Virus record (IMG/VR): IMGVR_UViG_3300026512_000014 | Span: 1 to 60,996 of that record | Direction: 5' to 3' (one strand) | DNA from: a virus | Lineage: Duplodnaviria > Caudoviricetes | DNA length: 60,996 bases | Shown here: piece after piece, positions 1 through 60,996 of the stretch | How positions within the stretch are numbered: position 1 is the first letter of the stretch | Layout of the letters: each line of letters opens with the position of its first letter | Made by a program: the position numbers and the translations under genes | The notes under the pieces: generated by a model | The model's input: the letters and a program-made list of their open reading frames with translations, nothing else | What the model was told of the DNA's origin: nothing | Database searches by the model: none

Positions 1-508
1 CTTTGTTATTGAACCATTGAAGCATCTCAAGATTTGACAATACAGAATTAAGTGTATTATCAAATCCATTATCTTCAAAGAACAATACTCTCTTCGCACC
101 TGACTTGGTGAAGAGAGGAATCATTCCATCTATTCTATTCTCTAAAGCATACTTATAAGCATACTTTAAAGAATTAATATCATTTAACTTCCCGTCTTCA
201 AAGTCAATAATCATATTGTCGGGAAGTATATTCTCCTCGGTTAAAGCATCAATAATATTAGGCCTATAAGCCTTTAATACTTTAACCATCTTATCAATAT
301 CCATTTGGTATTCATATACCTGCTTATTTGTAACTCTATACAAATAAGCCTTGCGAAGAAGTTTTATATACTTCTTCGCATAATTTTTGGTATCAATGCC
401 ATTTAAACGCATATGATACCAGTCAAGAATCACTCTCCATATTTTCTGGTTAGCGGTTACAATTTTCCCACTCAAAATTTCTTCTGCAATTTCCCTAAAA
501 TTCTTCAT
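1..508 (-). CDS. Partial ORF (runs off window end); probable paralogue of the N-terminal part of the single-subunit RNA polymerase at 2472-5747
   Basis: Not in the ORF track. Hand translation from ATG at 508 (AAGGAG at 514-519) is open to base 1: MKNFREIAEE...AYRPNIIDAL...IPLFTKSGAKRVLFF...LEMLQWFNNK. It shares RP-x-h-h-D and LF..KSGA-x-R-h-h-aromatic motifs, in order, with the 2472-5747 protein. Confidence 0.8.
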   Translation of the reverse strand, partial: MKNFREIAEEILSGKIVTANQKIWRVILDWYHMRLNGIDTKNYAKKYIKLLRKAYLYRVTNKQVYEYQMDIDKMVKVLKAYRPNIIDALTEENILPDNMIIDFEDGKLNDINSLKYAYKYALENRIDGMIPLFTKSGAKRVLFFEDNGFDNTLNSVLSNLEMLQWFNNK

Positions 509-753
509 ACTTACTCCTTTCTTTAATTTATTTTTTTAATAAGTAAAGAAGAACCTTGTATGAATAGTCCGAGCGGGAAATAAATTGAAGAGTAGAATAA
601 AATTGGTGGCGCAGAAAAAGAGAAAGAAAAGAGAAAAAAGAAAAAAATCTGGCATTATATATTTATAAGCGTCAACCTTATATCAATACAGTCATCAACA
701 CTTACATTTTTATAACAACACACACTATAAAATAAATAGATACACTTCCTTAT

Positions 754-790
754 AAAAAAGAAAAAAGAAAAGGGAAGACAAAGCCTTCCC
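754..790 (-). terminator. Intrinsic terminator after ORF 816-1232
   Basis: Minus strand GGGAAG-gctttgt-CTTCCC followed by a T-rich tract. Confidence 0.8.
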
Positions 791-815
791 AACGGGACTG
801 ATAGAGTTACAACTA

Positions 816-1232
816 TTACGCCTTCTGCTTGGCTTTTTTCTTCAGCGAAACCTTGGCATCGGTTTTGACTTTCGGAACTGTTGCATTTACAGGAATACTT
901 TCGCCAAGCAGACTGGCTTTCAATTTGTTTCCAACTCTTCTGCGATACTCAAGCGTAGTTGGTTCTGCTTTGGTCACAGAAAGTTGATAAACGGTTTCTG
1001 AATACTCTTGGTTCTTTTCAGCAGGTTTGTTCCACGAATTCACTTCAATGGCAACATTATCCCATACTTGGCAAACCTGAACATTACCTTCAAACTTTGG
1101 CTTAAATTCATCAGTCAAGCCAAAAAGTTTGATAGGCTTGCCGATGGCAATAAGTTGGCCTTCGGCTTCAATTACCTGCTGAAAAGAAACCTTTGAAAGT
1201 TGAACAAGTTTAAAATTCGAATTAAGTATCAT
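816..1232 (-). CDS. Hypothetical protein, beta-rich with a Lys-rich C-terminal tail (possible nucleic-acid-binding protein)
   Basis: 138 aa with AAGGAG SD and its own terminator; ends KVSLKKKAKQKA. The function is a guess. Confidence 0.75.
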   Translation of the reverse strand: MILNSNFKLVQLSKVSFQQVIEAEGQLIAIGKPIKLFGLTDEFKPKFEGNVQVCQVWDNVAIEVNSWNKPAEKNQEYSETVYQLSVTKAEPTTLEYRRRVGNKLKASLLGESIPVNATVPKVKTDAKVSLKKKAKQKA

Positions 1233-1367
1233 AGGACACTCCTTAAAGTTTATTTAGCGCCGAAATCGACGCCATATATGAGTAGTCAATATTAAAATAA
1301 AGTTATAAATTGTGCAGATATATATTAAAGAAACCTGAATAAGTTTAAAAAAAAGAAAAGACGAAGG

Positions 1368-1416
1368 CGGGGATTTGTGAATACTCTCATATAGCAATCC
1401 CCGAACTATATGAGAG
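1368..1416 (-). promoter_or_regulatory. Predicted H-type RNA pseudoknot in the leader of ORF 816-1232
   Basis: Minus strand CTCTCATATAG-tt-CGGGGATT-g-CTATATGAGAG-tattcaca-AATCCCCG: perfect interleaved stems of 11 bp and 8 bp. Confidence 0.65.
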
Positions 1417-1756
1417 ATGAGGATAAAGGGAAGGAAAGCCTTCATTTATGAATAGTCAAGTATAAAACATAATTATAAGAAAACAAAAGAGTTATAAAAA
1501 AACGGGATTATATATATTCTTAATTCCATAATAATAACTATATTAATACCATATAATAATTAATAACACTATAAATAAAACTGCTATATTATTAAAACTA
1601 AACAACAAATATCTATCTCTAACATATAAAAGGACTTACACAAAAGCGGCTCTATTAATCTTTTATTCTTAATACTATTTTTCCTTACCAAATATATATA
1701 TAAATATAAAACAAAACTATATAAACACTATATAAATAATACACAACATTATAAAG

Positions 1757-1893
1757 TATCACATATAGCCATATACAACTATACAGTATCATACACAATC
1801 ATATACATACCATATACAATCATATATAGTGTCATATACAATCATATACAGTCATATACGGTCATATACATACTATATACAGTGTCATATACA
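1757..1893. repeat. Degenerate tandem repeat of ~10-12 bp units with core (G/A)TCATATACA
   Basis: For example gtcatataca atcatataca gtcatatacg gtcatataca at 1831-1870; about a dozen imperfect units in a non-coding, G-poor tract. Confidence 0.85.
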
Positions 1894-2410
1894 GGTGGTC
1901 ACACACGCCGCTAACGCTCAAGAAGGGACACATAAGAGAGAAACAACCAAATCAAAAACGGCATTATATACCAAACCACACACAATTACACACAACCACA
2001 CAGACAGCAACTCTCTGGTACCAAATATCTTTGGCCAACGGGCAAAAAGAAAGAAGAAAGAGAAAGGATACAAAGAGAAAGAAGAAAGAAAGACATATAC
2101 ACTCACACATACACTCGTATACACACATACTCACACAAACACAACCAACTGCAAACACGGCACACAATTTCATTTGTAATATAGTCCGTGAGCGGTATGC
2201 ATACAAATGAAATACAAATAATTATCTAATAATATGTATACATACATTCATATATACAGTTTTATCTATATATATCAACGTATATATACACTATAATGTA
2301 TAATATTTAAACATATAGTAATTAATAACAAAAAAATATCACAAAAATGCTTATTTTTATAACTATATTTAAAATCAATCACTTAGTTTTTTATTTCCTA
2401 TATAGAAAAT

Positions 2411-2446
2411 AAAAAGACACGGTGTACAATATATATACACCGTGCC
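2411..2446 (-). terminator. Intrinsic terminator after the polymerase-RNase H gene
   Basis: Minus strand GGCACGGTGTA-loop-TACACCGTGTC-TTTTT. Confidence 0.8.
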
Positions 2447-2471
2447 CTAAACTTAAAAAGTTAATAACTAA

Positions 2472-5400
2472 TTAAGACTCAAGATTGTCCTTAATAAGCC
2501 CCATAACCCGCTTACAATACTTGTCAGCCAGGTTATCTTTCCTTGGAATCTTAATTATGTCTATGTCAATGCGTTCATTAAGTGCATTAACAGTAGACAC
2601 ATAATGTTTAGTGATATCATTTTTGGCCTGCCATTCACCGGTAAGCCACTTGATAAGACCTTCATAGTCTACATAACAAGTGACTTTATCATAACCGTTA
2701 TCAATAGCAAACTTAATTGCCTCAATAACGGCCTGGCACTCACCAGCAACCTGTCTTGTATCAGAATCAACCTGTCCAAAATTAATATGGATAGTATCTT
2801 CCGATACATATGCCCAAAATGATTTACCGGGAATCTTATCAGTATAAGACCCGTCGCAATACATCTTTAACTCCATGTTTACCTCCAAATTAGAAAACTG
2901 GTAGGCCACATCATGCAGCCTACCATTTTCATTAAGGTTATTAAAATGCTCCACGAATATATTAACTATATTCTTTGGAGCAATACTAAAGAACGCACTA
3001 TCAGAAACCTTTGATGAGAGGAATGCCCAACAGACTTCCTCTTTAATACCAAGTTGCTTGGACAAGTTTCTGATATATCTATGGGTTTCTACACCAAGAG
3101 TATATATAGCCACGTTAACCAGCGATAATATCTCTTCTTCTCTATCAGATTCCACTCTTTTAACATAAGAAACCATCGACATGAAGAGATTGAACATCTG
3201 ACCAACAAGATAAAAACGTGGCCAATACTCTTTATTATTGGATAACTTGTTATACTGCTTTACAAGGCCGTTGGTATAAATCCAATCCTGATATATATAT
3301 CTATATGAGAAACCAACAACCTTGGAAGTCCATCTTGTGAATTTACCTCTGATGTCTTGTATATGAACTTCAGCAGTACCAAAGTCTTCATCAGACTTTA
3401 CAAGTTCTCCAAACCTTGTACACCACTTATGCAGAACAGACATATAATGTGCAAATAATTTATGAATCTGTTCCGTACCAGTAAATGCACTATACACACA
3501 AGAAAGTCTCCTCAAAGCAGAGATACTAATACCACGAAACTCCTTCAGTACAGCCCTAAATGTATCAACTTTCACAAATATTTTAGAGTTTTCAACATAA
3601 TAAATCTTCCTCACGAAAGCATCCACTCTGGCCTGTATCTCTGCCGGTGTAAGCAGACCCTCAATGTTCTTCTTCTGTGCATTAATAACCCCTTGTTGTT
3701 GAGCAAAGAGGAACTCAATGAGTTCATATGCTTCTTTAATCAACTTAGGGTTACGAAGAGGTTTAATGGGAATAACTCTGTCGCCTATTTGTACCTCTCC
3801 AGCACCAGTAAGAAAAGCATGTATCTGGTCTGCAAATCTTTCAACCATACCGATATGCGCATCATATTGTAAAGCAATAAACAAATGCAAATCGGATACG
3901 GTTTTAATGTAAGCAGGAACCTCAGGTAGTTTCACATGTGCAAGTGGCGCCACAGGACAACTCCTCAAGCACTTCAAAAACTCACCACTAAACAGGGTTA
4001 TATCATCACCATCAAAATCATGTCCACTCAACACCCTATGTGGCGCATTCATATGCATAAATGCAAAACTACCAAGGCCTTCATCATTAATAACAACATA
4101 CTCAGCAGGACAGTCTCCAGTGAAGGTAACTGGATTCTTATATACTCCTACCTTATATGCCCCATCTGCAACAGATGGTAAATCAAGACCGCTTACATTG
4201 GCAATGATGATTCTATCAATAGGATATAACTTCCTGCCAATATATACCCTTGCACCCTTGGTAATAAAACCAAGACCATGGATATATGCTTTAAAAGCAT
4301 CCATAGGCAAGGATGTAGCGGTACAAGTTGTACCTTTCTTTGTTGCAGACAAGTCGACAGTGAAGAGCCTGCGCACATAACCTTTAATAATAGTAGCAGC
4401 GTTGTCTTTGCGCAATACCTTTAAATTACCAGGCAATCCCATTTTAACTGCAACGCCATAAGGTGTAGAAATGCTGGCATTCTTTACAAGCAGGTCTATA
4501 TTGAATTTCGTATTGTCTCTCAACACCTCAACTGCTTTAGCATTATCGAAATTCCAATGATAGAACACGAACTGCTGCGACAACTGTGCACCTGCTTTAT
4601 AATCGGTATCAGTTTTCATCACCAGAAATTCATCTGGTGTGAAACTAAGCCCTTCCATATCCCCAACCAATGCATCTTGGTTGAGAATAATATCTGTCTT
4701 CTTCACCCATTTAGGACCAAGTCCCTCTGCAAGTTTCTCCCATACGGGTTCAGAAACTTCAACAAAAGTACCTTTGGCCCACAACTTGTTAGAAAAACTA
4801 ACAAGTGTGCCTTGAAAAGCAGTAAATGTATTAAACTTCGATGCTTTAGATAATCTCTTCAAGACACCTGGACGAAACCAAGCAACTACGCCGTCTGCTT
4901 CAGGAACACTGATAGCAGCGGCTTTAAGTTTTCTGTTCCCAACAAGAGGCATACCTTGCCTAAGCAAAAGTACACCAATCTTTGAGAACACCTTAAAATT
5001 TAAACTGCTGTTAATATAGTTGTCATTAACATAAGATATAATACCCATAACAGCAGCAACCTCACGAACCAAATCTTCAAGACGCATTTTCTTTGTTGTA
5101 TATATAATTCTGGATGCACCAGACTTGGGAGCAAATAATACTACTTGCTCAAGGTTTGTGTTATTAACAATTTTAAGTCCCTTTTCGGGTTTACCGCCAG
5201 ACAATACGTCAAGAACATTCCTGACTAAATCACGTCTGGTCAATAAATCCTTGTCAAGAGACTCATCATCCACCGCAATCTCAAAAGACAAGGTGTCAAG
5301 CATTAAATGCTTGAACTTATCATAATGCATATCCAAGACAGTTGGTCTATCCCAGATGTACCTTGTCTCTTCCGTGAGAGTATACTCCACATCATTTGTC

Positions 5401-5747
5401 CTCTCAATGACAATGAATCTTCTTTCGAAGATATCAAAGCCTTGAGAAGCAAACTTACGGATTGCTCTCTTGGAAAACCTCTGCCCTGCGATGAACGCAT
5501 ATGCCTGTTGTTGCAAATTAATATTTGTTATAACCTCAGGCAATGTTGCAGCGTTACACACTCTTGCGAGTTGTGCCGCTACTGCGAACCTCGCATAAGA
5601 GAAACGATTGATGAACCTGACCAATGTTGTTACAACCATCTTTGTAAGACGGCTGTTCTCTTCCTCTTTAGCAGAGTCGAGGAATGCGATAAACTTCCTT
5701 GCGAACTTGTTCATCGTATGGATTACAGAATCAATAAGATTCAACAT
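2472..5747 (-). CDS. Single-subunit double-psi-beta-barrel RNA polymerase (YonO / RNAi-RdRP-like) fused to a C-terminal RNase HI domain
   Basis: Polymerase motifs in the expected order: WAKGTF, VYKNPVTFTGD, SGHDFDGDD (DFDGDD at 4002-4019), HIG. The last ~134 aa carry RNase HI motifs YCDGS, VAGECQA, YVDYEGLIKWLTGEWQAKN, NLADKYC. Start moved from 5783 to the ATG at 5747, which has an AAGGAGGT SD. Confidence 0.85.
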   Translation of the reverse strand: MLNLIDSVIHTMNKFARKFIAFLDSAKEEENSRLTKMVVTTLVRFINRFSYARFAVAAQLARVCNAATLPEVITNINLQQQAYAFIAGQRFSKRAIRKFASQGFDIFERRFIVIERTNDVEYTLTEETRYIWDRPTVLDMHYDKFKHLMLDTLSFEIAVDDESLDKDLLTRRDLVRNVLDVLSGGKPEKGLKIVNNTNLEQVVLFAPKSGASRIIYTTKKMRLEDLVREVAAVMGIISYVNDNYINSSLNFKVFSKIGVLLLRQGMPLVGNRKLKAAAISVPEADGVVAWFRPGVLKRLSKASKFNTFTAFQGTLVSFSNKLWAKGTFVEVSEPVWEKLAEGLGPKWVKKTDIILNQDALVGDMEGLSFTPDEFLVMKTDTDYKAGAQLSQQFVFYHWNFDNAKAVEVLRDNTKFNIDLLVKNASISTPYGVAVKMGLPGNLKVLRKDNAATIIKGYVRRLFTVDLSATKKGTTCTATSLPMDAFKAYIHGLGFITKGARVYIGRKLYPIDRIIIANVSGLDLPSVADGAYKVGVYKNPVTFTGDCPAEYVVINDEGLGSFAFMHMNAPHRVLSGHDFDGDDITLFSGEFLKCLRSCPVAPLAHVKLPEVPAYIKTVSDLHLFIALQYDAHIGMVERFADQIHAFLTGAGEVQIGDRVIPIKPLRNPKLIKEAYELIEFLFAQQQGVINAQKKNIEGLLTPAEIQARVDAFVRKIYYVENSKIFVKVDTFRAVLKEFRGISISALRRLSCVYSAFTGTEQIHKLFAHYMSVLHKWCTRFGELVKSDEDFGTAEVHIQDIRGKFTRWTSKVVGFSYRYIYQDWIYTNGLVKQYNKLSNNKEYWPRFYLVGQMFNLFMSMVSYVKRVESDREEEILSLVNVAIYTLGVETHRYIRNLSKQLGIKEEVCWAFLSSKVSDSAFFSIAPKNIVNIFVEHFNNLNENGRLHDVAYQFSNLEVNMELKMYCDGSYTDKIPGKSFWAYVSEDTIHINFGQVDSDTRQVAGECQAVIEAIKFAIDNGYDKVTCYVDYEGLIKWLTGEWQAKNDITKHYVSTVNALNERIDIDIIKIPRKDNLADKYCKRVMGLIKDNLES

Positions 5748-5860
5748 TCCATACCTCCTTTCCTTCCCTCCGTTAATTACCATGACGCATAAGCGTCAAC
5801 CAACAACGCACAGTTGTTTTGTTCTCTATATCACCTCCTTTCAATAGAAATATTAGAGTT

Positions 5861-5912
5861 ATATATAACTCCACTATGTACTGCAATAACAGTACATAAC
5901 AGAATCATATAT
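5861..5912 (-). other. Long hairpin, 23-bp stem with G.U pairs
   Basis: Arms 5861-5883 and 5890-5912; every mismatch becomes G.U on the minus strand. Confidence 0.8.
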
Positions 5913-5935
5913 AAAAAAGGGGGCACAAAGCCCCC
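5913..5935 (-). terminator. Intrinsic terminator
   Basis: GGGGGC-tttgt-GCCCCC-TTTTTT. Confidence 0.9.
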
Positions 5936-5941
5936 ATCTAA

Positions 5942-6067
5942 TTAATCTAAATCAAATACATAACAAAGGTCATCGTAATAATCAGAAAGGTAAAGTAAAT
6001 TATTAAAATACGTATAAGACACACAAGTTTCCTGCAAATAATTAATTCTCTCCGAATTCCTTTTCAT
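5942..6067 (-). CDS. Small hypothetical protein (41 aa)
   Basis: GGAGG SD; MKRNSERINYLQETCVSYTYFNNLLYLSDYYDDLCYVFDLD; stop lies just before the terminator. Confidence 0.6.
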   Translation of the reverse strand: MKRNSERINYLQETCVSYTYFNNLLYLSDYYDDLCYVFDLD

Positions 6068-6084
6068 CCTTTCCTCCTTTTTAA

Positions 6085-6432
6085 TTAATCTAACCCTAAT
6101 AACATTTCGACAACAGAGTCACAAGGAACTCTATGCCTTTTACCACTAAAAATCCTCTCAAGAAACTGGCCTAATTTATGAATACCAATTCCTCCTAACT
6201 CCTCGGAACAGATATTAATCATATCTGCTCCTTCACGTACAATAGTTAATACACAATCAACATCATTGCTGTATAATACGCAATGACTATCATACTGCTC
6301 AACATGATTTCTAAATTCTTTATCGGTACCAATAAAATAATTGACACCATTATAAACCTGAAAATCAATGAGGTCCCCATTGGGAACCTCTTCTGTCAAC
6401 TCATACCTGTACACAAAAATCTTTTCAATCAT
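6085..6432 (-). CDS. Early hypothetical protein, acidic paralogue family
   Basis: AGGAGGT SD; KIFV..NGD..YFIGTDKEF..LERIFS..LLG, similar to 6453-7010 and 8742-9071. Confidence 0.85.
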   Translation of the reverse strand: MIEKIFVYRYELTEEVPNGDLIDFQVYNGVNYFIGTDKEFRNHVEQYDSHCVLYSNDVDCVLTIVREGADMINICSEELGGIGIHKLGQFLERIFSGKRHRVPCDSVVEMLLGLD

Positions 6433-6452
6433 AATTACCTCCTTTTAATTGA

Positions 6453-7010
6453 TTAATAAATAAACTCTTCTTTATGTACCCCTAATGCATCCGCAATTAA
6501 ATAATCAAGATTATACTCATATGCTTTATCGCTAAAAATGCGATACAAAACTTTCGCAATATCAGCAGCAGTTATATCATCAAGCCCATTATTATTAACC
6601 TTTTCCAATGCCTCTTTAACTGAAATTTGGAAAACAACTCTAAAATTTTCTTCAGGTATATCATTGACACTATCAACAATATACCAGCCCACTGCTACAA
6701 ATTCCTCTATATCACCATTGAAATGAGTCATCACACAATCCTGCTCAACAATAAAAATATTCTTAAATATAACAGACTCTTCTTCCACACTAACAAGTTC
6801 ATAAATATCATTCCCCAAGTCTTCAACCTCAACAATAGCGCTTGTATCTCTGTTACTATATGAAATTGTATCCTTAAAATCACAAACCACTCCAAGACAG
6901 TTAAATCCAAACTTAACTGAAAAAACAAATATTTTGTATTCATTATTCCCAAGTGGTACTGCAAAATATACGTCTCCTTCTTCAATCCATCCATTAAATT
7001 TCTTTTTCAT
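6453..7010 (-). CDS. Early hypothetical protein, acidic paralogue family with an extra N-terminal domain
   Basis: AAGGAG SD; C-terminal half NIFIV..NGD..ITAADIAKVLYRIFS..ALG. Confidence 0.85.
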   Translation of the reverse strand: MKKKFNGWIEEGDVYFAVPLGNNEYKIFVFSVKFGFNCLGVVCDFKDTISYSNRDTSAIVEVEDLGNDIYELVSVEEESVIFKNIFIVEQDCVMTHFNGDIEEFVAVGWYIVDSVNDIPEENFRVVFQISVKEALEKVNNNGLDDITAADIAKVLYRIFSDKAYEYNLDYLIADALGVHKEEFIY

Positions 7011-7099
7011 AACATACTCCTTTTTTAGTTTTTCAATTTAATTAGTTAATAACAAATCATCAACTCGCACCATTAATTCTTATTCCTATTACCTCCTTC

Positions 7100-7260
7100 C
7101 ATAAGTGCCACCTGACACGTGTTCATACACATGCACACATCAGTGTCAACTTATAATCGTACGTGTACGTGTACGTTATCTTCATAATGCAATGCTTACG
7201 TGTACTTAACAAATAACTTAAACATTGCAATCCTCTCAAAAACGAGGTAACGTACACGTC
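7100..7260 (-). ncRNA. Structured RNA element, copy 1 (unknown family)
   Basis: 12-bp closing stem (7167-7178 with 7248-7259) enclosing a CCTC/GAGG hairpin and a TGCAATG/CATTGCA hairpin, then a long hairpin at 7101-7154; homologous to 8424-8623. Confidence 0.65.
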
Positions 7261-7274
7261 ATAGAATTATAGAT

Positions 7275-7296
7275 AAAAAGGGGTCCCGAAGGGCCC
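7275..7296 (-). terminator. Intrinsic terminator with UUCG loop
   Basis: GGGCCC-TTCG-GGACCCC-TTTTT. Confidence 0.8.
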
Positions 7297-7318
7297 AACA
7301 GAAAATGCAAATTAATTA

Positions 7319-7450
7319 TTATTCTTCATGAAGTCCTAATGCTACTGCGACCAAATAGTCATAATAGCATTGATACCCATTGGAAAACATGTGCTCAAGC
7401 GCAATCACTATATTGGTCGCACTTGCTTCTTTCAAAGACTTTTCATCTTC
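7319..7450 (-). pseudogene. 3' remnant of an acidic paralogue family gene
   Basis: EDEKSLKEASATNIVIALEHMFSNGYQCYYDYLVAVALGLHEE* aligns with the C-terminus of 6453-7010 (ITAADIAKVLYRIFSDKAYEYNLDYLIADALGVHKEE); no SD-linked start. Confidence 0.7.
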
Positions 7451-7495
7451 TCTATATATCACTACTATCTATATATAATAATAATGATACACAAA
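7451..7495 (-). other. Long hairpin, 18-bp stem with G.U pairs
   Basis: Arms 7451-7468 and 7478-7495 pair fully on the minus strand when G.U is allowed. Confidence 0.65.
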
Positions 7496-7508
7496 TAAGA
7501 TATTAAAC

Positions 7509-7533
7509 AAAAAAAGGGGAGCAAACGCTCCCC
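7509..7533 (-). terminator. Intrinsic terminator
   Basis: GGGGAGC-gttt-GCTCCCC-TTTTTTT. Confidence 0.9.
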
Positions 7534-7538
7534 AAAAC

Positions 7539-7751
7539 TCAAATTCTTGTTACGGTTATGTCCACATGTTGCTCCTTGGCAACAGTGCAGACATAATTAA
7601 CAACATTAGTAAACATAAACTTGTCCAACTTATTGGACAAGTTATAAACAGAAACCACCTCAATTCCAATCTTTGAGGCCAACTTCTCGTTGACCTCAAC
7701 AACGGCCATCGTTCCCTTGATGACCGTAACATGACAATAATTATACTTCAT
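7539..7751 (-). CDS. Early hypothetical protein (70 aa)
   Basis: AGGAGGT SD; followed by a terminator. Confidence 0.8.
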   Translation of the reverse strand: MKYNYCHVTVIKGTMAVVEVNEKLASKIGIEVVSVYNLSNKLDKFMFTNVVNYVCTVAKEQHVDITVTRI

Positions 7752-7760
7752 AATAACCTC

Positions 7761-7931
7761 CTATAAAAATAATGCCGTCATTATGACGGCCATAATAATA
7801 ATTTCACGAAGCCCAAGTTCGGGCTCCTCAGGACCTGTTAATATCATGTTATTAACAACCTTGGCGGCCAATAAGGCCACCAAGAAAAACGCACAAAAAA
7901 TAAACAGATAAAATAAAATAACCGTTAACAT
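7761..7931 (-). CDS. Small membrane protein with two hydrophobic helices (56 aa)
   Basis: Not in the ORF track. MLTVILFYLFIFCAFFLVALLAAKVVNNMILTGPEEPELGLREIIIMAVIMTALFL*; TAATG coupling to the upstream gene; AAGGAGGTGA SD. Confidence 0.75.
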   Translation of the reverse strand: MLTVILFYLFIFCAFFLVALLAAKVVNNMILTGPEEPELGLREIIIMAVIMTALFL

Positions 7932-8131
7932 TACATCACCTCCTTTAAAAACTCTACGGCAGCAATATCACCGTAGAGTTTTTTAAGTTTTCTAACAGCA
8001 TCGACACGGTCATGTGCCGATACTACTGAGATGAATTCTGGTTCATCCCAGTTTACCCTAACCGCCACCACAAAAGTAATAGGAGTCAATAACAACTTCC
8101 TCATAACTTTGTCAATTAAAACATCTAACAT
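7931..8131 (-). CDS. Early hypothetical protein (66 aa)
   Basis: AGGAGGT SD; tightly packed operon. Confidence 0.8.
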   Translation of the reverse strand: MLDVLIDKVMRKLLLTPITFVVAVRVNWDEPEFISVVSAHDRVDAVRKLKKLYGDIAAVEFLKEVM

Positions 8132-8142
8132 AATACCTCCTC

Positions 8143-8346
8143 TTATAACTCTCTTACCAGGAAACCTCTCCTGGCAAGAGAATTTTTAATGGTTAATAAA
8201 TCACCACGCTCTTTCCTTATAACCCCTTTTCTGGGGTCATAAAGAGTCGCATACCCGTTAGCAACATTAAGAACAAGCAGCACCTTCAATTGGTGCTGCA
8301 AGTGTTTTGGAACCAAATCGGTCCAATGAATCTTTTTTTCACACAT
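8143..8346 (-). CDS. Early hypothetical basic protein (67 aa)
   Basis: AGGAGGTG SD precedes the ATG at 8346 (MCEKKIHW). Confidence 0.8.
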   Translation of the reverse strand: MCEKKIHWTDLVPKHLQHQLKVLLVLNVANGYATLYDPRKGVIRKERGDLLTIKNSLARRGFLVREL

Positions 8347-8423
8347 AGACACCTCCTAAAACTTAATAGGTTAATAAAACTAATTCCCTTACCGCACATC
8401 CTTTTTTCTTTATCACCTCCTTT

Positions 8424-8623
8424 CATAAGCGTCATCTGAGACACACTCATGCACACGCACACATCAGTGTTAACTTATAGTCATACGTGCACGTGCACGT
8501 TGTCTCCGTGATGCAATGCTTGCGTATACTTAAACAACTTGGGCATTGCAATCCCCTCAAAAACGGGGTTATTTTAATAAGCCCAATACGCAATCCTCTC
8601 ATAAACGAGGTAAACGTACACGC
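8424..8623 (-). ncRNA. Structured RNA element, copy 2, with an internal duplication of the small hairpin
   Basis: Colinear with 7100-7260; closing stem 8492-8501 with 8613-8622; contains both CCTCGTTTATGAGAGG and CCCCGTTTTTGAGGGG. Confidence 0.65.
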
Positions 8624-8634
8624 CAAGAGTTATA

Positions 8635-8698
8635 TATATAACTCCACTATATATCACCATATCAATTAAGATATAATGATACATAATGGAACTATATA
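8635..8698 (-). other. Long hairpin, 29-bp stem with G.U pairs
   Basis: Arms 8635-8663 and 8670-8698; shares ATAGTGGAGTTATATAT with the hairpin at 5861. Confidence 0.85.
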
Positions 8699-8701
8699 AA
8701 T

Positions 8702-8722
8702 AAAAAGGGGGCCGAAGCCCCC
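8702..8722 (-). terminator. Intrinsic terminator with UUCG loop
   Basis: GGGGGC-TTCG-GCCCCC-TTTTT. Confidence 0.9.
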
Positions 8723-8741
8723 AACAAAAAACACAAATTAA

Positions 8742-9071
8742 TTATGCACCTAAAACACCCAAAACATCATAAACATAAGGAGACATAATGTTTTGGTTCC
8801 ACGAGTTGCAAATAGCAATTGCAACTTGTGTCGCAGAAAAACCACTTGTTCTACTATTGTTATTAATTAACTCCATAACACTATCAACTCCTTTTTCAAA
8901 AACAATATTAAGAAGCGCATCATGTTCCTTATCAACATACGCTTCAAATTCTTCTTTTGTTCCTATAAACCAATCATAGGAACAAAAAGTATCTGTAATA
9001 ATAACATCACCATTCTCATCAACTTCGGTAATCCAATCTTCTACATAAAAAACAAAAATTTTCTTTTTCAT
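8742..9071 (-). CDS. Early hypothetical protein, acidic paralogue family
   Basis: AAGGAG SD; KIFVF..NGD..WFIGTKEEF..SATQVAIAI..VLG. Confidence 0.85.
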   Translation of the reverse strand: MKKKIFVFYVEDWITEVDENGDVIITDTFCSYDWFIGTKEEFEAYVDKEHDALLNIVFEKGVDSVMELINNNSRTSGFSATQVAIAICNSWNQNIMSPYVYDVLGVLGA

Positions 9072-9170
9072 AATAAATCTCCTTTTCCTCTTTTAATTTA
9101 TTCTGTTAATAAACCAAAAAACCAATAACCGCACATAATTAATATCTATCACCTCCCTTCTATATAAATA

Positions 9171-9231
9171 TTTACTTAATATCTTAATTATGTATTACCA
9201 AAAATAATACATAACTAAAACATTAAATAAA
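9171..9231 (-). other. Long hairpin, 27-bp stem with G.U pairs
   Basis: Arms 9171-9197 and 9205-9231; four mismatches, all G.U on the minus strand. Confidence 0.8.
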
Positions 9232-9250
9232 AAAGGGCCCCGAAGGGCCC
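9229..9250 (-). terminator. Intrinsic terminator with UUCG loop
   Basis: GGGCCC-TTCG-GGGCCC-TTTTTT. Confidence 0.9.
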
Positions 9251-9277
9251 AACGGAAATACTAATGTTAATAAAAAA

Positions 9278-9778
9278 TTATCTTAATTTTGCTGAATTTG
9301 CACCGCAAAATAAAGAAAGATGATTAATAACATACTTCTCATCGAGAACATCATAATGCTCCGATACACTGTGAATGAATTCACATTCACCTAAAAATTG
9401 TGCCCAATAAGTAGTTCCTCCGCTTTTACATTTTACATAGAGTCTGTTATCATCCTCAATCTTAATATCGTTCTCAATTCTTTGGATAAACTTATCATAT
9501 CTAACCGCAAATTTTGGGATAGTATGTCCAGGACTCCAAAGGTCTCCAGAAATTCTTTCCGAAATAATCACATACTCTCCCGTAGGGTCATATCCTACTG
9601 TACCATTACCAATTTCTCTGCAATCAATGTTTGACAAGCACATTATTTCGTGCTTGTTTGCGTCTTCAATTTTAATCTCGTCAGTCTGAGACAAATCTAT
9701 AAGATTTGTCCTGAAAATATTCTTCAACATTTTCTCTACTTTACCCGCATACTTTTCAATATAAAACACGCTTAACAT
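9278..9778 (-). CDS. Early hypothetical protein (166 aa), first gene of the leftward block
   Basis: AAGGAG SD; terminator downstream. Confidence 0.85.
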   Translation of the reverse strand: MLSVFYIEKYAGKVEKMLKNIFRTNLIDLSQTDEIKIEDANKHEIMCLSNIDCREIGNGTVGYDPTGEYVIISERISGDLWSPGHTIPKFAVRYDKFIQRIENDIKIEDDNRLYVKCKSGGTTYWAQFLGECEFIHSVSEHYDVLDEKYVINHLSLFCGANSAKLR

Positions 9779-9929
9779 AATAATCTCCTTTTTTTATTTT
9801 TTAGTATAAATATTTATATACCGCCTTATACCAGAGCGGTTAATAATAAAGTTAATATAAACAACCCCATGCCGCACATCTTTCTCTTTCTTATCACCTC
9901 CTTTCTTTCTGCCCATTTGGTTAATAACA

Positions 9930-9977
9930 CAGGGGGGGTGGGCAAATCCCCCTGGGACTCCACCTTTTGACGAGTCC
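9930..9977. other. GC-rich tandem hairpins at the divergence point
   Basis: CAGGGGG..CCCCCTG (9930-9954) abutting GGACTC..GAGTCC (9955-9977). Confidence 0.55.
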
Positions 9978-9978
9978 T

Positions 9979-10090
9979 ACACATATACCTCTGCTTCTGT
10001 TTGTGTATTCTTATATTTACACACATACTCCTATCTCTGCTTATGTTCACACATATACCTCTGCCTATATTTGCATACACCTCTATATCT
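9979..10090. repeat. Short imperfect direct repeats ACACATATACCTCTGC
   Basis: Exact copies near 9979 and 10048, with degenerate copies near 10021 and 10073. Confidence 0.7.
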
Positions 10091-10328
10091 TTGTGTTTTA
10101 TATTTTTATATTTTTTAAAAAAGAGTGCGGCATTTCCCTATATCCCCTTTCTTTTTTCCTTAAAAGTTGGTTTTAATATATTTCTCTTTGGTACCAAATA
10201 TAAACTTATATATAAAACATTTCCCCAAAGAAAAAAGGTTATAGAAAAAAGAAACATATGTTAATATATATATGTTGGTTATATATATTAACTGATTTAT
10301 TTTAAAAAAACATTCCACGGAGGTATTA

Positions 10329-10727
10329 ATGGTTAATTTAGAAGAAGTAAGGGACAATATTGTTATGGTACAGGTACTGGGTGGGCAGCCTATTATTGGT
10401 GTACTTGAAGACAGCAATGGTGTATATAATAATATGGATGCGATAGTGTTAAAATATGCTGTTATGTTTCAAACTCATATAGGTGAAGACAAACAAATGA
10501 GTTTTGTACCTGTTAAGTTAAGTAGTTTATGTAAAGAGGATGCTGAATATTTTATTAACAAAAGTCATATTATATTTATTACCGGTGATTTGGATGATGA
10601 AATTATTGATTACTATATTGATATGTTTAAGATATTAACAGGTGAATCAAGTTCGTCTTATGATGCTGATACTGCAGAAGAAGTTAAGGAAGATGATAAT
10701 ATTATTAAACTTAACAGTGAGAAATAA
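10329..10727 (+). CDS. Hypothetical protein (small beta-rich domain, acidic tail)
   Basis: GGAGGT SD; 132 aa. Confidence 0.8.
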   Translation: MVNLEEVRDNIVMVQVLGGQPIIGVLEDSNGVYNNMDAIVLKYAVMFQTHIGEDKQMSFVPVKLSSLCKEDAEYFINKSHIIFITGDLDDEIIDYYIDMFKILTGESSSSYDADTAEEVKEDDNIIKLNSEK

Positions 10728-10771
10728 TTATAATATATAGTTGAAAATGATTATGAGGAGTATATATATTA

Positions 10772-11392
10772 ATGGATAGATTCACGCCTGCAATAAATAA
10801 TCAAGGGATAACTGATAAGAATTACACTATATATAAATTCGGCACTGATGCCAAAATGTATATTGACGGGTTTTATATTAAAGAAGCAAATGCTATTATG
10901 TATAGAGAACATATAGACAGATTGCCTTACTTTGGTTATGACAGTCAATACTTTGATTATATATTAGAAGGCAGAAGTTATGTTTCAGGAACTATCGGAT
11001 TTAATGTATATACTCCTCAAGTATTTTATAAGATATTAAAAGCGCTTGGATATGATTATTATGTTTATAAAGAAAATAGCAAAGATAAAAGTCAATTAGA
11101 TGTATATTTTGATTCACAAGGTGAAGAAGAAATTATTGACATAATATTAAGTCAGGATTATAGTAAACCCAATGATGACTACGAAGATTTTACTTTACCG
11201 CCTAAATATTTTGATATTAGATTAGTAATACAAAATGAATTTGAAGAAATAGAACACGTGTTACTTATTAAAGATGTATATATATTAGGAATGCAAACTG
11301 CTTATAGTAAAGATGACCAGGTTATAGAGTTTTATAATTTTATTGCTAAAAGAATAAGTTCAACTGTTTATAAGGAGGGCGAATGGATATAG
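10772..11392 (+). CDS. Tail-tube-like virion protein
   Basis: Same pattern as 33409 and 34223 (G.D.K..., GR..VSGTI, FDI.., IKDV.I...Y.FIA). Confidence 0.6.
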   Translation: MDRFTPAINNQGITDKNYTIYKFGTDAKMYIDGFYIKEANAIMYREHIDRLPYFGYDSQYFDYILEGRSYVSGTIGFNVYTPQVFYKILKALGYDYYVYKENSKDKSQLDVYFDSQGEEEIIDIILSQDYSKPNDDYEDFTLPPKYFDIRLVIQNEFEEIEHVLLIKDVYILGMQTAYSKDDQVIEFYNFIAKRISSTVYKEGEWI

Positions 11393-12105
11393 TTCAAAAA
11401 GATATTTATGAAGAAATGATATTGAAAAGCAGAAGCATATATATTACAAATAATATTACAATGGAAAATATGATTGAAGCAAAATTATTATTTGATAGGT
11501 ATAGAATGTTAAGCAATAAAGCGCCTATTCATATATATATTAATAGTCCTGGTGGAGAAGTTAATGCCGCATTTATGCTTGTTAATGATATTGTCTTACA
11601 TGATGTTCCTGTAATCACATATAACATAGGAGAAGCGGATAGTGCAGCGTCATTTATATTTATAAGCGGTAATACAAGAATTATGTATCCTCATAGTTCT
11701 ATTATGATGCATTCAGTAAGGGCAAACCCATATGGCACCACTACTAATATTAAACAATATACAAGTTTTCTTCATAAACTTGATGAATATATAATTAAGT
11801 TTATTAAAACACATACATTGCTTGATGATGAAACCATACATGATATAGTTGTTAATAATAAGGAACATTATTGGGTTGGTGATGAAGCAATAGAATATGG
11901 TCTTGCAGACCAACTATATCTTGGAACTGATTTTGTAGAACCCATATGTTCTGATAGGTCTGAATTTCATTTTGCATATTTAATAGATGAAGAAAAAGAA
12001 AGTGGAGATAATAATAGAGCAAACAAATTAAGAGAGGAATATTATAATGTCTCAATTAAAAGACATAGCAAAATTAAAAAAAGAAATACTAAAAAAGACA
12101 AATAA
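11383..12105 (+). CDS. clpP: ClpP-family serine protease
   Basis: YINSPGG, GEADSAAS (catalytic Ser), IMMH (His), EAIEYGLAD. Confidence 0.9.
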   Translation: MDIVQKDIYEEMILKSRSIYITNNITMENMIEAKLLFDRYRMLSNKAPIHIYINSPGGEVNAAFMLVNDIVLHDVPVITYNIGEADSAASFIFISGNTRIMYPHSSIMMHSVRANPYGTTTNIKQYTSFLHKLDEYIIKFIKTHTLLDDETIHDIVVNNKEHYWVGDEAIEYGLADQLYLGTDFVEPICSDRSEFHFAYLIDEEKESGDNNRANKLREEYYNVSIKRHSKIKKRNTKKDK

Positions 12106-12796
12106 ATTTAATGCAAAAGAGGCTCTTTCAAATCTTGATAAGATAACGGAAGAGCCGTCTTTCCTTGATATAACAGAAGAAGAAAAAAATAATATTAAAA
12201 GAAAATTTGCAAGAATAAAACATGGCGCAAGTGTTAATACAATATTAATATGTCCAGGCAATGATAAATGTCCTCATTGGGAATCATGCCCATATAAAAA
12301 CATAAATGATTTTCACAAAATAATAGGACAGAAATGTCCTGTTGAAACTGAACTATTTGTTGAAATTGTTAAAAAAATGACAGAAGAATATGGGGTTGAA
12401 TCAACGGATTATATTGTATATAACCTTATATTGGAATATGCAGAACTTGAAATATTAGACATGAGAGTTAGTAATTATCTTGCTGACGCTAATAAAGGGA
12501 AACTTATTAAAAGAGAAATTACAGGTATGTCAGAACAAGGACCTATATTTGCAGATGAAATTAATAAGGCTCTTGATATTAAGAATAGTTTAAGTAATAG
12601 AAAAAAGAAAATACTTGATGAGATAATATTAACACCTAAGGGGAAAATTAAAGCAAGAAGTATAACCAAAGGTGTTGATAATGAATTGCAGAAGTATAAG
12701 GAATTCATTAAAACAATGGCTTCTAAATTTGTTGATACAAGCGAATCGCTTGAACTTAATGAAGTTATTGATGCAGAGATAATAGATGAAGAATGA
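12047..12796 (+). CDS. Cys-rich helical protein; possible terminase small subunit
   Basis: CPGNDKCPHWESCP...CPVE cluster, helical middle, acidic end. The TerS role is inferred from size and architecture only. Confidence 0.55.
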   Translation: MSQLKDIAKLKKEILKKTNKFNAKEALSNLDKITEEPSFLDITEEEKNNIKRKFARIKHGASVNTILICPGNDKCPHWESCPYKNINDFHKIIGQKCPVETELFVEIVKKMTEEYGVESTDYIVYNLILEYAELEILDMRVSNYLADANKGKLIKREITGMSEQGPIFADEINKALDIKNSLSNRKKKILDEIILTPKGKIKARSITKGVDNELQKYKEFIKTMASKFVDTSESLELNEVIDAEIIDEE

Positions 12797-14960
12797 TTTA
12801 TGGAAAAGGCTATTAGAATTTATTAATGAAATAAGCCGTGAAGGATACGATGTAAATAATATTGTGTCAAAAGCGGTTTCATTTGACTATGAAATTGTAA
12901 TTAAAGATATTAAAGAGTTAAACAAAACACATATTGCTGTTTCATTCGGTATGTCTAAAAGTACAGGTGAAAATGTACGTATATTGACACCTCAAATGCT
13001 TCTTGACACTGACAAGGGAATAAATGCATTATATAGAGAACAAAAGTTAGAAGAAATGTCTTTGTCAAGAGAAGATATTATTGTTAAGAGACGTATTAGA
13101 AAAACATTGTCTGAAAGATTTGATTATATGGTTAAAAAGAGTCGGTTAGATAATATAGATGAAATTGAAAAAATTTTGAAAGGTAAAGGGAAATATAATA
13201 TAGAAGAAATACATAAAGATGTTAAAGATATATTAAATTATTTTGATGAATCTGATTTTGCAAGAAAAATGTCACATGATGTTACATCTGATTTCGGTAT
13301 TGCTTATAGAAATATTAAAGAACTTGATGAACTTATCCAAGAATTTAAAGAAACTAAAAGTAGCGATGTAGCAAAACAAATTGCTAAAAGATTTAGTGTG
13401 TTTAATACAACAGAAGAACATGTTAATGCAATACTTGACATGTTTAATAACCAAATTATATCTGCACATAATATTAACTTTGATGCTAATTACTTATTTA
13501 ATATAGTAGAAAGTTATATTGAAATGCATGGACTTGATGAAACAAGTGATGTGGTCAAGAAATATAATAAAATGAAAGAGATATTTAAGAGGTCTCATAT
13601 TCCTGACATAGGTGATAAAATATTTACATCAGATATAAGTTATTATAAACCTATACTTGAAAAACAAATAGAATTACTTAAGGCAGCAAAAGGCGGAGAA
13701 CCTGTTGTAATAGATACACTTACATTTATGAGAAGTTTAATATCGTATTATACAAAAGGGGAAGTTGATGCATTAAGCGCAGGTTTTAAACTTGAAGATA
13801 TTGCAAGTATATTTTTTAATAAACAGGTTAAAGTGGATGCATTGCATAATGCAACTGTTGACGCAGAATTAACAGCAATGTTAACTGATTTATTCGTTGA
13901 TGAATTTGGCAGTAAAGAAATAAACACAGCAGAAGAAATGATTGAAGCAATTAAGGCAAATCCAAAACTTAATAGATTATTTTTACGTTTTATAGAAAAT
14001 ACAAAAACAATAAGCAATATTAATGCACTTATCAAATTATTTGATACAAGTGTTATATCAAATCCACAAGTGCTTAAAGCAATGGATTTATATATTACTG
14101 ATGTATCAAAAAGTACAATTACTGGATGGGAATTTGTTGCTGAAAAAATTAAAGGCAATAAAGAAGCAGAAGATATTATTAAAAATATACTTAACCAGGA
14201 AGGGTATAAAATAAATATAAAAAATATCCCCGAAGAATTAATGAATGAAATATATAAACAAAAACTTTACGAAATATTAAGACTTGACACAACCTCACCA
14301 GAGAAAATTGAAGAATGGATTAAAACAATTTCACAAATGGTTGGTGGTGAATATAATGTTAAAGTGTATGATACATTTCATATGGATATAAAGCGATTTC
14401 AGGAATGGCTTAAACAAAACAAAAAAATTTCATTTCATGAATTTATGTTAAATACAGAAAAGGAAGCAAGAGATACTGTTATAAGAGATTTTATTAAACA
14501 GGAAACAAATGCAAAAGTTGGTGGATTTGTAGATAAATCTGTCTATTCAATGAAAGAAATAGGAAAATTGCTTAAAGAAAACCCAGGGAAAACAGCACTT
14601 GCCGTTATGACAGTTGCACTGCTTGGGAGTGCATATTATACTATAACAAAAGATGAAGACGAAGTTGTAGCAGGTGAAGAAGAAGATAAATTATCATTTG
14701 TTGAAAAAAAGATTATAGAAAATAGAAATGAAAAATTTGATAAAGATTTATATAAACTTAAAAAAGAAGAAGAAAAAAATGCTGAATTATACGAGTTTTT
14801 AAGAACAGGCAAAGTGCAAGGCAACCCAGATGTTTTCTTTTATAAAATAAGACCAAGTGCAACATACTTAAAAACTCATAAGAAATATGCACGTATTGAC
14901 CCGATTAAAATATATAGAAAAAGAAATAGACATAAGTTTGTATACCCGGAGGAAATATAA
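12786..14960 (+). CDS. Large DEDDh 3'-5' exonuclease-domain protein with a C-terminal hydrophobic helix
   Basis: ExoI SFDYE, ExoII SAHNINFD, IDTL, ExoIII LHNATVDA; hydrophobic segment TALAVMTVALLGSAYY. Confidence 0.75.
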   Translation: MKNDLWKRLLEFINEISREGYDVNNIVSKAVSFDYEIVIKDIKELNKTHIAVSFGMSKSTGENVRILTPQMLLDTDKGINALYREQKLEEMSLSREDIIVKRRIRKTLSERFDYMVKKSRLDNIDEIEKILKGKGKYNIEEIHKDVKDILNYFDESDFARKMSHDVTSDFGIAYRNIKELDELIQEFKETKSSDVAKQIAKRFSVFNTTEEHVNAILDMFNNQIISAHNINFDANYLFNIVESYIEMHGLDETSDVVKKYNKMKEIFKRSHIPDIGDKIFTSDISYYKPILEKQIELLKAAKGGEPVVIDTLTFMRSLISYYTKGEVDALSAGFKLEDIASIFFNKQVKVDALHNATVDAELTAMLTDLFVDEFGSKEINTAEEMIEAIKANPKLNRLFLRFIENTKTISNINALIKLFDTSVISNPQVLKAMDLYITDVSKSTITGWEFVAEKIKGNKEAEDIIKNILNQEGYKINIKNIPEELMNEIYKQKLYEILRLDTTSPEKIEEWIKTISQMVGGEYNVKVYDTFHMDIKRFQEWLKQNKKISFHEFMLNTEKEARDTVIRDFIKQETNAKVGGFVDKSVYSMKEIGKLLKENPGKTALAVMTVALLGSAYYTITKDEDEVVAGEEEDKLSFVEKKIIENRNEKFDKDLYKLKKEEEKNAELYEFLRTGKVQGNPDVFFYKIRPSATYLKTHKKYARIDPIKIYRKRNRHKFVYPEEI

Positions 14961-16037
14961 ATGTTTGGCCAAGATTTTAAACAAAAAGCAAAGGCAAAGG
15001 CAAAAGACTGGACAACAAAAAGTGTTGATTATACATATAATAAAATTAGAAATATACCAAATGCATCTTTAAAACTTATAGGAAGACCAATTAGTATAAA
15101 AAATTATAATAAATTTATAACAGATTTAAACAAAACTGCACCTCATTTATCATTTACAGAAAAGTTTGACGATGTTATTAAAAATCAAGATAAAATATTA
15201 GAAGAAGTTAGAAAAAATGAAAATTTCAAAAAAGCAGGTGTTACTGCAGAAAAAGTTAAAGATTATATATCATATGCCGAAAGACTAAAAGAACATGGAT
15301 TTGATATATCAAAACCGTTTACAAGAGAATACCTCGGTTATCATGTTGGAACGGGAATTTATCAAATAGGCAAAAGAACTGTTGAGTATACAACAGGTGG
15401 ATTATATGGAATGCCAAAAATTAATTATCAACAATTAACATCCCAAGATTTAAAGAAGTTGCCATTAATAAGTAGAAAATTATCACAATGGTTAGGTAAA
15501 AAAACTGTTATAGATGAAGGTGAAAAAGTTATTGAGTATTCACTTGATAAACCATGGAAACGTGGTATTGTAAAAGGTTCAAGAATTCTATCATCAAAAT
15601 TATTACCATTTGCATTTGCAGGTCTCGAAACATATTTAGCAAAAAAAGAAAAAAAGATAGATACATCTCATACATTACCATATTTATTTACAAAAACAGC
15701 ACATAGTGCATTGTCATTTGCTGCATTTGAAATAGCAGCGGCGGCTGCCCCATTTACAGGTGGTCTTTCACTTGCAGTTGGTATTGCCGCTGGTGTTGCA
15801 ATAGATTCTGTATTAGACTTGGCATTCACACCAATAGAAAAAACTCTTGAATATGATTCTTTTGCAGTATCAAAATATAATCAATTAAGAATGTATAACT
15901 TTGCTATGCCTATTATGGATAATCAAGATATGGCAACAATGAGACAAAGGTCATTACAAGCAATACAAAGGTCTCATATGAGTGCAAGACAATTTGTTCT
16001 TGGTAATGAGGCAAATTTGTTAGCGCATAGTTTATAA
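14961..16037 (+). CDS. Hypothetical virion protein with an Ala/Gly-rich hydrophobic hairpin
   Basis: AAFEIAAAAAPFTGGLSLAVGIAAGVAI; basic N-terminus. Confidence 0.75.
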   Translation: MFGQDFKQKAKAKAKDWTTKSVDYTYNKIRNIPNASLKLIGRPISIKNYNKFITDLNKTAPHLSFTEKFDDVIKNQDKILEEVRKNENFKKAGVTAEKVKDYISYAERLKEHGFDISKPFTREYLGYHVGTGIYQIGKRTVEYTTGGLYGMPKINYQQLTSQDLKKLPLISRKLSQWLGKKTVIDEGEKVIEYSLDKPWKRGIVKGSRILSSKLLPFAFAGLETYLAKKEKKIDTSHTLPYLFTKTAHSALSFAAFEIAAAAAPFTGGLSLAVGIAAGVAIDSVLDLAFTPIEKTLEYDSFAVSKYNQLRMYNFAMPIMDNQDMATMRQRSLQAIQRSHMSARQFVLGNEANLLAHSL

Positions 16038-16066
16038 TATATAATATATGAGAAGGGAGATTTATT

Positions 16067-16444
16067 ATGATATCAACATCTCAATTATACAAATCATATG
16101 AATGGGCCAAAAGAAACAGCACAGAAATGTGGCAAAATATTATGCAAAAAAGAATGGGAATGGCAGGGGCACTTGGTTCATCAAATAAATTTGCTGCATT
16201 AACAGCAGGATTTATAGGTGGCGGAACACCAATAAACACTTCTAAAGTTGCTTCAGAATTCGTTAACACTGGATTGGTTAAAACAGGTTCAACTGAATTG
16301 GCATTGTTAGAAAAAGCAAGCAATACAGGATTATTAAAGAAAGGTGCATTTATTGCTGCAAGCGCAGCGGCAGTTGCAATTGGTGCAGCGATATTATCAA
16401 AAGTGCATGAAGATAGACAAAGATATACTAATAGAATGAGATAG
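16067..16444 (+). CDS. Small Ala/Gly-rich protein with a hydrophobic C-terminal helix
   Basis: GAFIAASAAAVAIGAAIL; AAGGGAG SD. Confidence 0.75.
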   Translation: MISTSQLYKSYEWAKRNSTEMWQNIMQKRMGMAGALGSSNKFAALTAGFIGGGTPINTSKVASEFVNTGLVKTGSTELALLEKASNTGLLKKGAFIAASAAAVAIGAAILSKVHEDRQRYTNRMR

Positions 16445-16452
16445 GAGATATA

Positions 16453-18300
16453 ATGGGCAAAAAACTGCCTAAGCAATTTACACATCCTGCGTGTAAAGAA
16501 TGCATTAAGCAACAAATTAAAAAATATGGGAAAATAACCATAAGATGTAATGGTTATAGACATGCGGATTATATTATCACAGATGAAGTTAAGCGACACA
16601 TGTCTGAAAATGAAATAAAAGAATTAAGAGCATTATATGACCCGGTAGAATGGGCATATAATAATATAGAAGTTAAACCAGGACAACCATGGGTGCCAAG
16701 AGTAAGTAGAGATGGGATAGAGTATCAAGCAAATTTATTAAGATGTTCTGCATACAGAGAAATATATAGATTGGGTAGAAGAGCAGGTAAGTCAGAAAGT
16801 TTAGCAATATTAATAATGTGGTATTCATTAACTAATAATAGTTGTGAAATACTTGTTATTGCACCATTTCAGTCACAGTTAGATGAAATATTTGAAAGAG
16901 TGACATCATATATAGAATCATCACCTAAAATTAAAATAATGTTTGAAAAATTTACAAAAACACCACATATTAAATTGTCATGGAAAAACGGGTCAGTTGT
17001 AAAAGCCTTGCCAATAGGCAAAACTGGAACCACTGTTAGGTCGAAATCTGCTGATATTATAATTGTTGATGAGGCGGATTATGTTGATGAAAGAACCTGG
17101 TCCGCCTTTCTTCCTATTTTAAACGATACACCAAATACAAGAATGATGCTTGCCTCAACTCCATCTGGAAGAAAATCAAGATTTTATTTGTTTGCACATT
17201 CTCCAACATATAAAGAATGGCATTATCCATCAACAATTCTTCCACACTGGAATGACCAGATGGAAGCAGAAATGAGAGCAGAACTTACAAATGTTGGATA
17301 CCAACATGAAGTGTTGGCAGAATGGGGTGATTCAGAATTACTTGCTGTACAAAATAAATATATAGAGCAATCTAAAGCAGATTATATATATGAAATAAAA
17401 TTAAATCCTGGATGGGTATATTCTATGGGAGTTGACTGGAACTCACATAGAAATGGTACAAGAATAATTATAACAGGTCATGATGTTGCACATCAAAGAT
17501 GGAAAATTGTGTATAAAGAAATTATTGATAGCAAAGAATGGACTCAAACCAAATCTATTGAAAAAATATTAGAACTTATTGAACTATATCAAATTTCATA
17601 TGTTTTTCTTGATGATGGATATGGTGCAACAAATCTTGAAGTAATAAGAAAATATGCAGATATGGCAAATCCTGATTCACGTATATATAAAATTAAAGAT
17701 TATATTAAAGCAATCAACTTTAGTTCTATGCTTGAGGTTAAAGACCCGATAACAAATAAAAAAGTATTAAAACCTGCAAAACCATTTATGGTTGAAAACA
17801 TGGTTAGATTTTTTGAAAAGAACATTATTAATATTTCTAAATATGATGAAGATTTAGTTAGACAATTAGAAAATTATGGTGTTATAGGGTTTAGAAAAGA
17901 TAATGGTATACCTATATATGGAACGTTTGATAATGATATAGGTGACCATGATGTTGATGCATTAATGTTATCATTATTGCCATTTACCTTGTATAGCACT
18001 TTATTTGAGCAAACACATTTATCAGGCGGTCTTATTGCAGAATCAAGCGCAATAACACCAATTGTAAGTTCACAAAAACAAGAAGAGGATGATGATGACG
18101 ATGACGAAATAGAAATTATAGATTATCAAAAAGAACCGCATAAATTATCAGACGTAGAAACACAGTCATTTAAAGGCATGTCAGTTGCACAATATTTTAT
18201 GCTTAAAGAAAGACAAAAAAACAGTGCAATTAATCAATCAAGATTTTCAAGAAAAAACATAAGAAACAACCCATTGCCCAGAAAAAGAACTTGGAGGTAA
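16453..18300 (+). CDS. terL: Terminase large subunit
   Basis: Walker A GRRAGKS, Walker B IIVDEAD, ASTP coupling motif, nuclease motifs GVDW, DDGYG, DHDVDA. Confidence 0.95.
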   Translation: MGKKLPKQFTHPACKECIKQQIKKYGKITIRCNGYRHADYIITDEVKRHMSENEIKELRALYDPVEWAYNNIEVKPGQPWVPRVSRDGIEYQANLLRCSAYREIYRLGRRAGKSESLAILIMWYSLTNNSCEILVIAPFQSQLDEIFERVTSYIESSPKIKIMFEKFTKTPHIKLSWKNGSVVKALPIGKTGTTVRSKSADIIIVDEADYVDERTWSAFLPILNDTPNTRMMLASTPSGRKSRFYLFAHSPTYKEWHYPSTILPHWNDQMEAEMRAELTNVGYQHEVLAEWGDSELLAVQNKYIEQSKADYIYEIKLNPGWVYSMGVDWNSHRNGTRIIITGHDVAHQRWKIVYKEIIDSKEWTQTKSIEKILELIELYQISYVFLDDGYGATNLEVIRKYADMANPDSRIYKIKDYIKAINFSSMLEVKDPITNKKVLKPAKPFMVENMVRFFEKNIINISKYDEDLVRQLENYGVIGFRKDNGIPIYGTFDNDIGDHDVDALMLSLLPFTLYSTLFEQTHLSGGLIAESSAITPIVSSQKQEEDDDDDDEIEIIDYQKEPHKLSDVETQSFKGMSVAQYFMLKERQKNSAINQSRFSRKNIRNNPLPRKRTWR

Positions 18301-18303
18301 TAA

Positions 18304-18741
18304 ATGTTAAAATTATATCAAGAGTTAACTGACCAAACAATTAAAGAAATTTCAGATGAATCAAGTAACACATTATCACCTATATTTTGTAGAATAGACT
18401 CGGTAGAAGGTGCAACATTATTAATTAAAAACATATTAGCAAACGAAGATGAAGACATTAGATACAAAAATATAACAATATCAATTGATGATAATGCAGA
18501 TTCATTACCAAGTGAATTAATGATTAAACTTATGGTAAAAGAAACATCACCAACATTAGATGAACTTAATACCGTACCAAATAAAAACAGTGTCTTTATA
18601 GATAAAATAGAGCCGCAATCATATCTTAATGTATGGTTGTACATCAATTATCCAGGTGCAACATCATTAGGTCTTTTAAATGCATTACAGCATGTATATA
18701 ATATTAGACTTGTAGTAGAAAGTGATGAGGAAGCAATATGA
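18304..18741 (+). CDS. Hypothetical structural protein
   Basis: GGAGGT SD; in the head operon. Confidence 0.75.
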   Translation: MLKLYQELTDQTIKEISDESSNTLSPIFCRIDSVEGATLLIKNILANEDEDIRYKNITISIDDNADSLPSELMIKLMVKETSPTLDELNTVPNKNSVFIDKIEPQSYLNVWLYINYPGATSLGLLNALQHVYNIRLVVESDEEAI

Positions 18742-19184
18742 CAACGACAAGATATCATTTAATTATTGATATTAAAACTATTGAAAAAGTAAAAGATAAA
18801 AAAAAGCAACTTACATCATTTGATATTAACTTGAATATATCAAGGCCAAAGAAAGAGGTCAAACAATCTACTTATAAAGAAGAAACACAAGAACAAGAGC
18901 AGATAGATGTATATAACCTTGCGAAAACAACAATAAATGGATATAGATTATTATCAAACAAGTATGATGAAATGATTGATTTTCTCGTAGAAAAAAATAA
19001 AGACAAAAAAATAACCATAGATAAAAATAATGTTAAGTTACAGGAAGCAATATATAAATTATTTGGAGAATTACGAACAGAAATAACATTTAAAGAATAT
19101 ATTGAATTATTAAAGTTATCTCACATATATGCAAAAGAACTCGGCAAAAGACAATCGGAGGGCGTAATTGCTTCAGGATATTAA
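18738..19184 (+). CDS. Hypothetical protein
   Basis: ATGA overlap with the upstream gene; GAGG SD. Confidence 0.75.
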   Translation: MTTTRYHLIIDIKTIEKVKDKKKQLTSFDINLNISRPKKEVKQSTYKEETQEQEQIDVYNLAKTTINGYRLLSNKYDEMIDFLVEKNKDKKITIDKNNVKLQEAIYKLFGELRTEITFKEYIELLKLSHIYAKELGKRQSEGVIASGY

Positions 19185-19608
19185 TGTTACAAATACAGCA
19201 ATAGCAAATATATTTGAACCACTTGCTGCACCGCTAAAATTAAAAGGTGTAGATTATACTACATCTGCCTTTACATTTGATAATATATGGAGATTATATG
19301 CACGTTTGTATCCTCTTATGATGTTAGATTTTGTTCATCAAAAAGATTATAATACGTTTGTAAAGTTTGTTAAAGCACATAAACACAAGGTTGTTGCACA
19401 TAAAATTGCTTTGCCATCTGGGCAACTTGCAGCGTTTCATCCATTAACTTTAATGATTCTCGCTGCAACTGTTTCTCCAGAGCCTTGGAGCGGATTACCT
19501 GCTAAAAATATACCAGGAGGTTTATTAATGAATCCTATGTATAATGCGTTAAGAACATTATCAAAAACAACTCTTGAAATAGATAAAAAGAAAAAGGAAT
19601 ATTTATGA
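19168..19608 (+). CDS. Hypothetical protein
   Basis: TTG start with GGAGG SD; fills the operon gap. Confidence 0.7.
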   Translation: MLQDINVTNTAIANIFEPLAAPLKLKGVDYTTSAFTFDNIWRLYARLYPLMMLDFVHQKDYNTFVKFVKAHKHKVVAHKIALPSGQLAAFHPLTLMILAATVSPEPWSGLPAKNIPGGLLMNPMYNALRTLSKTTLEIDKKKKEYL

Positions 19609-21149
19609 TTAATGATGAAGTTAATGTAAACCAAGATGATATAGGTTATAACAATGTTCTCGAAGAACAACAAAATGAAGTTGTCATTAATGATGTTTCT
19701 GAAGTCCCTGATATAACAATTAATGACTTGATATCATCAATAGGAACAGTAACATCAGAGGCAGAAAAAACAATGGCACAAGAAGACCCAGAGTTAGCAA
19801 GAGATGCAGTTGTGGCAAAAACAGTAATTAATAATAAGGCAATTGCAGATGAAAACGGAAATGCGACAGAAACTATATCAAAAATGTTACCCAGAGATAA
19901 TTCTGGTATAAATAATTTTGGCGATAGCAATTCTATCCCAGGGCTTGACAAGCCGCTTGATTTTAAAGACCAACAAAGTATAATAGAAGAATGTTTCCCA
20001 TGTCTTGATAGACCAGAAATATCAAGTGGATTTAAATCGGCAGTTTCTCAAATATTTTCAATGTATTTTCAAATGTTTGATATGATTGCATCATTGCCAA
20101 AACTTGTATCTGCTATAAGTGCACCTGCAAATGCTTATTCATTTGTATGTAGTTTACTTAATGCGTTTAGAGCAATATGTATTCCAGATTTAGAAAGAAT
20201 GTTAACATTAATAGAATATTATTTAAGTAGACTATTTTTATATCAATTGAGAAAGTTCACATTTATTCTTGATATAAATATGGATATAGTTTTTATACCA
20301 TTTTATGCAGGTTTAATGAAATTAATAACAGTTGTTATAGATGAAATATTAAAACCTGTGCAATGTATTATATATTCATTTGACACACAAGCAAAAAAAA
20401 TACCAGGTGCATATGAAGAAATACAAAAACTTAAAGGTTCTAATAAATTTGATAACCCTTTTGCCGCATTGACATATATATCTGAAAAATTACAAGAAGC
20501 ACTTAATGATGCTACAATGAATTTATATACAGCAATTCACGATTGGCAAGCATATATGTGTAAAATAGGATTGCAAATAAAACAGGTTTTATATCTTATA
20601 GAACAGATAGATGAATTTTTACAAATGTATTCTGTTATCAAGGCATTGATAAATATAAAACAAACATCAGAAAGATGTGATGACCCAAATGCACCAAATA
20701 AATATGCTACATCAATTTTAAAAGACGTGTTTAATGTAGAAGTTAATGACAACGGTGATATATATGAAAAACCCCCAATAATATTAGATAACAAAGAAGA
20801 TGAAATATTAGATGATATTATAACAACATTTGATAAAGTTCATAAAGAAGACACAACGGTTAGAATGCCATCAGGAAACATAGTTTCATATACACATATA
20901 AAAAATATGATAACAAACATGTATAACAATAACGACAATATAACACAGGGCATAGCAAATATTGGTTCAACTGTTACATTGTCATATAATGAATCTATAA
21001 AAAATATAGACACACTAAATGAATTTAAACAAAAATATAATGTAAACAACTTATACACTGGAAATGTTAACAATAATGACAGTTTAGATTATAATATACA
21101 AAATGGATATGTTATAATAGGTAATGTATCCGCTAATTGTAGGGAGTGA
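19605..21149 (+). CDS. Hypothetical protein with a Cys-containing helical core
   Basis: 514 aa directly upstream of the portal; ECFPC, CSLL..ICIPDL. Confidence 0.8.
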   Translation: MINDEVNVNQDDIGYNNVLEEQQNEVVINDVSEVPDITINDLISSIGTVTSEAEKTMAQEDPELARDAVVAKTVINNKAIADENGNATETISKMLPRDNSGINNFGDSNSIPGLDKPLDFKDQQSIIEECFPCLDRPEISSGFKSAVSQIFSMYFQMFDMIASLPKLVSAISAPANAYSFVCSLLNAFRAICIPDLERMLTLIEYYLSRLFLYQLRKFTFILDINMDIVFIPFYAGLMKLITVVIDEILKPVQCIIYSFDTQAKKIPGAYEEIQKLKGSNKFDNPFAALTYISEKLQEALNDATMNLYTAIHDWQAYMCKIGLQIKQVLYLIEQIDEFLQMYSVIKALINIKQTSERCDDPNAPNKYATSILKDVFNVEVNDNGDIYEKPPIILDNKEDEILDDIITTFDKVHKEDTTVRMPSGNIVSYTHIKNMITNMYNNNDNITQGIANIGSTVTLSYNESIKNIDTLNEFKQKYNVNNLYTGNVNNNDSLDYNIQNGYVIIGNVSANCRE

Positions 21150-21152
21150 TAA

Positions 21153-22820
21153 ATGAATGAACAAAATATGAACACAAAAATCACCAACACAAATAATGAA
21201 AATAATAATTCTATAACACATACCAAAGATAAAATTAATCCAAAGTGGCAACAACTTAAACCAATTTCATATAGCGCAATAAGCCAGCCAAGAACCGTTA
21301 CACCAAAGGCAAAAAATATATATTTGCCAGAATATAATTTTGTAGAAATTACACAACTGCTTGATATTGAATCTTATTTTTCAAGGTCTATTATCAAAAA
21401 AATGAATGTTATATTTAAAGAAGGATATGAACTATATTCAGAAAATAGTAGAATTTTAAAAAAGGTTAAAGAAAGATTATATGAATTTGAATATGTAACA
21501 ACAACACCGTTTGATTTATTGTTATATAATATTGTTAGAGAATTATTAATATATTCAAATGTATTTATAGCAAAAATTAGAGACAAAAAATCAACATCAG
21601 CAAAAGGCGCAAAAATTGGTAAAAAGAAAATGGTGCCAATTGCAGGATTTAAAATATTACCAACACCATATGTTGTAATAGGTACAGATGACCAAGGTGT
21701 TATTACTAATTATTATGTATCAATAAATAACACAACAATAGAAGAATATGCACCAGAAGATATTATTCATATACACAAAGATAAGAAACCTGGATTTTTA
21801 TATGGAACACCAGAGGTTGTGCCGGTTATAGAAGATATCTTCGAGTTAAGACGTATAGAAGAAAATGTCACACAAACAATATATAGAACAGCGACTCCAT
21901 TGTTAATAGTTACAGTTGGCACAGAAGAGCATCCAGCAAAAGTTTTGTCAGATGGTAAAACAGAACTTGATATAGCAAAACAAATTATTGAAAATGCAGA
22001 ACCAGGCTCGGCATTAATTTTCCCAGAAAGACACAAAATAGAATTTGTTGGTCCAAAATCTGCGACACTTAATGTTAAAGATTATTTAGCGCATTTTAAA
22101 AAGAGAGTATTTGCTGGATTATCAATGTCCGCTTATGACTTTGGAGAAACAGATTCTGCAAACAGAGGGTCTGCCACTGGACTTTCTAAAGATTTTATTA
22201 ATTATTGTAAGGGTATACAACAATATATTAATATTTTTATAAAGCAAATGTTTAGAGAAATAGTTGCTGAACACACAACTCTTGCAAACGCATATACTCA
22301 AAAATATGAAATAACAATTAAGTGGGGTGAAATTGATACAGAAAGAGTATATAAACATGAAAACGCAACTGCACAATTGTTTTTATCTGGAATTATTACA
22401 ATAGATGAGGCAAGAAAACGTCTTAATTTACCAGAAGATGTTGAATTAGAAAAATTATTCTTTTATATATCAAAAAGTGCAGAAGGCGCAGATGATAATG
22501 TATATAATGAAGAATCAGCAAAAGAACAAACAAAATCTGTAAACAGTCCTACAAACCAACACGTATCAAATATGTTAGAAAAATTTGCATTTGACAAACC
22601 AAAATATAAATATAATAGTTTAAAAGATGAACATAAAAGACGAATAATAATATCAGATATTTCTAATACTTATAATATAGACTATGTAATGGCAAAGATG
22701 TATGTAGAATTATCTGAACAATTAGCAGAAACACATGACACAACACAGAGAGATGTATATTTTAATATATATTTAAAAAGTTTTTTACAAGGAGAACCAA
22801 ATGCCAGTCAAGATAAGTGA
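21153..22820 (+). CDS. Portal protein
   Basis: Size, position before the protease, and portal-like motifs (ELLIYSNVF, EDIIHI, YGTP..V, GIITIDEARKRL). Confidence 0.9.
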   Translation: MNEQNMNTKITNTNNENNNSITHTKDKINPKWQQLKPISYSAISQPRTVTPKAKNIYLPEYNFVEITQLLDIESYFSRSIIKKMNVIFKEGYELYSENSRILKKVKERLYEFEYVTTTPFDLLLYNIVRELLIYSNVFIAKIRDKKSTSAKGAKIGKKKMVPIAGFKILPTPYVVIGTDDQGVITNYYVSINNTTIEEYAPEDIIHIHKDKKPGFLYGTPEVVPVIEDIFELRRIEENVTQTIYRTATPLLIVTVGTEEHPAKVLSDGKTELDIAKQIIENAEPGSALIFPERHKIEFVGPKSATLNVKDYLAHFKKRVFAGLSMSAYDFGETDSANRGSATGLSKDFINYCKGIQQYINIFIKQMFREIVAEHTTLANAYTQKYEITIKWGEIDTERVYKHENATAQLFLSGIITIDEARKRLNLPEDVELEKLFFYISKSAEGADDNVYNEESAKEQTKSVNSPTNQHVSNMLEKFAFDKPKYKYNSLKDEHKRRIIISDISNTYNIDYVMAKMYVELSEQLAETHDTTQRDVYFNIYLKSFLQGEPNASQDK

Positions 22821-24126
22821 TGCAAGTTCAGATACATTAAGACAATATATAACAAATAATTCTTTGTATGTTGGTATTAATGTTAGTCATGCAGGCTTTA
22901 TTAATAAAAATAATTTTTATTATATTCCAGAATTAATGAGAGATAGTGTTGGAACATTTATAGAACCATATGAAAAGCCATTTATAAAACATCATGATTT
23001 ACATGCAGAACCAATTGGTAGAGTAATTTATAGTGAATTTAGATATACAAATGACGAATATAAAATGTTTGAAAATAACACATATGATTATAAAATATTA
23101 GTTCAAGACACAATAAGAAGATTAAAAACATTTAAAACAGATTTAAAAGATGTTAATTCTTCTATTGGTTATATTTATACAATCGTTAAAATTTCTGATA
23201 AAGATGCAATAGATAAAATTTTAAGCGGTTTATATAAAACTGTTTCAGTATCAGCAAGCACCAATCATTCTGTATGCTCAATCTGCGGTACAGATTGGTC
23301 AACAGGTGAATCTTGCGAACACGAACCATTTAGAGGAGGTGTTGATGACGAAGGCAACCCAGTGTGTTTCATTGCCGGTCTATTTGACTATGAAGAAATT
23401 AGTATTGTAAATGTTCCTGCTGACCCATATGCCGTTATAGAGGACATATGGTCAGAGGAAGAAGTAATGGCATATATAAACAAAAAGACAGGAGGAGTTA
23501 AGATGTCTGATAAATCAAAAAACACAAATATTCAAGATAGCGCAAAAGATGACGCTACAAAAGTTAAAGACCTTGAGAAAGAACTTGAAACATTAAAAGA
23601 AAAACTCAAGGAAATGGAAGACCTTAATAAGGCCAAAGATGAAGAAATTAAAACACTCAATGATGCTAACAAAACGCTTATTGATGAGTTGAGAGAAATC
23701 TATCTTACAAAACTTAAAGATACGCTCGTTGCTCTTGGTAAAAAAGAAGAAGAAGTTACTAAACTTATTGACCAGTATAAAGACAAAACTATTGAACAAC
23801 TTAAAGATTATATCTCTTTAGTATCAATTATGACCGTTAAAGATGAAGAAGACAAAGAAGATAAAAAAGAAGATACAAAAGTAGAAGATAAAGACAAAAA
23901 AGAAGATAAAAAAGATGAAGATGAAGAAAAACCTAATATTGATAATCTTGAAGATACTAAACAAGAATTCGACAAAAACAATAAAACAATGATTACAGAT
24001 GATGCAAAGAATAAACATGAGATTGATAAACTTTCTAAAATGGCAAGTTATTATGCAAAAATCGGAGACACTATAAGAAGAGACGAATGTATCGCTAAAA
24101 TCAAAGCATTAAAGAATATTAAGTAA
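22801..24126 (+). CDS. Prohead protease with a C-terminal scaffold region
   Basis: KHHD..PIGR, KTVSVS, CSICG..CEH, EEISIVNVPAD; charged coiled-coil C-terminal half. Confidence 0.88.
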   Translation: MPVKISDASSDTLRQYITNNSLYVGINVSHAGFINKNNFYYIPELMRDSVGTFIEPYEKPFIKHHDLHAEPIGRVIYSEFRYTNDEYKMFENNTYDYKILVQDTIRRLKTFKTDLKDVNSSIGYIYTIVKISDKDAIDKILSGLYKTVSVSASTNHSVCSICGTDWSTGESCEHEPFRGGVDDEGNPVCFIAGLFDYEEISIVNVPADPYAVIEDIWSEEEVMAYINKKTGGVKMSDKSKNTNIQDSAKDDATKVKDLEKELETLKEKLKEMEDLNKAKDEEIKTLNDANKTLIDELREIYLTKLKDTLVALGKKEEEVTKLIDQYKDKTIEQLKDYISLVSIMTVKDEEDKEDKKEDTKVEDKDKKEDKKDEDEEKPNIDNLEDTKQEFDKNNKTMITDDAKNKHEIDKLSKMASYYAKIGDTIRRDECIAKIKALKNIK

Positions 24127-24145
24127 TATAGATTGGAGGTGATAA

Positions 24146-25252
24146 GTGACTGCTAAATTTAAAGTCCCCTTTATAACAGGCGACAGAAACACACCATTAG
24201 TATTCCATAATAGGGATACTTGTCCGTATGGGGACTACAAGAAAGCACCATTCTTACCATTGGTAAGATTTAACGAAGTAAAAGAAACGTGGGTTACAAT
24301 ATCCGCAGGTAAGCCTGTATCATTGTTAATCCCTAATTATCCAAAAGATTTAAATACCATGTTTATGGAGCCTGACAAATCTGTATCAAGCAATGTATTT
24401 ATTGTACCTGCTGGATTATATTATCAGTTAAAATACTTAAAAGAAAACGGATTACTTGATGAAACAACAGGTGGCTGCGGTGGACGACTTGATGATTTAA
24501 GACAAGCACTTGAAGATATTGGCGGTACAAAATATACAATTATAGATGTTGATGAGGGTGTAAAGAACTTCCTTGGACAACCTGTTACAGCGGGAGAATT
24601 TGTATTAGAGTCTATGATAAATTATTTTTATGCGACAAACAGGTGTACAGCAAGGCCGTTGGTTACCATTACACCACCCATTGGATTAAATATGTATGAT
24701 ATGTTTATGGCAGGACATGATACAATATTTGATACAGCAACGAAAAAGTATATGAATTTTGAACCACAAGAAAGAGGTGCTTTTGCAAGAAAGGCATATA
24801 TAGAAATACCTGTATTATCTGACCAAGACTTTGTAGAACCATATGGCGGATTTATTTTACCAGGGCTAACATGTCTTGTCACATCAAGTTACGATAATAT
24901 AGATGATTATGCACATAATGAAAGTAATTTTAAGGGTAAATTCTTTAGACCGATTACTATTAGGTCTGATTCAAATTTCTCATTTATTAATGCAGATGAG
25001 AAAAGTGATAGTGACCCTGAACTTTCATTTGGAAGAGTATTGTATTATGCTGATATATTTGAAATGCCATTTAATTTAACAGACTATGTTAAAACAGTAC
25101 CCAATGTAAATAGTATAGATGAATGGGCAAAAGTAACCTCTAATGCAACTGGCGGTCTTGATGAAGCATTGTTTTTAACAAGATGGGCTATCGGTAAGGC
25201 TTATATAGAAGTTGATTTTTCAACTATAAAAGCAGAACCCGTAGGTATATAA
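24146..25252 (+). CDS. Head-associated (decoration-like) protein, paralogue 1
   Basis: Between protease and major capsid; GTG start with GGAGGTGA SD; paralogous to 25281-26252. Confidence 0.7.
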   Translation: MTAKFKVPFITGDRNTPLVFHNRDTCPYGDYKKAPFLPLVRFNEVKETWVTISAGKPVSLLIPNYPKDLNTMFMEPDKSVSSNVFIVPAGLYYQLKYLKENGLLDETTGGCGGRLDDLRQALEDIGGTKYTIIDVDEGVKNFLGQPVTAGEFVLESMINYFYATNRCTARPLVTITPPIGLNMYDMFMAGHDTIFDTATKKYMNFEPQERGAFARKAYIEIPVLSDQDFVEPYGGFILPGLTCLVTSSYDNIDDYAHNESNFKGKFFRPITIRSDSNFSFINADEKSDSDPELSFGRVLYYADIFEMPFNLTDYVKTVPNVNSIDEWAKVTSNATGGLDEALFLTRWAIGKAYIEVDFSTIKAEPVGI

Positions 25253-25280
25253 TTATAAATTTTAATAAAGGAGAAAACAC

Positions 25281-26252
25281 ATGACTGAATTTAAAATCCC
25301 ATTTGATACTGGTGATAGGAATACTCCTATTGTAGTTACCTCAAGAGAACAAGGTGTTGACGGAAGTTTTTATATTGCGCCTTTCTTACCATTGGTAAGA
25401 GCAACTAAGGCGCATCAAACTTACATTGTTCTCAATGCCGGTAAAGTAGTATCATTTTTAACATCAACTGAACATCCTGATATGAAGGTTGTTGTTCCTG
25501 CCGGTCTTAAAAAAGATCTTGAGGAATTTATTACCGCTGTACAAGGTGGTGCCACTGATGAAGCAACAGCATCTGCAAACTGTAAAAATAAGTACACCGT
25601 TATTGATGTTCAAGAAGGCGTTCATAATTATGCAGGAAATTTAGTAATAGAAGGCGAAGCAGTTGTTGCTTCTATGGTTGATGCTGATTATTCAGCACAT
25701 ACAGCAACTGCAAAAGTAGTAATATCTGACCCCGTTGGTGTTCTTTCATATAATGCACTTAGAAGTGCTTATAAAACATTGTATAGTTTATCTGAAGCAA
25801 ATATGGGCAATACTGTATATATGAATTTTAGGCCACAAGATGGCATTGCTTTCAGTAAAGTTGCAAGAATGGAACTTCCTATTGTTAAATCTGACACAAA
25901 GAATTCATTTAAAATGAGAGGTCTTACTTGTCTTGCCGTTGAACCAACATGGACAAGAGTTGATACAACCAAGGTAATGGGCGCATATTTAACATATGAT
26001 GCCGATTCAGACTTAGTACTTGCAGATATGTCTTCAGTAAAATGGTATGAAATTGTTGGTAGAGTATATTTTGTAGAAAACGTAGGAACAGAACTTCCTG
26101 CTAACTTAACAGACTATGTAAAGACAACACCAAATCCGAATTCATTACCAGAGCAGTTTAGAGTTACTTCTAATGCCACAGGCGGTTTAGATGAGTCACT
26201 TTATCTTACAGATGCACTTGGTAAAGCACGTGTAAATGTGTTTGTATTATAA
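25281..26252 (+). CDS. Head-associated (decoration-like) protein, paralogue 2
   Basis: Shares TGDRNTP, APFLPLVR, NLTDYVKT.PN.NS and VTSNATGGLDE with paralogue 1. Confidence 0.7.
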   Translation: MTEFKIPFDTGDRNTPIVVTSREQGVDGSFYIAPFLPLVRATKAHQTYIVLNAGKVVSFLTSTEHPDMKVVVPAGLKKDLEEFITAVQGGATDEATASANCKNKYTVIDVQEGVHNYAGNLVIEGEAVVASMVDADYSAHTATAKVVISDPVGVLSYNALRSAYKTLYSLSEANMGNTVYMNFRPQDGIAFSKVARMELPIVKSDTKNSFKMRGLTCLAVEPTWTRVDTTKVMGAYLTYDADSDLVLADMSSVKWYEIVGRVYFVENVGTELPANLTDYVKTTPNPNSLPEQFRVTSNATGGLDESLYLTDALGKARVNVFVL

Positions 26253-26284
26253 TATAGGATAAAATAAATATAAGGAGACATATA

Positions 26285-27523
26285 ATGGCGATTAGATTTA
26301 AAGATAACAAATTGCAAATCGAAACAATTGAAGATGCGAAAACCATATTTAATAATGGCGGCATTGTGGTAACTGACGAGGGAGACCTTGTAAGAGTTAA
26401 AATTAAGGATATGATTGAAAAATATGACAGTGCTGCTTGGTTAACAAAAACTGTTGAAACAATTGTTAGAGAAGCGTTTCAGCCAAAACTTATTATTAAA
26501 AGCCTTTTCCAGAGGATTAACACTGATGCTAATGTAAAGGTTACAATCGTAAAACAGAAATCTGCTGCTGATATTGGTTCATTAGACGTAGCCGAAGGTC
26601 AGGAATACCCAACCTTAAAACTTGATGAAGCAGGCGGATACGTAACTGTTAACACCACTAAAAGTGGTATTCAGTTTATTATTACTGACGAAATGAAAGA
26701 GGCTTCACAATACGATATTATTAAAATGCATATTGAGCAAGCAACTTATGTTCTTGCAAGACACCTTGAAAAAAAAGCATTAGATTTATTATTATCAATG
26801 GGTACTGTAACCCATGATAACGATACTCCTGCTAACTCATTGTTCGGAACCACAACTGGTAGAGACATCAATGGTAACCCAAATGGAACAGTAACTGTTG
26901 ATGACATTGTTGAAGCATATTCAGCATTAATGACTGCTGGTTATACACCTGATATTATTATTGTATCACCTCTCACATGGGCAATGTGGATGAAAGACCC
27001 TGTGCTTAAATATTTTGCCCTCACAGCAAGAGGTCCTATGTATAATCTTCCGTCTGGAAGTGTATCACCAATGTGGGAAGGTGGAATGGGACCAACTGGG
27101 TACGGAGACCCTGGTAATCCTCCTGCAACAGGAAAAGATTTATTACCTGGATTTGAATTATCACCAAATATTCCATCTTACTTCCCGTTCCCAATTAGAG
27201 TGCTTGTGACTCCATTTATGCCAATTAATGTCGCTGGAACAAGAAAGGTTACAGATATTGTTGTTGCTGATAGTAGACATATCGGAGCCAATGTTGTTGA
27301 AAAAGATGTTAGAATTGACCAACATGTTGATTGGAAAATCGATTCAACAGTTGTTAAAATTTACACAAAACAGGGCTTTGCTATTTATGATGAAGGTAAA
27401 GGTATTGCGGTTATTAAGAACGTTGTTCTTGCTGACAACGCATACACTGTATCTCCATTGCTTCAGCCTACAAAAGAGATAAGCGGTAATATTGAGATTG
27501 ACAGAACAACAGAAATCTTTTAA
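26285..27523 (+). CDS. Major capsid protein (HK97 fold)
   Basis: VAEGQEYP, KSG..F.ITDEM..SQYD, PDIIIVSP; position in the head operon; downstream hairpin. Confidence 0.92.
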   Translation: MAIRFKDNKLQIETIEDAKTIFNNGGIVVTDEGDLVRVKIKDMIEKYDSAAWLTKTVETIVREAFQPKLIIKSLFQRINTDANVKVTIVKQKSAADIGSLDVAEGQEYPTLKLDEAGGYVTVNTTKSGIQFIITDEMKEASQYDIIKMHIEQATYVLARHLEKKALDLLLSMGTVTHDNDTPANSLFGTTTGRDINGNPNGTVTVDDIVEAYSALMTAGYTPDIIIVSPLTWAMWMKDPVLKYFALTARGPMYNLPSGSVSPMWEGGMGPTGYGDPGNPPATGKDLLPGFELSPNIPSYFPFPIRVLVTPFMPINVAGTRKVTDIVVADSRHIGANVVEKDVRIDQHVDWKIDSTVVKIYTKQGFAIYDEGKGIAVIKNVVLADNAYTVSPLLQPTKEISGNIEIDRTTEIF

Positions 27524-27537
27524 TAATTAATTAATAT

Positions 27538-27568
27538 GGGGGAGCATGTCTCCCCCCAAATACTTTTT
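27538..27568 (+). terminator. Hairpin / weak terminator after the major capsid gene
   Basis: GGGGGAG-catgt-CTCCCCC, with the T-run displaced by several bases. Confidence 0.55.
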
Positions 27569-27579
27569 ATGGAGGGTAC

Positions 27580-27774
27580 ATGGCAAATTTCACTGTGTAT
27601 AGACGTGATTATGACACAGATGAGTCACTTATAAGACGATTTAAAAAAATGACAAAGAAAATGAAAATTATAAAAAGAGTAAGAGATAAACAATTTTATA
27701 TAAAACCATCTGAAAAAAGACATAGAGAAAAAATGATAGAAAAATTAAGACACCAGAAAAGGGAGGTATTATGA
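27580..27774 (+). CDS. rpsU: Ribosomal protein bS21 homologue
   Basis: 64 aa, basic; ESLIRRFKK...FYIKPSEKR matches the bS21 signature; GGAGG SD. Confidence 0.9.
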   Translation: MANFTVYRRDYDTDESLIRRFKKMTKKMKIIKRVRDKQFYIKPSEKRHREKMIEKLRHQKREVL

Positions 27775-28325
27775 TTACTAAAGACACAGAATTCACATTT
27801 ATAATAGATATTAATAAAATGCCATTTGTTACAATACACAAAGATATAGACAATAGAAAAAGCATTTTATTTACATTAAATATTAAAAACCCAAAAGTTA
27901 CTATTAAGGCAGGTGATTTAAGCGTATATGCAATTGAATTAATTTATGGATATATTGAGTCTGGAGTTTTATCAGTTACTAACAAAGAAGAATGGGATGA
28001 ATTTATTGAGTATATTAAAACGAAAACAATTAAGAAAAAAGAGAATGAAGAAAATAATACAAAACATGTTATAGAAAATTCACCAACAGAAACAAAAGAA
28101 GACAAAAATAAAAAGAAAACAACAAGTGTTGTAGACATTACAGTTGATGAATTGTTAAAACTTAATGTTAATAAAATTAAAGCAAAATTAAAAGAACTCA
28201 AAAGTTCATTATCATTGGAAGATTTTAATGAATTTATTAACAATGTGGAAGAACAAGAAAATAAATCAGAATCACCAAGAATATCCTTATTAAAATATAT
28301 AACAGAATTAAGAGAGAAAGAATAA
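27771..28325 (+). CDS. Hypothetical protein
   Basis: GGAGGT SD; ATGA overlap with rpsU. Confidence 0.75.
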   Translation: MITKDTEFTFIIDINKMPFVTIHKDIDNRKSILFTLNIKNPKVTIKAGDLSVYAIELIYGYIESGVLSVTNKEEWDEFIEYIKTKTIKKKENEENNTKHVIENSPTETKEDKNKKKTTSVVDITVDELLKLNVNKIKAKLKELKSSLSLEDFNEFINNVEEQENKSESPRISLLKYITELREKE

Positions 28326-28326
28326 A

Positions 28327-29685
28327 ATGATTATTACGGGGATTAATCCTGCAAATGATACAACTGGTGTAGCATTAAAATCTCCAATTAGAATTATATT
28401 TGATGCAGTTGTTGATGAAACAACAATAGAAAATAGTATTACTATAACACAAATGGCATATGTATCAGAAGATACATTAGGCAGTATACAACCATTTACA
28501 GAATCTAAAAAAATGGAATATGAATATTCTGTTGATAATACTAACGGATATTCTATTTTAACTCTTGTACCAAAAGATTTATTTGATAAATCAAGAAGGG
28601 TTAGAGTTATTATAATGAACACATTATTAGATGAGAACGGAGACCCATTAGATAAAAATTATATATCTTATTTTGTTACTACATCACAGGATATTATTAA
28701 TCCCCCAGAAGAACCAAGTACAACAATAGGTGTATTACCAGATTTGAATGATATATTTGAGTCAATTGATACATCAAATGATGTTTCTCAATTATTTGTA
28801 ACAAACACATACCCAGAAGATGAAACTTGGGGATATGATAATGTTGATACTATAACATTCACATTTAATGAAAATATAGATATAAGTAATTATGTAATTC
28901 AATTTGCTACATTAAATCTTGACACACTTGAGAGGAAAACATTAGAAGAAAATGTAGATTTCATTACAGAAGTTCTTGGACAAAATTTAATTATTACATT
29001 ATTCACACCTATATCAGAAGATAACACAAAAATATTAATTAAATTAAAAAATATAGTTAGTACAGATGATAGCACTCATGTTTTAAAATCATATAGTTAT
29101 GAATTTGTTACAAATTTTAATCCTATTTATACCGATGTATCAATAGCATTGTCTGAAGCAGCAGCATTGTCAACTAATGATAGTTATTACTTAATGCATA
29201 TTATATTCTATGCATCAAAAGAAGCACAATTACTTACATCAACATGTACAGAATCTGATAAATTAACATATTATAAACAGAAATGGGTTCTTGCAAAAGT
29301 TATCAAAGATTTATTATCAAAAGCAATATTAAATATAGGCGGACTATTTACATCAGAAAAAACTATTGCATATGTAACAATACAAAGAAAAATGTCTGAC
29401 AGTCTTGTTCCAGAAGCATTAAAAATAGCAAATGATGATTTAAAAAGATATGAATTGCCGCTATTAACCTGTGGCGAAGCATTTCCCGACGCTCATCTTG
29501 CTGGAACAAGCGCATTAATATATGCAAATAGTAAAAACGTAATGCAGTCTGGTAGACTTAAGGCAGATAACAACACATCACTTGCTGCAAACACGTTAGA
29601 ACATGCAGAAGGTAATACAACTGATTACTTCGTAAAAACGTATGTAAGAAATAAACAAACATTTACATCTGATAGGAATCAATAA
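28327..29685 (+). CDS. Neck / head-completion protein with N-terminal Ig-like domains
   Basis: Two Big_5-like starts (INPANDTTGV..PIRIIFD; TYPED..ITFTFNENID) and a helical C-terminal domain. Confidence 0.7.
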   Translation: MIITGINPANDTTGVALKSPIRIIFDAVVDETTIENSITITQMAYVSEDTLGSIQPFTESKKMEYEYSVDNTNGYSILTLVPKDLFDKSRRVRVIIMNTLLDENGDPLDKNYISYFVTTSQDIINPPEEPSTTIGVLPDLNDIFESIDTSNDVSQLFVTNTYPEDETWGYDNVDTITFTFNENIDISNYVIQFATLNLDTLERKTLEENVDFITEVLGQNLIITLFTPISEDNTKILIKLKNIVSTDDSTHVLKSYSYEFVTNFNPIYTDVSIALSEAAALSTNDSYYLMHIIFYASKEAQLLTSTCTESDKLTYYKQKWVLAKVIKDLLSKAILNIGGLFTSEKTIAYVTIQRKMSDSLVPEALKIANDDLKRYELPLLTCGEAFPDAHLAGTSALIYANSKNVMQSGRLKADNNTSLAANTLEHAEGNTTDYFVKTYVRNKQTFTSDRNQ

Positions 29686-30209
29686 TGCCAGGTAATATAG
29701 ATTTAAGACAAGAAATATACAAAATATTCAGAGGCGGAGATGGAATCAAAGGGATAGGTCAATTAATTATCCACAGAAAAGTTAGAATGGATGATAATGG
29801 CGACTATATCAGATGCATCTGTTATGATAAAGTATCTGGAGACCATGGCATTGATAATTGTCCATACTGTCATGGTCTTGGATATCTTTTTGATGAACGA
29901 CTTGTGATAGGATATATAACTGATAAAATCCCTACAATTAATGATAAATTATTATTTAATATACTGCCTGGGGAAACAGGACAAGGAAAACATTATGCTA
30001 TTCTTGAATATTGGGTAGAACCATCTGAAAAAGATATGTTGTTAGAACCAATATATAATACAAATGTATCAGGAACGCAAAATGTAAAAATATATAGAAA
30101 ATGGTATATAACATCTGCTGCACCAATACGTGGCGATTATGGCAGAACTGAATATTGGGTATGTACAATAGAATATTACAATAAAAAAATAAGAGGCAAT
30201 TATGACTGA
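29685..30209 (+). CDS. Putative head-closure / neck protein with a Zn-binding insert
   Basis: CICYD...CPYCHGLG; position between head and tail genes. Confidence 0.65.
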   Translation: MPGNIDLRQEIYKIFRGGDGIKGIGQLIIHRKVRMDDNGDYIRCICYDKVSGDHGIDNCPYCHGLGYLFDERLVIGYITDKIPTINDKLLFNILPGETGQGKHYAILEYWVEPSEKDMLLEPIYNTNVSGTQNVKIYRKWYITSAAPIRGDYGRTEYWVCTIEYYNKKIRGNYD

Positions 30210-30933
30210 TTTAAGACCAGAATTTGACCCAACTTTGGTTCATATAAAAACACAAATATTAGAATCAAATGCATCTACTAATTTAACAATAGAAAGTGAA
30301 AAAAAATTATATACGCCACTTTCTTATTATGAATTCATAGATGTAATTGGAAAACTCTTTAAAGAGGCTGGGATATCAGCGCCATTATATGAAGAATATA
30401 ATGAATCATTTGATGAAATGCCAATTATAGTATATTCTCTTGTCCAAAAACGTCCAGGTGTATTTAGTAGTGCATCATACAAAAATGTACAAGATGATAA
30501 ATCAAGTTATACAAGAATATTAAAACCAATAGCAACATATAAACTTAAAGATATAAATAATCCAGGGAAAATTAAAATCATAGAATCATTCCCAAGAGAT
30601 TATATAATTAGATTTACACCATACTCTACATCTGTAAAAGAGTCTAATGAACTGGCATTTCAAATAGAAGACATATTAGTTAAATATAGGAAATTAATAC
30701 GTTTTCAAGGAATTCAAGATATTATATATTTAGGGAGTGATAAGAAGATGGTTATACAAAAAAACACAGGAACAAATTTCATAGGAACTCCCGTTGATGT
30801 TTTTGTGCGATTAGTACAAAAATATGAATTATATGAATACGAACTTGATAATATATTAGTTAGTGTTGGTATCCGTACCAATTATGATATAAATATAGAT
30901 ATTAACAATACTGAAGAGGAGAAAGTATTATGA
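30202..30933 (+). CDS. Putative tail terminator / completion protein
   Basis: Directly upstream of the sheath; PIIVYS motif. Confidence 0.6.
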   Translation: MTDLRPEFDPTLVHIKTQILESNASTNLTIESEKKLYTPLSYYEFIDVIGKLFKEAGISAPLYEEYNESFDEMPIIVYSLVQKRPGVFSSASYKNVQDDKSSYTRILKPIATYKLKDINNPGKIKIIESFPRDYIIRFTPYSTSVKESNELAFQIEDILVKYRKLIRFQGIQDIIYLGSDKKMVIQKNTGTNFIGTPVDVFVRLVQKYELYEYELDNILVSVGIRTNYDINIDINNTEEEKVL

Positions 30934-33386
30934 GAACATTATATCCAAACCTCCCTGGCGTCTTTATTGAAGATGTCGACGGAAGACTTGTTATTACTCC
31001 TGAAGGTAAAAACCATGTTATAGGCGTTTTCGGTACTACCGAATCTGGACCTGCATATTTACCTTCTGTTGTAACTGACTTCCAGTCAACAACACAGTTG
31101 TTTGGCGCTTACGGAACTGCAATTCAAGGTATTTTTGAAGCAATGCAAGGAAACCCTGAAACAATATCTGTTACAAGAATTGGCGGAGTTCAAACTCAAC
31201 TTATTCTTGGTAATGGATTATTAAAAATGACATTAAGAGAACCCGGTCCTAATTTCGCAAAATATTATGGTATAGCAATTTTTGTTGACCATGATGGAGC
31301 CAATTATTTACCAGATTCTTCTGCAAACTATTACAGAGTATATGACCTTACAAAAACAGATGAAAACGGAAATTACATTTTAGTATATAGTTCAAAAATT
31401 GAAGAACAGGACCAGTTTATCGGAAAAACAGATGTTTTTGTTGAAGTAGATGACTGGGTAGCGTTTTTTACTGCTGCTGCTAACTCTGGCATACTTGATG
31501 CAACGACACATACATTCGGAACAGAATCTGCGCCTGTATCTATTAAAGAAATTTATGATACACATATGCATAATAATACATTCTTCTTTGTTGCTCTTGG
31601 CAAAAATGGCGCAACAGATATGAAATTAACAGCAATGAAACTTATGGAAAGTATGCTTAAAGGATTTAATGCCGCTATGTCTTCTAATATGGACCAAGTT
31701 TTTGTACCTGGTGCATATCTTGACAATCCAAACATTGCTGATGACGAAAGATTACATACTGTATATATCTATAATGATGGAACAGCCGTAACAGTTGAGG
31801 GTGGTGACACATTTAAGGTAGTTATTGATGCAGATAATCAGTGGGAAATAACAGTTACAACTGAAACAACTATTTCAGAAGTATATAATACAATGGCTCA
31901 ATTAATTGACGGGACCGCAATGTTTGAAGCAACAACAGGAACTGATACAATTGGTTCTTTTACTGGACCATATTTAAAAATTACAGCAGCATCAAAAGGT
32001 ATTGGGTTTAATACCCCTGTTGCTACTTATAATGATGTTAGCGCTCCTTCTACAACAACATTTACATCATATGTAGCAGAAAGTATTCTTGACAACCAAT
32101 ATGTTTCAAAAACAACTGCTGTGTCAACTCCTGTTATTGAAACTGTCCCTGGCAATGCTCCCACTTCAACTGTATGGTATATTAATGACCCATATTATAT
32201 ACCTGGTTCTGAAGTATTATATTGGACAAGTGCACCAAACGTAATAATCCCTGAAGATGATTATGAAGTGATTGTAAACGGTGATATTGTATACTTTATG
32301 TTAAAATCTTCTGTTGTATCTGCTGTTGCTGATGATACACTTGCAGTTGAATATGTAAGAACAGTAAAAGACGCATTACCATACTTCAATTGGAAAGAAG
32401 AAGAGGGTGATATTGTAGTTGAATGGAGTTATTCAAAAGGATTGTCTGGTGAATATCATGAAGCAAATTTTGCCTATGAAATAGCAAGATTCTGTCATGA
32501 AGCATCTGTGAATGACCACGAAGTACTTGGTGTAGTTGGCGTTATGCCTCCAAAATCAACATCTCCAAGAGATATCGCAAGATGGATTGGAATTGCACCA
32601 ACATATGACCAATATGGTAGGATGACTGCCAATGGAACAGGGTTGCTTGGTAACAAACATATGGTAGGAACAATTGAATATGCTCCTGGATTTTATTACA
32701 CACAATCAAGATATATGGATGGTATCCCTGTTAATGACATAGATGGTAATCCAATTGACCTTGGTAAATACATCTCTGTTGTTGTTGGTTGGGGGTTAAT
32801 GAAAAATAATTACAAAGGTAAAGTATATGGATACTTCTCTTCATGTGAAGGTGTATTCGCTGCTGTTGACGAAATGTTGCCGCCTAAAATATCTCCAACA
32901 AATAAAGTATTACCATTAGTTGTTATCCCATATGTTGTATCAAAAACATTTGCTGATAAACTTACAAAATATGGCTATACAGTAGTTGCTTATGATAGAA
33001 AAATTGATTCTGCTTACGTAATCGATGCACCAACCGCTTGCAATGTTAACTCTGACTATAAGAGAAGACAAACAATGAAAATTGTTAAATTTCTTAATAG
33101 TTCATTAAGAGAATTGCTTAAACCATTTATTGGCGGACCAATGAATACAGCAATATTTGAATCGGTTAAAGGTAATATAGAATCAATGTTTAAATCTGCC
33201 ATGGCAGATGGAATGATTAATTACTATAACTTCAACTTGAAAGCAACACCAAGAATGCAAATTCAAAATTACGCAGAAGTTCATTACACAATCGTACCTG
33301 CTTTTGAATTAAAACAGGTATATGCTTATGCTGCGCTTAAAATACCAACTCAAACTCTTGGTGGAACTGGAACTTCACAAGGTTAA
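30930..33386 (+). CDS. Tail sheath protein
   Basis: LPGVFIE, GT.ESGP..P, FG..G at the N-terminus; PFIG..N and IVPAFELK at the C-terminus. Confidence 0.93.
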   Translation: MRTLYPNLPGVFIEDVDGRLVITPEGKNHVIGVFGTTESGPAYLPSVVTDFQSTTQLFGAYGTAIQGIFEAMQGNPETISVTRIGGVQTQLILGNGLLKMTLREPGPNFAKYYGIAIFVDHDGANYLPDSSANYYRVYDLTKTDENGNYILVYSSKIEEQDQFIGKTDVFVEVDDWVAFFTAAANSGILDATTHTFGTESAPVSIKEIYDTHMHNNTFFFVALGKNGATDMKLTAMKLMESMLKGFNAAMSSNMDQVFVPGAYLDNPNIADDERLHTVYIYNDGTAVTVEGGDTFKVVIDADNQWEITVTTETTISEVYNTMAQLIDGTAMFEATTGTDTIGSFTGPYLKITAASKGIGFNTPVATYNDVSAPSTTTFTSYVAESILDNQYVSKTTAVSTPVIETVPGNAPTSTVWYINDPYYIPGSEVLYWTSAPNVIIPEDDYEVIVNGDIVYFMLKSSVVSAVADDTLAVEYVRTVKDALPYFNWKEEEGDIVVEWSYSKGLSGEYHEANFAYEIARFCHEASVNDHEVLGVVGVMPPKSTSPRDIARWIGIAPTYDQYGRMTANGTGLLGNKHMVGTIEYAPGFYYTQSRYMDGIPVNDIDGNPIDLGKYISVVVGWGLMKNNYKGKVYGYFSSCEGVFAAVDEMLPPKISPTNKVLPLVVIPYVVSKTFADKLTKYGYTVVAYDRKIDSAYVIDAPTACNVNSDYKRRQTMKIVKFLNSSLRELLKPFIGGPMNTAIFESVKGNIESMFKSAMADGMINYYNFNLKATPRMQIQNYAEVHYTIVPAFELKQVYAYAALKIPTQTLGGTGTSQG

Positions 33387-33408
33387 TAAAAATTAAAGGA
33401 GATATATA

Positions 33409-34128
33409 ATGGCATATAATGCAACAAATCTCAATCCCACTGCTACAAGTTATACTTTTAGCAGTGTATCTGGGGTTGATATTAAAATGGTATTCCACGG
33501 AAGAGTAATTGGTGAAGTCCAGTCTTTTTCTTACAGATTGCAGAGACAAATTGTACCGGTTTATACACTTGGAACACAATATGCAAGGTCTTTTGGCTAT
33601 GGTACAACTGCAATCGCTGGGCAAATGTCATTTATTTTGACAAACAGAAATGCTCTTCTTTATGGAATCAGAGAGATTATGGCCGCTGGCCACTCATTAG
33701 AAAAACCATGGCTTGACAGAGAAGATGCTAAGCCTGACATGTTTGGCCCGAATGATGTCGCTGCTCCAATTGTTAATGCTAATGATACTAATTTTACAAC
33801 AGTTGGTGTAAGAAGAAATGATAATATCGTGGCAAGTCCGGTAAGTGAAACTGACCCTTATGTATACGTTGGTGAAGATAATTTAAACACTTCTCTTATA
33901 GAAGACCAAATTCAAATGCTTCCCAACCACGTTGGTGAAATTCCTCCATTTACTGTAACAATAGTGTCATCAAATGAAATGGGTCAAAGTTCAGTTATGA
34001 AAGTTCATGGCGTTAAATTACTTGCAGAAAGTTATGCAATTTCAATTGACCACATTACATCAGACCTTGTATTTGATTTCATTGCATTGTCAATTGACCC
34101 ATGGACACCAATTAATAGACAACAATAA
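33409..34128 (+). CDS. Tail tube protein
   Basis: Directly after the sheath; SGVDIK, SYRLQR, IAG, PPFTV..NEMG; followed by a terminator. Confidence 0.8.
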   Translation: MAYNATNLNPTATSYTFSSVSGVDIKMVFHGRVIGEVQSFSYRLQRQIVPVYTLGTQYARSFGYGTTAIAGQMSFILTNRNALLYGIREIMAAGHSLEKPWLDREDAKPDMFGPNDVAAPIVNANDTNFTTVGVRRNDNIVASPVSETDPYVYVGEDNLNTSLIEDQIQMLPNHVGEIPPFTVTIVSSNEMGQSSVMKVHGVKLLAESYAISIDHITSDLVFDFIALSIDPWTPINRQQ

Positions 34129-34148
34129 TGAAAAGATATTAATCTTTT

Positions 34149-34178
34149 GCCCCTCTTTTGAGGGGCTTTTTTATTTTT
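34149..34178 (+). terminator. Intrinsic terminator
   Basis: GCCCCTC-tttt-GAGGGGC-TTTTTT. Confidence 0.9.
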
Positions 34179-34222
34179 GTATGTTAACATTTATGTTATA
34201 TAATATATAACAGGAGGATGTA

Positions 34223-34888
34223 ATGAGTATATTTGATACACCACAATTTGCACAAGATTATAAAGAATTTGAAAATGAACATAAGGCATTCCAAACATTT
34301 TCAGGTGCCGACATACATGCATATATTCCATATTATGATGGTAGCAATGTAAGAATTATTAAATTTTCAGAAATACAAACAATAACGTATTCAATACACA
34401 GAGCAACAAAAAATATTTATTCACTTGGCAATCCATTACCTGTTGGTGTTGTTCAAGGTAGCAGAACAATTGCAGGTTCTTTAATTATGTATAAATTTGA
34501 TATGGATGCAATGTCCGAAATATTTAAAATATCATCAAATAATGCTATTATGCTTGACCAGTTACCACCATTTAATATATTAATAGATGTAGCAAATGAA
34601 ATGGGAATAAGAAGATATGTAGGAATATATGGTGTTAAAATAATAACAGAAGGACTTGTTATGTCTATACTTGACTTGTCAACAGAAGTAACATGCCAAT
34701 ATACAGCAATGGATATTGAACCATTAAGAGAATATAAAGAATTTGAAGCAAGAATATTACAATCAAATTATCCTACAATGGCTATTGATTTTCAAGAAAT
34801 TATAGATAATGAAACAGGTAGAGCACAATTTAGAAATAATCCTGTAAAACAAAGTAACGATATCTTAAACGATATAACAAATAGATAA
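34223..34888 (+). CDS. Tail-tube paralogue
   Basis: FSGADI, TYSIHR, RTIAGS, LPPFNI..NEMG..YGVK, colinear with 33409-34128. Confidence 0.8.
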   Translation: MSIFDTPQFAQDYKEFENEHKAFQTFSGADIHAYIPYYDGSNVRIIKFSEIQTITYSIHRATKNIYSLGNPLPVGVVQGSRTIAGSLIMYKFDMDAMSEIFKISSNNAIMLDQLPPFNILIDVANEMGIRRYVGIYGVKIITEGLVMSILDLSTEVTCQYTAMDIEPLREYKEFEARILQSNYPTMAIDFQEIIDNETGRAQFRNNPVKQSNDILNDITNR

Positions 34889-34911
34889 TACTAAAATTAT
34901 TGGAGGTTTTT

Positions 34912-35478
34912 ATGGCTGTAAAAAAGATTAATAACAACATGGAAGAAAAACAAAAAGAGACAAAAACAAAAGAAAAAGAAGTTGAACTTAATATCCAAAA
35001 CCCAGAAGACGCATATAACCCAGAAGAATTTTGTCCTACATGTGGTGCACATGTTAGTGAAGGTTGTGTACATATGCAAAAAGCAGAAGAAGAAGTACAA
35101 GAAGCAGTAAACAAAGAAGTTGGAGAAGATGCAGACCCCGTACTCCAAGCATTTAAAAATATAAAGAACAAACCATCTGATGAACAAATAAATGAATTAA
35201 AAGAAAAATTTAACAAAATTTATGTAACCGTTCTTGATGATAACCAGGCTTATATTTATAGAGCATTAAAAAGAAGTGAATGGATTGCATTGCAAGCGCA
35301 AGATTTAAAACCACATATGCTTGATGAACAAATTTTTAGAAGATGTGTAATTTGGCCAAAAGACATGACATTAAATATATATGATGCAGGTGTTGTTCCA
35401 ACTGTTGTTGCAATGATTATGAGAGTGTCTAAATTTATTTCAGAAGAGGAAGCAGTATATTATACACGTGAACTTTAA
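34912..35478 (+). CDS. Putative tail assembly chaperone with an N-terminal CxxC
   Basis: GGAGGT SD before the ATG at 34912; YRALKRSEW, DAGVVPT; position after the tubes. Confidence 0.65.
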   Translation: MAVKKINNNMEEKQKETKTKEKEVELNIQNPEDAYNPEEFCPTCGAHVSEGCVHMQKAEEEVQEAVNKEVGEDADPVLQAFKNIKNKPSDEQINELKEKFNKIYVTVLDDNQAYIYRALKRSEWIALQAQDLKPHMLDEQIFRRCVIWPKDMTLNIYDAGVVPTVVAMIMRVSKFISEEEAVYYTREL

Positions 35479-35480
35479 TC

Positions 35481-36074
35481 GTGGCTTATATAATAGATAA
35501 TATATTTAATTACAACCAAATATTTGATGCGCTCATAAAATATGGGCGCCTTTTTGTGTTTCTAAATGAAAAAGATAACGATATTATTATATTCAGACGC
35601 TTAACTGTATCTGAACTTGAATTTGTTATAGATAGAATTTTTAATGCTAACCAATTTCAAAAGATTATACTTGAAAATTATATATGGGATAAAATTGTAC
35701 TACATTATAATAAAAAACTTGATATAAATGAGATAGACGCAGGGCTACCAACAACAATATGCAATCTCGCATTAAGCAAAAGTGCAATATATGATATAGA
35801 TAAAGTTGTTGATGCAATTGAAGAAAAGAAAAAAGAACTTGGACATATTATCTCATTGCCAAAACTAATGGCATTAAAATTTAAACCAGATATTGATTTT
35901 GATAATATATCATATGAAGAGTTATTAACTTATGCTGCAATGTGGGATTCGCAGCAAGAATCATCATTAAAAGAAAGATATGAAGAAGCAAAACGTGAAG
36001 CAAAATTAAGAGAAGCAGAAGCAAAAAGCAAAGGCGCAATAGATGTTACCAAACAAAATATCCCAGGAATATAA
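35481..36074 (+). CDS. Putative tail assembly chaperone paralogue
   Basis: FRRLTVSE and DAGLPTT resemble the preceding gene. Confidence 0.6.
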   Translation: MAYIIDNIFNYNQIFDALIKYGRLFVFLNEKDNDIIIFRRLTVSELEFVIDRIFNANQFQKIILENYIWDKIVLHYNKKLDINEIDAGLPTTICNLALSKSAIYDIDKVVDAIEEKKKELGHIISLPKLMALKFKPDIDFDNISYEELLTYAAMWDSQQESSLKERYEEAKREAKLREAEAKSKGAIDVTKQNIPGI

Positions 36075-39000
36075 AGATAGACCACCAAAACAAGTTGGTC
36101 CGTTACATTATTTAAGAAGTAGAGTTAGAAATCCAAACAATATTCGTGTATCCCCTTCTGTTGCTGCTTATAAAAAAGCAAGAGATGATAACGAAAGATT
36201 ACTTAATTATGTGTCTCCATTAACAACCGCTGCATTAAAAACAACTGTTCCTTTATATTTTTTATCACAAATTAAAGACATAGATATAACTTCACAAACA
36301 ATAAGAAATTGGTATTTATCGCAGCCATTCAATAATATATACAAAAATTATCCATTTCCGACAGAAGCAGAAGCAAGAAATGCAACTATAAAAGTTGGTG
36401 ATGTAATACATCAATTATTTGTTAATCTCGAATCATTCGCATCACCAATATCTTGGCTTCAACCTTCTTCTTCGTTGTCACCATTTTTGATACCCACATC
36501 AAATAAATCACTTGTAATATCACCACAGCAAATTAAAAAAGACATAAAATATTGGAAAGAAGTAATTGATAAGGCAAATTATCCTGGGTTCTTTGATTCT
36601 ATTAAAACCGAGTTATTAGAAAGTGGTATTATAGTTGAAAATGGCGTACCAAAAATTAATAATGCATTAAGAACAGTCGTAGCCCCAAGAGCAAAATTTG
36701 TACAAAAAATATTAGAACTTAATACAAGAAGACAAGTTTCACAGACTTGGCTTGCTTATAGAGTTAAAAATAAAGCGGGCTATCATCCTGGGTCATATAG
36801 GGAATCATTTAATATATTGCTTGGTAAATCAACTGCTGATATATATTACAAATGGTTTAAAGCACAAGTTAGAGCATATTCATTAAGATATTTTAGATTA
36901 CTTGATGACCCTCTTGAATTCTTGTCATCATTTATCGGATTTGAAACAGGTGTAGAAAGAACTGCACTATATAAATCGTTTAAGAACAAATTTGGTGTTG
37001 GCGGTGCTAAATATTATGGTGAAAGTTTATATAAACTTTGGTTAAGACATATTGGGCTTGTTGGTAAAAATATTATTTTGCCATTAATAGCAGCAAAATA
37101 TACACATGAAAAATTAAAAGATATACATATAGAAAGCGGGATATTTACGCCAATAGCATATACTGGGGCAACATTAGATATTGGTAGAAGTATATATGGC
37201 AAACCATTTAAAGCAATAGCAGATGTTGGTGATAAATTTGTCCCAGGAATGTCAAGTCTTGGTGTTGCATTTGGCAATATAATGATGGCTGGTATTAATA
37301 CATATATTGGTGCCAGACTATTTCAATCTATAAGAACATCAGAAACATATGAAGCATTTTATAATATAGCAAACACATTTACTCCTTTAAATAAAAAAGG
37401 TCTTGAATGGTTAAGACCATTGTCAAAAATACAGCAAAAAGCATATTTAAGAGAAAAAGTTAAATATGAAATCCCAGAATTATTAAAAAAATTTATGCCA
37501 AGTAAACTTGGTGAATTTATAGAAAAAAGAATTGGTTCTGTTTCTCATATGGGCAAGGCTGCTCGTACTGCAATGATAATTGCTGGCATATTGTCAATTC
37601 CAAATGTAATATTTGGAACAGCAAGATTATTAGGTGGAGAGAAAGATACAAGCACTTTAATTCAAGAATATACAGGCCATAAAAATGTTCCTGTTTATCA
37701 ATCTCATGATTGGCTCTTTGGGCAACAGTACCGTGGTGGTGAATTTGCCGCATATATGGGACCAAATTGGTTTCAAAGAATGATACATGATTATAGAGGT
37801 AAAACATTATGGCGCAACAACGAAAGTGCAGAATTTAGAACATTAAAATCAATACCAATAATACAGGATATAATAAAACCATACTATCTTGAAGAAACAA
37901 ATTTTAAACATCAGCCATACCCAATTACAGGGCCTACGACATCTTTTCTTGGACCGATAGGTCCATTATATGGTGCAACACTTGGACAATTGTTTAAACC
38001 TACAAAATATATGTTTCCTGAACAATGGGCATTAACACAAAAAGATGCGCTTAAAAAATATGAACAAGAAAAAATTCCAACAGCAATATATCAACAAACA
38101 GTGGCACCAATACAACCCCACCAACAATCTGTAATGCAAGAAGTATATGGGACACCATTAAACGAACCTTTCATATTTGATGTTACAAAACCAGCAAGAG
38201 GGAAAGGGATAGAACCTTTAATAAGCCCATATTCTGCACCAATATTAACAGCACAAGCAATATCTGCATGGCAAGAAACAATAGGTCTTCCTGGTTATAT
38301 ATCAAGATTATTAGTAACAAATCCCGAAGAATGGTATTCGCAATATAATGTATTGCCATCTGCTTCTGAAATAAATTCATTATCAGAACAATATTATTAC
38401 ATGAATCTTGGTGACTATGGACAAACAGAAGCATGGAGACGTATAGTTATATTACAAAATGCAGCAAGAAAAGAATATAATATGATACAAAATGACCAAC
38501 CAGAGTGGATGCCAGACGAAGGTTTCTATATAAAATTTAGGCATGGAGACCCATACAGACAAATTTATAGAGGATATGAAAGAATACCAGGCCCTGGACT
38601 TACAGAAAGAAAAGAATTTGCTAATTTAAAAGGCGTTGAATATAAAAATTATCCATTATCAGCAAGACTATTAATTCTTGGCGACATAGCAATGACATCA
38701 GACCATTTTAAACAAACATATATGGTTGTTGATAAACTTGTAAAAGAAGGTAAAGCAACAAAAGATGAAGAGGCAGCACTAAAACGTGTAAGGTCTGAAT
38801 TTATACAAAAAATTTCATCAAGAAAATTTTTACCATATAGCAATAAAGAAGATTTATTACAGTGGTCATCATTAAATCCTATTAAAGGTGTGTTTAGATT
38901 AGCCCAAACATTAGAAGAATTAATTGTACATGCATCATCACCATTATCAGAATTATTGCCAGTTGCACCAAAAGAGAAATTCAGCATACATGAAACACCC

Positions 39001-39960
39001 ATTGAAGCATATAAACATAAAGTTATACAAGGTAATGAGTCTGCTATATGGGGACATCCTTGGCGTGATTTTATAAGGCCATTTGTGGGGAGAATAGCGG
39101 GCTTATTTACAGATAAAGTTATGCCATGGGTAAAAAAACATAGACGTAATGAAATGTATCTTGATTATCTTAAATATGTAAAATATAGTAAAGCAGCAGA
39201 AATGTCTATGTACAGTGGCGATATACAAAATGCTTATAAATTCAAACAAATAGCATCAACAACAGCGGTTGCGGTAAACCCATATAAATCATTAATGGAA
39301 GTTTATCCTACACTTCCAAAAGAAGAACGTCCATATTTTATACACTTTGCAAAAGAAACAGATAAAGAAAGACGTAAAAAAATATTAGAAATGACATCAC
39401 CAATAATGAAACGTATATATAAAGCAAGATGGGAGTTATTAGATTATGCAAAAGCAAAAGAGGAATATGAAAAAGGAAAACTATCAGAAGAAGAATTCAA
39501 AAAGTTTAAAGAAAAAGTAAAACAACATATTGCACATGCAGAAGAAAGAGAAGAAGAATTATTTAGCCCAGAAATATTAAGTGAAGTAAAACAACTCCCT
39601 GAAACATATGGCAATGAATATACTGTTCCATTAACACAATGGGAAGGATATAGTCCACGTGTATCAATGACAGAATTAAAAGTTGGATTTCTTGAGTCAA
39701 TTGGCGAAGACCCAATAGATTACCGTATTCCTAAAAAAGAAATATTAAGATTAAACCATAAAGAACCAGAAGAATATTTTAGCAATATATCAATGTTTGA
39801 TAAAATTGATATGGGAATATATAATATGGGATTCAGTAATTTAAAACATAGATTAAAAAATATAATATATAATCGCAATGGGAGTGATAATTTACAACAA
39901 CATGTTTATACAATCGAATATAGACCAAAAATTAAATACGCATTTGAGAGGCATAATTAA
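36043..39960 (+). CDS. Large virion protein (tape-measure / ejection-protein-like)
   Basis: 1305 aa; follows the chaperones; several Gly-rich hydrophobic helices. Confidence 0.65.
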   Translation: MLPNKISQEYKDRPPKQVGPLHYLRSRVRNPNNIRVSPSVAAYKKARDDNERLLNYVSPLTTAALKTTVPLYFLSQIKDIDITSQTIRNWYLSQPFNNIYKNYPFPTEAEARNATIKVGDVIHQLFVNLESFASPISWLQPSSSLSPFLIPTSNKSLVISPQQIKKDIKYWKEVIDKANYPGFFDSIKTELLESGIIVENGVPKINNALRTVVAPRAKFVQKILELNTRRQVSQTWLAYRVKNKAGYHPGSYRESFNILLGKSTADIYYKWFKAQVRAYSLRYFRLLDDPLEFLSSFIGFETGVERTALYKSFKNKFGVGGAKYYGESLYKLWLRHIGLVGKNIILPLIAAKYTHEKLKDIHIESGIFTPIAYTGATLDIGRSIYGKPFKAIADVGDKFVPGMSSLGVAFGNIMMAGINTYIGARLFQSIRTSETYEAFYNIANTFTPLNKKGLEWLRPLSKIQQKAYLREKVKYEIPELLKKFMPSKLGEFIEKRIGSVSHMGKAARTAMIIAGILSIPNVIFGTARLLGGEKDTSTLIQEYTGHKNVPVYQSHDWLFGQQYRGGEFAAYMGPNWFQRMIHDYRGKTLWRNNESAEFRTLKSIPIIQDIIKPYYLEETNFKHQPYPITGPTTSFLGPIGPLYGATLGQLFKPTKYMFPEQWALTQKDALKKYEQEKIPTAIYQQTVAPIQPHQQSVMQEVYGTPLNEPFIFDVTKPARGKGIEPLISPYSAPILTAQAISAWQETIGLPGYISRLLVTNPEEWYSQYNVLPSASEINSLSEQYYYMNLGDYGQTEAWRRIVILQNAARKEYNMIQNDQPEWMPDEGFYIKFRHGDPYRQIYRGYERIPGPGLTERKEFANLKGVEYKNYPLSARLLILGDIAMTSDHFKQTYMVVDKLVKEGKATKDEEAALKRVRSEFIQKISSRKFLPYSNKEDLLQWSSLNPIKGVFRLAQTLEELIVHASSPLSELLPVAPKEKFSIHETPIEAYKHKVIQGNESAIWGHPWRDFIRPFVGRIAGLFTDKVMPWVKKHRRNEMYLDYLKYVKYSKAAEMSMYSGDIQNAYKFKQIASTTAVAVNPYKSLMEVYPTLPKEERPYFIHFAKETDKERRKKILEMTSPIMKRIYKARWELLDYAKAKEEYEKGKLSEEEFKKFKEKVKQHIAHAEEREEELFSPEILSEVKQLPETYGNEYTVPLTQWEGYSPRVSMTELKVGFLESIGEDPIDYRIPKKEILRLNHKEPEEYFSNISMFDKIDMGIYNMGFSNLKHRLKNIIYNRNGSDNLQQHVYTIEYRPKIKYAFERHN

Positions 39961-42900
39961 TGGCTAAAGATTTTTGGGATTATTTAGGTGAAACAATATC
40001 AACTGTCGGATTTGGATATGCAGCAGTTAGTTCTGCAAAAAACGTATATAAATCAAAAGAGTTTAAAGAAGCACTAAATAATTTTCAACACTATGTGTCT
40101 GGAGATAAAAAACAAGTAGTTGAAACCATTATAGAAGAGCCAGTAACACAAACTGTTACAAACAAAGCAACAACTAAATCAGCAGAAGATGTCGCTTCTG
40201 TATCAAAGAAAATGATAAATCAACAAAAAGAAATACAAGAAAAATTTATAAGTTTATATGATGACATAGCACGTAGTATGCATAAAGTTAACAGAACGTC
40301 TATGAATATTTTTAAAGAATATATTCCAGAAGACAAAATGCTTATAGAAGAAGAACTACCATATATTAAAAAGTTTCATGAAAAATTTAATGCAAAAGTA
40401 AATGAAAATATACAATCTCTTATTGAAACTAATTTAGAAAGAATAACACTTAATTTAAACTTAACAGAAGACCAAAGGAAAATTATTAAAAAAACAAGTG
40501 ATATTAGAAAAGAAATGTCTCTTATGCAAAAAGGATATTTCATAAAAGATATATATGGAGATGAAGAAGCGGGAAAAGCATTAATTAAACAAGCAGAATC
40601 ATTATTAAAAAAGAAAATAGTAGAAAGTTATAAACTAATTGATATAAAAAATATTGATGATGTTGAAATGTTATCGTCTCAAATACACAAGTCGTTATCA
40701 AATCTTGCAGGGTTATTAAAACCATTATCAGAAGATGATTCGCTTGTTTTTAGAGGTTTGTCAAAAACAAAACTTACAGAAACATTTGACAACATACCTG
40801 AAGTTATATCAAATGTGACAAGAGAAGAAGAACTTAACAAGTTATTTGAAGAAAGACATAATGTTACATTTGCAAACAGAGAACGGTTTAGTAATATAGA
40901 AAATATAATAAGCAAGCGTATTAATTTAAAAAAGATTGAAAAAGACATACAAAAAGGCAAAATGCCAATTAATTATATAGAAAAACAAAAAAAGAAAATG
41001 CTTAAAGATATAAATCAAGAAGTAATAGATATGTATAAGGGTATGTATAACAAAGCCATTGGCAGGCAGCAAAAGGCTTCTGAATATTATAATGCATTAA
41101 TTAAAGGAATTGAAGAAACCTCGTCTCCAGATTTTTCTTTTCAAGTAATCAATAAAGATGATACAAAATTATATATAGAAGATATTAATACATTCCTCGA
41201 TAAATTAAAAGAAAAAACAAAAGTAAGTAAAGATGTTCAAATACAAATAAACAAAGCAAAATCAACTATAAATTATTTTAATGAAATGTATAGAAATACT
41301 AATATAGAAGTTGTACCAGAATTATATTTTGAAACAGAAAAAGGAATTGAATCAATTGCTGGTACCATTAAGTTAAAACAAAAAGGTAAAAACAAGATAT
41401 TTGGCGAAATTGATATTGACATTGCAAACAACAAAGGATTATTAAGACGTGGCGATTCAATATATGTAGAACATCCACTTGCTAAACTATATACAGATGA
41501 TAAAGGAAGAAGAATATATGAAACAGTTTCAAAAGAAGAAGCAATAACACAAAAATTTCAAAGAACTGTAAGTGATTTAATGAGACAGGGTTATACACAG
41601 CAAGAAGCAATCAAAGTCGCATCAGAAGAAGTTAATAAATTTTCTATGTCTACATTAGAATGGATTGCGCCAAGAAGTATATATGATTATTACAAAGATA
41701 TTGAAACACCCGCCGTTAAGATAGCAAAAAGTAATTATAAAATACTTAATCCGGTAACATATGAGCCATATAATTTTTTCAATACAGAACAAATGTATAG
41801 CGAAGAAGGTGTTATTTTAAGAAAGCAAATTGGCTGGAAAAATGGGAAAAAGATATTCAAAGAGATGCCAATTGATTTTGAAAAAGTATATATATCAACA
41901 CCAAGCCAATTATATAAAAGTCTTGTTCCATTAGAAGGAATATACAATGAAACATATGGGTTATATTATAATCCAAACGAATTAAAGATATACAGGAATA
42001 CAGCAGTTGTTAAAAACTTATTATTTGAAGAAGAAAAAGGGTTGTTTAAACCAAAAGTATTCTTTGGTGATTATAATATCAAAACAGAAACAGGCGAAAT
42101 TAATTTATTATCAAAATTACAAGAAACAGCGTCAAAAATAAACGAAGAACAATTTGATAAAGAAACAAGAGAATTTATCAAAAGATTAAGAAAATTGCCC
42201 ATAATATCTGAAGACCAGTCAGCAATATTAAATAAAAATTTAGAAGATATGATTATAGGCAATTATGTATCAATGAAAGATGTTACATTAGAATCATTAA
42301 ATCTTAAGAAGGTATCAACACCAGAAGCACTTGAACTTGGATTTAAAGAAGAATTATTTAAATTATCAAAAGGTGAAAGAATTATAGTCAATAATAAGCC
42401 CTATAAATTGCCATCTGATTTATTTGTTACAAAAGCAATATATGAAGATGTACAAAAAGGTGTAAGAAATAAAATAACAACTGGTGTTTTAGAAGGAATG
42501 TTTGTTACAAATCTTGAAGAAGCATTACCAAAGTTTTTTGGTGTTGGTGGCTACAAGGTGTTAACTCCATTTAAAGTTGACACGGACATAGCAACATTAC
42601 TAATGAAACTTGGTTCAAACTCTGATGCAAGAAAATTTGTAGAAGATTATTTAGCAAAAAATCCAAATGATTTTGAAGGTCTTATAAAAGCAATATCACA
42701 AAATAGACAAATATTATTTGATTTTTCTTCTTATGTTGAAGATATGCCACATATTTTTTCTACTACTAAATCTGTCAAAAGTAATTTAAGAGGTGTTGGA
42801 ACACTATTTGATATATTAAAAAATAGCACAACACCAGAACAAAGAAAAACATTTGAACAATGGATGCAATCATTAGATATTAATGCAGGAACAAAAGCAG

Positions 42901-45530
42901 AATACTATGTCCAGGTGTTAGACAAGATGTTTAAAGATGAGTCTATGATTAAAAATGCACCAAAAATATTTGGACAAAAACTTGGTAATAGAATAGTAGA
43001 ACTTGCAAAAGAATATAAGAATCCAGACGGTGTCAAGAATATTGATTATGTTATGAGTATGACAAGAAAACTTCTTGCCGGTCAATCTGGGACATTAACA
43101 TCAGGTATATTAAACCAGGATATTCTTGTCGGAGACCTCGGAACATTTAACAGAGATGTATTTAGATATCTTGAAGAAAAAGCAAAACTTAATAATAAAT
43201 TTTATGGTAAATTTTTAGATACTCTTGAATCTTCACGTATCATAAACAGAACAAGAAGTCTTCAAACAATACAAGCATTTGCAGATGTTATAAAACAAAA
43301 AGATGCGGCAAATGCGGTTACATTAGATTTGCTTGAAAACAGAATATTATCACCACAAGGTGAAGTAATTGCAAAAGGACAAGCCGTTACAGATATTATA
43401 GAAGGATTGAAAAATTCAAAAAAAGCAGAAGAAAATCTAAAAGCACATAAAGACTTATATAATCTTTTAGAAGAAAAAGGATTTAACACATCTGTATTTA
43501 AAATAAAGAACACAAAAGAAACAAAATTAATGCCAATTCTTGCAGATGAGTTTAACTATCTAAAAGATATATTACAAAAAGGTAAAACAGAAATAGAAAT
43601 AGCAGGTGAAGTTGTATCAGAAGAAAATATAGTTTCAATTGTATCAAAAATTAGGTCATCATCGGCAAGATTTATTAGAGGATTTGCATCAAACAAAAAA
43701 GAATCAGAACAATTATATAATACATTTATACAAAACTTACGTGAATCATTTACATCTAAAAATAATTTAAGTAAGTTAATGTTTGAAGCAAGACCATTGG
43801 AGTCAATGCATGCAACAGCAGTATATGCACCACATTTAAAAACATCTGAATATGTAGAAAAACAAGTAAACAGGCTTGTCGAGACCATACAAAAAAGTGA
43901 CAATGCAGAAGAAATAATAAAACTCGCAGAAGAAGAGGGGTTAAGTTTAAAAGAATTTATAAAATCAAAAGCAGTTGTTGTTAATGCTGACCAATTAGAA
44001 CATGCAATAAGAAAAATACCTAAAGTTGAAAAACCAGACTTTATATTTAGTTTAATGACAAGATATCCAGTAGGTTCACCACAATCATTACAAACACACT
44101 TTGTTATAGGTGCACCAAAAGATATTATAGAAGAAGGAAGAGTTGCATTTTTGTCAAGAGCATCAATGAGTGCAGCATATGGTGATTATGATGGAGACAC
44201 ATTGCATTTTGTATTCACCAATATATCAAAAAATGAAGCAGAAAAAGGCGCATTAAATGATGCTGTTAAGTCATTAATAGACGAACATGTATTAAATAAA
44301 TCATTTGAAAAAGTACAAGAAAAAGTTAACAAAGGTATATCTGATGTCTTGGCAATGAAAGTTGCAGATGGTGGAACTATAACTGATGTTACAAAAGTAT
44401 TAAACGAACAGAAAATAACAGAAAAGGTATTAATAGGAAATATAACAAATATCATTAATAGAATATTTATAGCATCATCATATGGTACCAAAGATGCATC
44501 TCCATATGTTACGTCACAAATATTACATACTATTATGGAAAGAATTATTAAATCTAAAAAGAATATTTCAAATACAGAACAAATAGGTGAAATAACTAAA
44601 AATCTTTATCAAGTTCTTGATAAAATGTTAAGCGAAGGCACTTCTCCCGAACTACAAGATTCATTGTACAAGAACTTATCAAAATTTTTTGAGATGGCTG
44701 AATTTAAAAACACAACAAGCAAAGAAAACACAGAGTTAATGAGTGCATTTATAAATAGTTTAAAAGATTTAACAAAAACACAAGCACTCAATGACGACAT
44801 GTTAAATTATGTTAATAATCTTATAGGCGAACTTGAAAATGCAAAAACAGGAAGCGCAGATTATGTTGCAAAATTGTTAACAGAACATATATCAAATAAT
44901 ATAGACAAATCAAGAGAAGATATACAAAATTATATAAATATGTCAACCAAAAGAGTTCCAGAAACACCATTAGACCCAGCGGGTGTAAGAGCCCAAAAAG
45001 AAAGAATTAATGCAGAAAAGAGAGCGGCCGCTGCAAACATGTCAAATGATGCAGCAAGAGCAGCAGAGGAGGCAGCAGAAACAACAAAGAATACAGCAAA
45101 ACAAGCAACAAGAGTTGCTGAAGAAGCAAAAACAACACAAAGAGTAGTTGAGCAATCTTATAAACTCGGTGAAGATGTTATGAAACCATTATATAAGGCA
45201 ATATCTAAATCTGGATTTCTTAAAAAATCAATGTATGTTGGCCTTGGGATACTCGGCTATGAGGTTGCCAAAAATGTTATGACCGGTTGGGGACAAGATA
45301 AATTTGAAATACCAATTGCTGCAAAATCTGCATCTGAAATTGACCCATCATTAACAGATAATTATGATGTTATACATGTTGGTAATCCAACATTTGATAT
45401 TCATCTTGATAGTATCATAGATACAATATCATCTAAACGTGGTATAATGAAATTCGTGAATGGATTAACCGGTGAAGATTCTGTAAAAGTTACATTATAT
45501 GATAAACGTAATAATAGGAGATATATTTAA
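39960..45530 (+). CDS. Candidate virion-packaged single-subunit RNA polymerase within a tape-measure-like protein
   Basis: TRYP (RYP at 44061-44069), AAYGDYDGDTL (DYDGD at 44184-44198), then LIGNITN; Ala/Glu coiled coil and hydrophobic helix at the C-terminus; late tail operon. Confidence 0.78.
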   Translation: MAKDFWDYLGETISTVGFGYAAVSSAKNVYKSKEFKEALNNFQHYVSGDKKQVVETIIEEPVTQTVTNKATTKSAEDVASVSKKMINQQKEIQEKFISLYDDIARSMHKVNRTSMNIFKEYIPEDKMLIEEELPYIKKFHEKFNAKVNENIQSLIETNLERITLNLNLTEDQRKIIKKTSDIRKEMSLMQKGYFIKDIYGDEEAGKALIKQAESLLKKKIVESYKLIDIKNIDDVEMLSSQIHKSLSNLAGLLKPLSEDDSLVFRGLSKTKLTETFDNIPEVISNVTREEELNKLFEERHNVTFANRERFSNIENIISKRINLKKIEKDIQKGKMPINYIEKQKKKMLKDINQEVIDMYKGMYNKAIGRQQKASEYYNALIKGIEETSSPDFSFQVINKDDTKLYIEDINTFLDKLKEKTKVSKDVQIQINKAKSTINYFNEMYRNTNIEVVPELYFETEKGIESIAGTIKLKQKGKNKIFGEIDIDIANNKGLLRRGDSIYVEHPLAKLYTDDKGRRIYETVSKEEAITQKFQRTVSDLMRQGYTQQEAIKVASEEVNKFSMSTLEWIAPRSIYDYYKDIETPAVKIAKSNYKILNPVTYEPYNFFNTEQMYSEEGVILRKQIGWKNGKKIFKEMPIDFEKVYISTPSQLYKSLVPLEGIYNETYGLYYNPNELKIYRNTAVVKNLLFEEEKGLFKPKVFFGDYNIKTETGEINLLSKLQETASKINEEQFDKETREFIKRLRKLPIISEDQSAILNKNLEDMIIGNYVSMKDVTLESLNLKKVSTPEALELGFKEELFKLSKGERIIVNNKPYKLPSDLFVTKAIYEDVQKGVRNKITTGVLEGMFVTNLEEALPKFFGVGGYKVLTPFKVDTDIATLLMKLGSNSDARKFVEDYLAKNPNDFEGLIKAISQNRQILFDFSSYVEDMPHIFSTTKSVKSNLRGVGTLFDILKNSTTPEQRKTFEQWMQSLDINAGTKAEYYVQVLDKMFKDESMIKNAPKIFGQKLGNRIVELAKEYKNPDGVKNIDYVMSMTRKLLAGQSGTLTSGILNQDILVGDLGTFNRDVFRYLEEKAKLNNKFYGKFLDTLESSRIINRTRSLQTIQAFADVIKQKDAANAVTLDLLENRILSPQGEVIAKGQAVTDIIEGLKNSKKAEENLKAHKDLYNLLEEKGFNTSVFKIKNTKETKLMPILADEFNYLKDILQKGKTEIEIAGEVVSEENIVSIVSKIRSSSARFIRGFASNKKESEQLYNTFIQNLRESFTSKNNLSKLMFEARPLESMHATAVYAPHLKTSEYVEKQVNRLVETIQKSDNAEEIIKLAEEEGLSLKEFIKSKAVVVNADQLEHAIRKIPKVEKPDFIFSLMTRYPVGSPQSLQTHFVIGAPKDIIEEGRVAFLSRASMSAAYGDYDGDTLHFVFTNISKNEAEKGALNDAVKSLIDEHVLNKSFEKVQEKVNKGISDVLAMKVADGGTITDVTKVLNEQKITEKVLIGNITNIINRIFIASSYGTKDASPYVTSQILHTIMERIIKSKKNISNTEQIGEITKNLYQVLDKMLSEGTSPELQDSLYKNLSKFFEMAEFKNTTSKENTELMSAFINSLKDLTKTQALNDDMLNYVNNLIGELENAKTGSADYVAKLLTEHISNNIDKSREDIQNYINMSTKRVPETPLDPAGVRAQKERINAEKRAAAANMSNDAARAAEEAAETTKNTAKQATRVAEEAKTTQRVVEQSYKLGEDVMKPLYKAISKSGFLKKSMYVGLGILGYEVAKNVMTGWGQDKFEIPIAAKSASEIDPSLTDNYDVIHVGNPTFDIHLDSIIDTISSKRGIMKFVNGLTGEDSVKVTLYDKRNNRRYI

Positions 45531-48500
45531 TGTATTTACAAATTAATAATATAAAACTAAATTTACCGCCAGAGGCAATTGCAATACAAGACCATTCTGA
45601 TATAGATATAAAACCATCTTTATTTAAATTGCCAAATATATCTCAAGCAGGGACAGTTAAAAAGAAAATCATTATCACAACTAAAATAGGCCCCTCATTA
45701 TCAGAAGCACATGGGAGGCATCAATTTCAACAATTATTTAACATGCTTGCTACAATGCCGTTTGTATATATACAAAATGAATATATAGCAAAAACAATAG
45801 ATGTTAATAACCCAAACATGTTTTATTTATGCGGTGTTGACGATGTAAATTTTGTATTTGAGAATAATTATGTAGAAGTTTCAATGACATTCACATTAAT
45901 ACATAGTAAGTTTTATTATAATTTTGATGATACTGATTTATATAAATTTATAGACAAAGATGGTAATTATACTCCTGTACCATTTAATGTTGATTATTAT
46001 CCGTTCCACGGCAATAGATATTTCGGAAAATACAATGAAGAAAATTATTTAACAAAAATACATATACCATATGATGTAAACATAATATATGAAACAATTA
46101 CAAATGACACAAAAGTAGATGAATTATTGGATAAACTTAAAAAAGAACACCCAGCGTTATATTCTGTACTTAAAAAATATAGAGAAACAGTAATAGAAGA
46201 AGACACAGAAGATATTGAAAAAGTAAACAAGACATACACATATAAAACAAAAAACAAAACATATAAATTAAAAACACCTGCTGAATTATTTATAGAAAAA
46301 TTTTATTCATTAAAAAAATATCTCGGACAGTTAACAAAGCCAATTTATAAAATTAAAACATTTACATTTGGCAACGATATAATTAAAAGATATGACAAAG
46401 TAAATTCAATAGTAATAAGAATACATCATAATAACATTTATCATAGAATATCAGGATTAACCACCCCTATATTACAAAATATGGGAGAGCCAGAAATTAC
46501 TGTACAAATGAATATTATGTTAACACAAGATGAAGAACATAATATATCTAATATAAATCTCACTTCATATATAGATAAATATATTGCATTATACAATTCA
46601 AAAGAAACAATAAACAAAAAAAGATTATTATCAATTGATAATAAAATACTTGACGCAATTAATTTAAAGTCATTTGTTGTTTTAGATTATATAACATCTA
46701 CAACTAATTCTCCACATTCAAGATTATTAAAACTTAATTTATTATATCAAAGAGAAGAAGATGACATGTTTCTGAAATACGAAGGTGAGGGATTAAACAG
46801 GCCCACATATAAAGACTGGCAAGAAGAAGTTTTTAATGATATAATACAATCATTAAGTGACATAGCAAGAGGTAAGAAGAAGTCAAAAGTTTTGACATCA
46901 AATGAAGCAATAAGTATATTTACAGCATGGACAAAAACAAAATTTATAAATATTATGTTATCTGAAATGTTTTTTCTTGATTATAATGAAAAGGAACAGT
47001 TATTAAGAGAATTGTATAAAAGAAAAGTACCAATACAAGAATTAATTGACAACGAAGATTTAACAAAAGATATAAGACCAATAGCAAACTCACCAATAAG
47101 ACCTGACATTATGCTCGGCGCACCATTGAAATCTCCGAATTATTATCTTAATATGGAACATAATATTTTACCTAAATTGTCAAAAAGACTCGAGACATAT
47201 GTACAATCATTAAATGACTATTTTGGTGGATATTATAAAGCATTTAGCGATTTTACATTTAATCAAATAGATAAATTTATTGATGTTGTAGACACCTCTA
47301 TTCAAAACAAGGGTGTGGTTAAAAATATATATAAAAAACAAATGTCTGATGCATTAAAATTAAATCAATCAATAAACAACATAAGAGAAATAACACACAC
47401 AATGCCATCAAAACATAATACCACTATAAAAAAGAACGTACATAACGAAGAAGAAAATCAAAAATATGTTGTAAAACCATCAAAAGAAAATCAAAATGCA
47501 CTTGATAAAAAAGCAATAAATGATATAGCAATGAAAACAATTAAAGACTATTTGTATAAATCGTTTCAACTTGGTAACAATAAATTTTATCCAGGTGTTA
47601 AAGTCTTTTTTATAGAAGATAATTCAAGAACATTTATGGGAGATATTAATCCTGTTAGTGGTAGAAGTGAATTTGCTGATGCAGATAGATACTTTTCAAG
47701 TTATAGGGTTCTTGGAGTGTCTGTTCATAAAGATAAATATAAACCTGATGATAATGCAATTATCTATTTTTATAATCCAGCGGTATACACACAGGCATAT
47801 AAAGATGATTCAAAACCTGCATATATAAACACAGAAGACAATATAGAACAGAAATTTCTTATTATGCCTGGTACCAAAGTTCAAATTTGGATGGGATATG
47901 GTAATAATCCTGATAATTATACTTTAATATTTAATGGAGTTATAACCGGTGCAGATGCGAATACAGCAGATGAAGTGATGGCACAAAATGGAATTAGAAG
48001 ATTATTAGCACAAGGTTATGGTAGAGAATTACTTAATCCTATAAACGAAGACATAGGCGAAGACTTAATAGCAACATTTGATACAGTATATGATTTACAA
48101 AAAGCAATATTATCATCACCAGATTGTCCACATCTTGGATATTATGATGTATATGGCTCATATACGTCAAGATATAAATGGGATTGGTTGCATGTTAAAA
48201 GATTACCAGCAGGTGCAGAAGATAATATATATTACACAAAAGAAGAATTAAAATTGTTAGACAGTTTTGGCTTGTTTAAATTTAGTACTGATGATACTGT
48301 TGATACATATGTTTACACTGGGCAAACAAAATGGGAAATGCTTGCTTCTATATTATATAGATTTCCATCAAAAGTACATGCTGTTTTACCATATGGAGAC
48401 AGGGCAACATATTATTTTGGCCCACGATTTGGTTATTATTTTTCAAGGCCACCAAAGAATAAATTAGAAGTTATTCTTAAAGAAGCCTTTAATAAAACAT

Positions 48501-49621
48501 ATAGTAGTAATATATTTGAATTTGGCCCAAAAACGTATGATGAAAAACATCAAGAAGGATGGTTTTTTGATAGAACGCCATTCTCATCAACAGAATATAT
48601 TACAATGTTTGCACAATATTCAGGATTTTCAGATGATATTATACAACCGTTTGCAAAAATGCATATTATAGATAGCAACATTAATTTAATAGCAAATGCG
48701 ATAACAATTGATGATAATCCTGTGTATACAAAGGTTAATATAAGATATGACGGGGAAGTTGACCCCAAAACAATGGTCGCAAAAACAGAAGAAAAGTTAA
48801 CAGTAAAATTACATGATGCAATCCCTGATGAATATATTCGTGTTGCAGATTTTCCTGCATATAATTGTAGAAGTGAATTTTATGCAAAAAGATTTGCGTC
48901 AAAATTCTTTATAGATAGTTTAAATAAAATGTATTCTGGCAAAGTGATAACAATAGGCGACCCAACAATAAAACCACATGATATAATCTTTTTATCAGAT
49001 GATAAAACAAATATGTACGGTTTCTTTGAGGTTAGAGAAGTTCTTCATATTATTGATGCAGAAATGGGATTTATAACTGTTATAACACCAGGATTTTTAA
49101 CAATGGCAAACGATTTTTATACCGGTGATGTAATAGGTGCAAATATAATATCATTTTTATTTGGCGTAGAAAATGCAAACTGGATTGCTAATTTAATTTT
49201 AGGATTTATGGGATTAACAGATAAATTTAAATCAATGTTCCCAAATCTTTCTGAAACAAAACTTGATGTAGACAGTGCCATTGCAAAGTTTTCTGGGATA
49301 GGCGCATTGCTTGATTTCTTTTCAAATGACTGGTTGTTTAATTTTAAAAGATATTATGATAAAACAGGATTCTCAAGATATCCATTTGCAACAACCATAA
49401 ATATAACAGGCATACCTATATTTATGATGCCATTATTTTATGATGGTACCCCATATTTATCAGGCGTACTTGGTCCTGCTGATTTTTATTTATGGTCTAC
49501 AATTGGTTCAAAAGAAATGCTTGATAATGTAACAAAATATAGATATACAAAGGAAACATCTGGAAGATTAACATTCTTTGAATGGTCACATGATGAATTA
49601 GAGGAGTTCTATAATGACTAA
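45530..49621 (+). CDS. Large baseplate hub-like protein
   Basis: PGTKVQIWMGYG..LIFNGVIT, AQGYG, GKVITIGDPTIKPHD..GFFEV..H: a gp27/GpD-like pattern. Confidence 0.78.
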   Translation: MYLQINNIKLNLPPEAIAIQDHSDIDIKPSLFKLPNISQAGTVKKKIIITTKIGPSLSEAHGRHQFQQLFNMLATMPFVYIQNEYIAKTIDVNNPNMFYLCGVDDVNFVFENNYVEVSMTFTLIHSKFYYNFDDTDLYKFIDKDGNYTPVPFNVDYYPFHGNRYFGKYNEENYLTKIHIPYDVNIIYETITNDTKVDELLDKLKKEHPALYSVLKKYRETVIEEDTEDIEKVNKTYTYKTKNKTYKLKTPAELFIEKFYSLKKYLGQLTKPIYKIKTFTFGNDIIKRYDKVNSIVIRIHHNNIYHRISGLTTPILQNMGEPEITVQMNIMLTQDEEHNISNINLTSYIDKYIALYNSKETINKKRLLSIDNKILDAINLKSFVVLDYITSTTNSPHSRLLKLNLLYQREEDDMFLKYEGEGLNRPTYKDWQEEVFNDIIQSLSDIARGKKKSKVLTSNEAISIFTAWTKTKFINIMLSEMFFLDYNEKEQLLRELYKRKVPIQELIDNEDLTKDIRPIANSPIRPDIMLGAPLKSPNYYLNMEHNILPKLSKRLETYVQSLNDYFGGYYKAFSDFTFNQIDKFIDVVDTSIQNKGVVKNIYKKQMSDALKLNQSINNIREITHTMPSKHNTTIKKNVHNEEENQKYVVKPSKENQNALDKKAINDIAMKTIKDYLYKSFQLGNNKFYPGVKVFFIEDNSRTFMGDINPVSGRSEFADADRYFSSYRVLGVSVHKDKYKPDDNAIIYFYNPAVYTQAYKDDSKPAYINTEDNIEQKFLIMPGTKVQIWMGYGNNPDNYTLIFNGVITGADANTADEVMAQNGIRRLLAQGYGRELLNPINEDIGEDLIATFDTVYDLQKAILSSPDCPHLGYYDVYGSYTSRYKWDWLHVKRLPAGAEDNIYYTKEELKLLDSFGLFKFSTDDTVDTYVYTGQTKWEMLASILYRFPSKVHAVLPYGDRATYYFGPRFGYYFSRPPKNKLEVILKEAFNKTYSSNIFEFGPKTYDEKHQEGWFFDRTPFSSTEYITMFAQYSGFSDDIIQPFAKMHIIDSNINLIANAITIDDNPVYTKVNIRYDGEVDPKTMVAKTEEKLTVKLHDAIPDEYIRVADFPAYNCRSEFYAKRFASKFFIDSLNKMYSGKVITIGDPTIKPHDIIFLSDDKTNMYGFFEVREVLHIIDAEMGFITVITPGFLTMANDFYTGDVIGANIISFLFGVENANWIANLILGFMGLTDKFKSMFPNLSETKLDVDSAIAKFSGIGALLDFFSNDWLFNFKRYYDKTGFSRYPFATTINITGIPIFMMPLFYDGTPYLSGVLGPADFYLWSTIGSKEMLDNVTKYRYTKETSGRLTFFEWSHDELEEFYND

Positions 49622-50087
49622 AACCCTAAATGAACATATTAATGAAATAAAAAATGAACTCAAAGATGCGGTGTTAAGATTAAAACAAAATATAGAATCA
49701 ACACATAGTATAAAAATATATGGCACAGTTTGGAAGGTGATTATAGAGCAAGGACAACCAATTAGAGTACTCGTAGAAGTGACAGACCAATATAGACCAA
49801 ATACACTCCCTGAAGGTGTTACATATCTATTTGGTGCACCAATGGAAAAACCATTAAAAGGCGCAATTATAGAATTACTTGAAAGTCCTGAATATTTAAA
49901 TCATACGTTTGGGGCAAATTGGGAAGATATATTAGTTGGACACCCTGTATCAATATTTTATAAAAGAGGCAAAATTAATACAGCAAAAGCAAAACTTGAA
50001 CCAAAGCCTGGGACAATGATAGACTTAGGATGGGCATATAAACCAGAATCTTGTCCAAAGCAAATAGGCAAATATGGAGGATTTTAA
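49614..50087 (+). CDS. Baseplate protein (possible OB-fold spike part)
   Basis: Follows the hub; YGTVWKV..VLVEV. Confidence 0.55.
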   Translation: MTKTLNEHINEIKNELKDAVLRLKQNIESTHSIKIYGTVWKVIIEQGQPIRVLVEVTDQYRPNTLPEGVTYLFGAPMEKPLKGAIIELLESPEYLNHTFGANWEDILVGHPVSIFYKRGKINTAKAKLEPKPGTMIDLGWAYKPESCPKQIGKYGGF

Positions 50088-50482
50088 TGGCTGGTCATTA
50101 TACAGAAGAATTTAAAAAAGAATATGAAAAAAAACAAAATAAAAGAACTCAACCTGAAAAAGGGAAACTATTAAAATATTCTAATACGTCAAAAGCATAT
50201 ATTCTTGCAACAGATAATGCAGTTGAAGTTGTTGCAGATAATAATGGGTTATATATAACCCAAGATGCAGGAACAATATTCAGTGGACCAATAGGATATA
50301 CAGAACCATGGAATAGAATGAAATTTGCAGGTACATATAGAGGAAACCCAATGGTGCATTCTAATTTGCCAAGTACAATAAATACTCCAATCCCTTTATT
50401 TGTATGGGATTTTCCTTATGAAAATATAAAAGCACTTTATATTAACGAAATAGTAAAAACAGTTATTGGGGGATTATTATGA
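50087..50482 (+). CDS. Baseplate protein
   Basis: ATG at 50087 (TAATG coupling, GGAGG SD) preferred over the track start at 50051. Confidence 0.6.
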   Translation: MAGHYTEEFKKEYEKKQNKRTQPEKGKLLKYSNTSKAYILATDNAVEVVADNNGLYITQDAGTIFSGPIGYTEPWNRMKFAGTYRGNPMVHSNLPSTINTPIPLFVWDFPYENIKALYINEIVKTVIGGLL

Positions 50483-50877
50483 CAGATATTTATATAAATA
50501 ACACAGGTGATTTAAAGATATCTAACACGGGTGATATACAACTTGTTACAGATGAAAATGAGTTAATGCAACAATTATATATAGCAATAAATGAAGATAT
50601 AAAACATGCTCCTATTACAGTTTATGATACAAATCTTTCTATGTTTGAAGGCGAAATAATAGATGATAACATAATAGAATATATTAAAACAAAAATTACT
50701 AATGCTGTTAAAACAATTTCACGTAATTTTAAAACAGATATAACACATTTTATTTCAAATAATAATAATAATTTGTATTTAAATATATTAATTCAAGATA
50801 TATCAAAAAATAATAAACAGTACAAAATTCTTATAAGAATTACAAGTGATAATGTATATATCACTAATCAAACTTGA
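50479..50877 (+). CDS. Baseplate wedge / sheath initiator (gp25-like)
   Basis: GDLKISNTGDIQLV..ELMQQL; size; position before baseplate J. Confidence 0.75.
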   Translation: MTDIYINNTGDLKISNTGDIQLVTDENELMQQLYIAINEDIKHAPITVYDTNLSMFEGEIIDDNIIEYIKTKITNAVKTISRNFKTDITHFISNNNNNLYLNILIQDISKNNKQYKILIRITSDNVYITNQT

Positions 50878-50901
50878 TAATATATTGACGAGGAGTTAAT
50901 T

Positions 50902-52101
50902 ATGTTAATAGAGAAAACACAACAAGAATATTTAGAAATAATAAAAAAAGCGATACTTGAAAATACAGAGATTAAAACATTATCACCTGCAAGTTTTATA
51001 TATAAATTAGCAAATGCTTTTGCAAATGTTGGTATTACAATTAGTGATATATGGAATAAATCTCTAATTAATTCTTTATTAAGTTATGCCACTGGTAATT
51101 ATTTAGACCTTATTGGTCAATCAATGAATATCACAAGACGTGGGACAGAATATGCACAAGTTTTTGAAACAGAAAATAATTTTTGTTTTTATGTTGATAC
51201 GGGAACATTTGGAAATATAAATAGTGGTAACAATATACTTGTTCCAGCAGGGACTATAATTTCAACAGAACCAGACATAAATGGTGAAAAAACAAAATTC
51301 ATTATTACAAGTGATATTATTCTTCTTGCATCGGAACAAAAACATTATTTTTCAGCAGAAGCAACAAAAGAAGGAGAAATCGTATTAGCACCACATACAG
51401 TTATTGAACATACTGTTGCATCATATGCAGATGCAATTAATAATACGCTTAAGGTTACAAATGAAAAACCCATTGCAGCAGGACAATACATAGAATCTGA
51501 TGATGAATATAGGTATAGAATATCTAATGCATTATTGTCATTTCAAGCAGGTAATAAGCAGGCAATATTGTCATCATTGACATCTGTGCCTGGAATAGCA
51601 GATATTAAAATAATTAACAATGAGAAAGGCCTTGGAACTGCAAATGTATATATAATGCCACAAATACCAGGACCAGACGAAAGTATAGTAAGGATAGCAA
51701 AAAATGTTATAGAACCAATTAAAACACTTGGTTCAGATATAGGAGTATATAATCCAAAATTTATAGGGATAGAACTTTCATGTACCCTTGTGTTTTCTGA
51801 AAATACACCAGAACATGAAAAACCACATATAAGAAAACAAGTTCAAGAGAATATAATAAAATACATAAATAATATACCAATAGGTGAACCATTAATTATT
51901 GCGCAATTAATAAAAGAGATTCTTAATACATCCGATTATATTATAAAATTGCACAATAATACATTTGATTCATTTTATGCTTATAAGCCAACTGTGTATA
52001 ACAATAGAATTAGACTTAATATCTATAAAGATATTTATGTACAAGAATATGAAAAAATATTAATAGAATATACAATAAAAAATCCAGTGGTGGTTAAATA
52101 A
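50902..52101 (+). CDS. Baseplate J-like wedge protein
   Basis: ATGNYLDLIG..ITR, VPAGT, VTN..AG..ESDDEYRYRI, SVPGI. Confidence 0.92.
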   Translation: MLIEKTQQEYLEIIKKAILENTEIKTLSPASFIYKLANAFANVGITISDIWNKSLINSLLSYATGNYLDLIGQSMNITRRGTEYAQVFETENNFCFYVDTGTFGNINSGNNILVPAGTIISTEPDINGEKTKFIITSDIILLASEQKHYFSAEATKEGEIVLAPHTVIEHTVASYADAINNTLKVTNEKPIAAGQYIESDDEYRYRISNALLSFQAGNKQAILSSLTSVPGIADIKIINNEKGLGTANVYIMPQIPGPDESIVRIAKNVIEPIKTLGSDIGVYNPKFIGIELSCTLVFSENTPEHEKPHIRKQVQENIIKYINNIPIGEPLIIAQLIKEILNTSDYIIKLHNNTFDSFYAYKPTVYNNRIRLNIYKDIYVQEYEKILIEYTIKNPVVVK

Positions 52102-53858
52102 TGTATTATATACAAAGTTTTGTAGATTATTTAAGAATTACACCAAAAAACTTTTATACAAAATTAAATATTGAACGTAATCAAGAGTTATATAATACAT
52201 CAGTTATAGATTTCGCAAGTGATGTTATAAATCAATATTTAGATGATAGGTATGATATTACTCAAAAACCATTTGGCACAGGTAATAATTTAATTGACGC
52301 TTTTGCAAAACCAATAATTGATTTGTTTCACAATGCAGTTGAAACATCTGAAAATATGTTTCTTGAAATATATAATCCCAAAAAAGCAATTTATTATGAA
52401 GTCCCATTAAATTATAATTATGACAACAAAATAACATTGCCAACTGTTATATGCACAACTCCTAAATTTAAAAATAAAATATTTCATGGATTATATCCAA
52501 CCCCCTTAATAAATAAAAATACGATAGTTACTCTTAATAATTTATATCAAAATGATATAGATTATTTTGAACAAACAATTCCTAATAGAATAACAATATC
52601 TATGTATGATACATCAACATTATCTAATGATACAGATACAAATTACTTTACATCTCCAATAACAATTAACAACACACATTCATTTGTTGCTAACAACCCA
52701 TATCAATTAATCTATCCATCAAGATTATTTATTAAACTTGATGGTATTCAATATTTCTATAACGAAGATGCGCCAACTCAACTTGCTTACATCACTATAA
52801 AAGGCACAAGACAAAATGGCGCTATATATGAAGAAACAATAAAAGTTTTATCAAACACAACGGTAAGTACAGAGCATGAATATACTAATTTCATAGAAAT
52901 AAAAATAAATAATGTATATCCAATAAACGGGATTACTATCAATGTTATTCCTGCTTATTTAAATAATTCTGTTATTGATATAAAAGATAATTATTACTCA
53001 ACAAAATATGGTTATTATAAAAATATATGGGCGCAAATAGACACAGAAACAAATGGTACAGACAATTACAATGCTATAAGATTTTACTCATATTCAAATA
53101 TAAATAAAGAAGTTTTACTTGCTGGATTAACAGAACTTGATTTAAAATATGTTGCCGTACTAAATAATGAATATTCAAATATATTATCATTAGACACATT
53201 TGATAAAATATTAATTGACCAAGACAGAAGTAAAATATATGCTTTCAAAGACAATACTTTATATTTATATAACTTATATTTACCAATGCCGCCAAAAGAA
53301 ATGCTTGACATTATGAAAACTGAATATACAAATAGAATTAGATTAAGAAGCAATTTTACTTTTCCAGACATAAATGAAGAAGTTATAATTTATGTTGACC
53401 AACCTGATATTACAAAAAGAATAACATCATTAAAATTATACGTTCACACACTAACACCTGCTGGAACCATATTAAAAACACAACTTGAAGAAATTAATCT
53501 TGATGCGCCATCATATTTATTACCAAAAGACACAAAGTTTAAATATGAATTTGACGAACCAGGATTTTATTTATTTGAAGCAGAGGGATATTATGAAGAC
53601 CAAACACGTTCATCATATTTCTTACCATTATGGATTCCGGTATTAAAACCGTTAGTAAAATTTGATTTAACCGACAGTGAGGTTGCTGATAATATATCAT
53701 ATGACTATGGATTTGTATCGAGAGACGGAAAAATAATTTTAATGGACAATTTATTTACACAAATAACAGAAATAAGATTTAATAAAGATATATATTTTAT
53801 TGACATAAACAAACTTATATTGTATGAAAAATATGATAATATAGAAGTGGAGGTATAA
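52101..53858 (+). CDS. Baseplate-associated structural protein
   Basis: 585 aa coupled to baseplate J. Confidence 0.7.
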   Translation: MYYIQSFVDYLRITPKNFYTKLNIERNQELYNTSVIDFASDVINQYLDDRYDITQKPFGTGNNLIDAFAKPIIDLFHNAVETSENMFLEIYNPKKAIYYEVPLNYNYDNKITLPTVICTTPKFKNKIFHGLYPTPLINKNTIVTLNNLYQNDIDYFEQTIPNRITISMYDTSTLSNDTDTNYFTSPITINNTHSFVANNPYQLIYPSRLFIKLDGIQYFYNEDAPTQLAYITIKGTRQNGAIYEETIKVLSNTTVSTEHEYTNFIEIKINNVYPINGITINVIPAYLNNSVIDIKDNYYSTKYGYYKNIWAQIDTETNGTDNYNAIRFYSYSNINKEVLLAGLTELDLKYVAVLNNEYSNILSLDTFDKILIDQDRSKIYAFKDNTLYLYNLYLPMPPKEMLDIMKTEYTNRIRLRSNFTFPDINEEVIIYVDQPDITKRITSLKLYVHTLTPAGTILKTQLEEINLDAPSYLLPKDTKFKYEFDEPGFYLFEAEGYYEDQTRSSYFLPLWIPVLKPLVKFDLTDSEVADNISYDYGFVSRDGKIILMDNLFTQITEIRFNKDIYFIDINKLILYEKYDNIEVEV

Positions 53859-53859
53859 A

Positions 53860-54285
53860 ATGAGTGGTATAACAAATAGAGGAGCAAAAATAGTTTTAGA
53901 TACATTTACGCAAGCACAATCTACTAATCAATATAAATTAGCATTATGCACTGCTACAACAATTCCTGATGCAACGACAAATACGTTATCGGAATTAACA
54001 GAAATAGCAGCAGGAAATGGATATATTGCAGGCGGCATTACCATTAATGCCCCAACCTCAATAGAAGATGATGCTAATAATAATGCAACTGTTACTTTCC
54101 CTGATGTAACATTTCAAGCAACTGGGGGAACAATTCCTGCGTCTGGTGATGGCATATCATATGCAGTGGTTGTTGACCAAAATCAAAATGTTATTGCATG
54201 GTATGAATTGGGCGGACCATACCAAATATTAGATGGTGGCAAATTAATAATAAAAGAAATGACATTTACAATATCAACGGTATAG
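53860..54285 (+). CDS. Tail fibre attachment-type protein
   Basis: ITN.G, KLAL, ELTE..GNGY..GG, VTFQATGG motifs typical of small tail proteins. Confidence 0.7.
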   Translation: MSGITNRGAKIVLDTFTQAQSTNQYKLALCTATTIPDATTNTLSELTEIAAGNGYIAGGITINAPTSIEDDANNNATVTFPDVTFQATGGTIPASGDGISYAVVVDQNQNVIAWYELGGPYQILDGGKLIIKEMTFTISTV

Positions 54286-54295
54286 GGGAATATAA

Positions 54296-55591
54296 ATGGC
54301 ATATAAATCATATGTATGTAGGTCTGGTATCAATGTTAATACATTTATACAAGATTTAGAAAACTGGTTTAATGAAGCAGGATATACACTTGTAGATAGT
54401 GATGGAGATTATTCTTCTGGATATAAAGTATATACAAACAATGGGTCAGAAAACGGAGAATATTTACCATTTTATGTTATAATTTCTTATGGTTCGGCAA
54501 AACAATTTGGTACAATTGGAGACACATGTGATGCTAATAAGGTGTATATAAATCCATGTAGATATTGGGACAAAACAAGAAAAGAACCATATGGTATTAT
54601 AGGATATGCATCAAGTGTTAATGTAACTTCATCTGCTGGATATTTTTGGTGGATATATGGAAGTAGAAACAATTTATTTGTTATAACGAAAGTTGATACA
54701 TCATATTCTGGATTAACATATTTTTACCCTGATACATTGGCAATAAATGCAAATGCCAAGGTTACAACTGCAATAAATGCTGGTATAAATGTATGGGTTG
54801 AAGTTGATAATGTTGCAGATTTTTATAGAATTAACGAACCTGTCAACATAATAAAAGCAGACTTATCTGGTTCATTTTCTGCAAAATTATTAGATATAGA
54901 TATTACAAACAATAAATTATTATTATCACATATCCCAGATTTAGAAATTGGCGATATGATAGGTTTTCATCCATGCCCATTAATAAAAAGTAACAGTAAA
55001 TTGCTTGCACAGGGGTATAAATCTGAAGATTATTTAAATTTATTATATGGAATGTATTCGTCATTGTCAACAAATTCAAAAGAAATAGGCGATATTCAAA
55101 ACCAATTTATAAAAGATATTGCTCCAGCATATTTCCTTGACCAACACCAACTTGACCCTGATTTTTATACAAACAAATATGCATTTTCACCAATTATATT
55201 AAACTTGATAGCATTAAATGGTAAGAAAGTAACAGAACTTATTGGATATATGAATGATTTTATAATGTTTTCAACATCAAACCCTGGAGATGAAGCACTA
55301 ATGACATCTGATGCATTGGTTGACTCATATGCAACTGGTGGGACTTCAAATACACTTGTTGATACTAATCAATCATTTGATAATTATACAGATTATTATA
55401 TTGTTATTTATGCAGGCAAGGGATATGGACAGACAAGAAAAATACAATCAAATACATCTGATACAATAACAGTATATAAAGATTGGGACGAAGTCCCAGA
55501 TTCAACAAGTAAATATCAAATAGTAAAATATGTATATAGAAACTTTACATTCCCAGAACAAGACATTGTAATAAAAGAAAGTGTAGAATAA
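54296..55591 (+). CDS. Tail fibre / receptor-binding-like protein, paralogue 1
   Basis: Beta-rich; C-terminal GKGYGQTRKIQSNTSDTITV..W..PDSTS.Y module. Confidence 0.7.
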   Translation: MAYKSYVCRSGINVNTFIQDLENWFNEAGYTLVDSDGDYSSGYKVYTNNGSENGEYLPFYVIISYGSAKQFGTIGDTCDANKVYINPCRYWDKTRKEPYGIIGYASSVNVTSSAGYFWWIYGSRNNLFVITKVDTSYSGLTYFYPDTLAINANAKVTTAINAGINVWVEVDNVADFYRINEPVNIIKADLSGSFSAKLLDIDITNNKLLLSHIPDLEIGDMIGFHPCPLIKSNSKLLAQGYKSEDYLNLLYGMYSSLSTNSKEIGDIQNQFIKDIAPAYFLDQHQLDPDFYTNKYAFSPIILNLIALNGKKVTELIGYMNDFIMFSTSNPGDEALMTSDALVDSYATGGTSNTLVDTNQSFDNYTDYYIVIYAGKGYGQTRKIQSNTSDTITVYKDWDEVPDSTSKYQIVKYVYRNFTFPEQDIVIKESVE

Positions 55592-55601
55592 GGAGTTTAT
55601 T

Positions 55602-57761
55602 ATGGCATATATAACACATTTTAACATACCGCTAACCACATCAGGACAATTAATAACAAAATTAGATTCATATTTACAAGATATTGGATTTATTAGAGAA
55701 GACCATGATTATACACTTGACGTGAACAATGACCCTGCTGTTGGTTGGATTATATATTCAACACAAGGAGAATCATCACAAGAACCAAAGAATTATTTTA
55801 GAGTATATTTCGGTGGATATGACGGTTCAGATTCAACAAAAATTTATTTTGATGCATTTTATTATTGGGACACAGCAAGTCATGTTGGTATTGGTAAAAA
55901 TAAAAATGCCAAAACCATTAATATATCATCATCTATTCAATATTTTATGACAATAATTGGTAATAAAGATTTAGTATATATAGAAACAAATATTAACAAT
56001 TCGTTTACTGGATTATTTTTTGGACTTGTGTCTAATAAATTATATTATCCACAAACAACAACATCTGCAAATGTTAATGCGGGTTCTAATGTTCAAATTA
56101 CTGTAAATGATACATCTATATTTACATTAAATGAAAAATATAGTATATATGGACAGAACGGAGAAGGAAGAGAAACATTTTTGTGTACAAATATCGACAC
56201 ATCAACAAATACGATAACAGTTGATTCATTATCCATAAATTATCAATCAGGTGCTATTATTGGTAGAAACGTATACACAGGATTTGTAATGACATCTCCT
56301 TCATCTATTGGATTTCATACCATGGAACATGATGTTACTGGAACTAACAATGTCGGATATGAAGGTAATTTGTATAAAGATATTTTATATGGAGACTGGA
56401 ACAATATATTTAACAAAAGAATGCTTGGATATTTTGCATGTAATAAAAGATATCAAGTTTGCGGGTACTTTAATGATAATTTTAGATGTTCATATGATAA
56501 TGAATTAGAACATGGAGATTTTGTTTATAATAATAAAGCCATTGACTCGTACATAACCTCCGCAACAGCAAATACAATTAAGGATATATCAGGTGCAGTC
56601 ACATCTGTTGAACCATTAATAGATACATTAACTGAATTTGACCCAGTGACAATGACCGGCTCTGGTATCCAATATTGGCATCAAAATTATTATGACACAG
56701 TCACATTAAGTTCTGATACACCAAGTGGCTCTGGACAATCTGTATATACAAAATATATATACCAAATATTTGATTTATACAGTTATAAAACAAATATAGA
56801 TGCAGGTCTCGGGAAATTACAAATTGAGTTTATGAGAAAAAATAATTCAACAATTACTCTTGAAATATTATTTTATGGCCATGGCGCTCCACCATTATAT
56901 ACATATACAGAAGATTTTGCGGCTGCATCAACATGGACATCTACAACATCACAACAAATAATAATTCCCGAAACAACAAGGTTTATTATAATGAAGTTAA
57001 AATCAAACTATAATGTATATATAGATGATGTTATTGCAACATATACAGATGGGACAAATACAGACAATACATTAATTAAAAATGGAAGTTTTGAGGATAC
57101 ATGTAATAGATTATCAACGTCTGGTTATAAATATGACGGCATTATGCATAATTGGTTTGATAAATCTAAATATAGCCTAATCGGGTCAGGGACAGAGTTT
57201 TCTAAAACAGTTGATGTATCGGCACATTCAACAACAATAGACGCTGGTAATGCATATTTAAAATGTGACTATCATATAACAGGAGTTTGGTATAGTCAGC
57301 CAAGTGGTGGACATTTACATCATATTATGAATATTAATTTTTTAGATTCTTCTGGTAATATAATTTCTTCAACATCTCTTGATTCATTTTATGATTGTGT
57401 TGGTGCACATGATTTTATAGATTTAAAAAAAATAATAAATATTCCTGTTAATACAAGGTCTATTACATTTGTCAGAGGTGCTTGGATTTATATCAATCAC
57501 ATGAAAATAGATTATGCAGAAAAACAAGGTTCATCAACATATTCTGGGTTAAACTTAGTAGACAAATATATACTTATAACATTTGGAAAGGGAACTGGGC
57601 AAATGGCAAAAATTATTTCACACACAAGTGACACGTTGACACTTGATAGAGATTTTGATACAATACCTGACAACACATCGGCATATATTATTGTAGATAA
57701 TCTTTATTATGCAACAACAATGGAATATAGTTATACACCTGCATTAATTAAAATGGGATAA
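55602..57761 (+). CDS. Tail fibre / receptor-binding-like protein, paralogue 2, with inserted carbohydrate-binding-like domains
   Basis: Colinear with 54296-55591 plus a ~300-aa insert containing two related segments (IDAG..., IP..TR.I, YIDD / YINH; LIKNGSFE). Confidence 0.7.
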   Translation: MAYITHFNIPLTTSGQLITKLDSYLQDIGFIREDHDYTLDVNNDPAVGWIIYSTQGESSQEPKNYFRVYFGGYDGSDSTKIYFDAFYYWDTASHVGIGKNKNAKTINISSSIQYFMTIIGNKDLVYIETNINNSFTGLFFGLVSNKLYYPQTTTSANVNAGSNVQITVNDTSIFTLNEKYSIYGQNGEGRETFLCTNIDTSTNTITVDSLSINYQSGAIIGRNVYTGFVMTSPSSIGFHTMEHDVTGTNNVGYEGNLYKDILYGDWNNIFNKRMLGYFACNKRYQVCGYFNDNFRCSYDNELEHGDFVYNNKAIDSYITSATANTIKDISGAVTSVEPLIDTLTEFDPVTMTGSGIQYWHQNYYDTVTLSSDTPSGSGQSVYTKYIYQIFDLYSYKTNIDAGLGKLQIEFMRKNNSTITLEILFYGHGAPPLYTYTEDFAAASTWTSTTSQQIIIPETTRFIIMKLKSNYNVYIDDVIATYTDGTNTDNTLIKNGSFEDTCNRLSTSGYKYDGIMHNWFDKSKYSLIGSGTEFSKTVDVSAHSTTIDAGNAYLKCDYHITGVWYSQPSGGHLHHIMNINFLDSSGNIISSTSLDSFYDCVGAHDFIDLKKIINIPVNTRSITFVRGAWIYINHMKIDYAEKQGSSTYSGLNLVDKYILITFGKGTGQMAKIISHTSDTLTLDRDFDTIPDNTSAYIIVDNLYYATTMEYSYTPALIKMG

Positions 57762-57762
57762 C

Positions 57763-58113
57763 ATGGCTATAAGAGAAGCAATTATAACTGATTATACAAT
57801 CAACAAAAATGTAATTAACAATGCGCAATATTATTTATATAAATGTTGCGCTGTGCTTACAAAAACATCAATTATACCATCATATAATGTTAACAAAACT
57901 ATTTTTTTAAATAATTGGAATACTGCTTATTGCCCAAATATAACAATTGTTACGAAAGATACAATTTCTACAAATTATATAATTGATAAAACGTTAATTA
58001 AATCAATATATCAATTCTCTAAAATATGCAATATACCAGGTATATATAATTCTATTATTAACAAATATATAAAATATCCAGAGATAAGGAAAATAGATGG
58101 CAGGAACAACTAA
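57763..58113 (+). CDS. Hypothetical protein with an internal repeat
   Basis: ~30-aa repeat (Y.I/V.K..I..........C....); coupled to neighbours. Confidence 0.6.
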   Translation: MAIREAIITDYTINKNVINNAQYYLYKCCAVLTKTSIIPSYNVNKTIFLNNWNTAYCPNITIVTKDTISTNYIIDKTLIKSIYQFSKICNIPGIYNSIINKYIKYPEIRKIDGRNN

Positions 58114-59512
58114 CTCATCTCAAACTACACAAGTATATGCTCTTATAACATTTAGAGACCTTGATGTTATAATAGATTTATCTAATGACCCCGTTGAAAT
58201 TAAATTAACAACAGAAATAAAATATAATATTGAAATTAATATAACATATAATGCTTTATATCATGCACAAATATTAAACAGTCCAATAGTAAATTTGATA
58301 GACCCACCTGCAGAGTCTAATATAGAACCTGTTGAATTAATACACCATGTGTTTACCGAAAAAGAAATATATCCAATTGTTAAATATAATGAACTTGATG
58401 AATTTGGCAACAGATATCAACTTAAAAGGAAAACAGAAGAAGATTATCTATATCAATTAAAACTTCTTGATGTATTCGCAAATAAATCTAATTCATCTTT
58501 TAATGGAATTATAAATTCTATAATAAGAGAACTTGATTTGTTTAAAGCAGATATTGGATATATACAATATAACTCAACAGTAAGCGAAAGTGATAAAATA
58601 AAATACAGTTTATATATAAACGATACACATTTATATATAATTAATAATGAAGACAATTCACGACTTGTGAATATTCCATTATATTATTCGTTACCAAATG
58701 TGTGGATACCGTCAACAGACTATAATAAATGGGATTTATTATTATTACCAACAGACACAAAATACGGATTACTTTGTTTGTCTGATGGTACAACAGATAT
58801 TACATTAACACTGCCAACAAATTGGAATGTTGGAGATACTTTTATAAATGGAACTGTTCAATTTAAAATAGTCGAATTAGGTGCTTATAGATTATTAACA
58901 GAAGTGGTTGATGAATTTAATGAAAAACAAGATGTATTTGATGTGGTTTTATATTCATATCTTGCTAATAGTTTTAATGATATATATGCGCCATTTATAT
59001 TACCAACAACAAATGTTAAATTAAAACAAAATATAAAGCCAAAGAATTTAGATAAATATATAATACCAAATACTGAAATCTTTAACACACAATTATTTAA
59101 AGTGAATGCGTCTCCATCGTATAATGAATATACAATTGACTATATTAATGGAATTATAACACTTGGAGAAGTAGAAGACGAAATTCTTGTATCCTATTTA
59201 TATAATCAAGAAAAAATAAAAATTACATACATGCCAGTTAAAATATTAAGATTGCAAGAAGAAGATTCTATAAATACATTTTTATATCCAATGTATAAAG
59301 AGAATAAAATTATTAACGAAATAGATTTAAATACATATGAAGAATTAACTCCTGCTTTTAATTACCCATATAAACAATTAAATGCTATAATTAACAAGAT
59401 GGAAGATAAATATCCTTTGCTCTGGTATAATGATACATATACATATAATACATTAGATACATTTGAAATGAATGATGATAATAATAAAACTGAATGTGAG
59501 GTTCAATTATGA
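58097..59512 (+). CDS. Baseplate / tail structural protein
   Basis: LDEFG..L.R, NSSFNGIINSI, YTIDYINGIIT. Confidence 0.7.
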   Translation: MAGTTNSSQTTQVYALITFRDLDVIIDLSNDPVEIKLTTEIKYNIEINITYNALYHAQILNSPIVNLIDPPAESNIEPVELIHHVFTEKEIYPIVKYNELDEFGNRYQLKRKTEEDYLYQLKLLDVFANKSNSSFNGIINSIIRELDLFKADIGYIQYNSTVSESDKIKYSLYINDTHLYIINNEDNSRLVNIPLYYSLPNVWIPSTDYNKWDLLLLPTDTKYGLLCLSDGTTDITLTLPTNWNVGDTFINGTVQFKIVELGAYRLLTEVVDEFNEKQDVFDVVLYSYLANSFNDIYAPFILPTTNVKLKQNIKPKNLDKYIIPNTEIFNTQLFKVNASPSYNEYTIDYINGIITLGEVEDEILVSYLYNQEKIKITYMPVKILRLQEEDSINTFLYPMYKENKIINEIDLNTYEELTPAFNYPYKQLNAIINKMEDKYPLLWYNDTYTYNTLDTFEMNDDNNKTECEVQL

Positions 59513-60996
59513 AATTAACGGATAGATATTTAAATGTTATTTATCCATCAAAGGCAATCCCAACAAGATATGACCAGCCACTTGATGATATAAATATACA
59601 TTATATAAAATCAGGGATTGGTAATAAAGATGATTGCAAAACATTAGATATAACAATATCTCATGGAATTTATTATATAGAGGCACATCCTGTCTTATAT
59701 CCTGGATATTTTTTAATTAAAAGCGCAGACCATTTTTTATTTCCGTCTGATTCTATACAAATATCTGAACCAACAAATGAAGATACCGCATTTTATTATT
59801 ACAAAATGCTTGACAACCCATATCCAGGAATGCCAATAATATTTAATATTTATAAAAGAAATAAAAATAAATATATAGAAGCATATATCAAGTTTAAATA
59901 TAGAGCAGAATTTACAAAAAAAGTTATTAATGGTGTAGAACAGTATTACCCAGAAGCATATGAATTTACAATAACACAAAATAATGAAATACAAGTATTA
60001 AAAAATTCTGTTAATTCAGTATCAAAAATGCCAACAGTATTTGACGCAAATGACATTAGGCAACATGGTGATTTTCTTGGACAAGGTCAGTTTAATTCAA
60101 ATATCATTACATTATCAACTGAATTTTTCCCAATAAAAAATGTTAGAATATTTACCATAGATAATAATGATAATATCAAAGAATGGCATGTAGTAAGAAG
60201 TTTTGAACAATTAGATTATTCAACATTAACAGAATATAATTATGTTCAGGTATCAACAGAATTTGGAATTGTTACATTCGGAAATGAATCAAATCAATTT
60301 GATATACCATCTGTGCATGAAAAAATATATGCATGTTATAATGTTGTTCCACATATAGAATATATCCCCGAATTTAGTTCATTAATAAATGTTCCGACAT
60401 ATTTAGATATTACTCCCGCCGCTACTGGTGTTAATCAAGGTATTGTACAAATATCAGCATCAGATGCAACCGATGTTTACTCATTAAAATTAAGAGCAAG
60501 TTATCATTTAGAAGACCAAAATGCGTTAATATATGGCCCCATAGAAGTCTTCACAGGTTCTTCTTTGTTAAAATGTACAGCATACAATATATATCAAGAA
60601 ACGGTTCCTGGTATTGAAATAACATGGCATATGGATATTGACATGGGTGAAATAAATAATATGCAATTTGATGAAACAATAAAAACGCAAACAAATGGCG
60701 GAGGATATTCTATTGCAACATATACAACTCCAAATAATGTACGAGCACTTGAACATATATTTTTCAGAAATGAAACTGATTATACCATTAATGGAAATGA
60801 TATAATTTTTAATAACATTGACAATATATACAAACTTGAATATTGTCAAATATTTACAAATCATAATACAGCGGCAGACTGCGCACCAAAAATATTACAA
60901 AATTATAGATTTAATTCTATGGGAAGAGCATTATCAAAATGTGTCATTGAAGATGATATTACACATGAAAAACACACGGTGCACCCATTTTATTTT
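59509..60996 (+). CDS. Partial structural (baseplate/tail) protein, runs off window end
   Basis: Not in the ORF track. ATG at 59509 (ATGA overlap, GAGG SD), MKLTDRYLNVIYPS..., FGIVTFGN; no stop seen before the end. Confidence 0.75.
   Translation, partial: MKLTDRYLNVIYPSKAIPTRYDQPLDDINIHYIKSGIGNKDDCKTLDITISHGIYYIEAHPVLYPGYFLIKSADHFLFPSDSIQISEPTNEDTAFYYYKMLDNPYPGMPIIFNIYKRNKNKYIEAYIKFKYRAEFTKKVINGVEQYYPEAYEFTITQNNEIQVLKNSVNSVSKMPTVFDANDIRQHGDFLGQGQFNSNIITLSTEFFPIKNVRIFTIDNNDNIKEWHVVRSFEQLDYSTLTEYNYVQVSTEFGIVTFGNESNQFDIPSVHEKIYACYNVVPHIEYIPEFSSLINVPTYLDITPAATGVNQGIVQISASDATDVYSLKLRASYHLEDQNALIYGPIEVFTGSSLLKCTAYNIYQETVPGIEITWHMDIDMGEINNMQFDETIKTQTNGGGYSIATYTTPNNVRALEHIFFRNETDYTINGNDIIFNNIDNIYKLEYCQIFTNHNTAADCAPKILQNYRFNSMGRALSKCVIEDDITHEKHTVHPFYF

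Follow-up and report, generated by a model that had tools for sequence, protein, structure and literature searches.

The window, i.e. the whole stretch of DNA analysed here, corresponds to the complete viral record of 60,996 bases, which is linear and has a CheckV completeness of 41. Its first 10 kb form a leftward arm that consists of two polymerase genes and small open reading frames without assigned function. A plus-strand contractile-tail module begins at about 10.3 kb and includes genes for a Clp-like protease, large terminase, portal, capsid, sheath and baseplate J proteins. The nearest terminases are those of Moorella phage MTATph1, Bacillus phage 0305phi8-36 and Acinetobacter phage ME3. 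Neither replication genes nor tRNA genes were found in the window, and an Rfam search over positions 1-10,500 gave no credible match, merely sub-threshold miRNA and tmRNA noise. The present study concerns the open reading frame that is cut by the left edge of the window (edge ORF) and its larger neighbour, which are accompanied by the following features:

508..2, minus strand: edge ORF (P0001), 169 codons, ATG at 508-506, open at the left end
514..520, minus strand: Shine-Dalgarno-like AAAGGAG, 5 nt 5' of the ATG at 508 (read from the sequence)
559..569, minus strand: GACTATTCATA, a copy of GACTAYTCATA, ~50 nt 5' of the edge-ORF ATG
772..790, minus strand: terminator-like hairpin GGGAAGGCTTTGTCTTCCC followed by a T run, 5' of the upstream region of the edge gene
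2414..2448, minus strand: strong terminator-like hairpin of 15 pairs followed by a T run, immediately 3' of the P0002 stop codon
2472..5747, minus strand: P0002/P0005, two-barrel polymerase core with C-terminal RNase H, 1091 aa from the ATG at 5747
2514..2891, minus strand: RNase H (type 1, RVT_3-like) of P0002, residues about 965-1090
4005..4019, minus strand: DFDGD metal-binding motif of P0002

With the hairpin at 790-772 upstream of it and a ribosome site of its own, the edge gene seems to form a separate transcription unit. Taken with the hairpin at 2448-2414, the same can be said of each of the two polymerase genes. Terminator-like hairpins are strongly enriched in the entire leftward arm (1-10 kb), where 31 were counted vs 5.0 ± 2.3 expected. 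The element GACTAYTCATA occurs in three exact copies, all on the minus strand and within 900 bp (559-569, 1277-1287 and 1447-1457), and might represent a phage promoter element; with one mismatch it is found six times in the whole window vs 2.9 expected, which alone is not significant. Sites resembling GACTAYTCATA are contained in the segments 520-620, 1240-1300 and 2150-2200. A scan for sigma-70-like promoters was uninformative (44 seen, 46.9 expected), and there is no RNA run among the sequencing runs containing the stretch.

For the neighbouring protein P0002, the most likely start is the ATG at 5747 with an AAGGAGG site in front of it; the gene call in the protein collection also gives 1091 aa, and the open frame itself reaches an ATG at 5783, corresponding to 1103 aa. 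Its C-terminal RNase H domain is recognized by PF13456 with 36 bits (cut-off 21.6), PF00075 (E 4e-5), phrog_531 (E 5e-15) and the PDB entry 2kq2 (E 1.6e-10), and its motifs YCDGSY, AGECQ, YVDYEG and NLADKY contain the acidic residues. Directly 3' of this fusion gene, the DNA is AT-rich and non-coding for 1.2 kb and contains about ten repeats of 10-11 bp at 1758-1894.

The full-length product of the edge gene

The edge gene is represented in the window by its N-terminal domain only, including the invariant KSGAxR hairpin (residues 135-140), and both barrels and the DYDGD motif are encoded past the left edge. A protein of 870 aa, P0003, is 100% identical to the edge ORF over all 169 residues (E 7.5e-104) and stems from a 151,978-bp contig of a near-identical assembly. 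P0154, which is also encoded on a 151,978-bp contig with overlapping sources, differs from the 2472-5747 protein in one of 1091 residues. P0003 and P0154 are most likely located on the same contig. Because of the near-identity of P0154 and the identity over the 169 residues, P0003 is regarded as the full-length product of the edge gene in a near-identical genome; its 701 residues past the edge are known solely from this protein record of another assembly. In the Logan contig of X1, which may be the source sample, the sequence breaks off at window base 48, and the left end of the window is therefore an assembly break. Past this end, the sequence goes on in contigs of other runs: record 15 of X4 covers window positions 1-216 and adds 169 letters leftwards, and record 7 of X3 also passes the left end. 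An exact search with the first 60 bases of the window gave no match in the viral and metagenome contig collections.

Hence, the reading frame does not end soon after the edge, and the catalytic part lies outside the window, as the original prediction had supposed. The motifs that were to be sought there are all present in P0003, namely KG (K245-G246), K/RxP (K451-N452-P453) and DxDGD (DYDGD, D492-D496). The claimed paralogy to the 2472-5747 protein was likewise borne out with the full-length protein. BLASTP of P0003 against P0002 gave a significant alignment with 109 bits, E 2e-28 and 146 of 561 identical positions (26%), which starts in the KSGA block (K135 of P0003, K220 of P0002) and lets DYDGDD fall on DFDGDD. 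The colinearity of both proteins covers their whole length, up to FFxIAP close to the C-terminus. The proposal had been based on an alignment by eye between residues 80-168 of P0001 and 144-254 of P0002 (1103-aa numbering), which MAFFT reproduced by setting AY--RPNIID against YIWDRPTVLD and LFTKSGAKRVLFF against LFAPKSGASRIIY. The 169-aa fragment alone was too short a query for BLASTP against P0002, the best hit having an E-value of 1.9 and missing the by-eye alignment. It scored 10.2 bits over residues 83-167 with an HMM built from P0002 and the three further relatives described below (P0006, P0007 and P0008; P0003 left out), PksGAsR being placed on TKSGAKR in the same region as the by-eye match. 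None of 1000 shuffles of the fragment reached 10.2 bits and the best obtained 7.4 bits, so that the signal in the fragment alone is weak but real.

Pairwise BLAST comparisons gave E-values of 1e-143 to 1e-170 for P0006, P0007 and P0008 among themselves, 1e-57 to 1e-92 for P0002 to these three, and 1e-36 to 1e-49 for P0003 to these three. P0003 is the most divergent member, with 22-25% identity to the others, and its similarity to P0006 (E 1e-48) exceeds that to P0002 (E 2e-28), its own neighbour. These values indicate that the duplication is old or that P0003 is fast-evolving, and they do not fit a recent tandem copy. The strong divergence would also be expected if P0003 were a diverged copy without catalytic function that partners or regulates the enzyme bearing RNase H. 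However, all family-invariant motifs (KG, KNP, DYDGD, QGxIxAxKK) are intact in P0003 and nothing suggests decay, and we consider such a role highly improbable.

A very rare polymerase family

A profile search among 1.84 billion representatives of about 15 billion proteins retrieved five polymerase-type proteins or clusters with E-values of 1e-30 or better, a count that refers to strong matches among the best 150 of 1,599 matches (E up to 1e-3). Since the RNase H domain was part of the search profile, RNase H proteins make up most of the 1,599 matches, and polymerase relatives beyond about E 4e-10 may have gone unseen among these representatives. The family comprises P0002 and P0003 from this phage as well as P0006 (1215 aa), P0007 (1088 aa) and P0008 (945 aa), the latter three from contigs of 6-7.6 kb, and the cluster of every member holds one or two sequences. 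The following positions are invariant in all five proteins (P0003 numbering): KSGAxR 135-140, KIG 178-180, R185, G187, P204, DG 207-208, FQGTL 233-237, KG 245-246, E250, KNP 451-453, H485, DxDGD 492-496 and QGxIxAxKK 606-614. A C-terminal RNase H is found in three of the five members (P0002, P0006, P0007), which all keep the D, E, D and D positions, and is absent from P0003 and P0008. P0006 also has a sub-threshold match to NADAR.

Searches of family and structure libraries at the sequence level did not recognize the polymerase part. Neither the fragment nor P0003 matched a Pfam or PHROGs family with E up to 1, and PF05183 (gathering score 23.8 bits) had no match in P0003 or P0002 at the same limit. 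Applied to the six-frame translation of the window, PF05183 found nothing at E up to 10, and the control genome of B. subtilis did respond. Searches of the PDB by sequence or profile gave no match for the polymerase part, and 8F72 and 8F5M were not returned. Among 50,697 phage records, tblastn with P0003 found no match, and the 281 records hit by P0002 matched solely its RNase H part. When viral, metagenome and genome contigs were scanned for loci with the family alignment, 101, 594 and 225 pattern matches, respectively, were obtained, none of which was confirmed, and a locus scan with the 169-aa fragment found none. A word-index protein search returned P0003 itself only; it missed even the paralogue and so has no bearing on rarity. 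The family profile did not match any of the three genomes 0305phi8-36, ME3 and MTATph1.

Both proteins are members of a new family of single-chain two-barrel RNA polymerases, which is very rare and in which the catalytic motifs are intact. Among the relatives of the transcription enzyme of cells, polymerases of this type are the minimal ones. Only a few of their lineages have been characterized, namely QDE-1/RDR, YonO, crAss gp66 and P23-45 gp64/gp96. The lineage described here escapes detection by current family libraries, and its small enzymes (870-1100 aa) could serve to study which features a minimal core requires to recognize promoters and displace RNA. The case further illustrates for genome annotation that gene fragments at contig edges can be rescued via protein records from sister assemblies.

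Predicted fold and related polymerases

The structure of P0003 was predicted with AF2 on the five-sequence alignment, and the resulting model has a mean pLDDT of 47.7. A first AF2 model based on two sequences had a pLDDT of 31 and was useless. The model contains beta-rich cores at about residues 150-300 and 386-505 with pLDDT values of 60-87, in which the strands at 195-300 and 393-502 form two double-psi beta-barrels, barrel B before barrel A. The combination of [KR]-x-P and DxDGD is the signature of barrel A in two-barrel polymerases. In barrel A of P0003, it is represented by KNP (451-453) and DYDGD (492-496). The same signature is given in the available part of PMC7824862.

All 15 entries listed to rank 20 of a Foldseek search of the PDB are single-subunit two-barrel RNA polymerases, with TM values of 0.2-0.3 for a model that is poor outside the barrels. 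Single-chain two-barrel RNA polymerases also fill the first 15 rows of the comparison by VIA-align, in which isolated barrels of Pol II and p97 as well as unrelated DPBB proteins stayed at Z 8 or less. Across all solved members of the clade, Z ranges from 9.4 to 12.8 with 210-422 residues aligned. The matches include:

QDE-1: Foldseek E 7e-7; VIA Z 12.8, 310 residues (model 82-505)
P74 gp62: Foldseek E 2-4e-5 (with P32 gp64); VIA Z 11.5, 288 residues
RDR2: Foldseek E 3e-4; VIA (ZmRDR2) Z 11.4, 303 residues
P32 gp64: Foldseek E 2-4e-5 (with P74 gp62); VIA Z 11.3
P23-45 gp96: Foldseek E 1e-4; VIA Z 10.9, 212 residues
crAss phi14:2 gp66: Foldseek E 1e-3; VIA Z 9.4, 422 residues

The ranges aligned with gp96 (model 142..506 on chain 461..793) put D492 of P0003 on D779, and the metal motif of gp96 is 779-DFDGD-783 according to the accessible text of PMC10770324. 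Matches in BFVD were dominated by giant proteins of crAss-phages and included A7XX94 of P23-45 and proteins named RdRP. The ESM Atlas's own model of P0003 aligned with a PF05183 RdRP cluster at TM 0.50/0.58 over 582 aa (feature score 0.96). Together with the sequence searches, these models place the family in the phage/RNAi clade of two-barrel polymerases, outside both the YonO family and PF05183.

The predicted order starts with an N-terminal domain and continues with barrel B (FQGTL...KG) at about residues 190-300, a connecting segment, barrel A (KNP-38 aa-DYDGD) at about residues 390-505 and a C-terminal half that is helical and carries the invariant QGxIxAxKK. This last motif (606-614), located after barrel A, where a bridge helix and trigger loop would be expected, falls in a predicted helix with pLDDT below 50 and is matched to IDxAK in the comparison with YonO. 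Catalytic Mg2+ would be bound by the three aspartates of DxDGD, as in QDE-1, YonO, crAss gp66 and P23-45 gp64/gp96, and barrel B is expected to supply basic residues at the interface, where K245 (in KG) and K223 are invariant in the family.

The best structural matches are QDE-1 and the plant RDR2 (PF05183; PDB 2J7N and 7W84), which share with P0003 both barrels up to the catalytic loop and the order of barrel B before barrel A. Together with the Atlas clusters carrying PF05183, this could indicate that P0003 is an RNA-dependent RNA polymerase of the QDE-1/RDR type that copies phage or host transcripts into double-stranded RNA. However, a shared fold does not give the template preference, and the DNA-dependent enzymes P74 gp62, P32 gp64, gp96 and gp66 match almost as well (Z 9.4-11.5). 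P0003 also differs from QDE-1/RDR2 by its phage context, the low identity of about 12-13% and the absence of a match to PF05183 itself, and YonO is reported in PMC5467207 to be strictly DNA-dependent. We therefore assign an RNA-copying function only a very small probability.

Like P0003, YonO is a phage polymerase made of a single peptide, about 840-870 aa in length, and has a DxDGD motif. Comparison of the family with an alignment of five YonO members by hhalign gave a colinear match over 423 columns with E 0.0025, for which the probability was only 11.8%. It set KNP on RSP, DFDGD on DFDGD and INAQK on IDxAK, and R..KG of YonO was put on FQGTL and not on AKG. The single YonO sequence aligned with the family in the DxDGD block only (E 0.24). 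A profile of five YonO-like proteins found the YonO-like enzyme of 0305phi8-36 with E 4e-22 and gave no hit in the window up to E 10. The new family is considered separate from YonO, because this profile was blank on the window and the family profile was blank on 0305phi8-36, ME3 and MTATph1. YonO of the Bacillus prophage SPbeta transcribes late genes (Forrest et al. 2017, PMC5467207), hence a role of such enzymes in phage transcription has a precedent.

A close parallel for several copies in one phage is P23-45, which, according to the available part of Chaban et al. (2024, PMC10770324; PDB 8F72, 8F5M, 8H2M/N), encodes the non-virion RNA polymerase gp64 (gp62 in P74-26) and its paralogue gp96, a virion RNA polymerase fused to the tape measure protein. 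The single-chain two-barrel fold, the DxDGD motif at the equivalent position and the paralogous copies in one phage are shared. In contrast to P23-45, where one copy lies outside the structural block, two do so here, one of them fused to RNase H; there is no sequence-level match to the family, and the present phage has a contractile tail (sheath, baseplate J). Phage phi14:2, which is crAss-like, carries a virion RNA polymerase, gp66 (PDB 6VR4), with the same two-barrel core, but this is a 2180-aa virion protein of a podovirus, whereas P0003 has 870 aa and is encoded outside the structural genes. Jumbo phages such as phiKZ and AR9 follow the same strategy, with sets of paralogous two-barrel polymerases that serve different classes of genes (accessible parts of PMC7598289 and PMC4666361); these are split multisubunit enzymes near the cellular beta/beta' subunits, whereas the proteins found here are single chains of the other major clade. 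The literature searched contained no description of an RNase H fusion to such a polymerase or of two side-by-side paralogous copies outside the structural genes.

Proposed functions and a candidate third polymerase

We estimate with a probability of about 0.8 that the edge ORF is the 5' end of the gene for a second, catalytically intact two-barrel RNA polymerase, which is an old paralogue of the neighbouring fusion and is made post-infection. P0003 would most likely be produced after infection from its own transcription unit and would transcribe phage DNA from promoters other than those used by the RNase H-bearing paralogue. DNA-dependent RNA synthesis and a division of labour between the copies seem the most plausible functions. 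Both copies are probably non-virion enzymes, as the original prediction had assumed, judging by the position of their genes outside the structural block. The further split into early/middle and late classes made in that prediction is conjectural.

The RNase H domain raises the question whether the pair could be tied to DNA replication instead. The fusion would then make and trim R-loop primers, as RNA polymerase and RNase H do at ColE1-type origins, and P0003 would serve either as a second enzyme for priming or as the sole genuine transcriptase. In this regard, the RNase H is fused in three of the five members with conserved acidic residues, although P0003 and P0008 are without it. The AT-rich stretch with the repeats lies directly 3' of the fusion gene, but an origin role of the repeats is a putative reading and the window holds no replication genes. 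Iyer et al. (2021) raise priming by phage RNA polymerases and primer removal by RNase H1 in the available part of their article (PMC7824862). The known relatives YonO, gp64 and gp96 (PMC5467207, PMC10770324) as well as gp66 (PDB entry 6VR4) are, however, described as transcriptases in the portions of these sources at hand. Collectively, we regard a replication function of the pair as unlikely. The fusion nevertheless bears on the general question whether phage RNA polymerases double as replication primers.

A two-barrel polymerase signature also occurs in the tail module of the plus strand:

39960..45530, plus strand: P0004, ORF of 1856 aa with RYP-38 aa-DYDGD, the DYDGD at 44184-44198

The P0004 gene is flanked by the sheath, tube and chaperone genes on one side and by the baseplate genes on the other. 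Its RYP-38 aa-DYDGD (residues 1368-1413) has the same spacing as the corresponding motif in P0003. The pattern [KR]xP-30..42-DxDGD, which was defined after the data had been seen, occurs twice in the window (P0002 and P0004) vs 0.007 times expected per shuffled set, and none of 2000 shuffles gave two or more. Searches with P0004 against the PDB (phmmer), viral contigs, phage records (tblastn) and PHROGs were all blank, hhalign against the family alignments aligned the 15-residue motif only, and the ESM Atlas feature score is 0.81. We give P0004 an even chance of being a polymerase. On motif evidence only, it is a candidate for a virion-borne third polymerase. It may represent a further copy within a giant protein in tape-measure position, comparable to the tape-measure-fused gp96 of P23-45, and we treat this parallel as a lead rather than a finding.

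It is conceivable, though doubtful, that all three proteins form a self-sufficient system derived from one ancient two-barrel enzyme, in which P0004 is delivered by the tail, the edge copy acts as transcriptase and the RNase H fusion primes at the origin. P0004, in the tape-measure position, would then enter the cell with the DNA, and the fusion would write and subsequently trim R-loop RNA at the adjacent iteron-like repeats. If true, this would be the first polymerase-RNase H fusion of the two-barrel fold with a defined role and a second, independent tail-delivered two-barrel polymerase, now in a contractile-tailed phage. The copy number of the repeats at 1758-1894 varies between sequencing runs. 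One run containing the stretch, possibly the source sample, is labelled 'hydrothermal vent metagenome'.

Giant ORFs and probable tube genes of the tail module

A polymerase-like RYP and DYDGD pair occurs outside the left arm, in the ORF coding for P0004, a candidate polymerase of the tail module.
36043-39960, giant ORF of 1305 aa flanking the P0004 gene
39960-45530, plus strand, 1856-aa ORF (P0004) in tape-measure position, with RYP-38 aa-DYDGD, motif at 44184-44198
45530-49621, giant ORF of 1363 aa flanking the P0004 gene on its other side, with an endolysin-like stretch

The spacing of 38 aa between RYP and DYDGD equals that in both polymerase paralogues, i.e. P0003, the full-length product of the edge gene, and its neighbour P0002. 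The 1856-aa ORF represents a possible virion-delivered polymerase in the manner of gp96 of Thermus phage P23-45, a tape-measure-fused virion RNA polymerase. The endolysin-like stretch of the 1363-aa ORF corresponds to a match with phrog_20474 (E 1e-22). Furthermore, two adjacent paralogous ORFs were found on the plus strand directly 3' of the sheath gene.
33409-34128, plus strand, first paralogous ORF
34223-34888, plus strand, second paralogous ORF

Each of them has a match to phrog_9206, a family annotated as 'major head protein'; judged by their position, they more likely encode tail tube proteins than a major head protein.

The gap between the polymerase genes and the left-arm hairpins

Between the two polymerase genes lies an AT-rich gap of 1.2 kb with repeats and low-complexity tracts, and a further such tract occurs upstream of the edge gene.
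613-647, CTTT-rich tract upstream of the edge gene, similar to that in 1970-2150
816-1232, minus strand, 138-aa ORF between both polymerase genes, with lysine-rich C-terminus
1758-1894, 10-11-bp unit repeated about ten times; its minus-strand form resembles TGTATATGA
1970-2150, intergenic low-complexity tracts, GT/GTGT-rich with CTTT/CTTTCT runs

The iteron-like repeats inside the gap could serve as an origin or a regulatory array; in contigs of another study, this region shows insertions of 12 nt and 10 nt and a 33-nt skip. The 138-aa ORF, which is without a family match, has its own terminator and its own copy of the upstream motif GACTAYTCATA. Terminator-like GC hairpins followed by T runs, mostly on the minus strand, are six-fold enriched in 1-10500 (31 versus 5.0 expected) and separate nearly all small leftward genes there.
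9250, 8722, 7885, 7533, 5935, 2448 and 790, example terminator-like hairpins

Candidate promoter motifs

Two recurrent motifs were found, the first with three exact copies within 900 bp.
559-569, 1277-1287 and 1447-1457, minus strand, GACTAYTCATA
near 2170-2187, site related to GACTAYTCATA
19277, 30845, 35899 and 50874, plus strand, structural module, 12-mer TTGATAATATAT
53686, near-copy of the 12-mer

GACTAYTCATA is a candidate phage-specific promoter element, two of its three copies being situated 45-50 nt 5' of the start codons at 508 and 1232; with one mismatch allowed, its 6 occurrences in the whole window do not differ significantly from the 2.9 expected. The 12-mer, which precedes a gene start by 28-144 nt in three of four cases, may represent either a late promoter of the extended -10-like type or one that is read by a phage polymerase.

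RNase H fusion and start codon of P0002

2514-2891, minus strand, type 1 RNase H domain in the C-terminal part of P0002

Such a C-terminal fusion to the polymerase is found in three of the five family members (P0002, P0006 and P0007), and P0006 bears between both domains a NADAR-like stretch of sub-threshold score (PF08719, 25.6 bits; cut-off 35.1). The longest frame of P0002 starts with ATG at 5783 (minus strand, 1103 aa); the gene calls use the alternative ATG at 5747 (minus strand, 1091 aa), which is preceded by an AAGGAGG site.

What the first reader, a model, noticed from the sequence alone, without database searches (positions are those of the whole stretch)
2472..5747. YonO/RdRP-like single-subunit RNA polymerase fused in frame to RNase HI
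Seen: one uninterrupted ORF with KG, KNPVTFTGD and GHDFDGDD motifs, followed by an RNase HI domain that keeps its acidic residues (DGS, GE, VDY, LAD). Established: this motif set defines the two-barrel family that includes SPbeta YonO, crAss-like phage RNAPs and eukaryotic RNAi RdRPs. I know of no described fusion of this family to RNase H. Inference: either the RNase H removes R-loops behind a minimal polymerase, or the fusion is a self-contained primer maker (transcribe, form an R-loop, cleave, as in ColE1 RNA II priming). The second reading fits the repeat-rich, strand-skewed non-coding tract directly downstream.
Basis: partly seen in the sequence, partly recalled or inferred. Interest (0 to 1): 0.9.

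Follow-up and report, generated by a model that had tools for sequence, protein, structure and literature searches.

The report
Phage RNA polymerase-RNase H fusion
A large uncultured tailed phage encodes one protein that joins a small cell-type ("two-barrel") RNA polymerase from a tiny, unrecognised family to an RNase H that cuts RNA paired with DNA; the pairing is real and recurs in relatives, a similar pairing has been noted in print, and its purpose is untested.

Summary
A minus-strand CDS (2472-5747, 1091 aa; frame open to ATG 5783) carries the stated motifs. It ends in a type-1 RNase H with all four catalytic carboxylates.

The N-terminal ~960 aa match no Pfam, PHROG, NCBIfam or PDB sequence. 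Only 5 clusters, self included, exist among 1.84 billion representatives.

Two low-confidence AlphaFold models still point to single-chain two-barrel RNA polymerases:
- All 11 Foldseek PDB hits at E<=0.001 are QDE-1, RDR2 or a Thermus-phage RNAP.
- crAss-like gp66 is the only chain with Z>=8, and its alignment ends at the catalytic motif.

The fusion is not an artefact. An independent 152-kb assembly gives 1090/1091 identical residues, and contigs from another study cross the junction without gaps. Two of the four relatives are also fused, with different linkers.

The phage carries a second paralogue without RNase H.

Function is inferred only. My best reading is a phage transcriptase whose tethered RNase H clears RNA:DNA hybrids. 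Origin priming is the main rival.

Novelty is moderate. RdRP-like enzymes combined with RNase H were noted in print (PMC3417536), and this scan recorded such fusions on other DNA.

The parts
2472..5747 (-). CDS of the polymerase-RNase H fusion (1091 aa from ATG 5747; frame open to ATG 5783 = 1103 aa, P0001 numbering)
   Evidence: AAAGGAGGT 5 nt before ATG 5747
5172..5747 (-). N-terminal region (aa 13-204), poorly conserved, predicted helical, no match
4596..4955 (-). first double-psi beta-barrel (beta-like, DPBB-B; aa ~277-396) with invariant PEADG (D297, G298), FQGTL (323-327) and AKG (K337, G338)
   Evidence: best-modelled part (pLDDT 66-83); VIA aligns model 73..192 to the Rpb1 barrel 346..499 at Z 4.7-4.8 and model 16..192 to gp66 665..1105 at Z 9.0; invariants
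4164..4595 (-). connector between the two barrels (aa ~397-540), about 145 aa
   Evidence: position between the barrels; gp66 and QDE-1 have a ~140-residue connector (preprint 10.1101/2020.03.07.982082, passages); low pLDDT
3984..4163 (-). second barrel (beta-prime-like, DPBB-A; aa ~541-600) with K549-N550-P551 and the Mg-binding D589-F-D591-G-D593 (window 4005-4019)
   Evidence: VIA alignments end in register with the catalytic motifs of gp66 (model 386 vs chain 1360; DFDID is 1361-1365) and QDE-1 (model 385 vs 1006; DYDGD is 1007-1011)
3669..3749 (-). long helix ending in invariant QG-I-A-KK (697-705): candidate bridge helix (inferred)
   Evidence: helix 679-702 in model; invariants Q697, G698, I700, A702, K704, K705
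2916..3668 (-). C-terminal helical part of the polymerase (aa 706-956), conserved in all 5 members up to about aa 950
2877..2915 (-). 13-residue linker that looks like a former intergenic spacer: 12-bp hairpin (2925-2899), GGAGGT (2886-2881), then in-frame ATG 2876
2472..2876 (-). type-1 RNase H domain (aa 970-1103 plus stop); D977, E1015, D1039, D1087; no basic protrusion, no His124 equivalent
2414..2448 (-). intrinsic terminator (15-bp stem plus T run) right after the stop codon
5829..5840 (-). AAGGAGGTGATA element 82 nt upstream of the start; one of 7 copies, all on the minus strand of the early block
   Evidence: 7 found, 0.27 expected
2..508 (-). 5' end (169 aa) of a second polymerase paralogue (870 aa in full, P0006) that has DYDGDD but no RNase H; cut by the contig end
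1446..2413 (.). 1-kb non-coding tract between the fusion gene and the next gene; 10-nt-period array at 1758-1894, GT-rich (minus strand) core at 1900-2200, AT-rich flanks; role unknown

Best explanation
Identity (about 0.9). The gene encodes a non-virion, single-chain two-barrel RNA polymerase of the clade that holds eukaryotic QDE-1/RDR enzymes, SPbeta YonO, crAss-like gp66 and Thermus-phage gp64. It has a beta-like barrel, a ~145-aa connector and a beta-prime-like barrel with DFDGD. A catalytically complete type-1 RNase H is attached at the C-terminus through a short linker.

Mechanism (inferred, about 0.4). The enzyme is made early in infection of a ~152-kb contractile-tailed phage and transcribes phage DNA independently of the host polymerase. 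This minimal polymerase lacks most accessory domains of cellular RNAPs, so it is prone to leave RNA annealed to the template. The tethered RNase H then cuts the RNA strand of these hybrids (R-loops) in cis. That frees the template for replication and for further rounds of transcription. The paralogue without RNase H (P0006) would be a second transcriptase for another gene class.

Shown: sequence, fold assignment, intact catalytic residues in both modules, the conserved fusion, and that the fused frame is real.
Inferred: RNA synthesis, DNA template, timing, and what the RNase H acts on.
For: Fold (core model, aa 205-725):
- All 11 Foldseek PDB matches at E<=0.001 are single-chain two-barrel RNAPs: QDE-1 6 rows, RDR2 4, phage P32 gp64 1; best 4.7e-5.
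- In VIA-wide, 1 of 48,161 chains reaches Z>=8: crAss-like gp66 6vr4_B, Z 9.0, rmsd 3.4, 160 aligned. The full-length model gave the same chain at Z 9.0.
- pdb_via alignments end at the catalytic motifs of gp66, QDE-1 and RDR2.
- BFVD best hit 7.7e-8; a Thermus virus P23-45 protein scores 1.5e-4.
- In the ESM Atlas, 26 of 30 look-alike clusters carry PF05183 RdRP, score 0.96.

Motifs:
- D589/D591/D593, K549-N-P551, K337-G338 and D297-G298 are invariant in 5 of 5 members.
- Spacings match the invariants of six YonO-type proteins: KG to (R/K)xP is 213 vs 221; P to first D is 38 vs 41; first D to the IG motif is 56 vs 58.

RNase H: intact DEDD; Z 16.7 to 4e19_A.

Linkage selected:
- 3 of 5 clusters, self included, are fused through three different linkers: 13 aa; a ~40-aa acidic stretch; a NADAR-like insert.
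- RNase H identity tracks core identity: P0001 vs P0004 47/128 (RNase H) and 145/465 (core); P0001 vs P0005 45/128 and 151/471; P0004 vs P0005 81/132 and 200/467.

Transcriptase role:
- Every characterised phage enzyme of this clade that I read about is a transcriptase: YonO for late genes (PMC5467207, passages); gp66 (preprint passages); P23-45 gp64 and gp96 (abstract and sections 8-9).
- Sigma-70-like sites are not enriched in 1-10400: 43 found vs 47.6 +/- 8.4 expected.
- The gene sits among small orphan early-type genes and carries the block's repeated upstream element.
Against: - Both models are poor: mean pLDDT 48.8 and 55.6, with the DFDGD barrel itself at about 50. Foldseek TM-scores are only 0.24-0.33 at rmsd 16-20 A.
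- No sequence method links the family to known RNAPs. Pfam gave nothing at E<=1. PF05183 gave nothing at E<=10. The PDB profile search found only RNase H. hhalign against six YonO-type proteins gave E 0.0072 but probability 5.4%.
- The Arg of the conserved R-x-P is Lys here, and the second conserved basic residue of the beta-like barrel was not identified.
- YonO releases its RNA from the template without help: its transcripts resisted RNase H (PMC5467207, passage). A minimal polymerase therefore need not make R-loops.
- A tethered RNase H would destroy the enzyme's own product whenever a hybrid forms, which is an odd design for an mRNA maker.
- 2 of 5 members work without the domain.
- The hairpin, SD and ATG at the junction allow the RNase H to be made and to act on its own.
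- No RNA data exist; the host and the other 91 kb of the genome were not seen.
Confidence: 0.45

Rival explanations
1. Replication primer maker. The polymerase transcribes through an origin, the RNA stays annealed as an R-loop, and the tethered RNase H trims it to a 3'-OH that the phage DNA polymerase extends. This is the logic of ColE1 RNA II with RNase H, or mitochondrial POLRMT with RNase H1. The paralogue without RNase H would be the real transcriptase.
For: - A polymerase-RNase H fusion makes most sense if the hybrid is the wanted intermediate.
- The phage has a second paralogue without RNase H, which allows a division of labour.
- Print speculation exists. RdRP-like enzymes of phages and selfish elements are suggested to act 'as primases', with the RNase H combination noted (PMC3417536, passages). 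Jumbo phages without a primase but with RNase H1 may prime with their RNAPs (PMC7824862, passage).
- A 1-kb non-coding tract with a 10-nt-period array (9.8 copies), a GT-rich core and AT-rich flanks lies directly downstream.
Against: - No origin has been mapped.
- A strong terminator separates the gene from the tract.
- The tract's GC skew is shared by the whole early block.
- Replication genes, and whether a primase exists, lie outside the 61-kb fragment (CheckV 41% complete).
- All characterised phage relatives are transcriptases.
- ColE1 and POLRMT are recalled analogies, not tested here.
Confidence: 0.25
2. Incidental fusion. An rnh gene once lay directly behind the polymerase gene and the stop codon was lost. 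The RNase H works as in other large phages, removing Okazaki primers, whether attached or made separately from the internal SD/ATG at 2876. It has no special relation to what the polymerase does.
For: - The 13-residue linker is encoded by a terminator-like 12-bp hairpin followed by GGAGGT and an in-frame ATG, exactly at the domain boundary. The family's homology ends just before it.
- The nearest named relatives of the domain are free-standing RNase H genes of Staphylococcus and Mammaliicoccus myoviruses: 24 records, best 39.8% identity over 100 aa.
- 2 of 5 members lack the domain.
Against: - Fusion occurs in 3 of 5 clusters with three unrelated linkers. The reading frame is kept in a strain with 20 listed substitutions and no indel.
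- RNase H divergence parallels polymerase divergence, which suggests long co-inheritance.
- Pairings of RNase H with two-barrel polymerases are reported for an unrelated cyanobacterial family (PMC3417536) and in AI notes of this scan on other phages (unchecked).
Confidence: 0.2
3. The polymerase module has another activity. It could be RNA-dependent RNA synthesis or dual DdRP/RdRP like QDE-1, DNA synthesis like archaeal PolD, or no catalysis at all. The RNase H would then act on a different substrate.
For: - The best fold matches are QDE-1 and RDR2. QDE-1 has both DNA- and RNA-dependent activity (PMC9508822, abstract in the search listing).
- PolD shares the two-barrel core (PMC4996933, abstract in the listing).
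- The top structural matches of the RNase H domain are archaeal-type enzymes (4e19, 3aly, 3u3g). One entry title mentions unusual enzymatic properties.
Against: - YonO is a strict DNA-dependent RNAP (PMC5467207, passage), and the other phage members that have been tested are DNA-dependent RNA polymerases too.
- The catalytic triad and the KG/KNP positions are invariant, so an inactive protein is unlikely.
- A dsDNA phage has no obvious need for an RdRP.
Confidence: 0.07
4. Assembly artefact: a chimeric contig or sequencing error joined two genes.
For: Metagenomic contig; the junction looks like an intergenic spacer.
Against: - An independent assembly gives 1090/1091 identical residues over the same 1091-aa frame.
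- Contigs of two runs from another study bridge 2810-3396 and 2280-3157 without gaps.
- Two distant homologues are also fused.
Confidence: 0.01

Closest known systems
crAss-like phage phi14:2 gp66 (PDB 6VR4), virion RNA polymerase
   Same: Best structural match: Z 9.0, and Z 8.2 with the alignment ending one residue before its DFDID 1361-1365. Both barrels in one chain, joined by a ~140-aa connector.
   Different: gp66 has 2180 aa, is virion-packaged, has DFDID instead of DFDGD, and has no RNase H. Sequence identity in the aligned part is 11%. The window protein is encoded among early genes, not structural genes.
Eukaryotic RNAi polymerases QDE-1 and RDR2 (Pfam PF05183 RdRP)
   Same: Top Foldseek matches, E 4.7e-5 to 7.7e-4, probability 0.87-0.99. 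DbDGD triad. A K/R-N-P...GD motif upstream of the triad (resemblance to the RDR 'KNPCLHPGD' motif is recalled, not from a call). 26 of 30 Atlas look-alike clusters carry PF05183.
   Different: No PF05183 HMM match. Those enzymes are eukaryotic, act on RNA or ssDNA templates, and have no RNase H.
SPbeta YonO and YonO-like phage RNAPs
   Same: Single-chain phage RNAP of similar size (839 aa). Same order and near-identical spacing of the DG / KG / (R/K)xP / DxDGD / IG motifs. YonO is a proven DNA-dependent RNAP for late genes (PMC5467207, passages).
   Different: hhalign gives only E 0.0072, probability 5.4%. No tblastn relation to any of 50,697 phage records. YonO has no RNase H and separates RNA from the template unaided. 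In 6 of 6 YonO-type loci fetched, an HU/IHF-like gene lies nearby; none is recognisable here.
Thermus phage P23-45 polymerase relay (gp96 tape-measure-fused virion RNAP plus gp64 non-virion RNAP; related structures 8F72, 8F5M, 8H2M)
   Same: A phage with more than one paralogous two-barrel RNAP. Fold matches 8f72_A 6.9e-4, 8f5m_B 4.7e-3, 8h2m 2.7e-2. The window also has a tail-module giant protein with TRYP...GDYDGD, which would mirror gp96.
   Different: A myovirus, not a siphovirus. The tail-protein polymerase is unverified here. The main text of PMC10770324 does not mention RNase H (0 occurrences); its supplements were not seen.
Cyanobacterial RdRP-like proteins 'combined with RNAse H domain' (Iyer and Aravind 2011, as quoted in PMC3417536)
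   Same: The same idea, a two-barrel RdRP-like polymerase associated with RNase H, read as work on RNA-DNA hybrids and possibly priming (passages).
   Different: A different, cellular or selfish-element family. I could not see the original paper or any sequence, so the domain order and whether it is a fusion or a gene neighbourhood are unknown to me. The window's family is phage-borne and was not found in 185,579 species genomes by pattern scan.
Free-standing type-1 RNase H of Staphylococcus/Mammaliicoccus myoviruses and PDB 2KQ2
   Same: Closest sequence relatives of the C-terminal domain: 39.8% identity to phage CF5 RNase H and 1.6e-10 to 2kq2. Same DEDD, same lack of the basic protrusion.
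   Different: Those are ~140-aa stand-alone proteins.
Retroviral and retroelement reverse transcriptase-RNase H
   Same: A polymerase with a C-terminal RNase H that degrades the RNA strand of the hybrid the polymerase deals with. RT RNase H domains are strong fold matches.
   Different: Unrelated polymerase fold (right-hand versus two-barrel) and the opposite chemistry (DNA made on RNA). This is an analogy of architecture only.

Membership tests
Two-barrel RNA polymerase superfamily (eight invariant residues of Ruprich-Robert and Thuriaux 2010, PMC2919709, passages) | Mg-binding Asp triad DxDxD (Rpb1 D479/D481/D483; QDE-1 1007-DYDGD-1011) | tested here: met
   D589-F-D591-G-D593, invariant in 5 of 5 members
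Two-barrel RNA polymerase superfamily | R-x-P about 35-40 residues before the triad (Rpb1 R446, P448) | tested here: inconclusive
   K549-N550-P551 lies 38 residues before D589 and is invariant in 5 of 5. Pro is kept, but Arg is Lys in every member. YonO-type proteins have R492-x-P494, 41 residues before D535.
Two-barrel RNA polymerase superfamily | Asp of the beta-like barrel (Rpb2 D837; QDE-1 D709) | tested here: inconclusive
   Candidate D297 in invariant P-x-x-D-G. It is aligned to the YonO D249-G250 column only by a weak secondary hhalign hit (E 0.19).
Two-barrel RNA polymerase superfamily | Two basic residues of the beta-like barrel (Rpb2 K979, K987) | tested here: inconclusive
   K337 in the invariant K-G matches the YonO K271-G272 position. 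No invariant second basic residue lies 5-8 residues away; other invariant basics are K313, R275 and K268.
Two-barrel RNA polymerase superfamily | Two double-psi beta-barrels in one chain (beta-like first) joined by a connector | tested here: met
   Foldseek: 11 of 11 hits at E<=0.001 are such enzymes. VIA: Z 9.0 and 8.2 to gp66, 7.0 to RDR2, 5.6 to gp64, gp62 and QDE-1. Model 73..192 also aligns to the Rpb1 barrel. Caveat: model pLDDT is 55.6, and about 50 in the second barrel.
Two-barrel RNA polymerase superfamily | Bridge helix and trigger loop after the catalytic barrel | tested here: inconclusive
   Predicted helix 679-702 ends in invariant QG-I-A-KK. No residue-level structural alignment was available.
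Two-barrel RNA polymerase superfamily | Template-dependent NTP polymerisation | not testable with these tools
   Needs purified protein
Pfam PF05183 (RdRP) | HMM match above the 23.8-bit cut-off | tested here: not met
   No match at E<=1 or E<=10 in six frames. In the same control search B. subtilis (YonO) rings only below the cut-off, so a miss does not exclude kinship.
YonO-like phage RNAPs | Detectable sequence or profile similarity to YonO | tested here: inconclusive
   hhalign of A2 against six YonO-type proteins: E 0.0072, probability 5.4%, centred on DxDGD, with a collinear second hit at E 0.19. tblastn found no N-terminal match in the phage collection.
Type-1 RNase H (RNase HI) | Four catalytic carboxylates (E. 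coli D10, E48, D70, D134; numbers recalled, columns from the call) | tested here: met
   All four columns are invariant in A4 across E. coli RnhA, P0001, phage CF5 RNase H, P0004 and P0005
Type-1 RNase H (RNase HI) | RNase H fold and family HMM | tested here: met
   VIA Z 16.7, rmsd 2.4, 127 of 133 residues to 4e19_A. Foldseek 2.5e-7. RVT_3 36 bits against cut-off 21.6; PF00075 24.2 bits, just under its 25.8 cut-off. PHROG 531 5e-15.
Type-1 RNase H (RNase HI) | Basic protrusion and His124 of the E. coli type | tested here: not met
   Both regions are gaps in A4. The domain resembles the archaeal or RVT_3 type (NCBIfam RnaseHI_Halo 1.6e-7, far below its equivalog cut-off). These are not defining features for type 1 as a whole.

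The most novel reading that the evidence does not exclude
The fusion is a self-contained origin-priming machine. A two-barrel RNA polymerase synthesises an RNA that stays annealed at a phage origin, and its own RNase H trims that RNA into the primer for DNA replication. The RNase H-less paralogue, and possibly a third polymerase embedded in the 1856-aa tail protein, handle gene expression. This would be a three-polymerase phage that needs neither the host RNAP nor a primase.
Probability: 0.18. Interest if true: 0.8.

Novelty: new variant of a known kind. Interest (0 to 1): 0.6.

Why it matters
Single-chain two-barrel RNA polymerases are the simplest relatives of the cellular transcription enzyme, and few families have been studied.

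What this adds:
- A family so divergent that no sequence method recognises it, with only 5 clusters in 1.84 billion representatives.
- A natural, conserved covalent link to RNase H.
- A built-in control, the paralogue without RNase H in the same phage.

That pair makes a long-standing speculation directly testable: do RdRP-like enzymes of phages and mobile elements work on RNA:DNA hybrids, or act as primases?

It also adds to the evidence that large environmental phages carry several hidden RNA polymerases. Any protein with RNA synthesis and hybrid-specific cleavage in one chain could also be useful as a reagent.

Tried and rejected
Sequence searches of the N-terminal 960 aa:
- Pfam, PHROGs, NCBIfam and PDB sequences gave nothing except RNase H.
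- tblastn against 50,697 phage records found only RNase H-domain hits in 24 records, and nothing for P0006. megablast of 1-10000 found no match.

Word-indexed homologue searches:
- Region 1-960 found self plus P0003.
- Core profile A2 at E<=10 found self only.
- RNase H region 965-1103 among proteins of 606-1931 aa found self only.
- These say little, because candidates must share exact words with the query.

Pattern scans for related loci found no confirmed relative in viral contigs (101 pattern hits), metagenome contigs (593) or genome contigs (224). So I saw no genomic context for any homologue.

hhalign results were weak:
- A2 vs YonO alone: E 0.064.
- A2 vs six YonO-type proteins: E 0.0072, probability 5.4%.
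- The 1856-aa protein vs A2: E 0.043. The same protein vs the YonO set: 0.77.

Structure work:
- The full-length AlphaFold model (pLDDT 48.8) was useless for Foldseek beyond the RNase H domain.
- No complex-prediction job was sent.

Other checks:
- The 1856-aa tail protein has no Pfam, PHROG, NCBIfam or PDB sequence match. Its Atlas score was only 0.82 for an RdRP cluster. It is left as a lead.
- Rfam gathering search and ARAGORN on the whole window: 0 hits each.
- Sequencing runs: no RNA holder listed, so expression is untested. Runs X3 and X4 leave parts of the stretch uncovered.
- Early-block neighbours: 10 ORFs scanned in PHROGs gave no functional lead for the minus-strand genes. The Pfam scan gave one sub-threshold Jacalin hit.

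Literature:
- Searches were: 'YonO / RNA polymerase / double-psi' (183 papers, 20 listed); 'two-barrel / RNase H / phage' (3 papers); 'gp66 / crAss-like / virion RNA polymerase / DFDID' (43 papers); 'RNA-dependent RNA polymerase / RNase H / cyanobacteria / double-psi' (4 papers).
- The only mention of an RNase H pairing that I found is the passage in PMC3417536.
- 'RNase H' occurs 0 times in the main texts of PMC10770324, PMC2919709 and the gp66 preprint.
- Supplementary files were not opened. Supplementary Data 3 and Extended Data Table 2 of Chaban et al. (alignments of 23 RNAP families), and the supplements of PMC2919709 and PMC7824862, may already list this family or such fusions.
- Iyer and Aravind 2011 (PMC3769190) is not held.

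Rejected ideas:
- Assembly chimera.
- A plus-strand gene: the plus-strand ORFs inside 2472-5783 are at most 161 aa and overlap the conserved frame.
- The downstream tract as evidence for priming: a terminator intervenes and the skew is not specific.

Full report
**What is there**

The window is an entire 60,996-bp IMG/VR virus record. It is linear and CheckV rates it 41% complete.
- Positions 10.3-61 kb carry a plus-strand structural module of a contractile-tailed phage: prohead protease, terminase, portal, major head protein, sheath and baseplate wedge.
- Positions 1-10 kb carry a minus-strand block of small orphan genes. These are punctuated by intrinsic terminators: 31 terminator-like sites against 4.5 +/- 2.2 expected.
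- The finding is the one large gene of that block. Its frame is open from 5783 to 2472 on the minus strand (1103 aa, P0001).
- The ATG at 5747 has AAAGGAGGT five nt upstream, while the ATG at 5783 has no such site. The CDS is therefore 2472-5747, 1091 aa.

**The RNase H half**

Residues 970-1103 match:
- Pfam RVT_3 at 36 bits (cut-off 21.6) and RNase_H at 24.2 bits (cut-off 25.8);
- PHROG 531 'Rnase H' at 5e-15;
- PDB 2kq2 at 1.6e-10;
- archaeal-type RNase HI NCBIfam models, weakly.

In the full-length model this is the only confident part. It superposes on Halobacterium RNase H1 4e19_A at Z 16.7, rmsd 2.4 A, 127 residues (Foldseek 2.5e-7).

I aligned it with E. coli RnhA, a free-standing Staphylococcus-phage RNase H and the two fused homologues. 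The columns of E. coli D10, E48, D70 and D134 are invariant; in P0001 they are D977, E1015, D1039 and D1087. The basic protrusion and the His124 region are absent. The domain therefore looks catalytically competent.

**The polymerase half**

Sequence gives almost nothing.
- Residues 1-960 have no Pfam, PHROG, NCBIfam or PDB-sequence match and no tblastn match in 50,697 phage records.
- An exhaustive phmmer search of 1.84 billion representatives found 5 proteins: itself, P0004 (1215 aa), P0005 (1088 aa), P0003 (945 aa) and P0006 (870 aa).
- At 22-28% identity to P0001, the five share invariant PKSGA-R, SKIG, P-x-x-DG, FQGTL, KG, KNP, D-x-DGD and QG-I-A-KK.

Two-barrel RNAPs are defined by eight invariant residues (PMC2919709, passages): a DxDxD triad, R-x-P upstream of it, and an Asp plus two Lys in the other barrel.
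- Clearly present here: the triad (D589, D591, D593), the Pro (P551, 38 residues upstream) and one Lys (K337 in KG).
- The Arg is Lys in all members.
- D297 is a plausible but unproven counterpart of the beta-barrel Asp.
- The second Lys was not located.

The order and spacing of these motifs closely match the invariants of six YonO-type proteins that I aligned:

| Interval | This family | YonO-type |
|---|---|---|
| KG to (R/K)xP | 213 | 221 |
| P to first D | 38 | 41 |
| First D to IG | 56 | 58 |

Profile-profile comparison itself is weak: E 0.0072, probability 5.4%, plus a collinear second hit at E 0.19. Chaban et al. state that most families of this superfamily share no significant similarity beyond the DxDxD region (section 9).

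**Fold evidence**

AlphaFold had only five sequences, so confidence is low: pLDDT 48.8 for the whole protein and 55.6 (pTM 0.50) for the core, aa 205-725. The searches nevertheless agree.
- Foldseek, core model vs PDB: all 11 matches at E<=0.001 are single-chain two-barrel RNAPs (QDE-1 six rows, RDR2 four, Thermus-phage P32 gp64 one). crAss-like gp66, P74 gp62 and P23-45 gp96 follow.
- Foldseek vs viral models: best hit 7.7e-8. The next hits include a Thermus virus P23-45 protein and proteins named RNA-dependent RNA polymerase.
- VIA-align against 48,161 representative chains: one chain reaches Z>=8, gp66 6vr4_B, at Z 9.0, rmsd 3.4, 160 residues. The poorer full-length model gave the same chain at Z 9.0, as the only non-RNase H, non-helical hit above Z 8.8.
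- Second-look alignments stop just at the catalytic motifs. Model 386 (P0001 aa 590) aligns to gp66 1360, and its DFDID is 1361-1365. Model 385 aligns to QDE-1 1006, and its DYDGD is 1007-1011. Model 385 also aligns to RDR2 829.
- The best-modelled stretch (P0001 aa 277-396) also aligns to the barrel of Rpb1 and to other double-psi barrels.
- An independent language-model search put 26 of 30 nearest clusters in PF05183 RdRP, score 0.96.

Caveats: TM-scores are 0.24-0.33, and the barrel that holds DFDGD is itself modelled at pLDDT about 50. I put the two-barrel RNAP identity at about 0.9.

**Is the fusion real and selected?**

- P0007 is 1090/1091 identical over the same 1091 aa. It comes from a different source and a 151,978-bp contig that also holds P0006.
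- Logan contigs of four runs were laid on 1-10400. No indel is listed between 1257 and 7013. X2 record 11 and X4 record 26 (another study) cross the junction with 0 gaps. X1 may be the source sample.
- Of the 20 substitutions listed inside the ORF, 9 are synonymous, 11 are not, and none makes a stop.
- P0004 and P0005 also end in RNase H, but with different joints: a ~40-aa acidic stretch in P0005 and a weak NADAR-like insert in P0004 (25.6 bits, cut-off 35.1).
- P0003 and P0006 stop where the linker begins.
- RNase H identity between members tracks core identity. P0001 vs P0004 is 47/128 (RNase H) and 145/465 (core). P0001 vs P0005 is 45/128 and 151/471. P0004 vs P0005 is 81/132 and 200/467. 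This fits long co-inheritance.
- In the window the 13-residue linker is encoded by a 12-bp hairpin (2925-2899), GGAGGT (2886-2881) and an in-frame ATG (2876). It looks like a former intergenic spacer.
- That points to a fusion by stop-codon loss of two adjacent genes in this lineage. It also leaves open separate translation of the RNase H.

**Context**

- The ORF at 2..508 is the first 169 residues of P0006 at 100% identity. P0006 is an 870-aa paralogue with DYDGDD, KNP and KG but no RNase H. The phage therefore has two such polymerases 2 kb apart on the same strand.
- A 1856-aa tail-module protein has TRYP...GDYDGD, as another note of this scan says. I could not confirm that it is a polymerase.
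- AAGGAGGTGATA occurs 7 times (0.27 expected), only on the minus strand at 5829-9903. One copy lies 82 nt upstream of the start.
- Sigma-70-like sites are not enriched: 43 found vs 47.6 +/- 8.4 expected.
- The 1-kb tract downstream (1446-2413) has a 10-nt-period array, a GT-rich core and AT-rich flanks. However, a 15-bp-stem terminator separates it from the gene, its GC skew is that of the whole block, and related repeats lie at 9979-10219.

**How it probably works**

Every characterised phage member of this clade that I read about is a transcriptase:
- YonO transcribes late genes (PMC5467207, passages).
- gp66 is a virion RNA polymerase (preprint passages).
- P23-45 gp96 transcribes pre-early genes and gp64 transcribes early and middle genes (abstract and sections 8-9).

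I therefore read the protein as a non-virion phage transcriptase whose tethered RNase H removes the RNA of hybrids left on the template (about 0.4).

Against this reading:
- YonO separates its RNA from the template unaided.
- An attached RNase H threatens the enzyme's own product.
- Two family members do without the domain.

Rivals:
- The main rival (about 0.25) is a transcribe-and-trim primer maker. This has been speculated in print for this superfamily (PMC3417536; PMC7824862).
- An incidental fusion with an independently acting RNase H gets about 0.2.
- None of these can be separated without the rest of the genome or experiments.

**Novelty**

PMC3417536, citing Iyer and Aravind 2011, notes RdRP-like enzymes combined with RNase H in cyanobacteria and proposes roles on RNA-DNA hybrids. 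AI notes of this scan record RNase H-polymerase fusions in hot-spring phages on other DNA (unchecked).

What is new here:
- a distinct, sequence-orphan phage family;
- RNase H at the C-terminus, joined in three different ways;
- a junction that still looks intergenic;
- an RNase H-less paralogue in the same genome.

I class it as a new variant of a known kind, interest 0.6.

Noticed in passing
window 2-508 (-): 5' end of a second polymerase paralogue: 100% identical to the first 169 aa of P0006 (870 aa; DYDGDD, KNP and KG kept; no RNase H). The rest lies beyond the contig end.
   Followed up: partly
window 39960-45530 (+): An 1856-aa tail-module protein with TRYP, then about 40 aa, then GDYDGD at aa 1408, followed by IGNITN. 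It is a possible third, virion-delivered two-barrel polymerase like P23-45 gp96. No family or PDB match; Atlas only 0.82; hhalign uninformative.
   Followed up: partly
window 5829-9903 (-): AAGGAGGTGATA (up to 1 mismatch) occurs 7 times, all on the minus strand of the early block, against 0.27 expected. It could be a phage promoter or a leader element; one copy precedes the fusion gene.
   Followed up: partly
window 1-10400: Terminator-like hairpins are about 7-fold enriched (31 vs 4.5 +/- 2.2), nearly all on the minus strand. Several are GGGGCC-type stems after each small gene. Sigma-70-like sites are not enriched.
   Followed up: no
window 7087-7209 and 8411-8533: A 123-nt non-coding element is duplicated at 81% identity, with further shared pieces at 7211-7250 / 8532-8613.
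   Followed up: no
window 1446-2413: A 1-kb gene-free tract with a 10-nt-period array (1758-1894, 9.8 copies), AAAG and ACAC runs, a GT-rich (minus strand) core at 1900-2200 and flanks of 14-24% GC. Related motifs lie at 9979-10219. Contigs of other runs break here.
   Followed up: partly
window 2877-2925 (-): A hairpin plus GGAGGT plus an in-frame ATG lie exactly at the polymerase/RNase H boundary. This is either a relic of an intergenic spacer or an internal start for free RNase H.
   Followed up: partly
P0004 residues 952-1049: A homologue carries a weak NADAR-like stretch (25.6 bits, cut-off 35.1) between the polymerase and the RNase H.
   Followed up: no
L004-L007, L009, L010 (YonO-type phage loci): In 6 of 6 loci an HU/IHF-like DNA-binding gene lies one to three genes downstream of the YonO-type polymerase gene. 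In the window, the 138-aa protein with a Lys-rich tail (816-1232) between the two paralogues has no family match.
   Followed up: no
window 6600-9900, runs X2-X4: Contigs of related strains show joints that skip or rearrange parts of the early block (for example 8698 to 9231 and 8378 to 9864). The small-gene region therefore varies between strains, while the polymerase gene differs only by substitutions.
   Followed up: no

Follow-up and report, generated by a model that had tools for sequence, protein, structure and literature searches.

The window analysed here is the whole 60,996-nt stretch of a Caudoviricetes virus record (IMG/VR record IMGVR_UViG_3300026512_000014), which is 41% complete and whose closest cultured TerL is that of Moorella phage MTATph1 (31.5%). 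Between positions 5,861 and 9,250, in what gene layout suggests is the early region, the minus strand carries five intrinsic terminators with 6–7 G/C pairs and 5–7 U; three of the five have UUCG loops. T1 (stem-loop 5935–5919, U-tract to 5913; 6-bp G/C stem, 5-nt loop) follows a 41-aa ORF (6067–5942), and T2 (stem-loop 7533–7516, U-tract to 7509; 7-bp stem, 4-nt loop) follows a four-gene block (8346–7539). T3 (stem-loop 8722–8707, U-tract to 8702) and T4 (stem-loop 9250–9235, U-tract to 9229) each have a 6-bp stem with a UUCG loop and lie after genes for proteins of 109 aa (9071–8742) and 166 aa (9778–9278), respectively. On the minus strand, all four are followed by a long hairpin (H1–H4) located between co-directional cistrons. 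The hairpin starts after a gap of 0–7 nt or within the U-tract itself, as do the 5' arms of H1 and H4. The first-pass annotation had described four such terminator and unbulged hairpin pairs as punctuating the region. All four pairs are present, but the pattern does not extend to a fifth terminator in the interval that had been overlooked: T5 (7296–7274, minus strand) has no long hairpin and is directly followed by a structured element, E1.

Counted as continuous unbulged helices with G.U allowed, the minus-strand stems of H1 (5914–5859, loop of 4 nt), H2 (core 7495–7451, loop of 7 nt), H3 (core 8698–8635, loop of 6 nt) and H4 (9231–9171, loop of 3 nt) measure 26, 19, 29 and 29 bp. The lengths given previously (23, 18, 29 and 27 bp) were slightly low, except for that of H3. 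H2 has five extra pairs past a 1x1 mismatch (whole hairpin 7501–7445), and H3 gains three outer pairs (8702–8631), giving 24–32 A/U-rich pairs per hairpin. G.U pairs make up 24 of the 109 MFE pairs, exactly six per hairpin, with the G in the 5' arm twice and in the 3' arm four times in each. Within the continuous stems, these minus-strand G.U pairs are the only non-Watson-Crick pairs (24/24), as had been claimed; their plus-strand counterparts are C.A and unpaired.

Fold energies of H1–H4 range from -21 to -33 kcal/mol for the minus strand, compared to -2 to -17 kcal/mol for the plus strand, and the terminator and hairpin units have minus-strand z-scores of -7.1 to -9.2. A 10.3-kb region around the hairpins contains five unbulged minus-strand stems of at least 19 bp (mean of 0.01 in 100 dinucleotide shuffles), and no plus-strand stem of at least 15 bp. 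Such stems are rare elsewhere, with three in 398 kb of unrelated loci and six in the 1.27 Mb of 80 TerL-related loci.

The inverted repeats could instead act as DNA, for instance as an operator or cruciform, or by signalling recombination or replication. They are intergenic, and rearrangement breakpoints described below fall at their bases. However, they are only ~80% palindromic at the DNA level, all 24 deviations are transitions that preserve pairing in minus-strand RNA (0 do the opposite), and a real perfect palindrome, with 0 G.U, exists elsewhere in the window (10260–10292). We regard a DNA-level role as exceedingly improbable. An N4-type hairpin promoter, which had also been suggested, is not supported. 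The N4 virion RNA polymerase likewise uses a hairpin motif repeated in the phage early region, but its promoters are short hairpins, with 5–7 bp and a 3-nt loop, that extrude from the template strand. The 19–29-bp stems here are intact on one strand only, the non-template, RNA-like one, and the 41%-complete record yielded no phage RNA polymerase.

The four hairpins are paralogous, and the cassette proteins that accompany them have diverged to 31–32% identity. In a structure-based alignment of these four paralogs, which are not independent lineages, 12 of 20 aligned pair columns are variable, and in seven both sides have changed without loss of pairing. Inner-stem length also varies (4, 11, 10 and 5 bp across copies), by changes matched in both arms. 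Together, the compensatory changes and the 24/24 minus-strand G.U pairs support the earlier proposal of selection on transcript folding, not on a DNA palindrome. Judging by these features, H1–H4 are probably RNA elements whose helix would form only in minus-strand RNA that reads past the preceding intrinsic terminator.

All four hairpins share a core in which UUAUGUA is paired with UAYAUAR, so the recogniser could be sequence-specific and something other than a general dsRNase. Accordingly, the hairpins might be bound rather than cut, by a phage-encoded dsRNA-binding or anti-termination factor (with nut/put-like loading ahead of the next terminator) or a polymerase, or might act as an exonuclease roadblock. 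Every hairpin precedes the next terminator, and two shorter hairpins inside the operon (8184–8147 and 7983–7947) lie immediately 5' of true SDs, suggesting a general hairpin-before-SD theme. H1–H4 are also predicted to stay folded at 60–70 °C. Together with the hydrothermal vent label of run X1, possibly the source, this fits a possibly thermophilic host; in the roadblock version, stem length would be due only to a hot host. Known nut and put elements, however, are short or bulged, unlike perfect helices of 26–29 bp, and a transcribed perfect helix this long would likely be cut in any RNase III host. In addition, searches of the window, which represents a 41% complete record, yielded neither a candidate binding protein nor a phage polymerase. 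Binding without cleavage therefore seems improbable, and anti-termination, one of the functions listed in the first-pass annotation, is possible but has no specific support.

A feature missed previously is the larger cassette into which the hairpins fit as a single module. The repeated order is a conserved trailer, the terminator, the hairpin, and a leader with a 13-nt, start-less SD-like tract. This tract recurs in five minus-strand leaders. L1 (5848–5744) contains the tract GAAAGGAGGTGAT (5842–5830), a TGTGCG motif and a TAATTAAC motif, ahead of the true SD and ATG of a 1091-aa gene. L4 (9166–9069) has the tract at 9160–9148, ATGTGCGG at 9136–9129 and TTATTAAC at 9112–9105, followed by a true SD and an ATG at 9071; L3 (8430–8343) has the tract at 8424–8412, ATGTGCGG, TTATTAAC at 8377–8370, and a true SD and ATG. 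In L2' (7100–7008), the tract GGAAGGAGGTAAT (7100–7088) is followed by GGTGCGA, TTATTAAC (7052–7045), a true SD and an ATG at 7010. The leader of the first cassette, L5 (9910–9776), has the same motifs, with the tract at 9905–9893, and no terminator or hairpin upstream.

RGGAGGTRAT tracts in the window are confined to the minus strand of the hairpin region (7/7). Those located 5–17 nt after H1 and H4 have their nearest start codon 15–22 nt further on, compared to start-codon spacings of 5 and 7 nt for true SDs with the same sequence. By analogy with the STAB-SD and SP82 polypurine elements, we infer that the SD-like tract is a decoy ribosome-binding site that would protect the 5' end. The complete layout, with the decoy SD directly after the hairpin, fits two of the four copies (H1 and H4). 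H3 is followed by a structured element, E2, and then by L3, with the decoy SD ~190 nt away. Downstream of H2 come a sigma-70-like site (7435–7407) and a 23-aa gene remnant, with no leader or decoy SD.

Near-identical relatives differ by rearrangements that had also gone unnoticed: their contigs part and join again at module edges. Of the 18 endpoints of the nine joints listed from contigs of runs X2–X4, 13 fall no more than ~10 nt from a leader motif, a terminator or trailer edge, or the base of a hairpin, as in 9172>7447, 8698>9231, and 9252>9864 (the last with 650 other letters in between). The joints come from metagenome contigs matched at 80% likeness; the shorter side of three of the nine has fewer than 30 letters, and such joints can be artefacts. 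Relatives show no substitutions in H2–H4 among the 40 of 49 rows listed, and one 3-nt deletion in the H2 loop.

These breakpoints are also consistent with a composite terminator-promoter like the PeSLs of T4-type phages, in which each unit is transcribed independently and the repeat houses its early promoter; the loop would supply the -35 and the base of the 3' arm the -10, leaving the 5' arm secondary. Like the units described here, PeSLs are conserved, repeated intergenic composites that include a G/C-rich terminator stem-loop and flank small ORFans, and close relatives differ at them by insertion, deletion or replacement. In PeSLs the stem-loop is located between the -35 and -10 boxes or overlaps them, and the motifs promote the shuffling of cassettes (PMC2839356, PMC4122927). 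The loop and 3' arm of H1 read TTGCAG-17 nt-TATAAC, and a TATAAY-TCT tract is common to the ends of H1 and H3 and to the stretch after the hairpin-less T5 (there TATAAT). A promoter 5' of the hairpin has no room, since the hairpins begin in the U-tract or no more than 7 nt from it. Whereas PeSLs carry a consensus sigma-70 promoter, our scan found no sigma-70-type site of at least 9/12 in the 3' arms of H1, H3 and H4, and promoter-like sites were not enriched (58, compared to 59.7 in shuffles). A consistent -35/-10 pair is absent from H2 and H4, and the conserved arm motifs are variably spaced (12–29 nt). PeSLs also lack a second long G.U hairpin and a decoy-SD leader, and the phage here is not T4-like. 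Finally, a DNA promoter leaves both the one-strand bias of the G.U mismatches (24/24) and the co-variation of the arms unexplained. While possible, a promoter repeat of this kind is in our judgement unlikely.

Among the functions suggested previously, an RNase III-type site fits best. RNase III substrates are helices of two turns or more, and H1–H4 are intercistronic helices of at least two turns with an SD-like 5' stabilizer tract downstream. Our leading interpretation, which we place just short of an even chance, is that H1–H4 are cleavage sites of a host RNase III-type endoribonuclease, insulating neighbouring messages in read-through RNA. In its favour are also the strand-specific pairing, the covariation, the module-edge breakpoints and the predicted folding at 60–70 °C. 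RNase III sites in B. subtilis are described as consistently paired duplexes whose distal box often contains U-G wobbles (bioRxiv 10.1101/2023.03.12.532304), and SP82 early RNA is a target of this enzyme (PMC4838370, citing Panganiban and Whiteley 1983). The narrow specificity reported for B. subtilis RNase III (PMC4838370) counts against cleavage. So does the apparent strength of the terminators, since transcripts made by the host polymerase might seldom extend into the hairpins. Further points against it are the hairpin-less T5, the lack of a decoy SD after H2, the ~190 nt that separate H3 from its decoy SD, and the core kept in all four copies, which may point to sequence-specific recognition.

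The hairpins could alternatively be precursors of small double-stranded or hairpin RNAs, acting as regulators or as decoys against host RNA-sensing defence. They have a pre-miRNA-like shape and occur in four diverged copies. In Rfam, no family matched them at threshold; for H3 the only hit was to a miRNA precursor model and fell below threshold (26 bits, compared to a gathering score of 88). The hairpins have no promoter or terminator of their own around them, and bacterial precedent is lacking. This option, also raised in the earlier annotation, is without specific support, and we consider it very unlikely.

Cleavage by an RNase III-type enzyme, the interpretation we favour, has several parallels. 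As at the T7 sites R0.3–R1.3, the hairpins lie between co-directional early cistrons, where T7 sites split a long transcript into messages. T7 early genes are not known to have terminators between them, however, and their RNase III sites have internal loops; here, the hairpins follow a strong intrinsic terminator, are unbulged and contain ~20% G.U. No sequence similarity to the T7 sites was found by blastn. In engineered constructs, T7 sites R0.5 and R1.1 have been put beside terminators as insulators, and RNase III sites flanking terminators insulate adjacent messages (PMC3643576).

The arrangement also resembles that of SP82 and SPO1, with a Firmicute-type phage early region in which a cleavage hairpin, here predicted, precedes an SD-like purine tract. 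In SP82/SPO1 this tract lends stability to the RNA that follows (Hue 1995, cited in PMC7509114 and PMC3997798), and an SD-like 5' stabilizer is reported in SP82 RNA (PMC7509114). Across the 14-kb SPO1 early module, no unbulged hairpin exceeds 19 bp and none follows the layout seen here, so H1–H4 are not homologous to the SP82/SPO1 site family. Start-less SD-like 5' stabilizers are established in Bacillus, where STAB-SDs (cryIIIA, ermC, SP82) place a strong SD-like tract without a usable start codon at the message front (PMC3997798). The tract here differs in being 13 nt long, present in five leaders, and directly behind a long hairpin in two. Finally, the proposed cleavage would deal specifically with read-through RNA, as happens in lambda sib retroregulation and in yeast Rnt1 fail-safe termination, where an RNase III hairpin is made only when transcription runs past a terminator. 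The lambda sib hairpin includes the terminator, and its cleavage has a destabilising effect on the gene upstream. In the present phage the long hairpin is distinct from the terminator hairpin, and the latter would be kept by the upstream RNA.

Transcription through the terminators, cleavage and stabilisation would combine as follows. Polymerase reaching a G/C-rich terminator would halt or continue. In RNA that reads through, the 24–32-pair helix would fold and be cut; its many G.U pairs leave the helix unbroken in RNA but the inverted repeat imperfect in DNA. The upstream message would retain its own terminator hairpin at its end, and the downstream message, at H1 and H4, would begin a few nucleotides ahead of the 13-nt start-less SD-like tract. 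The conserved modules (trailer, terminator, hairpin and leader) may also serve as homologous flanks for swapping ORFan cassettes between related phages.

Four intrinsic terminators on the minus strand (T1, 5935-5913; T2, 7533-7509; T3, 8722-8702; T4, 9250-9229) are each followed directly by a long, unbulged hairpin on the same strand, as the first-pass annotation had described. The continuous stem measures 26 bp in H1 (5914-5859), 19 bp in H2 (7495-7451), and 29 bp in both H3 (8698-8635) and H4 (9231-9171), so the lengths given in that annotation were a little short, while the hairpins themselves stand. H2 reaches 24 pairs (7501-7445) if a single 1x1 mismatch is allowed, and H3 has 32 over 8702-8631. 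H1, H3 and H4 begin within the U-tract of their terminator and H2 begins 7 nt past it. A fifth minus-strand terminator in the interval (T5, 7296-7274) has no hairpin.

The hairpins were compared with shuffled and natural background. Dinucleotide shuffling of the 10.3-kb region (100 replicates) gives on average 0.01 stems of at least 19 bp versus five observed, in line with the earlier proposal of selected folding. At a threshold of at least 12 bp, the minus strand of this region has 20 stems versus 1.76 in the shuffles; the plus strand has three, with none of at least 15 bp. Stems of at least 19 bp number three in 398 kb of unrelated phage and metagenome loci, and six in 1.27 Mb from 80 loci related through the large terminase (TerL), a set drawn from 26 aligned homologs at the top of a list of 120. 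No Rfam family matched anywhere in the window at gathering thresholds, and a search of 5600-10400 at E-values up to 1 returned four matches, all sub-threshold.

Each hairpin contains exactly six G.U pairs, with the G in the 5' arm in two and in the 3' arm in four, and their positions vary from copy to copy. As previously claimed, the continuous stems of H1-H4 have no other mismatch. On the plus strand the same positions become C.A, and predicted folding is correspondingly asymmetric: -27.7 (minus) versus -14.1 kcal/mol (plus) for H1, -21.2 versus -2.3 for H2, -33.4 versus -16.7 for H3, and -25.6 versus -8.2 for H4. A decaying DNA palindrome would show mismatches of every kind, with G.T equally common on both strands; this is contradicted by the finding that all 24 deviations are transitions that keep minus-strand pairing. 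That the elements act as palindromes at the DNA level is hence barely credible, and the true perfect palindrome at 10260-10292 (13 bp) has no G.U pair at all. The earlier suggestion of an N4-type hairpin promoter also fails. N4 promoters are short hairpins on the template strand, with a 5-7 bp stem and a 3-nt loop, whereas the stems here are 19-29 bp and C.A mismatches disrupt pairing on the template (plus) strand. A phage RNA polymerase was not matched among the large ORFs of this record, which is about 41% complete.

The four terminator-hairpin modules share 60% mean column identity and a common core, UUAUGUA paired with UAYAUAR, and H1-H4 are paralogs. Pair ladders were anchored on this core, and pair columns were counted if present in at least three copies. 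Of 20 such columns, 12 are variable and seven show two-sided changes with pairing retained, figures to be read with the caveats that the anchoring relies on the structure itself, that the copies are paralogs within one genome, and that A-U to U-A flips come easily in A/T-rich sequence. The stem between core and loop measures 4, 11, 10 and 5 bp in H1, H2, H3 and H4, indicating insertions matched on both arms. Proteins of the flanking cassettes are also paralogs and share only 31-32% identity, so the helices have been kept perfect through deep divergence. Taken as structure and selection on the RNA-like strand, rather than on a DNA palindrome, the case is solid.

The motif UACAUA lies in the 3' arms of H1 (5883-5878) and H4 (9193-9188) on the minus strand, buried in the helix, and is replaced by UAUAUA in H2 and H3; a Bacillus subtilis study gives UACAUA as the cutting motif of EndoA, a MazF-type toxin (bioRxiv 10.1101/2023.03.12.532304). 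Two further transcript-strand hairpins with G.U pairs, at 8184-8147 (17 bp) and 7983-7947 (15 bp) on the minus strand, stand directly upstream of true Shine-Dalgarno (SD) sequences of genes within a four-gene block, and suggest a general hairpin-before-SD theme.

On the plus strand of the record (60,996 bp, 30% G+C), a structural module of myovirus type extends from 10,329 rightwards, with terminase, portal, major head and tail sheath genes. The minus strand, leftwards of about 10,300, encodes small ORFans without a family and a 1091-aa protein (2472-5747, minus strand) whose only recognisable domain is a C-terminal RNase H-like one. A homolog search of 5.8 billion proteins with this protein returned itself alone; comparison with solved structures gave the RNase H-like match only, and no relative for the 1856-aa and 1305-aa ORFs. 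From this gene layout we infer that the interval is the early region. In the divergent intergenic region, three 38-nt direct repeats (family D6, 9979-10086) and the palindrome at 10260-10292 may mark the main early promoter or operator. A long non-coding stretch 3' of the 1091-aa gene (1760-1900 and 1960-2200, minus strand) holds about 12 iteron-like TGTATATGA repeats, followed by GT-rich and then CT-rich tracts, and may be an origin or regulatory region. No tRNA genes were found in the window.

Judged by large terminase, Moorella phage MTATph1 is the nearest cultured phage (31.5% identity). Among the TerL relatives listed, the next is 61% identical and the remainder 41% or less. The large terminase gene lies at 16453-18300, and the cluster of the identical TerL is reported on a 151,978-bp contig; public assemblies therefore probably include a near-complete genome of this phage. 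SD sequences in the window are long and strong, one possible source run (X1) is labelled hydrothermal vent metagenome, and the host is plausibly Firmicute-like and may be thermophilic. In a thermophile, the unusual length of the hairpins could be explained by stability at high temperature, as H1-H4 are predicted to fold at -15 to -4 kcal/mol at 60-70 C. A C(UUCG)G tetraloop caps three of the five terminators (8716-8713, 9244-9241 and 7290-7287, minus strand). This tetraloop is especially stable, and its presence would fit a hot habitat.

The terminators and hairpins belong to a larger repeated cassette. Upstream of the terminators is a conserved trailer (repeat families D2-D4, 66-82% identity), and downstream is a leader that occurs five times, with SD-like tracts at 5842, 7100, 8424, 9160 and 9905. 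In each leader an SD-like tract of 13 nt, GAAAGGAGGTGAT or close to it, is followed by the motifs TGTGCGG and TTATTAAC and then by a true SD and ATG; TTATTAAC occurs 23 times in the window versus 9.2 expected. All seven copies of RGGAGGTRAT in the window fall within this region and on its minus strand. Two of these serve as true SDs, 5 and 7 nt before the ATG of 115- and 56-aa ORFs. The remaining five are separated by 15-22 nt from the first start codon, which opens an ORF of only 11-37 aa, so that all five leaders carry a strong SD-like tract with no start codon at working distance, as in STAB-SD stabilizers. No common secondary structure of the five leaders was predicted (0 pairs). The placement of this purine tract relative to the hairpins can be compared with SP82/SPO1-type stabilizers: it lies within 5-17 nt of H1 and H4, about 190 nt past H3, beyond a structured element (E2), and is absent at H2. 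H2 is followed by a sigma-70-like site, TTGAAA-17-TATAGT (7435-7407), and a 23-aa paralog remnant. The hairpin-less T5 is followed by E1, a sister of E2, and then by the SD-like tract.

E1 (7268-7101) and E2 (8630-8425), both on the minus strand between terminator or hairpin and leader, are about 170-190 nt long and 81% identical. Their consensus fold has 37 pairs, four of them altered on both sides between the two copies, and neither has an Rfam match. The loose end of a contig from run X2 is a third variant of this element in a relative. The (A)TGTGCGG leader motif opens the tiny ORFs of 11-37 aa, 15-22 nt past the decoy SD (9136-9098, 8397-8284, 9881-9828, 7073-7038 and 5811-5773, minus strand); three begin M-C-G and are hydrophobic, and these ORFs may encode leader peptides instead of representing just an RNA motif. 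The 23-aa ORF downstream of H2 (7390-7319, minus strand) ends like the C-terminus of a 185-aa protein (6453-7010), which is why it looks like a paralog remnant. A contig from run X4 has about 495 nt in place of the window's 142 at this point, and the relative it represents may retain an intact gene.

Our leading reading, held with slightly less than even confidence, is that H1-H4 serve as RNase III-type processing or insulator sites. With the hairpins beginning within the U-tract or shortly behind it, no promoter could fit between terminator and hairpin, so the RNA helix would arise only in read-through transcripts. At 24-32 pairs, a perfect helix has the canonical size of an RNase III substrate, and H1-H4 provide at least about two helical turns of double-stranded RNA on the minus strand (24-32 MFE pairs; continuous stems of 19-29 bp). 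T7 early RNase III sites carry an internal loop or bulge, whereas the H1-H4 stems are unbulged. RNase III sites of B. subtilis lie in duplexes that are consistently paired, and U-G wobble is common in the distal box (bioRxiv 10.1101/2023.03.12.532304). Transcripts escaping T1-T4 would be cut within the helix by a double-strand-specific RNase; the upstream RNA would retain its own terminator hairpin, and after a cut at H1 or H4 the downstream RNA would begin a few nt before the start-less SD tract. Start-less tracts of this kind stabilise the 5' ends of Bacillus mRNAs (PMC3997798), SD-like 5' stabilisation is reported in SP82 RNA (PMC7509114), and SP82 early RNA has been identified as a target of B. 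subtilis RNase III (PMC4838370). The many G.U pairs would, in addition, keep the DNA repeat imperfect.

Several points weigh against RNase III-type processing. The terminators look strong, which should limit read-through, and the full layout of hairpin and then decoy SD is present in only two of the four copies. The conserved core, as a sequence feature, hints at specific recognition. An unlikely alternative is that the repeat contains a promoter like that of the PeSLs, the promoter-early stem-loop cassettes: H1 contains TTGCAG-17-TATAAC, and a TATAAY-TCT tract is common to H1, H3 and the T5 unit. However, these motifs are inconsistent across copies and leave the G.U pattern unexplained. A consensus scan also found no sigma-70 site of at least 9/12 in the 3' arms of H1, H3 or H4 and no enrichment of such sites, the only matches in the cassettes being at 7506-7478 (5' arm of H2) and at 7435-7407, downstream of H2. 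We regard it as distinctly unlikely that the hairpins are bound by a protein or polymerase, or act as a roadblock. That they are small-RNA precursors is very improbable.

Searches for relatives of the region gave little. No match was obtained by blastn of 5700-9500 against the phages collection, and no related locus was found with a 1103-aa protein and the capsid protein. In viral_contigs, a DNA pattern for the leader had 9 matches, one for the E element 20, and one for the arm shared by H1 and H3 10, all coding or chance; in metagenome_contigs the leader pattern had five, all chance. The repeated terminator-plus-hairpin arrangement is found in none of the 80 TerL-related loci (seven stems of at least 17 bp in 1.27 Mb), and the last 50 kb of MTATph1 contain no stem of at least 17 bp. 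Two isolated look-alikes occur in distant TerL relatives: in locus L103 (22297-22339, minus strand) a G/C hairpin is followed at once by a 19-bp G.U hairpin, and in L107 (11330-11377, plus strand) a 22-bp G.U hairpin stands directly before an SD and ATG. In SPO1 (positions 1-14000) the longest unbulged stem, 19 bp, is itself a terminator and none lies behind a terminator, unlike H1-H4.

Logan contigs from four DNA sequencing runs (X2, X3, X4 and X6) were placed on the window at 80% likeness. Near-identical strains are present in X2-X4, which come from one study, and in X6. Among 40 of 49 rows shown, H2, H3 and H4 have no substitutions, and H1 is barely covered; X3 and X4 have one 3-nt deletion at the H2 loop. 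Nine contig joints are listed, and by our reading 13 of their 18 endpoints fall within about 10 nt of a module edge, although joints at less than 95% likeness or with fewer than 30 nt per side are unreliable and three of the nine have sides of 20-29 nt. These endpoints lie at hairpin bases (7447, 7451, 8698, 9172, 9231), at leader motifs (8378, 9117, 9127, and 9864 twice) and at the edges of terminators, trailers or stops (7305, 8744, 9252). One contig carries 650 other nt in place of the segment from T4 to leader L5, a cassette swap, and another has H2 joined to leader L4. As read from these sequences, there is moderate evidence that the conserved modules are sites of cassette exchange.

Exchange of cassettes at conserved motifs is described for the PeSLs of T4-type phages (PMC2839356; PMC4122927). 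Like PeSLs, the present motif is repeated and conserved, has a G/C-rich intergenic terminator stem-loop, and flanks ORFans whose proteins have no family; the consensus sigma-70 early promoter of PeSLs was not found in it. A further, improbable proposal is that the terminator, with its perfect G.U hairpin and decoy SD, makes up a modular fail-safe insulator of natural origin for ORFan cassettes. RNA escaping the terminator would be cut by a double-strand-specific RNase, so that all cassettes would share defined 3' and 5' ends next to any neighbor, permitting free shuffling between phages. In a bolder variant of this proposal, the excised 25-30-bp duplexes would themselves act as functional small RNAs, or as decoys against host RNA-sensing defence. 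The cassette resembles RNase III punctuation (T7, SP82), STAB-SD stabilizers and PeSL shuffling and by sequence is a member of none of them; in the literature searched, no description of this combination was found.

The elements are short (about 180 nt). Engineers have set T7 RNase III sites beside terminators for insulation (PMC3643576). If our reading is true, this phage does naturally what synthetic biologists build, placing an RNase III site beside a terminator to insulate neighboring genes at the RNA level, and shields the new 5' end with a decoy ribosome-binding site. Intrinsic termination, double-strand-specific processing and SD-mediated 5' stabilisation, mechanisms mostly studied separately, would thus be joined in one portable cassette, itself linked to the modular shuffling of genes in phages distant from the PeSL-bearing T4-type lineage.

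Follow-up and report, generated by a model that had tools for sequence, protein, structure and literature searches.

A duplicated leader insert in the minus-strand cassettes of a hydrothermal-vent myovirus as a candidate cis-acting RNA

RNase III processing hairpins lie between the early genes of phages T7 and SP82 as single long irregular hairpins. Among 5′ mRNA elements, the STAB-SD of cryIIIA is said to have been described as a stabiliser by Agaisse and Lereclus in 1996, and a polypurine stabiliser of phage SP82, situated in early RNA, was reportedly described by Hue et al. in 1995. PMC7509114 covers mRNAs stabilised by strong SDs without productive translation, as well as an SP82 phage mRNA that relies on its RBS, and the abstract of PMC5737220 reports that RNase J1 is blocked by ribosomes at a strong SD. 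In T4-type phages, the PeSLs are repeated intergenic terminator stem-loop, promoter, and SD motifs, as characterised by Arbiol et al. in 2010 (PMC2839356) and Comeau et al. in 2014 (PMC4122927). The HK022 putL and putR elements, as described in PMC9378689, are ≈70 nt long, comprise two stem-loops plus a triplex, bind the β′ zinc-binding domain, and have a proven function.

The locus that we describe compares with these systems as follows. As with PeSLs, its motifs lie around small genes of no known function in a plastic early region, and strain insertions, deletions, and replacements end in motifs, here at the joints 9252->9864 and 9172->7447. A repeated intergenic motif with a terminator-like stem-loop occurs as repeat family D2, and just as a PeSL stem-loop may overlap the -35 region, the terminator upstream of copy 1 does so here. 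Unlike those PeSLs, however, these cassettes belong to an unrelated vent myovirus, their leader is long and includes an orphan SD, TGTGCGG, and TTATTAAC, and two units carry a 160-210-nt structured insert that is absent from PeSLs as characterised there. What the locus has in common with STAB-SD and SP82 is a strong SD-like sequence that lies in the 5′ UTR at a long distance from any start codon usable by it; its five orphan SDs are SD-like 5′ UTR sequences not serving the downstream gene, and the predicted structured three-way junction upstream is a feature of the vent phage. As with put, one phage genome has two similar structured copies behind putative early promoters, but here cis-action is predicted, and the predicted 98-144-nt three-way junction differs in size and topology. 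Like the RNase III sites of T7 and SP82, the copies are repeated, similar, structured intercistronic elements of a phage early region, but their longest uninterrupted helix is 12 bp.

Cassettes and leader modules of the minus-strand block

We analysed a window of 60,996 nt, the whole stretch presented from virus record IMGVR_UViG_3300026512_000014. The record comes from a hydrothermal-vent metagenome run, is ≈41% complete, and includes genes for terminase, portal, capsid, and sheath; the virus is an uncultured vent myovirus, of which the window is a part. Its closest terminase relative is 61% identical, and the remaining relatives reach at most 41%; the identical terminase also stands on a contig of 151,978 bases. 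The duplicated element, the genes of its block, and the terminators all lie on the minus strand, where the block at 1-9800 is a series of small cassettes whose genes have no known family. Seven of the 10 neighbouring ORFs are without a PHROG, seven of the 10 are without a Pfam match at E 0.01, and the Pfam matches of two small neighbouring ORFs score under curated cut-offs.

At its borders, each cassette has a terminator of the GC-hairpin type, a -10-like box or AT-rich hairpin, and a leader module of 75-125 nt. This module, AAGGAGGTGATA..TGTGCGG..TTATTAAC, is common to five minus-strand transcription units and runs in the order orphan SD, TGTGCGG, stop-rich TTATTAAC, real SD, and ATG. The SD that opens it complements the 16S rRNA tail almost perfectly. 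From the five orphan SDs, the nearest ATG, if any, is 14-20 nt away, and the real SD and ATG follow 76-125 nt downstream. The combination AGGAGGTRATA..TGTGCG has three exact matches versus 0.00 expected; allowing at most one mismatch, AAGGAGGTGATA has seven matches versus 0.27 expected, with the leaders holding five of them. The first-pass annotation had read AAGGAGGT as the end of the fold, but it is separate and opens the module common to five units. The features of the leaders are as follows.

9779-9903, minus strand: leader of unit 1, with AAGGAGGTGATA at 9892-9903, TGTGCG at 9873-9878, and TTATTAAC at 9839-9846; precedes the gene at 9278-9778, no structured insert
9072-9158, minus strand: leader of unit 2, with AGGGAGGTGATA, TGTGCG at 9130-9135, and TTATTAAC at 9105-9112; precedes the gene at 8742-9071, no structured insert
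8626-8647, minus strand: GTGGAGT + (TA)n + TATAACTCT, a motif that precedes copy 2 and recurs at 5855-5874, there with no structured insert after it
8347-8422, minus strand: leader of unit 3, with AAGGAGGTGATA at 8411-8422, TGTGCG at 8393-8398, TTATTAAC at 8370-8377, and the real SD; precedes the ATG at 8346
7283-7300, minus strand: hairpin of an intrinsic terminator, immediately ahead of copy 1, with one A.C mismatch in the window
7263-7271, minus strand: -10-like box TATAATTCT, ending 6 nt ahead of P1 of copy 1; read from the letters, absent from the promoter-scan list
7087-7098, minus strand: orphan SD of unit 4, AAGGAGGTAATA, lacking a start codon at a distance of 5-10 nt; 88 nt further on come the real SD and the ATG at 7010
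7011-7086, minus strand: remaining leader module of unit 4, with GGTGCG at 7066-7071, TTATTAAC at 7045-7052, and the real SD; precedes the gene at 6453-7010
5748-5874, minus strand: insert-less leader of unit 5, with GTGGAGT..TATAACTCT, 14 nt, AAGGAGGTGATA at 5829-5840, TGTGCG at 5807-5812, TAATTAAC at 5772-5779, and the real SD; ATG at 5747

Hairpins with a T-run related to the terminator upstream of copy 1 occur on the minus strand at 8707-8722, 9235-9250, 7516-7533, and 5919-5935, and the terminator repeat family D2 comprises 7276-7319, 8702-8745, and 9230-9273. A scan of the region returned 32 terminator-like sites versus 4.4 expected, two of which (7774-7790 and 7859-7885) are inside the unit downstream of copy 2. 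In variant strains X3, X5, and X6, from other sequencing runs, position 7284 carries T>C. Because the terminator at 7283-7300 occupies its position, there is no usable -35 ahead of copy 1, and the consensus promoter scan of the region stayed at chance level (52 found versus 51.1 expected). The promoter element present is a -10-like TATAAT or TATAAC alone, with no demonstrable sigma-70 consensus.

The insert sits between the -10-like box and the orphan SD, is 160-210 nt long, and occurs in two of the five leaders. We regard it as optional since in unit 5, the same GTGGAGT..TATAACTCT motif is followed by the SD only 14 nt on. The element is thus an optional insert in a repeated cassette of terminator, promoter-like, and leader parts, a context that the first-pass annotation had missed.

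Folds of the two copies

That annotation had rightly recognised two colinear copies: a repeat comparison within the window aligns 7087-7209 with 8411-8533 at 81% identity over 123 nt, ungapped. A BLAST search of the whole 61-kb record with copy 1 as query found two copies only, copy 1 itself and 8411-8569 at 80%. Over their full extent, the alignment of copies 1 and 2 has indels of 42 and 3 nt as well as one of 1 nt. Copy 1 has the following parts.

7248-7259, minus strand: 5′ strand of P1, ACGUGUACGUUA (MFE folds and pair list)
7232-7247, minus strand: small hairpin P2, with CCUC, an 8-nt loop, and GAGG, and AUUGC next (-5.7 kcal/mol, z -2.51)
7188-7229, minus strand: hairpin P3, UUGCAAUG.../...CAUUGCA (fold and pair list)
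7158-7178, minus strand: alternating purine-pyrimidine tract AACGUACACGUACACGUACG (pair list and motif scan)
7099-7157, minus strand: GU-rich 3′ part, the "long hairpin" of the first-pass annotation (z -0.90)

P1 of copy 1 pairs 7248-7259 with 7167-7178 in a perfect 12-bp helix and encloses the CCUC/GAGG and UUGCAAUG/CAUUGCA hairpins in the MFE fold at 37, 55, and 70 °C. This 98-nt 5′ domain has a z-score of -6.05, and none of 200 shuffles folded equally well. The outer eight pairs of P3 are common to both copies, and its interior is not conserved. The tract AACGUACACGUACACGUACG provides the 3′ strand of P1 and offers two usable registers that are 6 nt apart; the stems consist of alternating ACGT/GTAC repeats, which are inherently self-complementary and have several pairing registers. 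Downstream, the proposed "long hairpin" does no better than shuffled sequence in either copy (z -0.90 and -0.74), with 38 of 200 shuffles as good in copy 1, and only its base, AUAAGU/ACUUAU, is common to both. Copy 2 is laid out as follows.

8613-8624, minus strand: 5′ strand of P1, GGCGUGUACGUU (fold of the 5′ domain)
8570-8611, minus strand: extra 42-nt segment (alignment and folds)
8553-8568, minus strand: small hairpin b, with CCCC, loop, and GGGG (folds and pair list)
8512-8551, minus strand: homologue of P3, UUGCAAUG / CAUUGCA (pair list)
8484-8501, minus strand: tract AACGUGCACGUGCACGUA (pair list and motif scan)
8423-8483, minus strand: GU-rich 3′ part (z -0.74, 48 of 200 shuffles as good)

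When folded in isolation, the 5′ domain of copy 2 keeps P1 and both small hairpins and swaps P3 for another helix (z -2.89; one of 200 shuffles as good). In the full-length MFE fold, P1 is absent at 37 and 55 °C, and so the earlier picture of P1 around CCYC/GRGG and TTGCAATG/CATTGCA hairpins holds for copy 1 but not for copy 2 at full length. The extra segment contains a second small hairpin (8595-8610) and UUGCGUAUUGGGC, which pairs with GCCCAA...AUACGCAA within P3 in competition with a P3 of the copy 1 type. It also contains the reverse complement of neighbouring sequence (UUGGGC versus GCCCAA). In the tract AACGUGCACGUGCACGUA, A has become G in both 6-nt units together, resulting in U.G wobbles with the 5′ strand. 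Small hairpin b differs from its counterpart in copy 1 by a U-A to C-G exchange, one of two pairs with both sides changed. The small hairpin followed by ATTGC is found at three places (7227-7247, 8548-8568, and 8590-8610) versus 0.02 expected, from which it follows that copy 2 carries it twice, as had been claimed.

Covariation, strand, and relatives

The first-pass annotation had further described the stems as covarying, with differences between the copies that keep pairing. We find these differences to be at chance level. Of the 60 pairs in the copy 1 fold, 39 are unchanged in copy 2, 10 are changed on one side yet still pair, two are changed on both sides, and nine are broken (two of these by a gap). 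Substitutions are equally dense whether columns are paired (22 of 118) or unpaired (10 of 56). When the same substitutions were re-dealt 20,000 times, random placement kept a mean of 50.5 of 58 pairs, compared with the 51 actually kept (P 0.51), and the covariation observed among the three small hairpins was reached by 185 of 500 shuffles. A MAFFT alignment puts the 5′ strand of P1 in the wrong place.

Substitutions that are random with respect to pairing are in keeping with a functionless by-product, namely paralogous leader DNA carried with the cassettes as these were duplicated or exchanged. Its apparent structure would stem from microrepeats in which purines and pyrimidines alternate and, in copy 2, from an inverted insertion of the kind that a template switch leaves. 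We consider this reading unlikely, though a serious contender. The 3′ hairpin is not significant, three of five leaders have no insert, both 6-nt units of copy 2 changed together, as slippage or conversion would have them do, and the inverted UUGGGC/GCCCAA match of the extra segment would suit such an insertion. The SNP density of copy 1 is also close to that of its flanks, with two differences in 178 nt compared with 10 in 771 for the piece from variant strain X3 and two in 178 compared with eight in 584 for X5. A by-product would leave less well explained, however, why the 5′ domain of copy 1 folds so much better than its shuffles around a perfect 12-bp P1, why copy 2, despite ≈19% divergence, is still able to form P1, P2, and the outer part of P3, and why the small hairpin persists at three places, one U-A to C-G exchange included.

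With regard to the strand, the core helices hold seven G.U pairs versus two A.C pairs, a wobble bias that would fit an RNA read off the minus strand. The plus strand yields z-scores of -4.43 and -3.92, even stronger than the minus strand, so folding energy alone does not pick the strand. Three strain variants may be counted for a folded RNA: 7259, which turns A-U into G.U in P1; 8485, read by eye, where a G.U pair of the second P1 register in copy 2 becomes G-C; and 7115, where G.U likewise becomes G-C. The variant at 7198, which breaks an interior pair of P3, would count against it.

A site acting as DNA, with the ACGTRCACGT repeats as operators for a phage or host regulator beside the -10-like box, strikes us as rather improbable. 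These repeats stand once upstream and twice in tandem downstream, and are perfectly palindromic in copy 2. The motif is confined to the two elements (12 matches versus 1.3 expected) and begins 4-6 nt past the -10-like box; moreover, copy 2 shows a parallel change in the two tandem units, and by z-score, folding is as good for the plus strand, or for a DNA hairpin, as for the minus strand. Yet the motifs of the two copies differ at the same position downstream and not upstream, so that one protein would meet unlike half-sites. An RNA accounts better for the compensatory exchange in the small hairpin and for the excess of G.U over A.C pairs, and none of the 10 neighbouring ORFs scanned matched a DNA-binding family.

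We searched for relatives of the element at several levels. The Rfam search that the first-pass annotation had proposed matched no family: Rfam 15 at gathering thresholds gave zero matches over the whole window, ribozymes and phage RNAs included, and at E up to 10, the 22 matches within 5700-10400 were none of them near a gathering score. Inside the copies, these sub-threshold matches were mir-3804 (18.8 bits versus 90), mir-3149 (18.6 versus 100), and sno_ZL1 (13.4 versus 64). ARAGORN identified no tRNA or tmRNA genes, and 7040-8760 had no match among named phage records by blastn at a distant setting. Pattern scans returned 0, 2, 7, and 4 matches in viral contigs, 4 in metagenome contigs, and 0 in genome contigs; all 17 were viewed in context, none had common flanks or partner strands, and their number is about that estimated for chance. 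The neighbouring proteins of 1103 and 185 aa, used as bait, brought up no related loci.

Through a terminase alignment, we obtained 80 loci from distant relatives (1,216,903 bases; terminase identity 26-41%), in which blastn-short gave only 12-19-nt matches with E of at least 0.14, nhmmer with four queries gave no match, and three motif patterns gave zero matches. The phage, viral, metagenome, and genome collections and these terminase-side loci therefore contain no homologue outside this lineage.

The insert as a probable leader RNA and the exchange of cassettes

Most probably, the element is an insert in mRNA leaders that is specific to this lineage, and the single reading that we rate highest is a leader RNA of undescribed kind acting in cis. 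We prefer it because the element is non-coding, lies between a terminator and the real RBSs of minus-strand genes, and has no match in Rfam. The proposal that it might be a novel cis-regulatory RNA, a protein decoy, or a ribozyme thus survives in its first part; nothing speaks in support of a decoy, and a ribozyme is countered by the lack of a ribozyme family match and of a conserved unpaired core.

Our leading, still tentative, account is that an optional structured 5′-leader insert in PeSL-like cassettes acts with the orphan SD on mRNA stability or processing. From its putative transcription start, the insert would be transcribed as a 5′-proximal part of the mRNA and would exert its function at the RNA level. 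By folding into a stable three-way junction, the 5′ domain may then bury the 5′ end, or it may present a double-stranded site for processing when transcripts read through, and the orphan SD immediately behind the junction could hold a 30S subunit. Junction and orphan SD together would be a 5′ module for stabilisation or processing, raising or timing the expression of the two downstream units. If this is true, the mobile regulatory cassettes of T4-type coliphages extend to an unrelated, barely sampled vent myovirus, where they gain a long leader opened by an orphan SD as well as an optional structured RNA insert, and they offer a starting point for understanding how early genes are tuned and shuffled in such phages. 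As a new RNA family, the element is a weak candidate because it has two copies, one lineage, and no covariation, and its listing as a structured-RNA discovery calls for transcript and comparative data.

It is improbable, in our estimate, that the element is a genuine lineage-specific regulatory RNA in which a switch between two folds controls either read-through of the dense terminators, in a put-like manner, or access to the orphan SD, answering a phage or host factor or temperature. Such a switch would alternate between P1 as formed and a state in which the P1 3′ strand pairs with the downstream GU-rich tract, and in copy 2, the helix of the inserted segment would also compete with a P3 of the copy 1 type.

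By analogy with HK022, a put-like processive antitermination RNA would bind RNA polymerase as a nascent leader and let it pass hairpin terminators within and after both operons. Its appeal lies in two similar structured, promoter-proximal copies in early operons, as for putL and putR in PMC9378689, and in the density of terminators, including those at 7774-7790 and 7859-7885 within the unit downstream of copy 2. We nevertheless hold it to be highly improbable, since a 98-144-nt three-way junction stands against ≈70 nt and two stems and the put topology is not found, there is no sequence or Rfam relation, and each copy comes after a terminator, not ahead of those to be suppressed at the start of its own unit.

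A gene for a small cysteine-rich protein, in colinear frames of 44 aa (7123-7257) and 59 aa (8447-8626) on the minus strand, is barely credible: the frame is open in both copies with the same TGA end, the 42- and 3-nt indels are multiples of three, and a hand count gives 8 synonymous versus 11 non-synonymous base changes, but the frame starts with GTG/TTG and has neither SD nor ATG, whereas the real genes of this phage all have strong SDs, a 1-nt indel shifts it near the N terminus, the 59-aa frame has no Pfam match, the protein collection contains no relative and neither ORF as a called gene, and the low-complexity peptide (TYTYTY, CACV) is a direct read-out of the nucleotide repeats. We also rejected a MITE-like mobile insert, which has two copies only, in the same place of the leader module, with homology that continues past P1 and no flanking direct repeat, even though P1 could be a 10-12-bp terminal inverted repeat.

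The repeated modules may also double as homology for cassette exchange among strains. Related strains do exchange cassettes at module borders. One joint, 9252->9864 in variant strain X3, has 650 other letters between its ends and a shorter side of 75, and another, 9172->7447 in X3 and X5, has a shorter side of 46. We relied on joints whose shorter side is at least 46 letters, within the parts covered by contigs, and gave no weight to 8378->9864 (side 21) and 8698->9231 (side 29), with sides under 30. A CCCC/GGGG small hairpin followed by ATTGC also occurs at the loose end of variant strain X2, at 9818.

Two copies of a leader insert and their folds

The first-pass annotation described two colinear copies of a structured RNA, and both are indeed present: on the minus strand, 7087-7209 (copy 1) and 8411-8533 (copy 2) are 81% identical with no gaps, and a BLAST search of the whole record with copy 1 matched only copy 1 itself and 8411-8569. 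Once the 42-nt extra segment of copy 2 is set aside as a gap, homology extends from a -10-like box through the fold and reaches the next gene's start. The proposed doubling of a small hairpin in copy 2 is likewise borne out, the hairpin and its ATTGC tail occurring three times in all versus 0.02 expected.

Features of the two copies
7263-7271, minus strand: -10-like box of copy 1, TATAATTCT
8626-8634, minus strand: -10-like box of copy 2, TATAACTCT
7248-7259 paired with 7167-7178, minus strand: P1, the enclosing stem of copy 1, 12 perfect pairs

The minimum-energy fold of copy 1 on the minus strand is the one proposed earlier, with P1 surrounding the CCUC/GAGG hairpin (P2) and the UUGCAAUG/CAUUGCA hairpin (P3). 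This fold is retained at 55 and 70 °C, and the 98-nt domain in isolation reaches -34.9 kcal/mol (z -6.05, 0 of 200 shuffles as good). Copy 2 conforms only in part: its isolated 5' domain (P1, P2, and P3) forms P1 and both small hairpins and loses P3 (z -2.89), whose place is taken by a helix of the extra segment with the P3 interior, and when the whole copy is folded at 37 and 55 °C the 3' strand of P1 instead pairs with the GU-rich tract. The long hairpin thought to follow, in the GU-rich 3' part, does not go beyond shuffled sequences (z -0.90, 38 of 200 as good, and z -0.74, 48 of 200). Stronger z-scores come from folding the plus strand (-4.43 and -3.92), so energy alone cannot name the strand; the excess of G.U over A.C in the core helices (7 versus 2) is a mild hint in favor of minus-strand RNA.

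The stems had also been read as covarying. We projected the 60 pairs of the copy 1 fold onto copy 2, where 39 are unchanged, 10 have one-sided changes that still pair (mostly to G.U), 2 have two-sided changes, and 9 are broken, 2 of them owing to the gap; substitutions occur in 22 of 118 paired and 10 of 56 unpaired columns. Such counts need a null model because, when transitions dominate, about half of one-sided changes still pair by wobble, and we redistributed the same 32 substitutions in 20,000 rounds, each time to randomly chosen positions with the matching base. Covariation did not hold up: 51 of 58 pairs are kept versus a null mean of 50.5 (P 0.51), the 5' domain alone keeps 28 versus 28.45 expected (P 0.78), and the lone U-A to C-G exchange in the three small hairpins is matched by 185 of 500 shuffles. 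The stems exist, yet pair retention is at the random level and the two copies therefore give no sign that pairing has been selected for; the element is not demonstrated as a structured-RNA family. Strain variants contribute little to this question, with one P1 pair going from A-U to G.U (7259), two G.U pairs becoming G-C (7115, and 8485 in a second P1 register of copy 2 read by eye), one P3 interior pair broken (7198), and one change at an unpaired position (7108).

The stems consist of alternating purine-pyrimidine ACGT/GTAC units, which are self-complementary and allow several pairing registers; ACGTRCACGT has 12 matches versus 1.3 expected, every one within the two copies. The insert may be a by-product of duplicated, repeat-rich leader DNA, an account that we find somewhat doubtful, and a function as operator-like DNA sites appears unlikely.

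Leader modules and cassette exchange between strains

The element AAGGAGGT does not end the fold, as had been supposed, and instead opens a leader module upstream of five minus-strand transcription units.

Leader modules of the five units (all minus strand)
Unit 1: orphan SD AAGGAGGTGATA, 9892-9903; TGTGCG, 9873-9878; TTATTAAC, 9839-9846; real ATG, 9778
Unit 2: orphan SD AGGGAGGTGATA, 9147-9158; TGTGCG, 9130-9135; TTATTAAC, 9105-9112; real ATG, 9071
Unit 3 (copy 2): orphan SD AAGGAGGTGATA, 8411-8422; TGTGCG, 8393-8398; TTATTAAC, 8370-8377; real ATG, 8346
Unit 4 (copy 1): orphan SD AAGGAGGTAATA, 7087-7098; GGTGCG, 7066-7071; TTATTAAC, 7045-7052; real ATG, 7010
Unit 5: orphan SD AAGGAGGTGATA, 5829-5840; TGTGCG, 5807-5812; TAATTAAC in place of TTATTAAC, 5772-5779; real ATG, 5747

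The pattern AGGAGGTRATA..TGTGCG has three exact matches versus 0.00 expected. No orphan SD in the five modules has a start codon at the normal range, and a real SD and start close each module 76-125 nt past it. In the three units having ATGTGCGG, its ATG lies 14-17 nt behind GGAGG by hand count; since the frame of TTATTAAC relative to this ATG differs among units, TTATTAAC is conserved at the nucleotide level. Unit 5 and the stretch upstream of copy 2 share the motif GTGGAGT-(TA)n-TATAACTCT, which in unit 5 is only 14 nt from the orphan SD. Because unit 5 passes from this motif to the SD with no insert, the reported element is an optional insert, carried by two of the five leaders, that separates the -10-like box from the leader module.

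Contigs of other sequencing runs represent strains in which cassettes are swapped at the leader modules. In run X3, 650 other letters replace 9253-9863 (the gene 9278-9778 plus the 3' part of its leader), the ends of the replacement lying at a terminator and in the leader-module interior (side 75). A second exchange, seen in X3 and X5, puts a piece with a unit-2-like leader at its end in place of the hairpin unit 7306-7446 (joint 9172->7447, side 46). Copy 1 is intact in X3, X5, and X6, with one or two differences each. Within 7276-7319, 8702-8745, and 9230-9273, the 20 nt upstream of the three terminators are conserved too (ATAATTAAT-type, with stops in all frames), so repeated sequence stands at both cassette ends.

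AT-rich hairpins of related sequence (TATGTAY...RTACATA type) follow four GC terminators on the minus strand (5876-5900, 8644-8689, 9190-9215, and 7450-7500); standing upstream of a leader or -10-like box, they may belong to the promoter region. The minus-strand stretch 7280-7515, between terminators 7516-7533 and 7283-7300, folds strongly as a unit (-66.2 kcal/mol, z -4.10, 0 of 200 shuffles) and includes an AT-rich hairpin and the long irregular hairpin 7306-7446. It overlaps just one 47-aa GTG ORF lacking an SD or Pfam hit and gives way to another cassette in X3 and X5; a small RNA gene or a decayed cassette could lie here. In this record, position 7284 puts an A.C mismatch into the stem of the terminator that precedes copy 1; the X3, X5, and X6 contigs carry a base restoring the pair, and the terminator of the window's strain may be leakier as a result.

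Possible roles of the insert

We tentatively favor a role for the insert as a cis-acting 5'-leader element. It would be transcribed together with the downstream genes. Its 5' domain would fold into a stable junction at the 5' end or close to it, or alternatively act as a processing site when transcripts run past the terminator immediately upstream, and a 30S subunit would be held by the orphan SD that directly follows the insert. We infer the transcription start, an action at the RNA level, and any effect of the insert on stability. SD-type 5' stabilizers are reportedly treated in the STAB-SD and SP82 studies. The junction and orphan SD together resemble the SD-type 5' stabilizers of Gram-positive bacteria and phage SP82 (PMC7509114, PMC5737220), and the promoter-early stem-loop cassettes (PeSLs) of T4-type phages share the cassette architecture and the role in exchange (PMC2839356, PMC4122927).

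Put-like antitermination, judged against put as described in PMC9378689, seems quite improbable. That the copies encode a small protein is hardly credible: the copies contain colinear minus-strand frames (7123-7257 and 8447-8626), and the two alignment indels have lengths divisible by three, but the frames begin with GTG and TTG and have no SD, the reading frame is shifted close to its start by a 1-nt indel, neither frame has a Pfam hit, and the protein collection contains neither relatives nor the two frames themselves. The insert is real, duplicated, foldable, and specific to this lineage, and it belongs to a PeSL-like system of regulatory cassettes; what is new is the cassette variant, an orphan-SD leader with an optional junction, in an unsampled phage lineage.

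The phage lineage and its minus-strand block

The window covers in full an IMG/VR virus record (60,996 bases, class linear, completeness ≈41%) with a GC content of 30.5%, and from ≈10.3 kb its plus strand carries the structural genes of a contractile-tailed phage.

Structural genes
16453-18300, plus strand: terminase
21153-22820, plus strand: portal
26285-27523, plus strand: major head protein
30930-33386, plus strand: tail sheath
Within the structural block, plus strand: baseplate wedge

Among public runs, a hydrothermal-vent metagenome is the best holder of this DNA; four runs of a second study carry variant strains, and a sediment metagenome carries part of the region; none of the listed runs is catalogued as RNA. 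The phage is isolated: the closest terminase, on a 2.8-kb contig, is 61% identical and every other at most 41%. The element's family had gone unrecognized. An Rfam search gave no hit at gathering thresholds and nothing above noise when E was relaxed to 10. Named phage genomes gave no match to the element, and of the 17 hits from pattern scans (four viral, one metagenome, one genome) none proved related when inspected. Across 80 loci surrounding terminase genes of distant relatives, motif searches found nothing, four nhmmer queries had no hit, and blastn yielded only 12-19-nt matches at E 0.14 or above.

The copies lie in a minus-strand block (1-9800) of small, mostly family-less ORFs, with 7 of 10 scanned ORFs lacking a PHROG and 7 of 10 lacking a Pfam hit at E 0.01. 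Terminators made of a GC hairpin and a T-run separate these ORFs; in 1-11000, terminator-like sites number 32 versus 4.4 expected, and almost all of them are on the minus strand. A 1103-aa minus-strand ORF with an RNase H-like C terminus probably starts at ATG 5747, preceded at 6 nt by AAAGGAGGT; an SD is missing at 5783, the first in-frame ATG. The gene-free minus-strand stretch ≈1700-2200 contains ≈12 tandem TGTATATGA-like units (≈1780-1900) and GT-rich alternating tracts (≈1990-2190), repeats that look like iterons and possibly mark an origin of replication. Where the minus-strand early block and the plus-strand structural block diverge, the intergenic region contains three direct repeats of 30-40 nt at 9979-10086 (GCAGAGGTATATGTGT on the minus strand).
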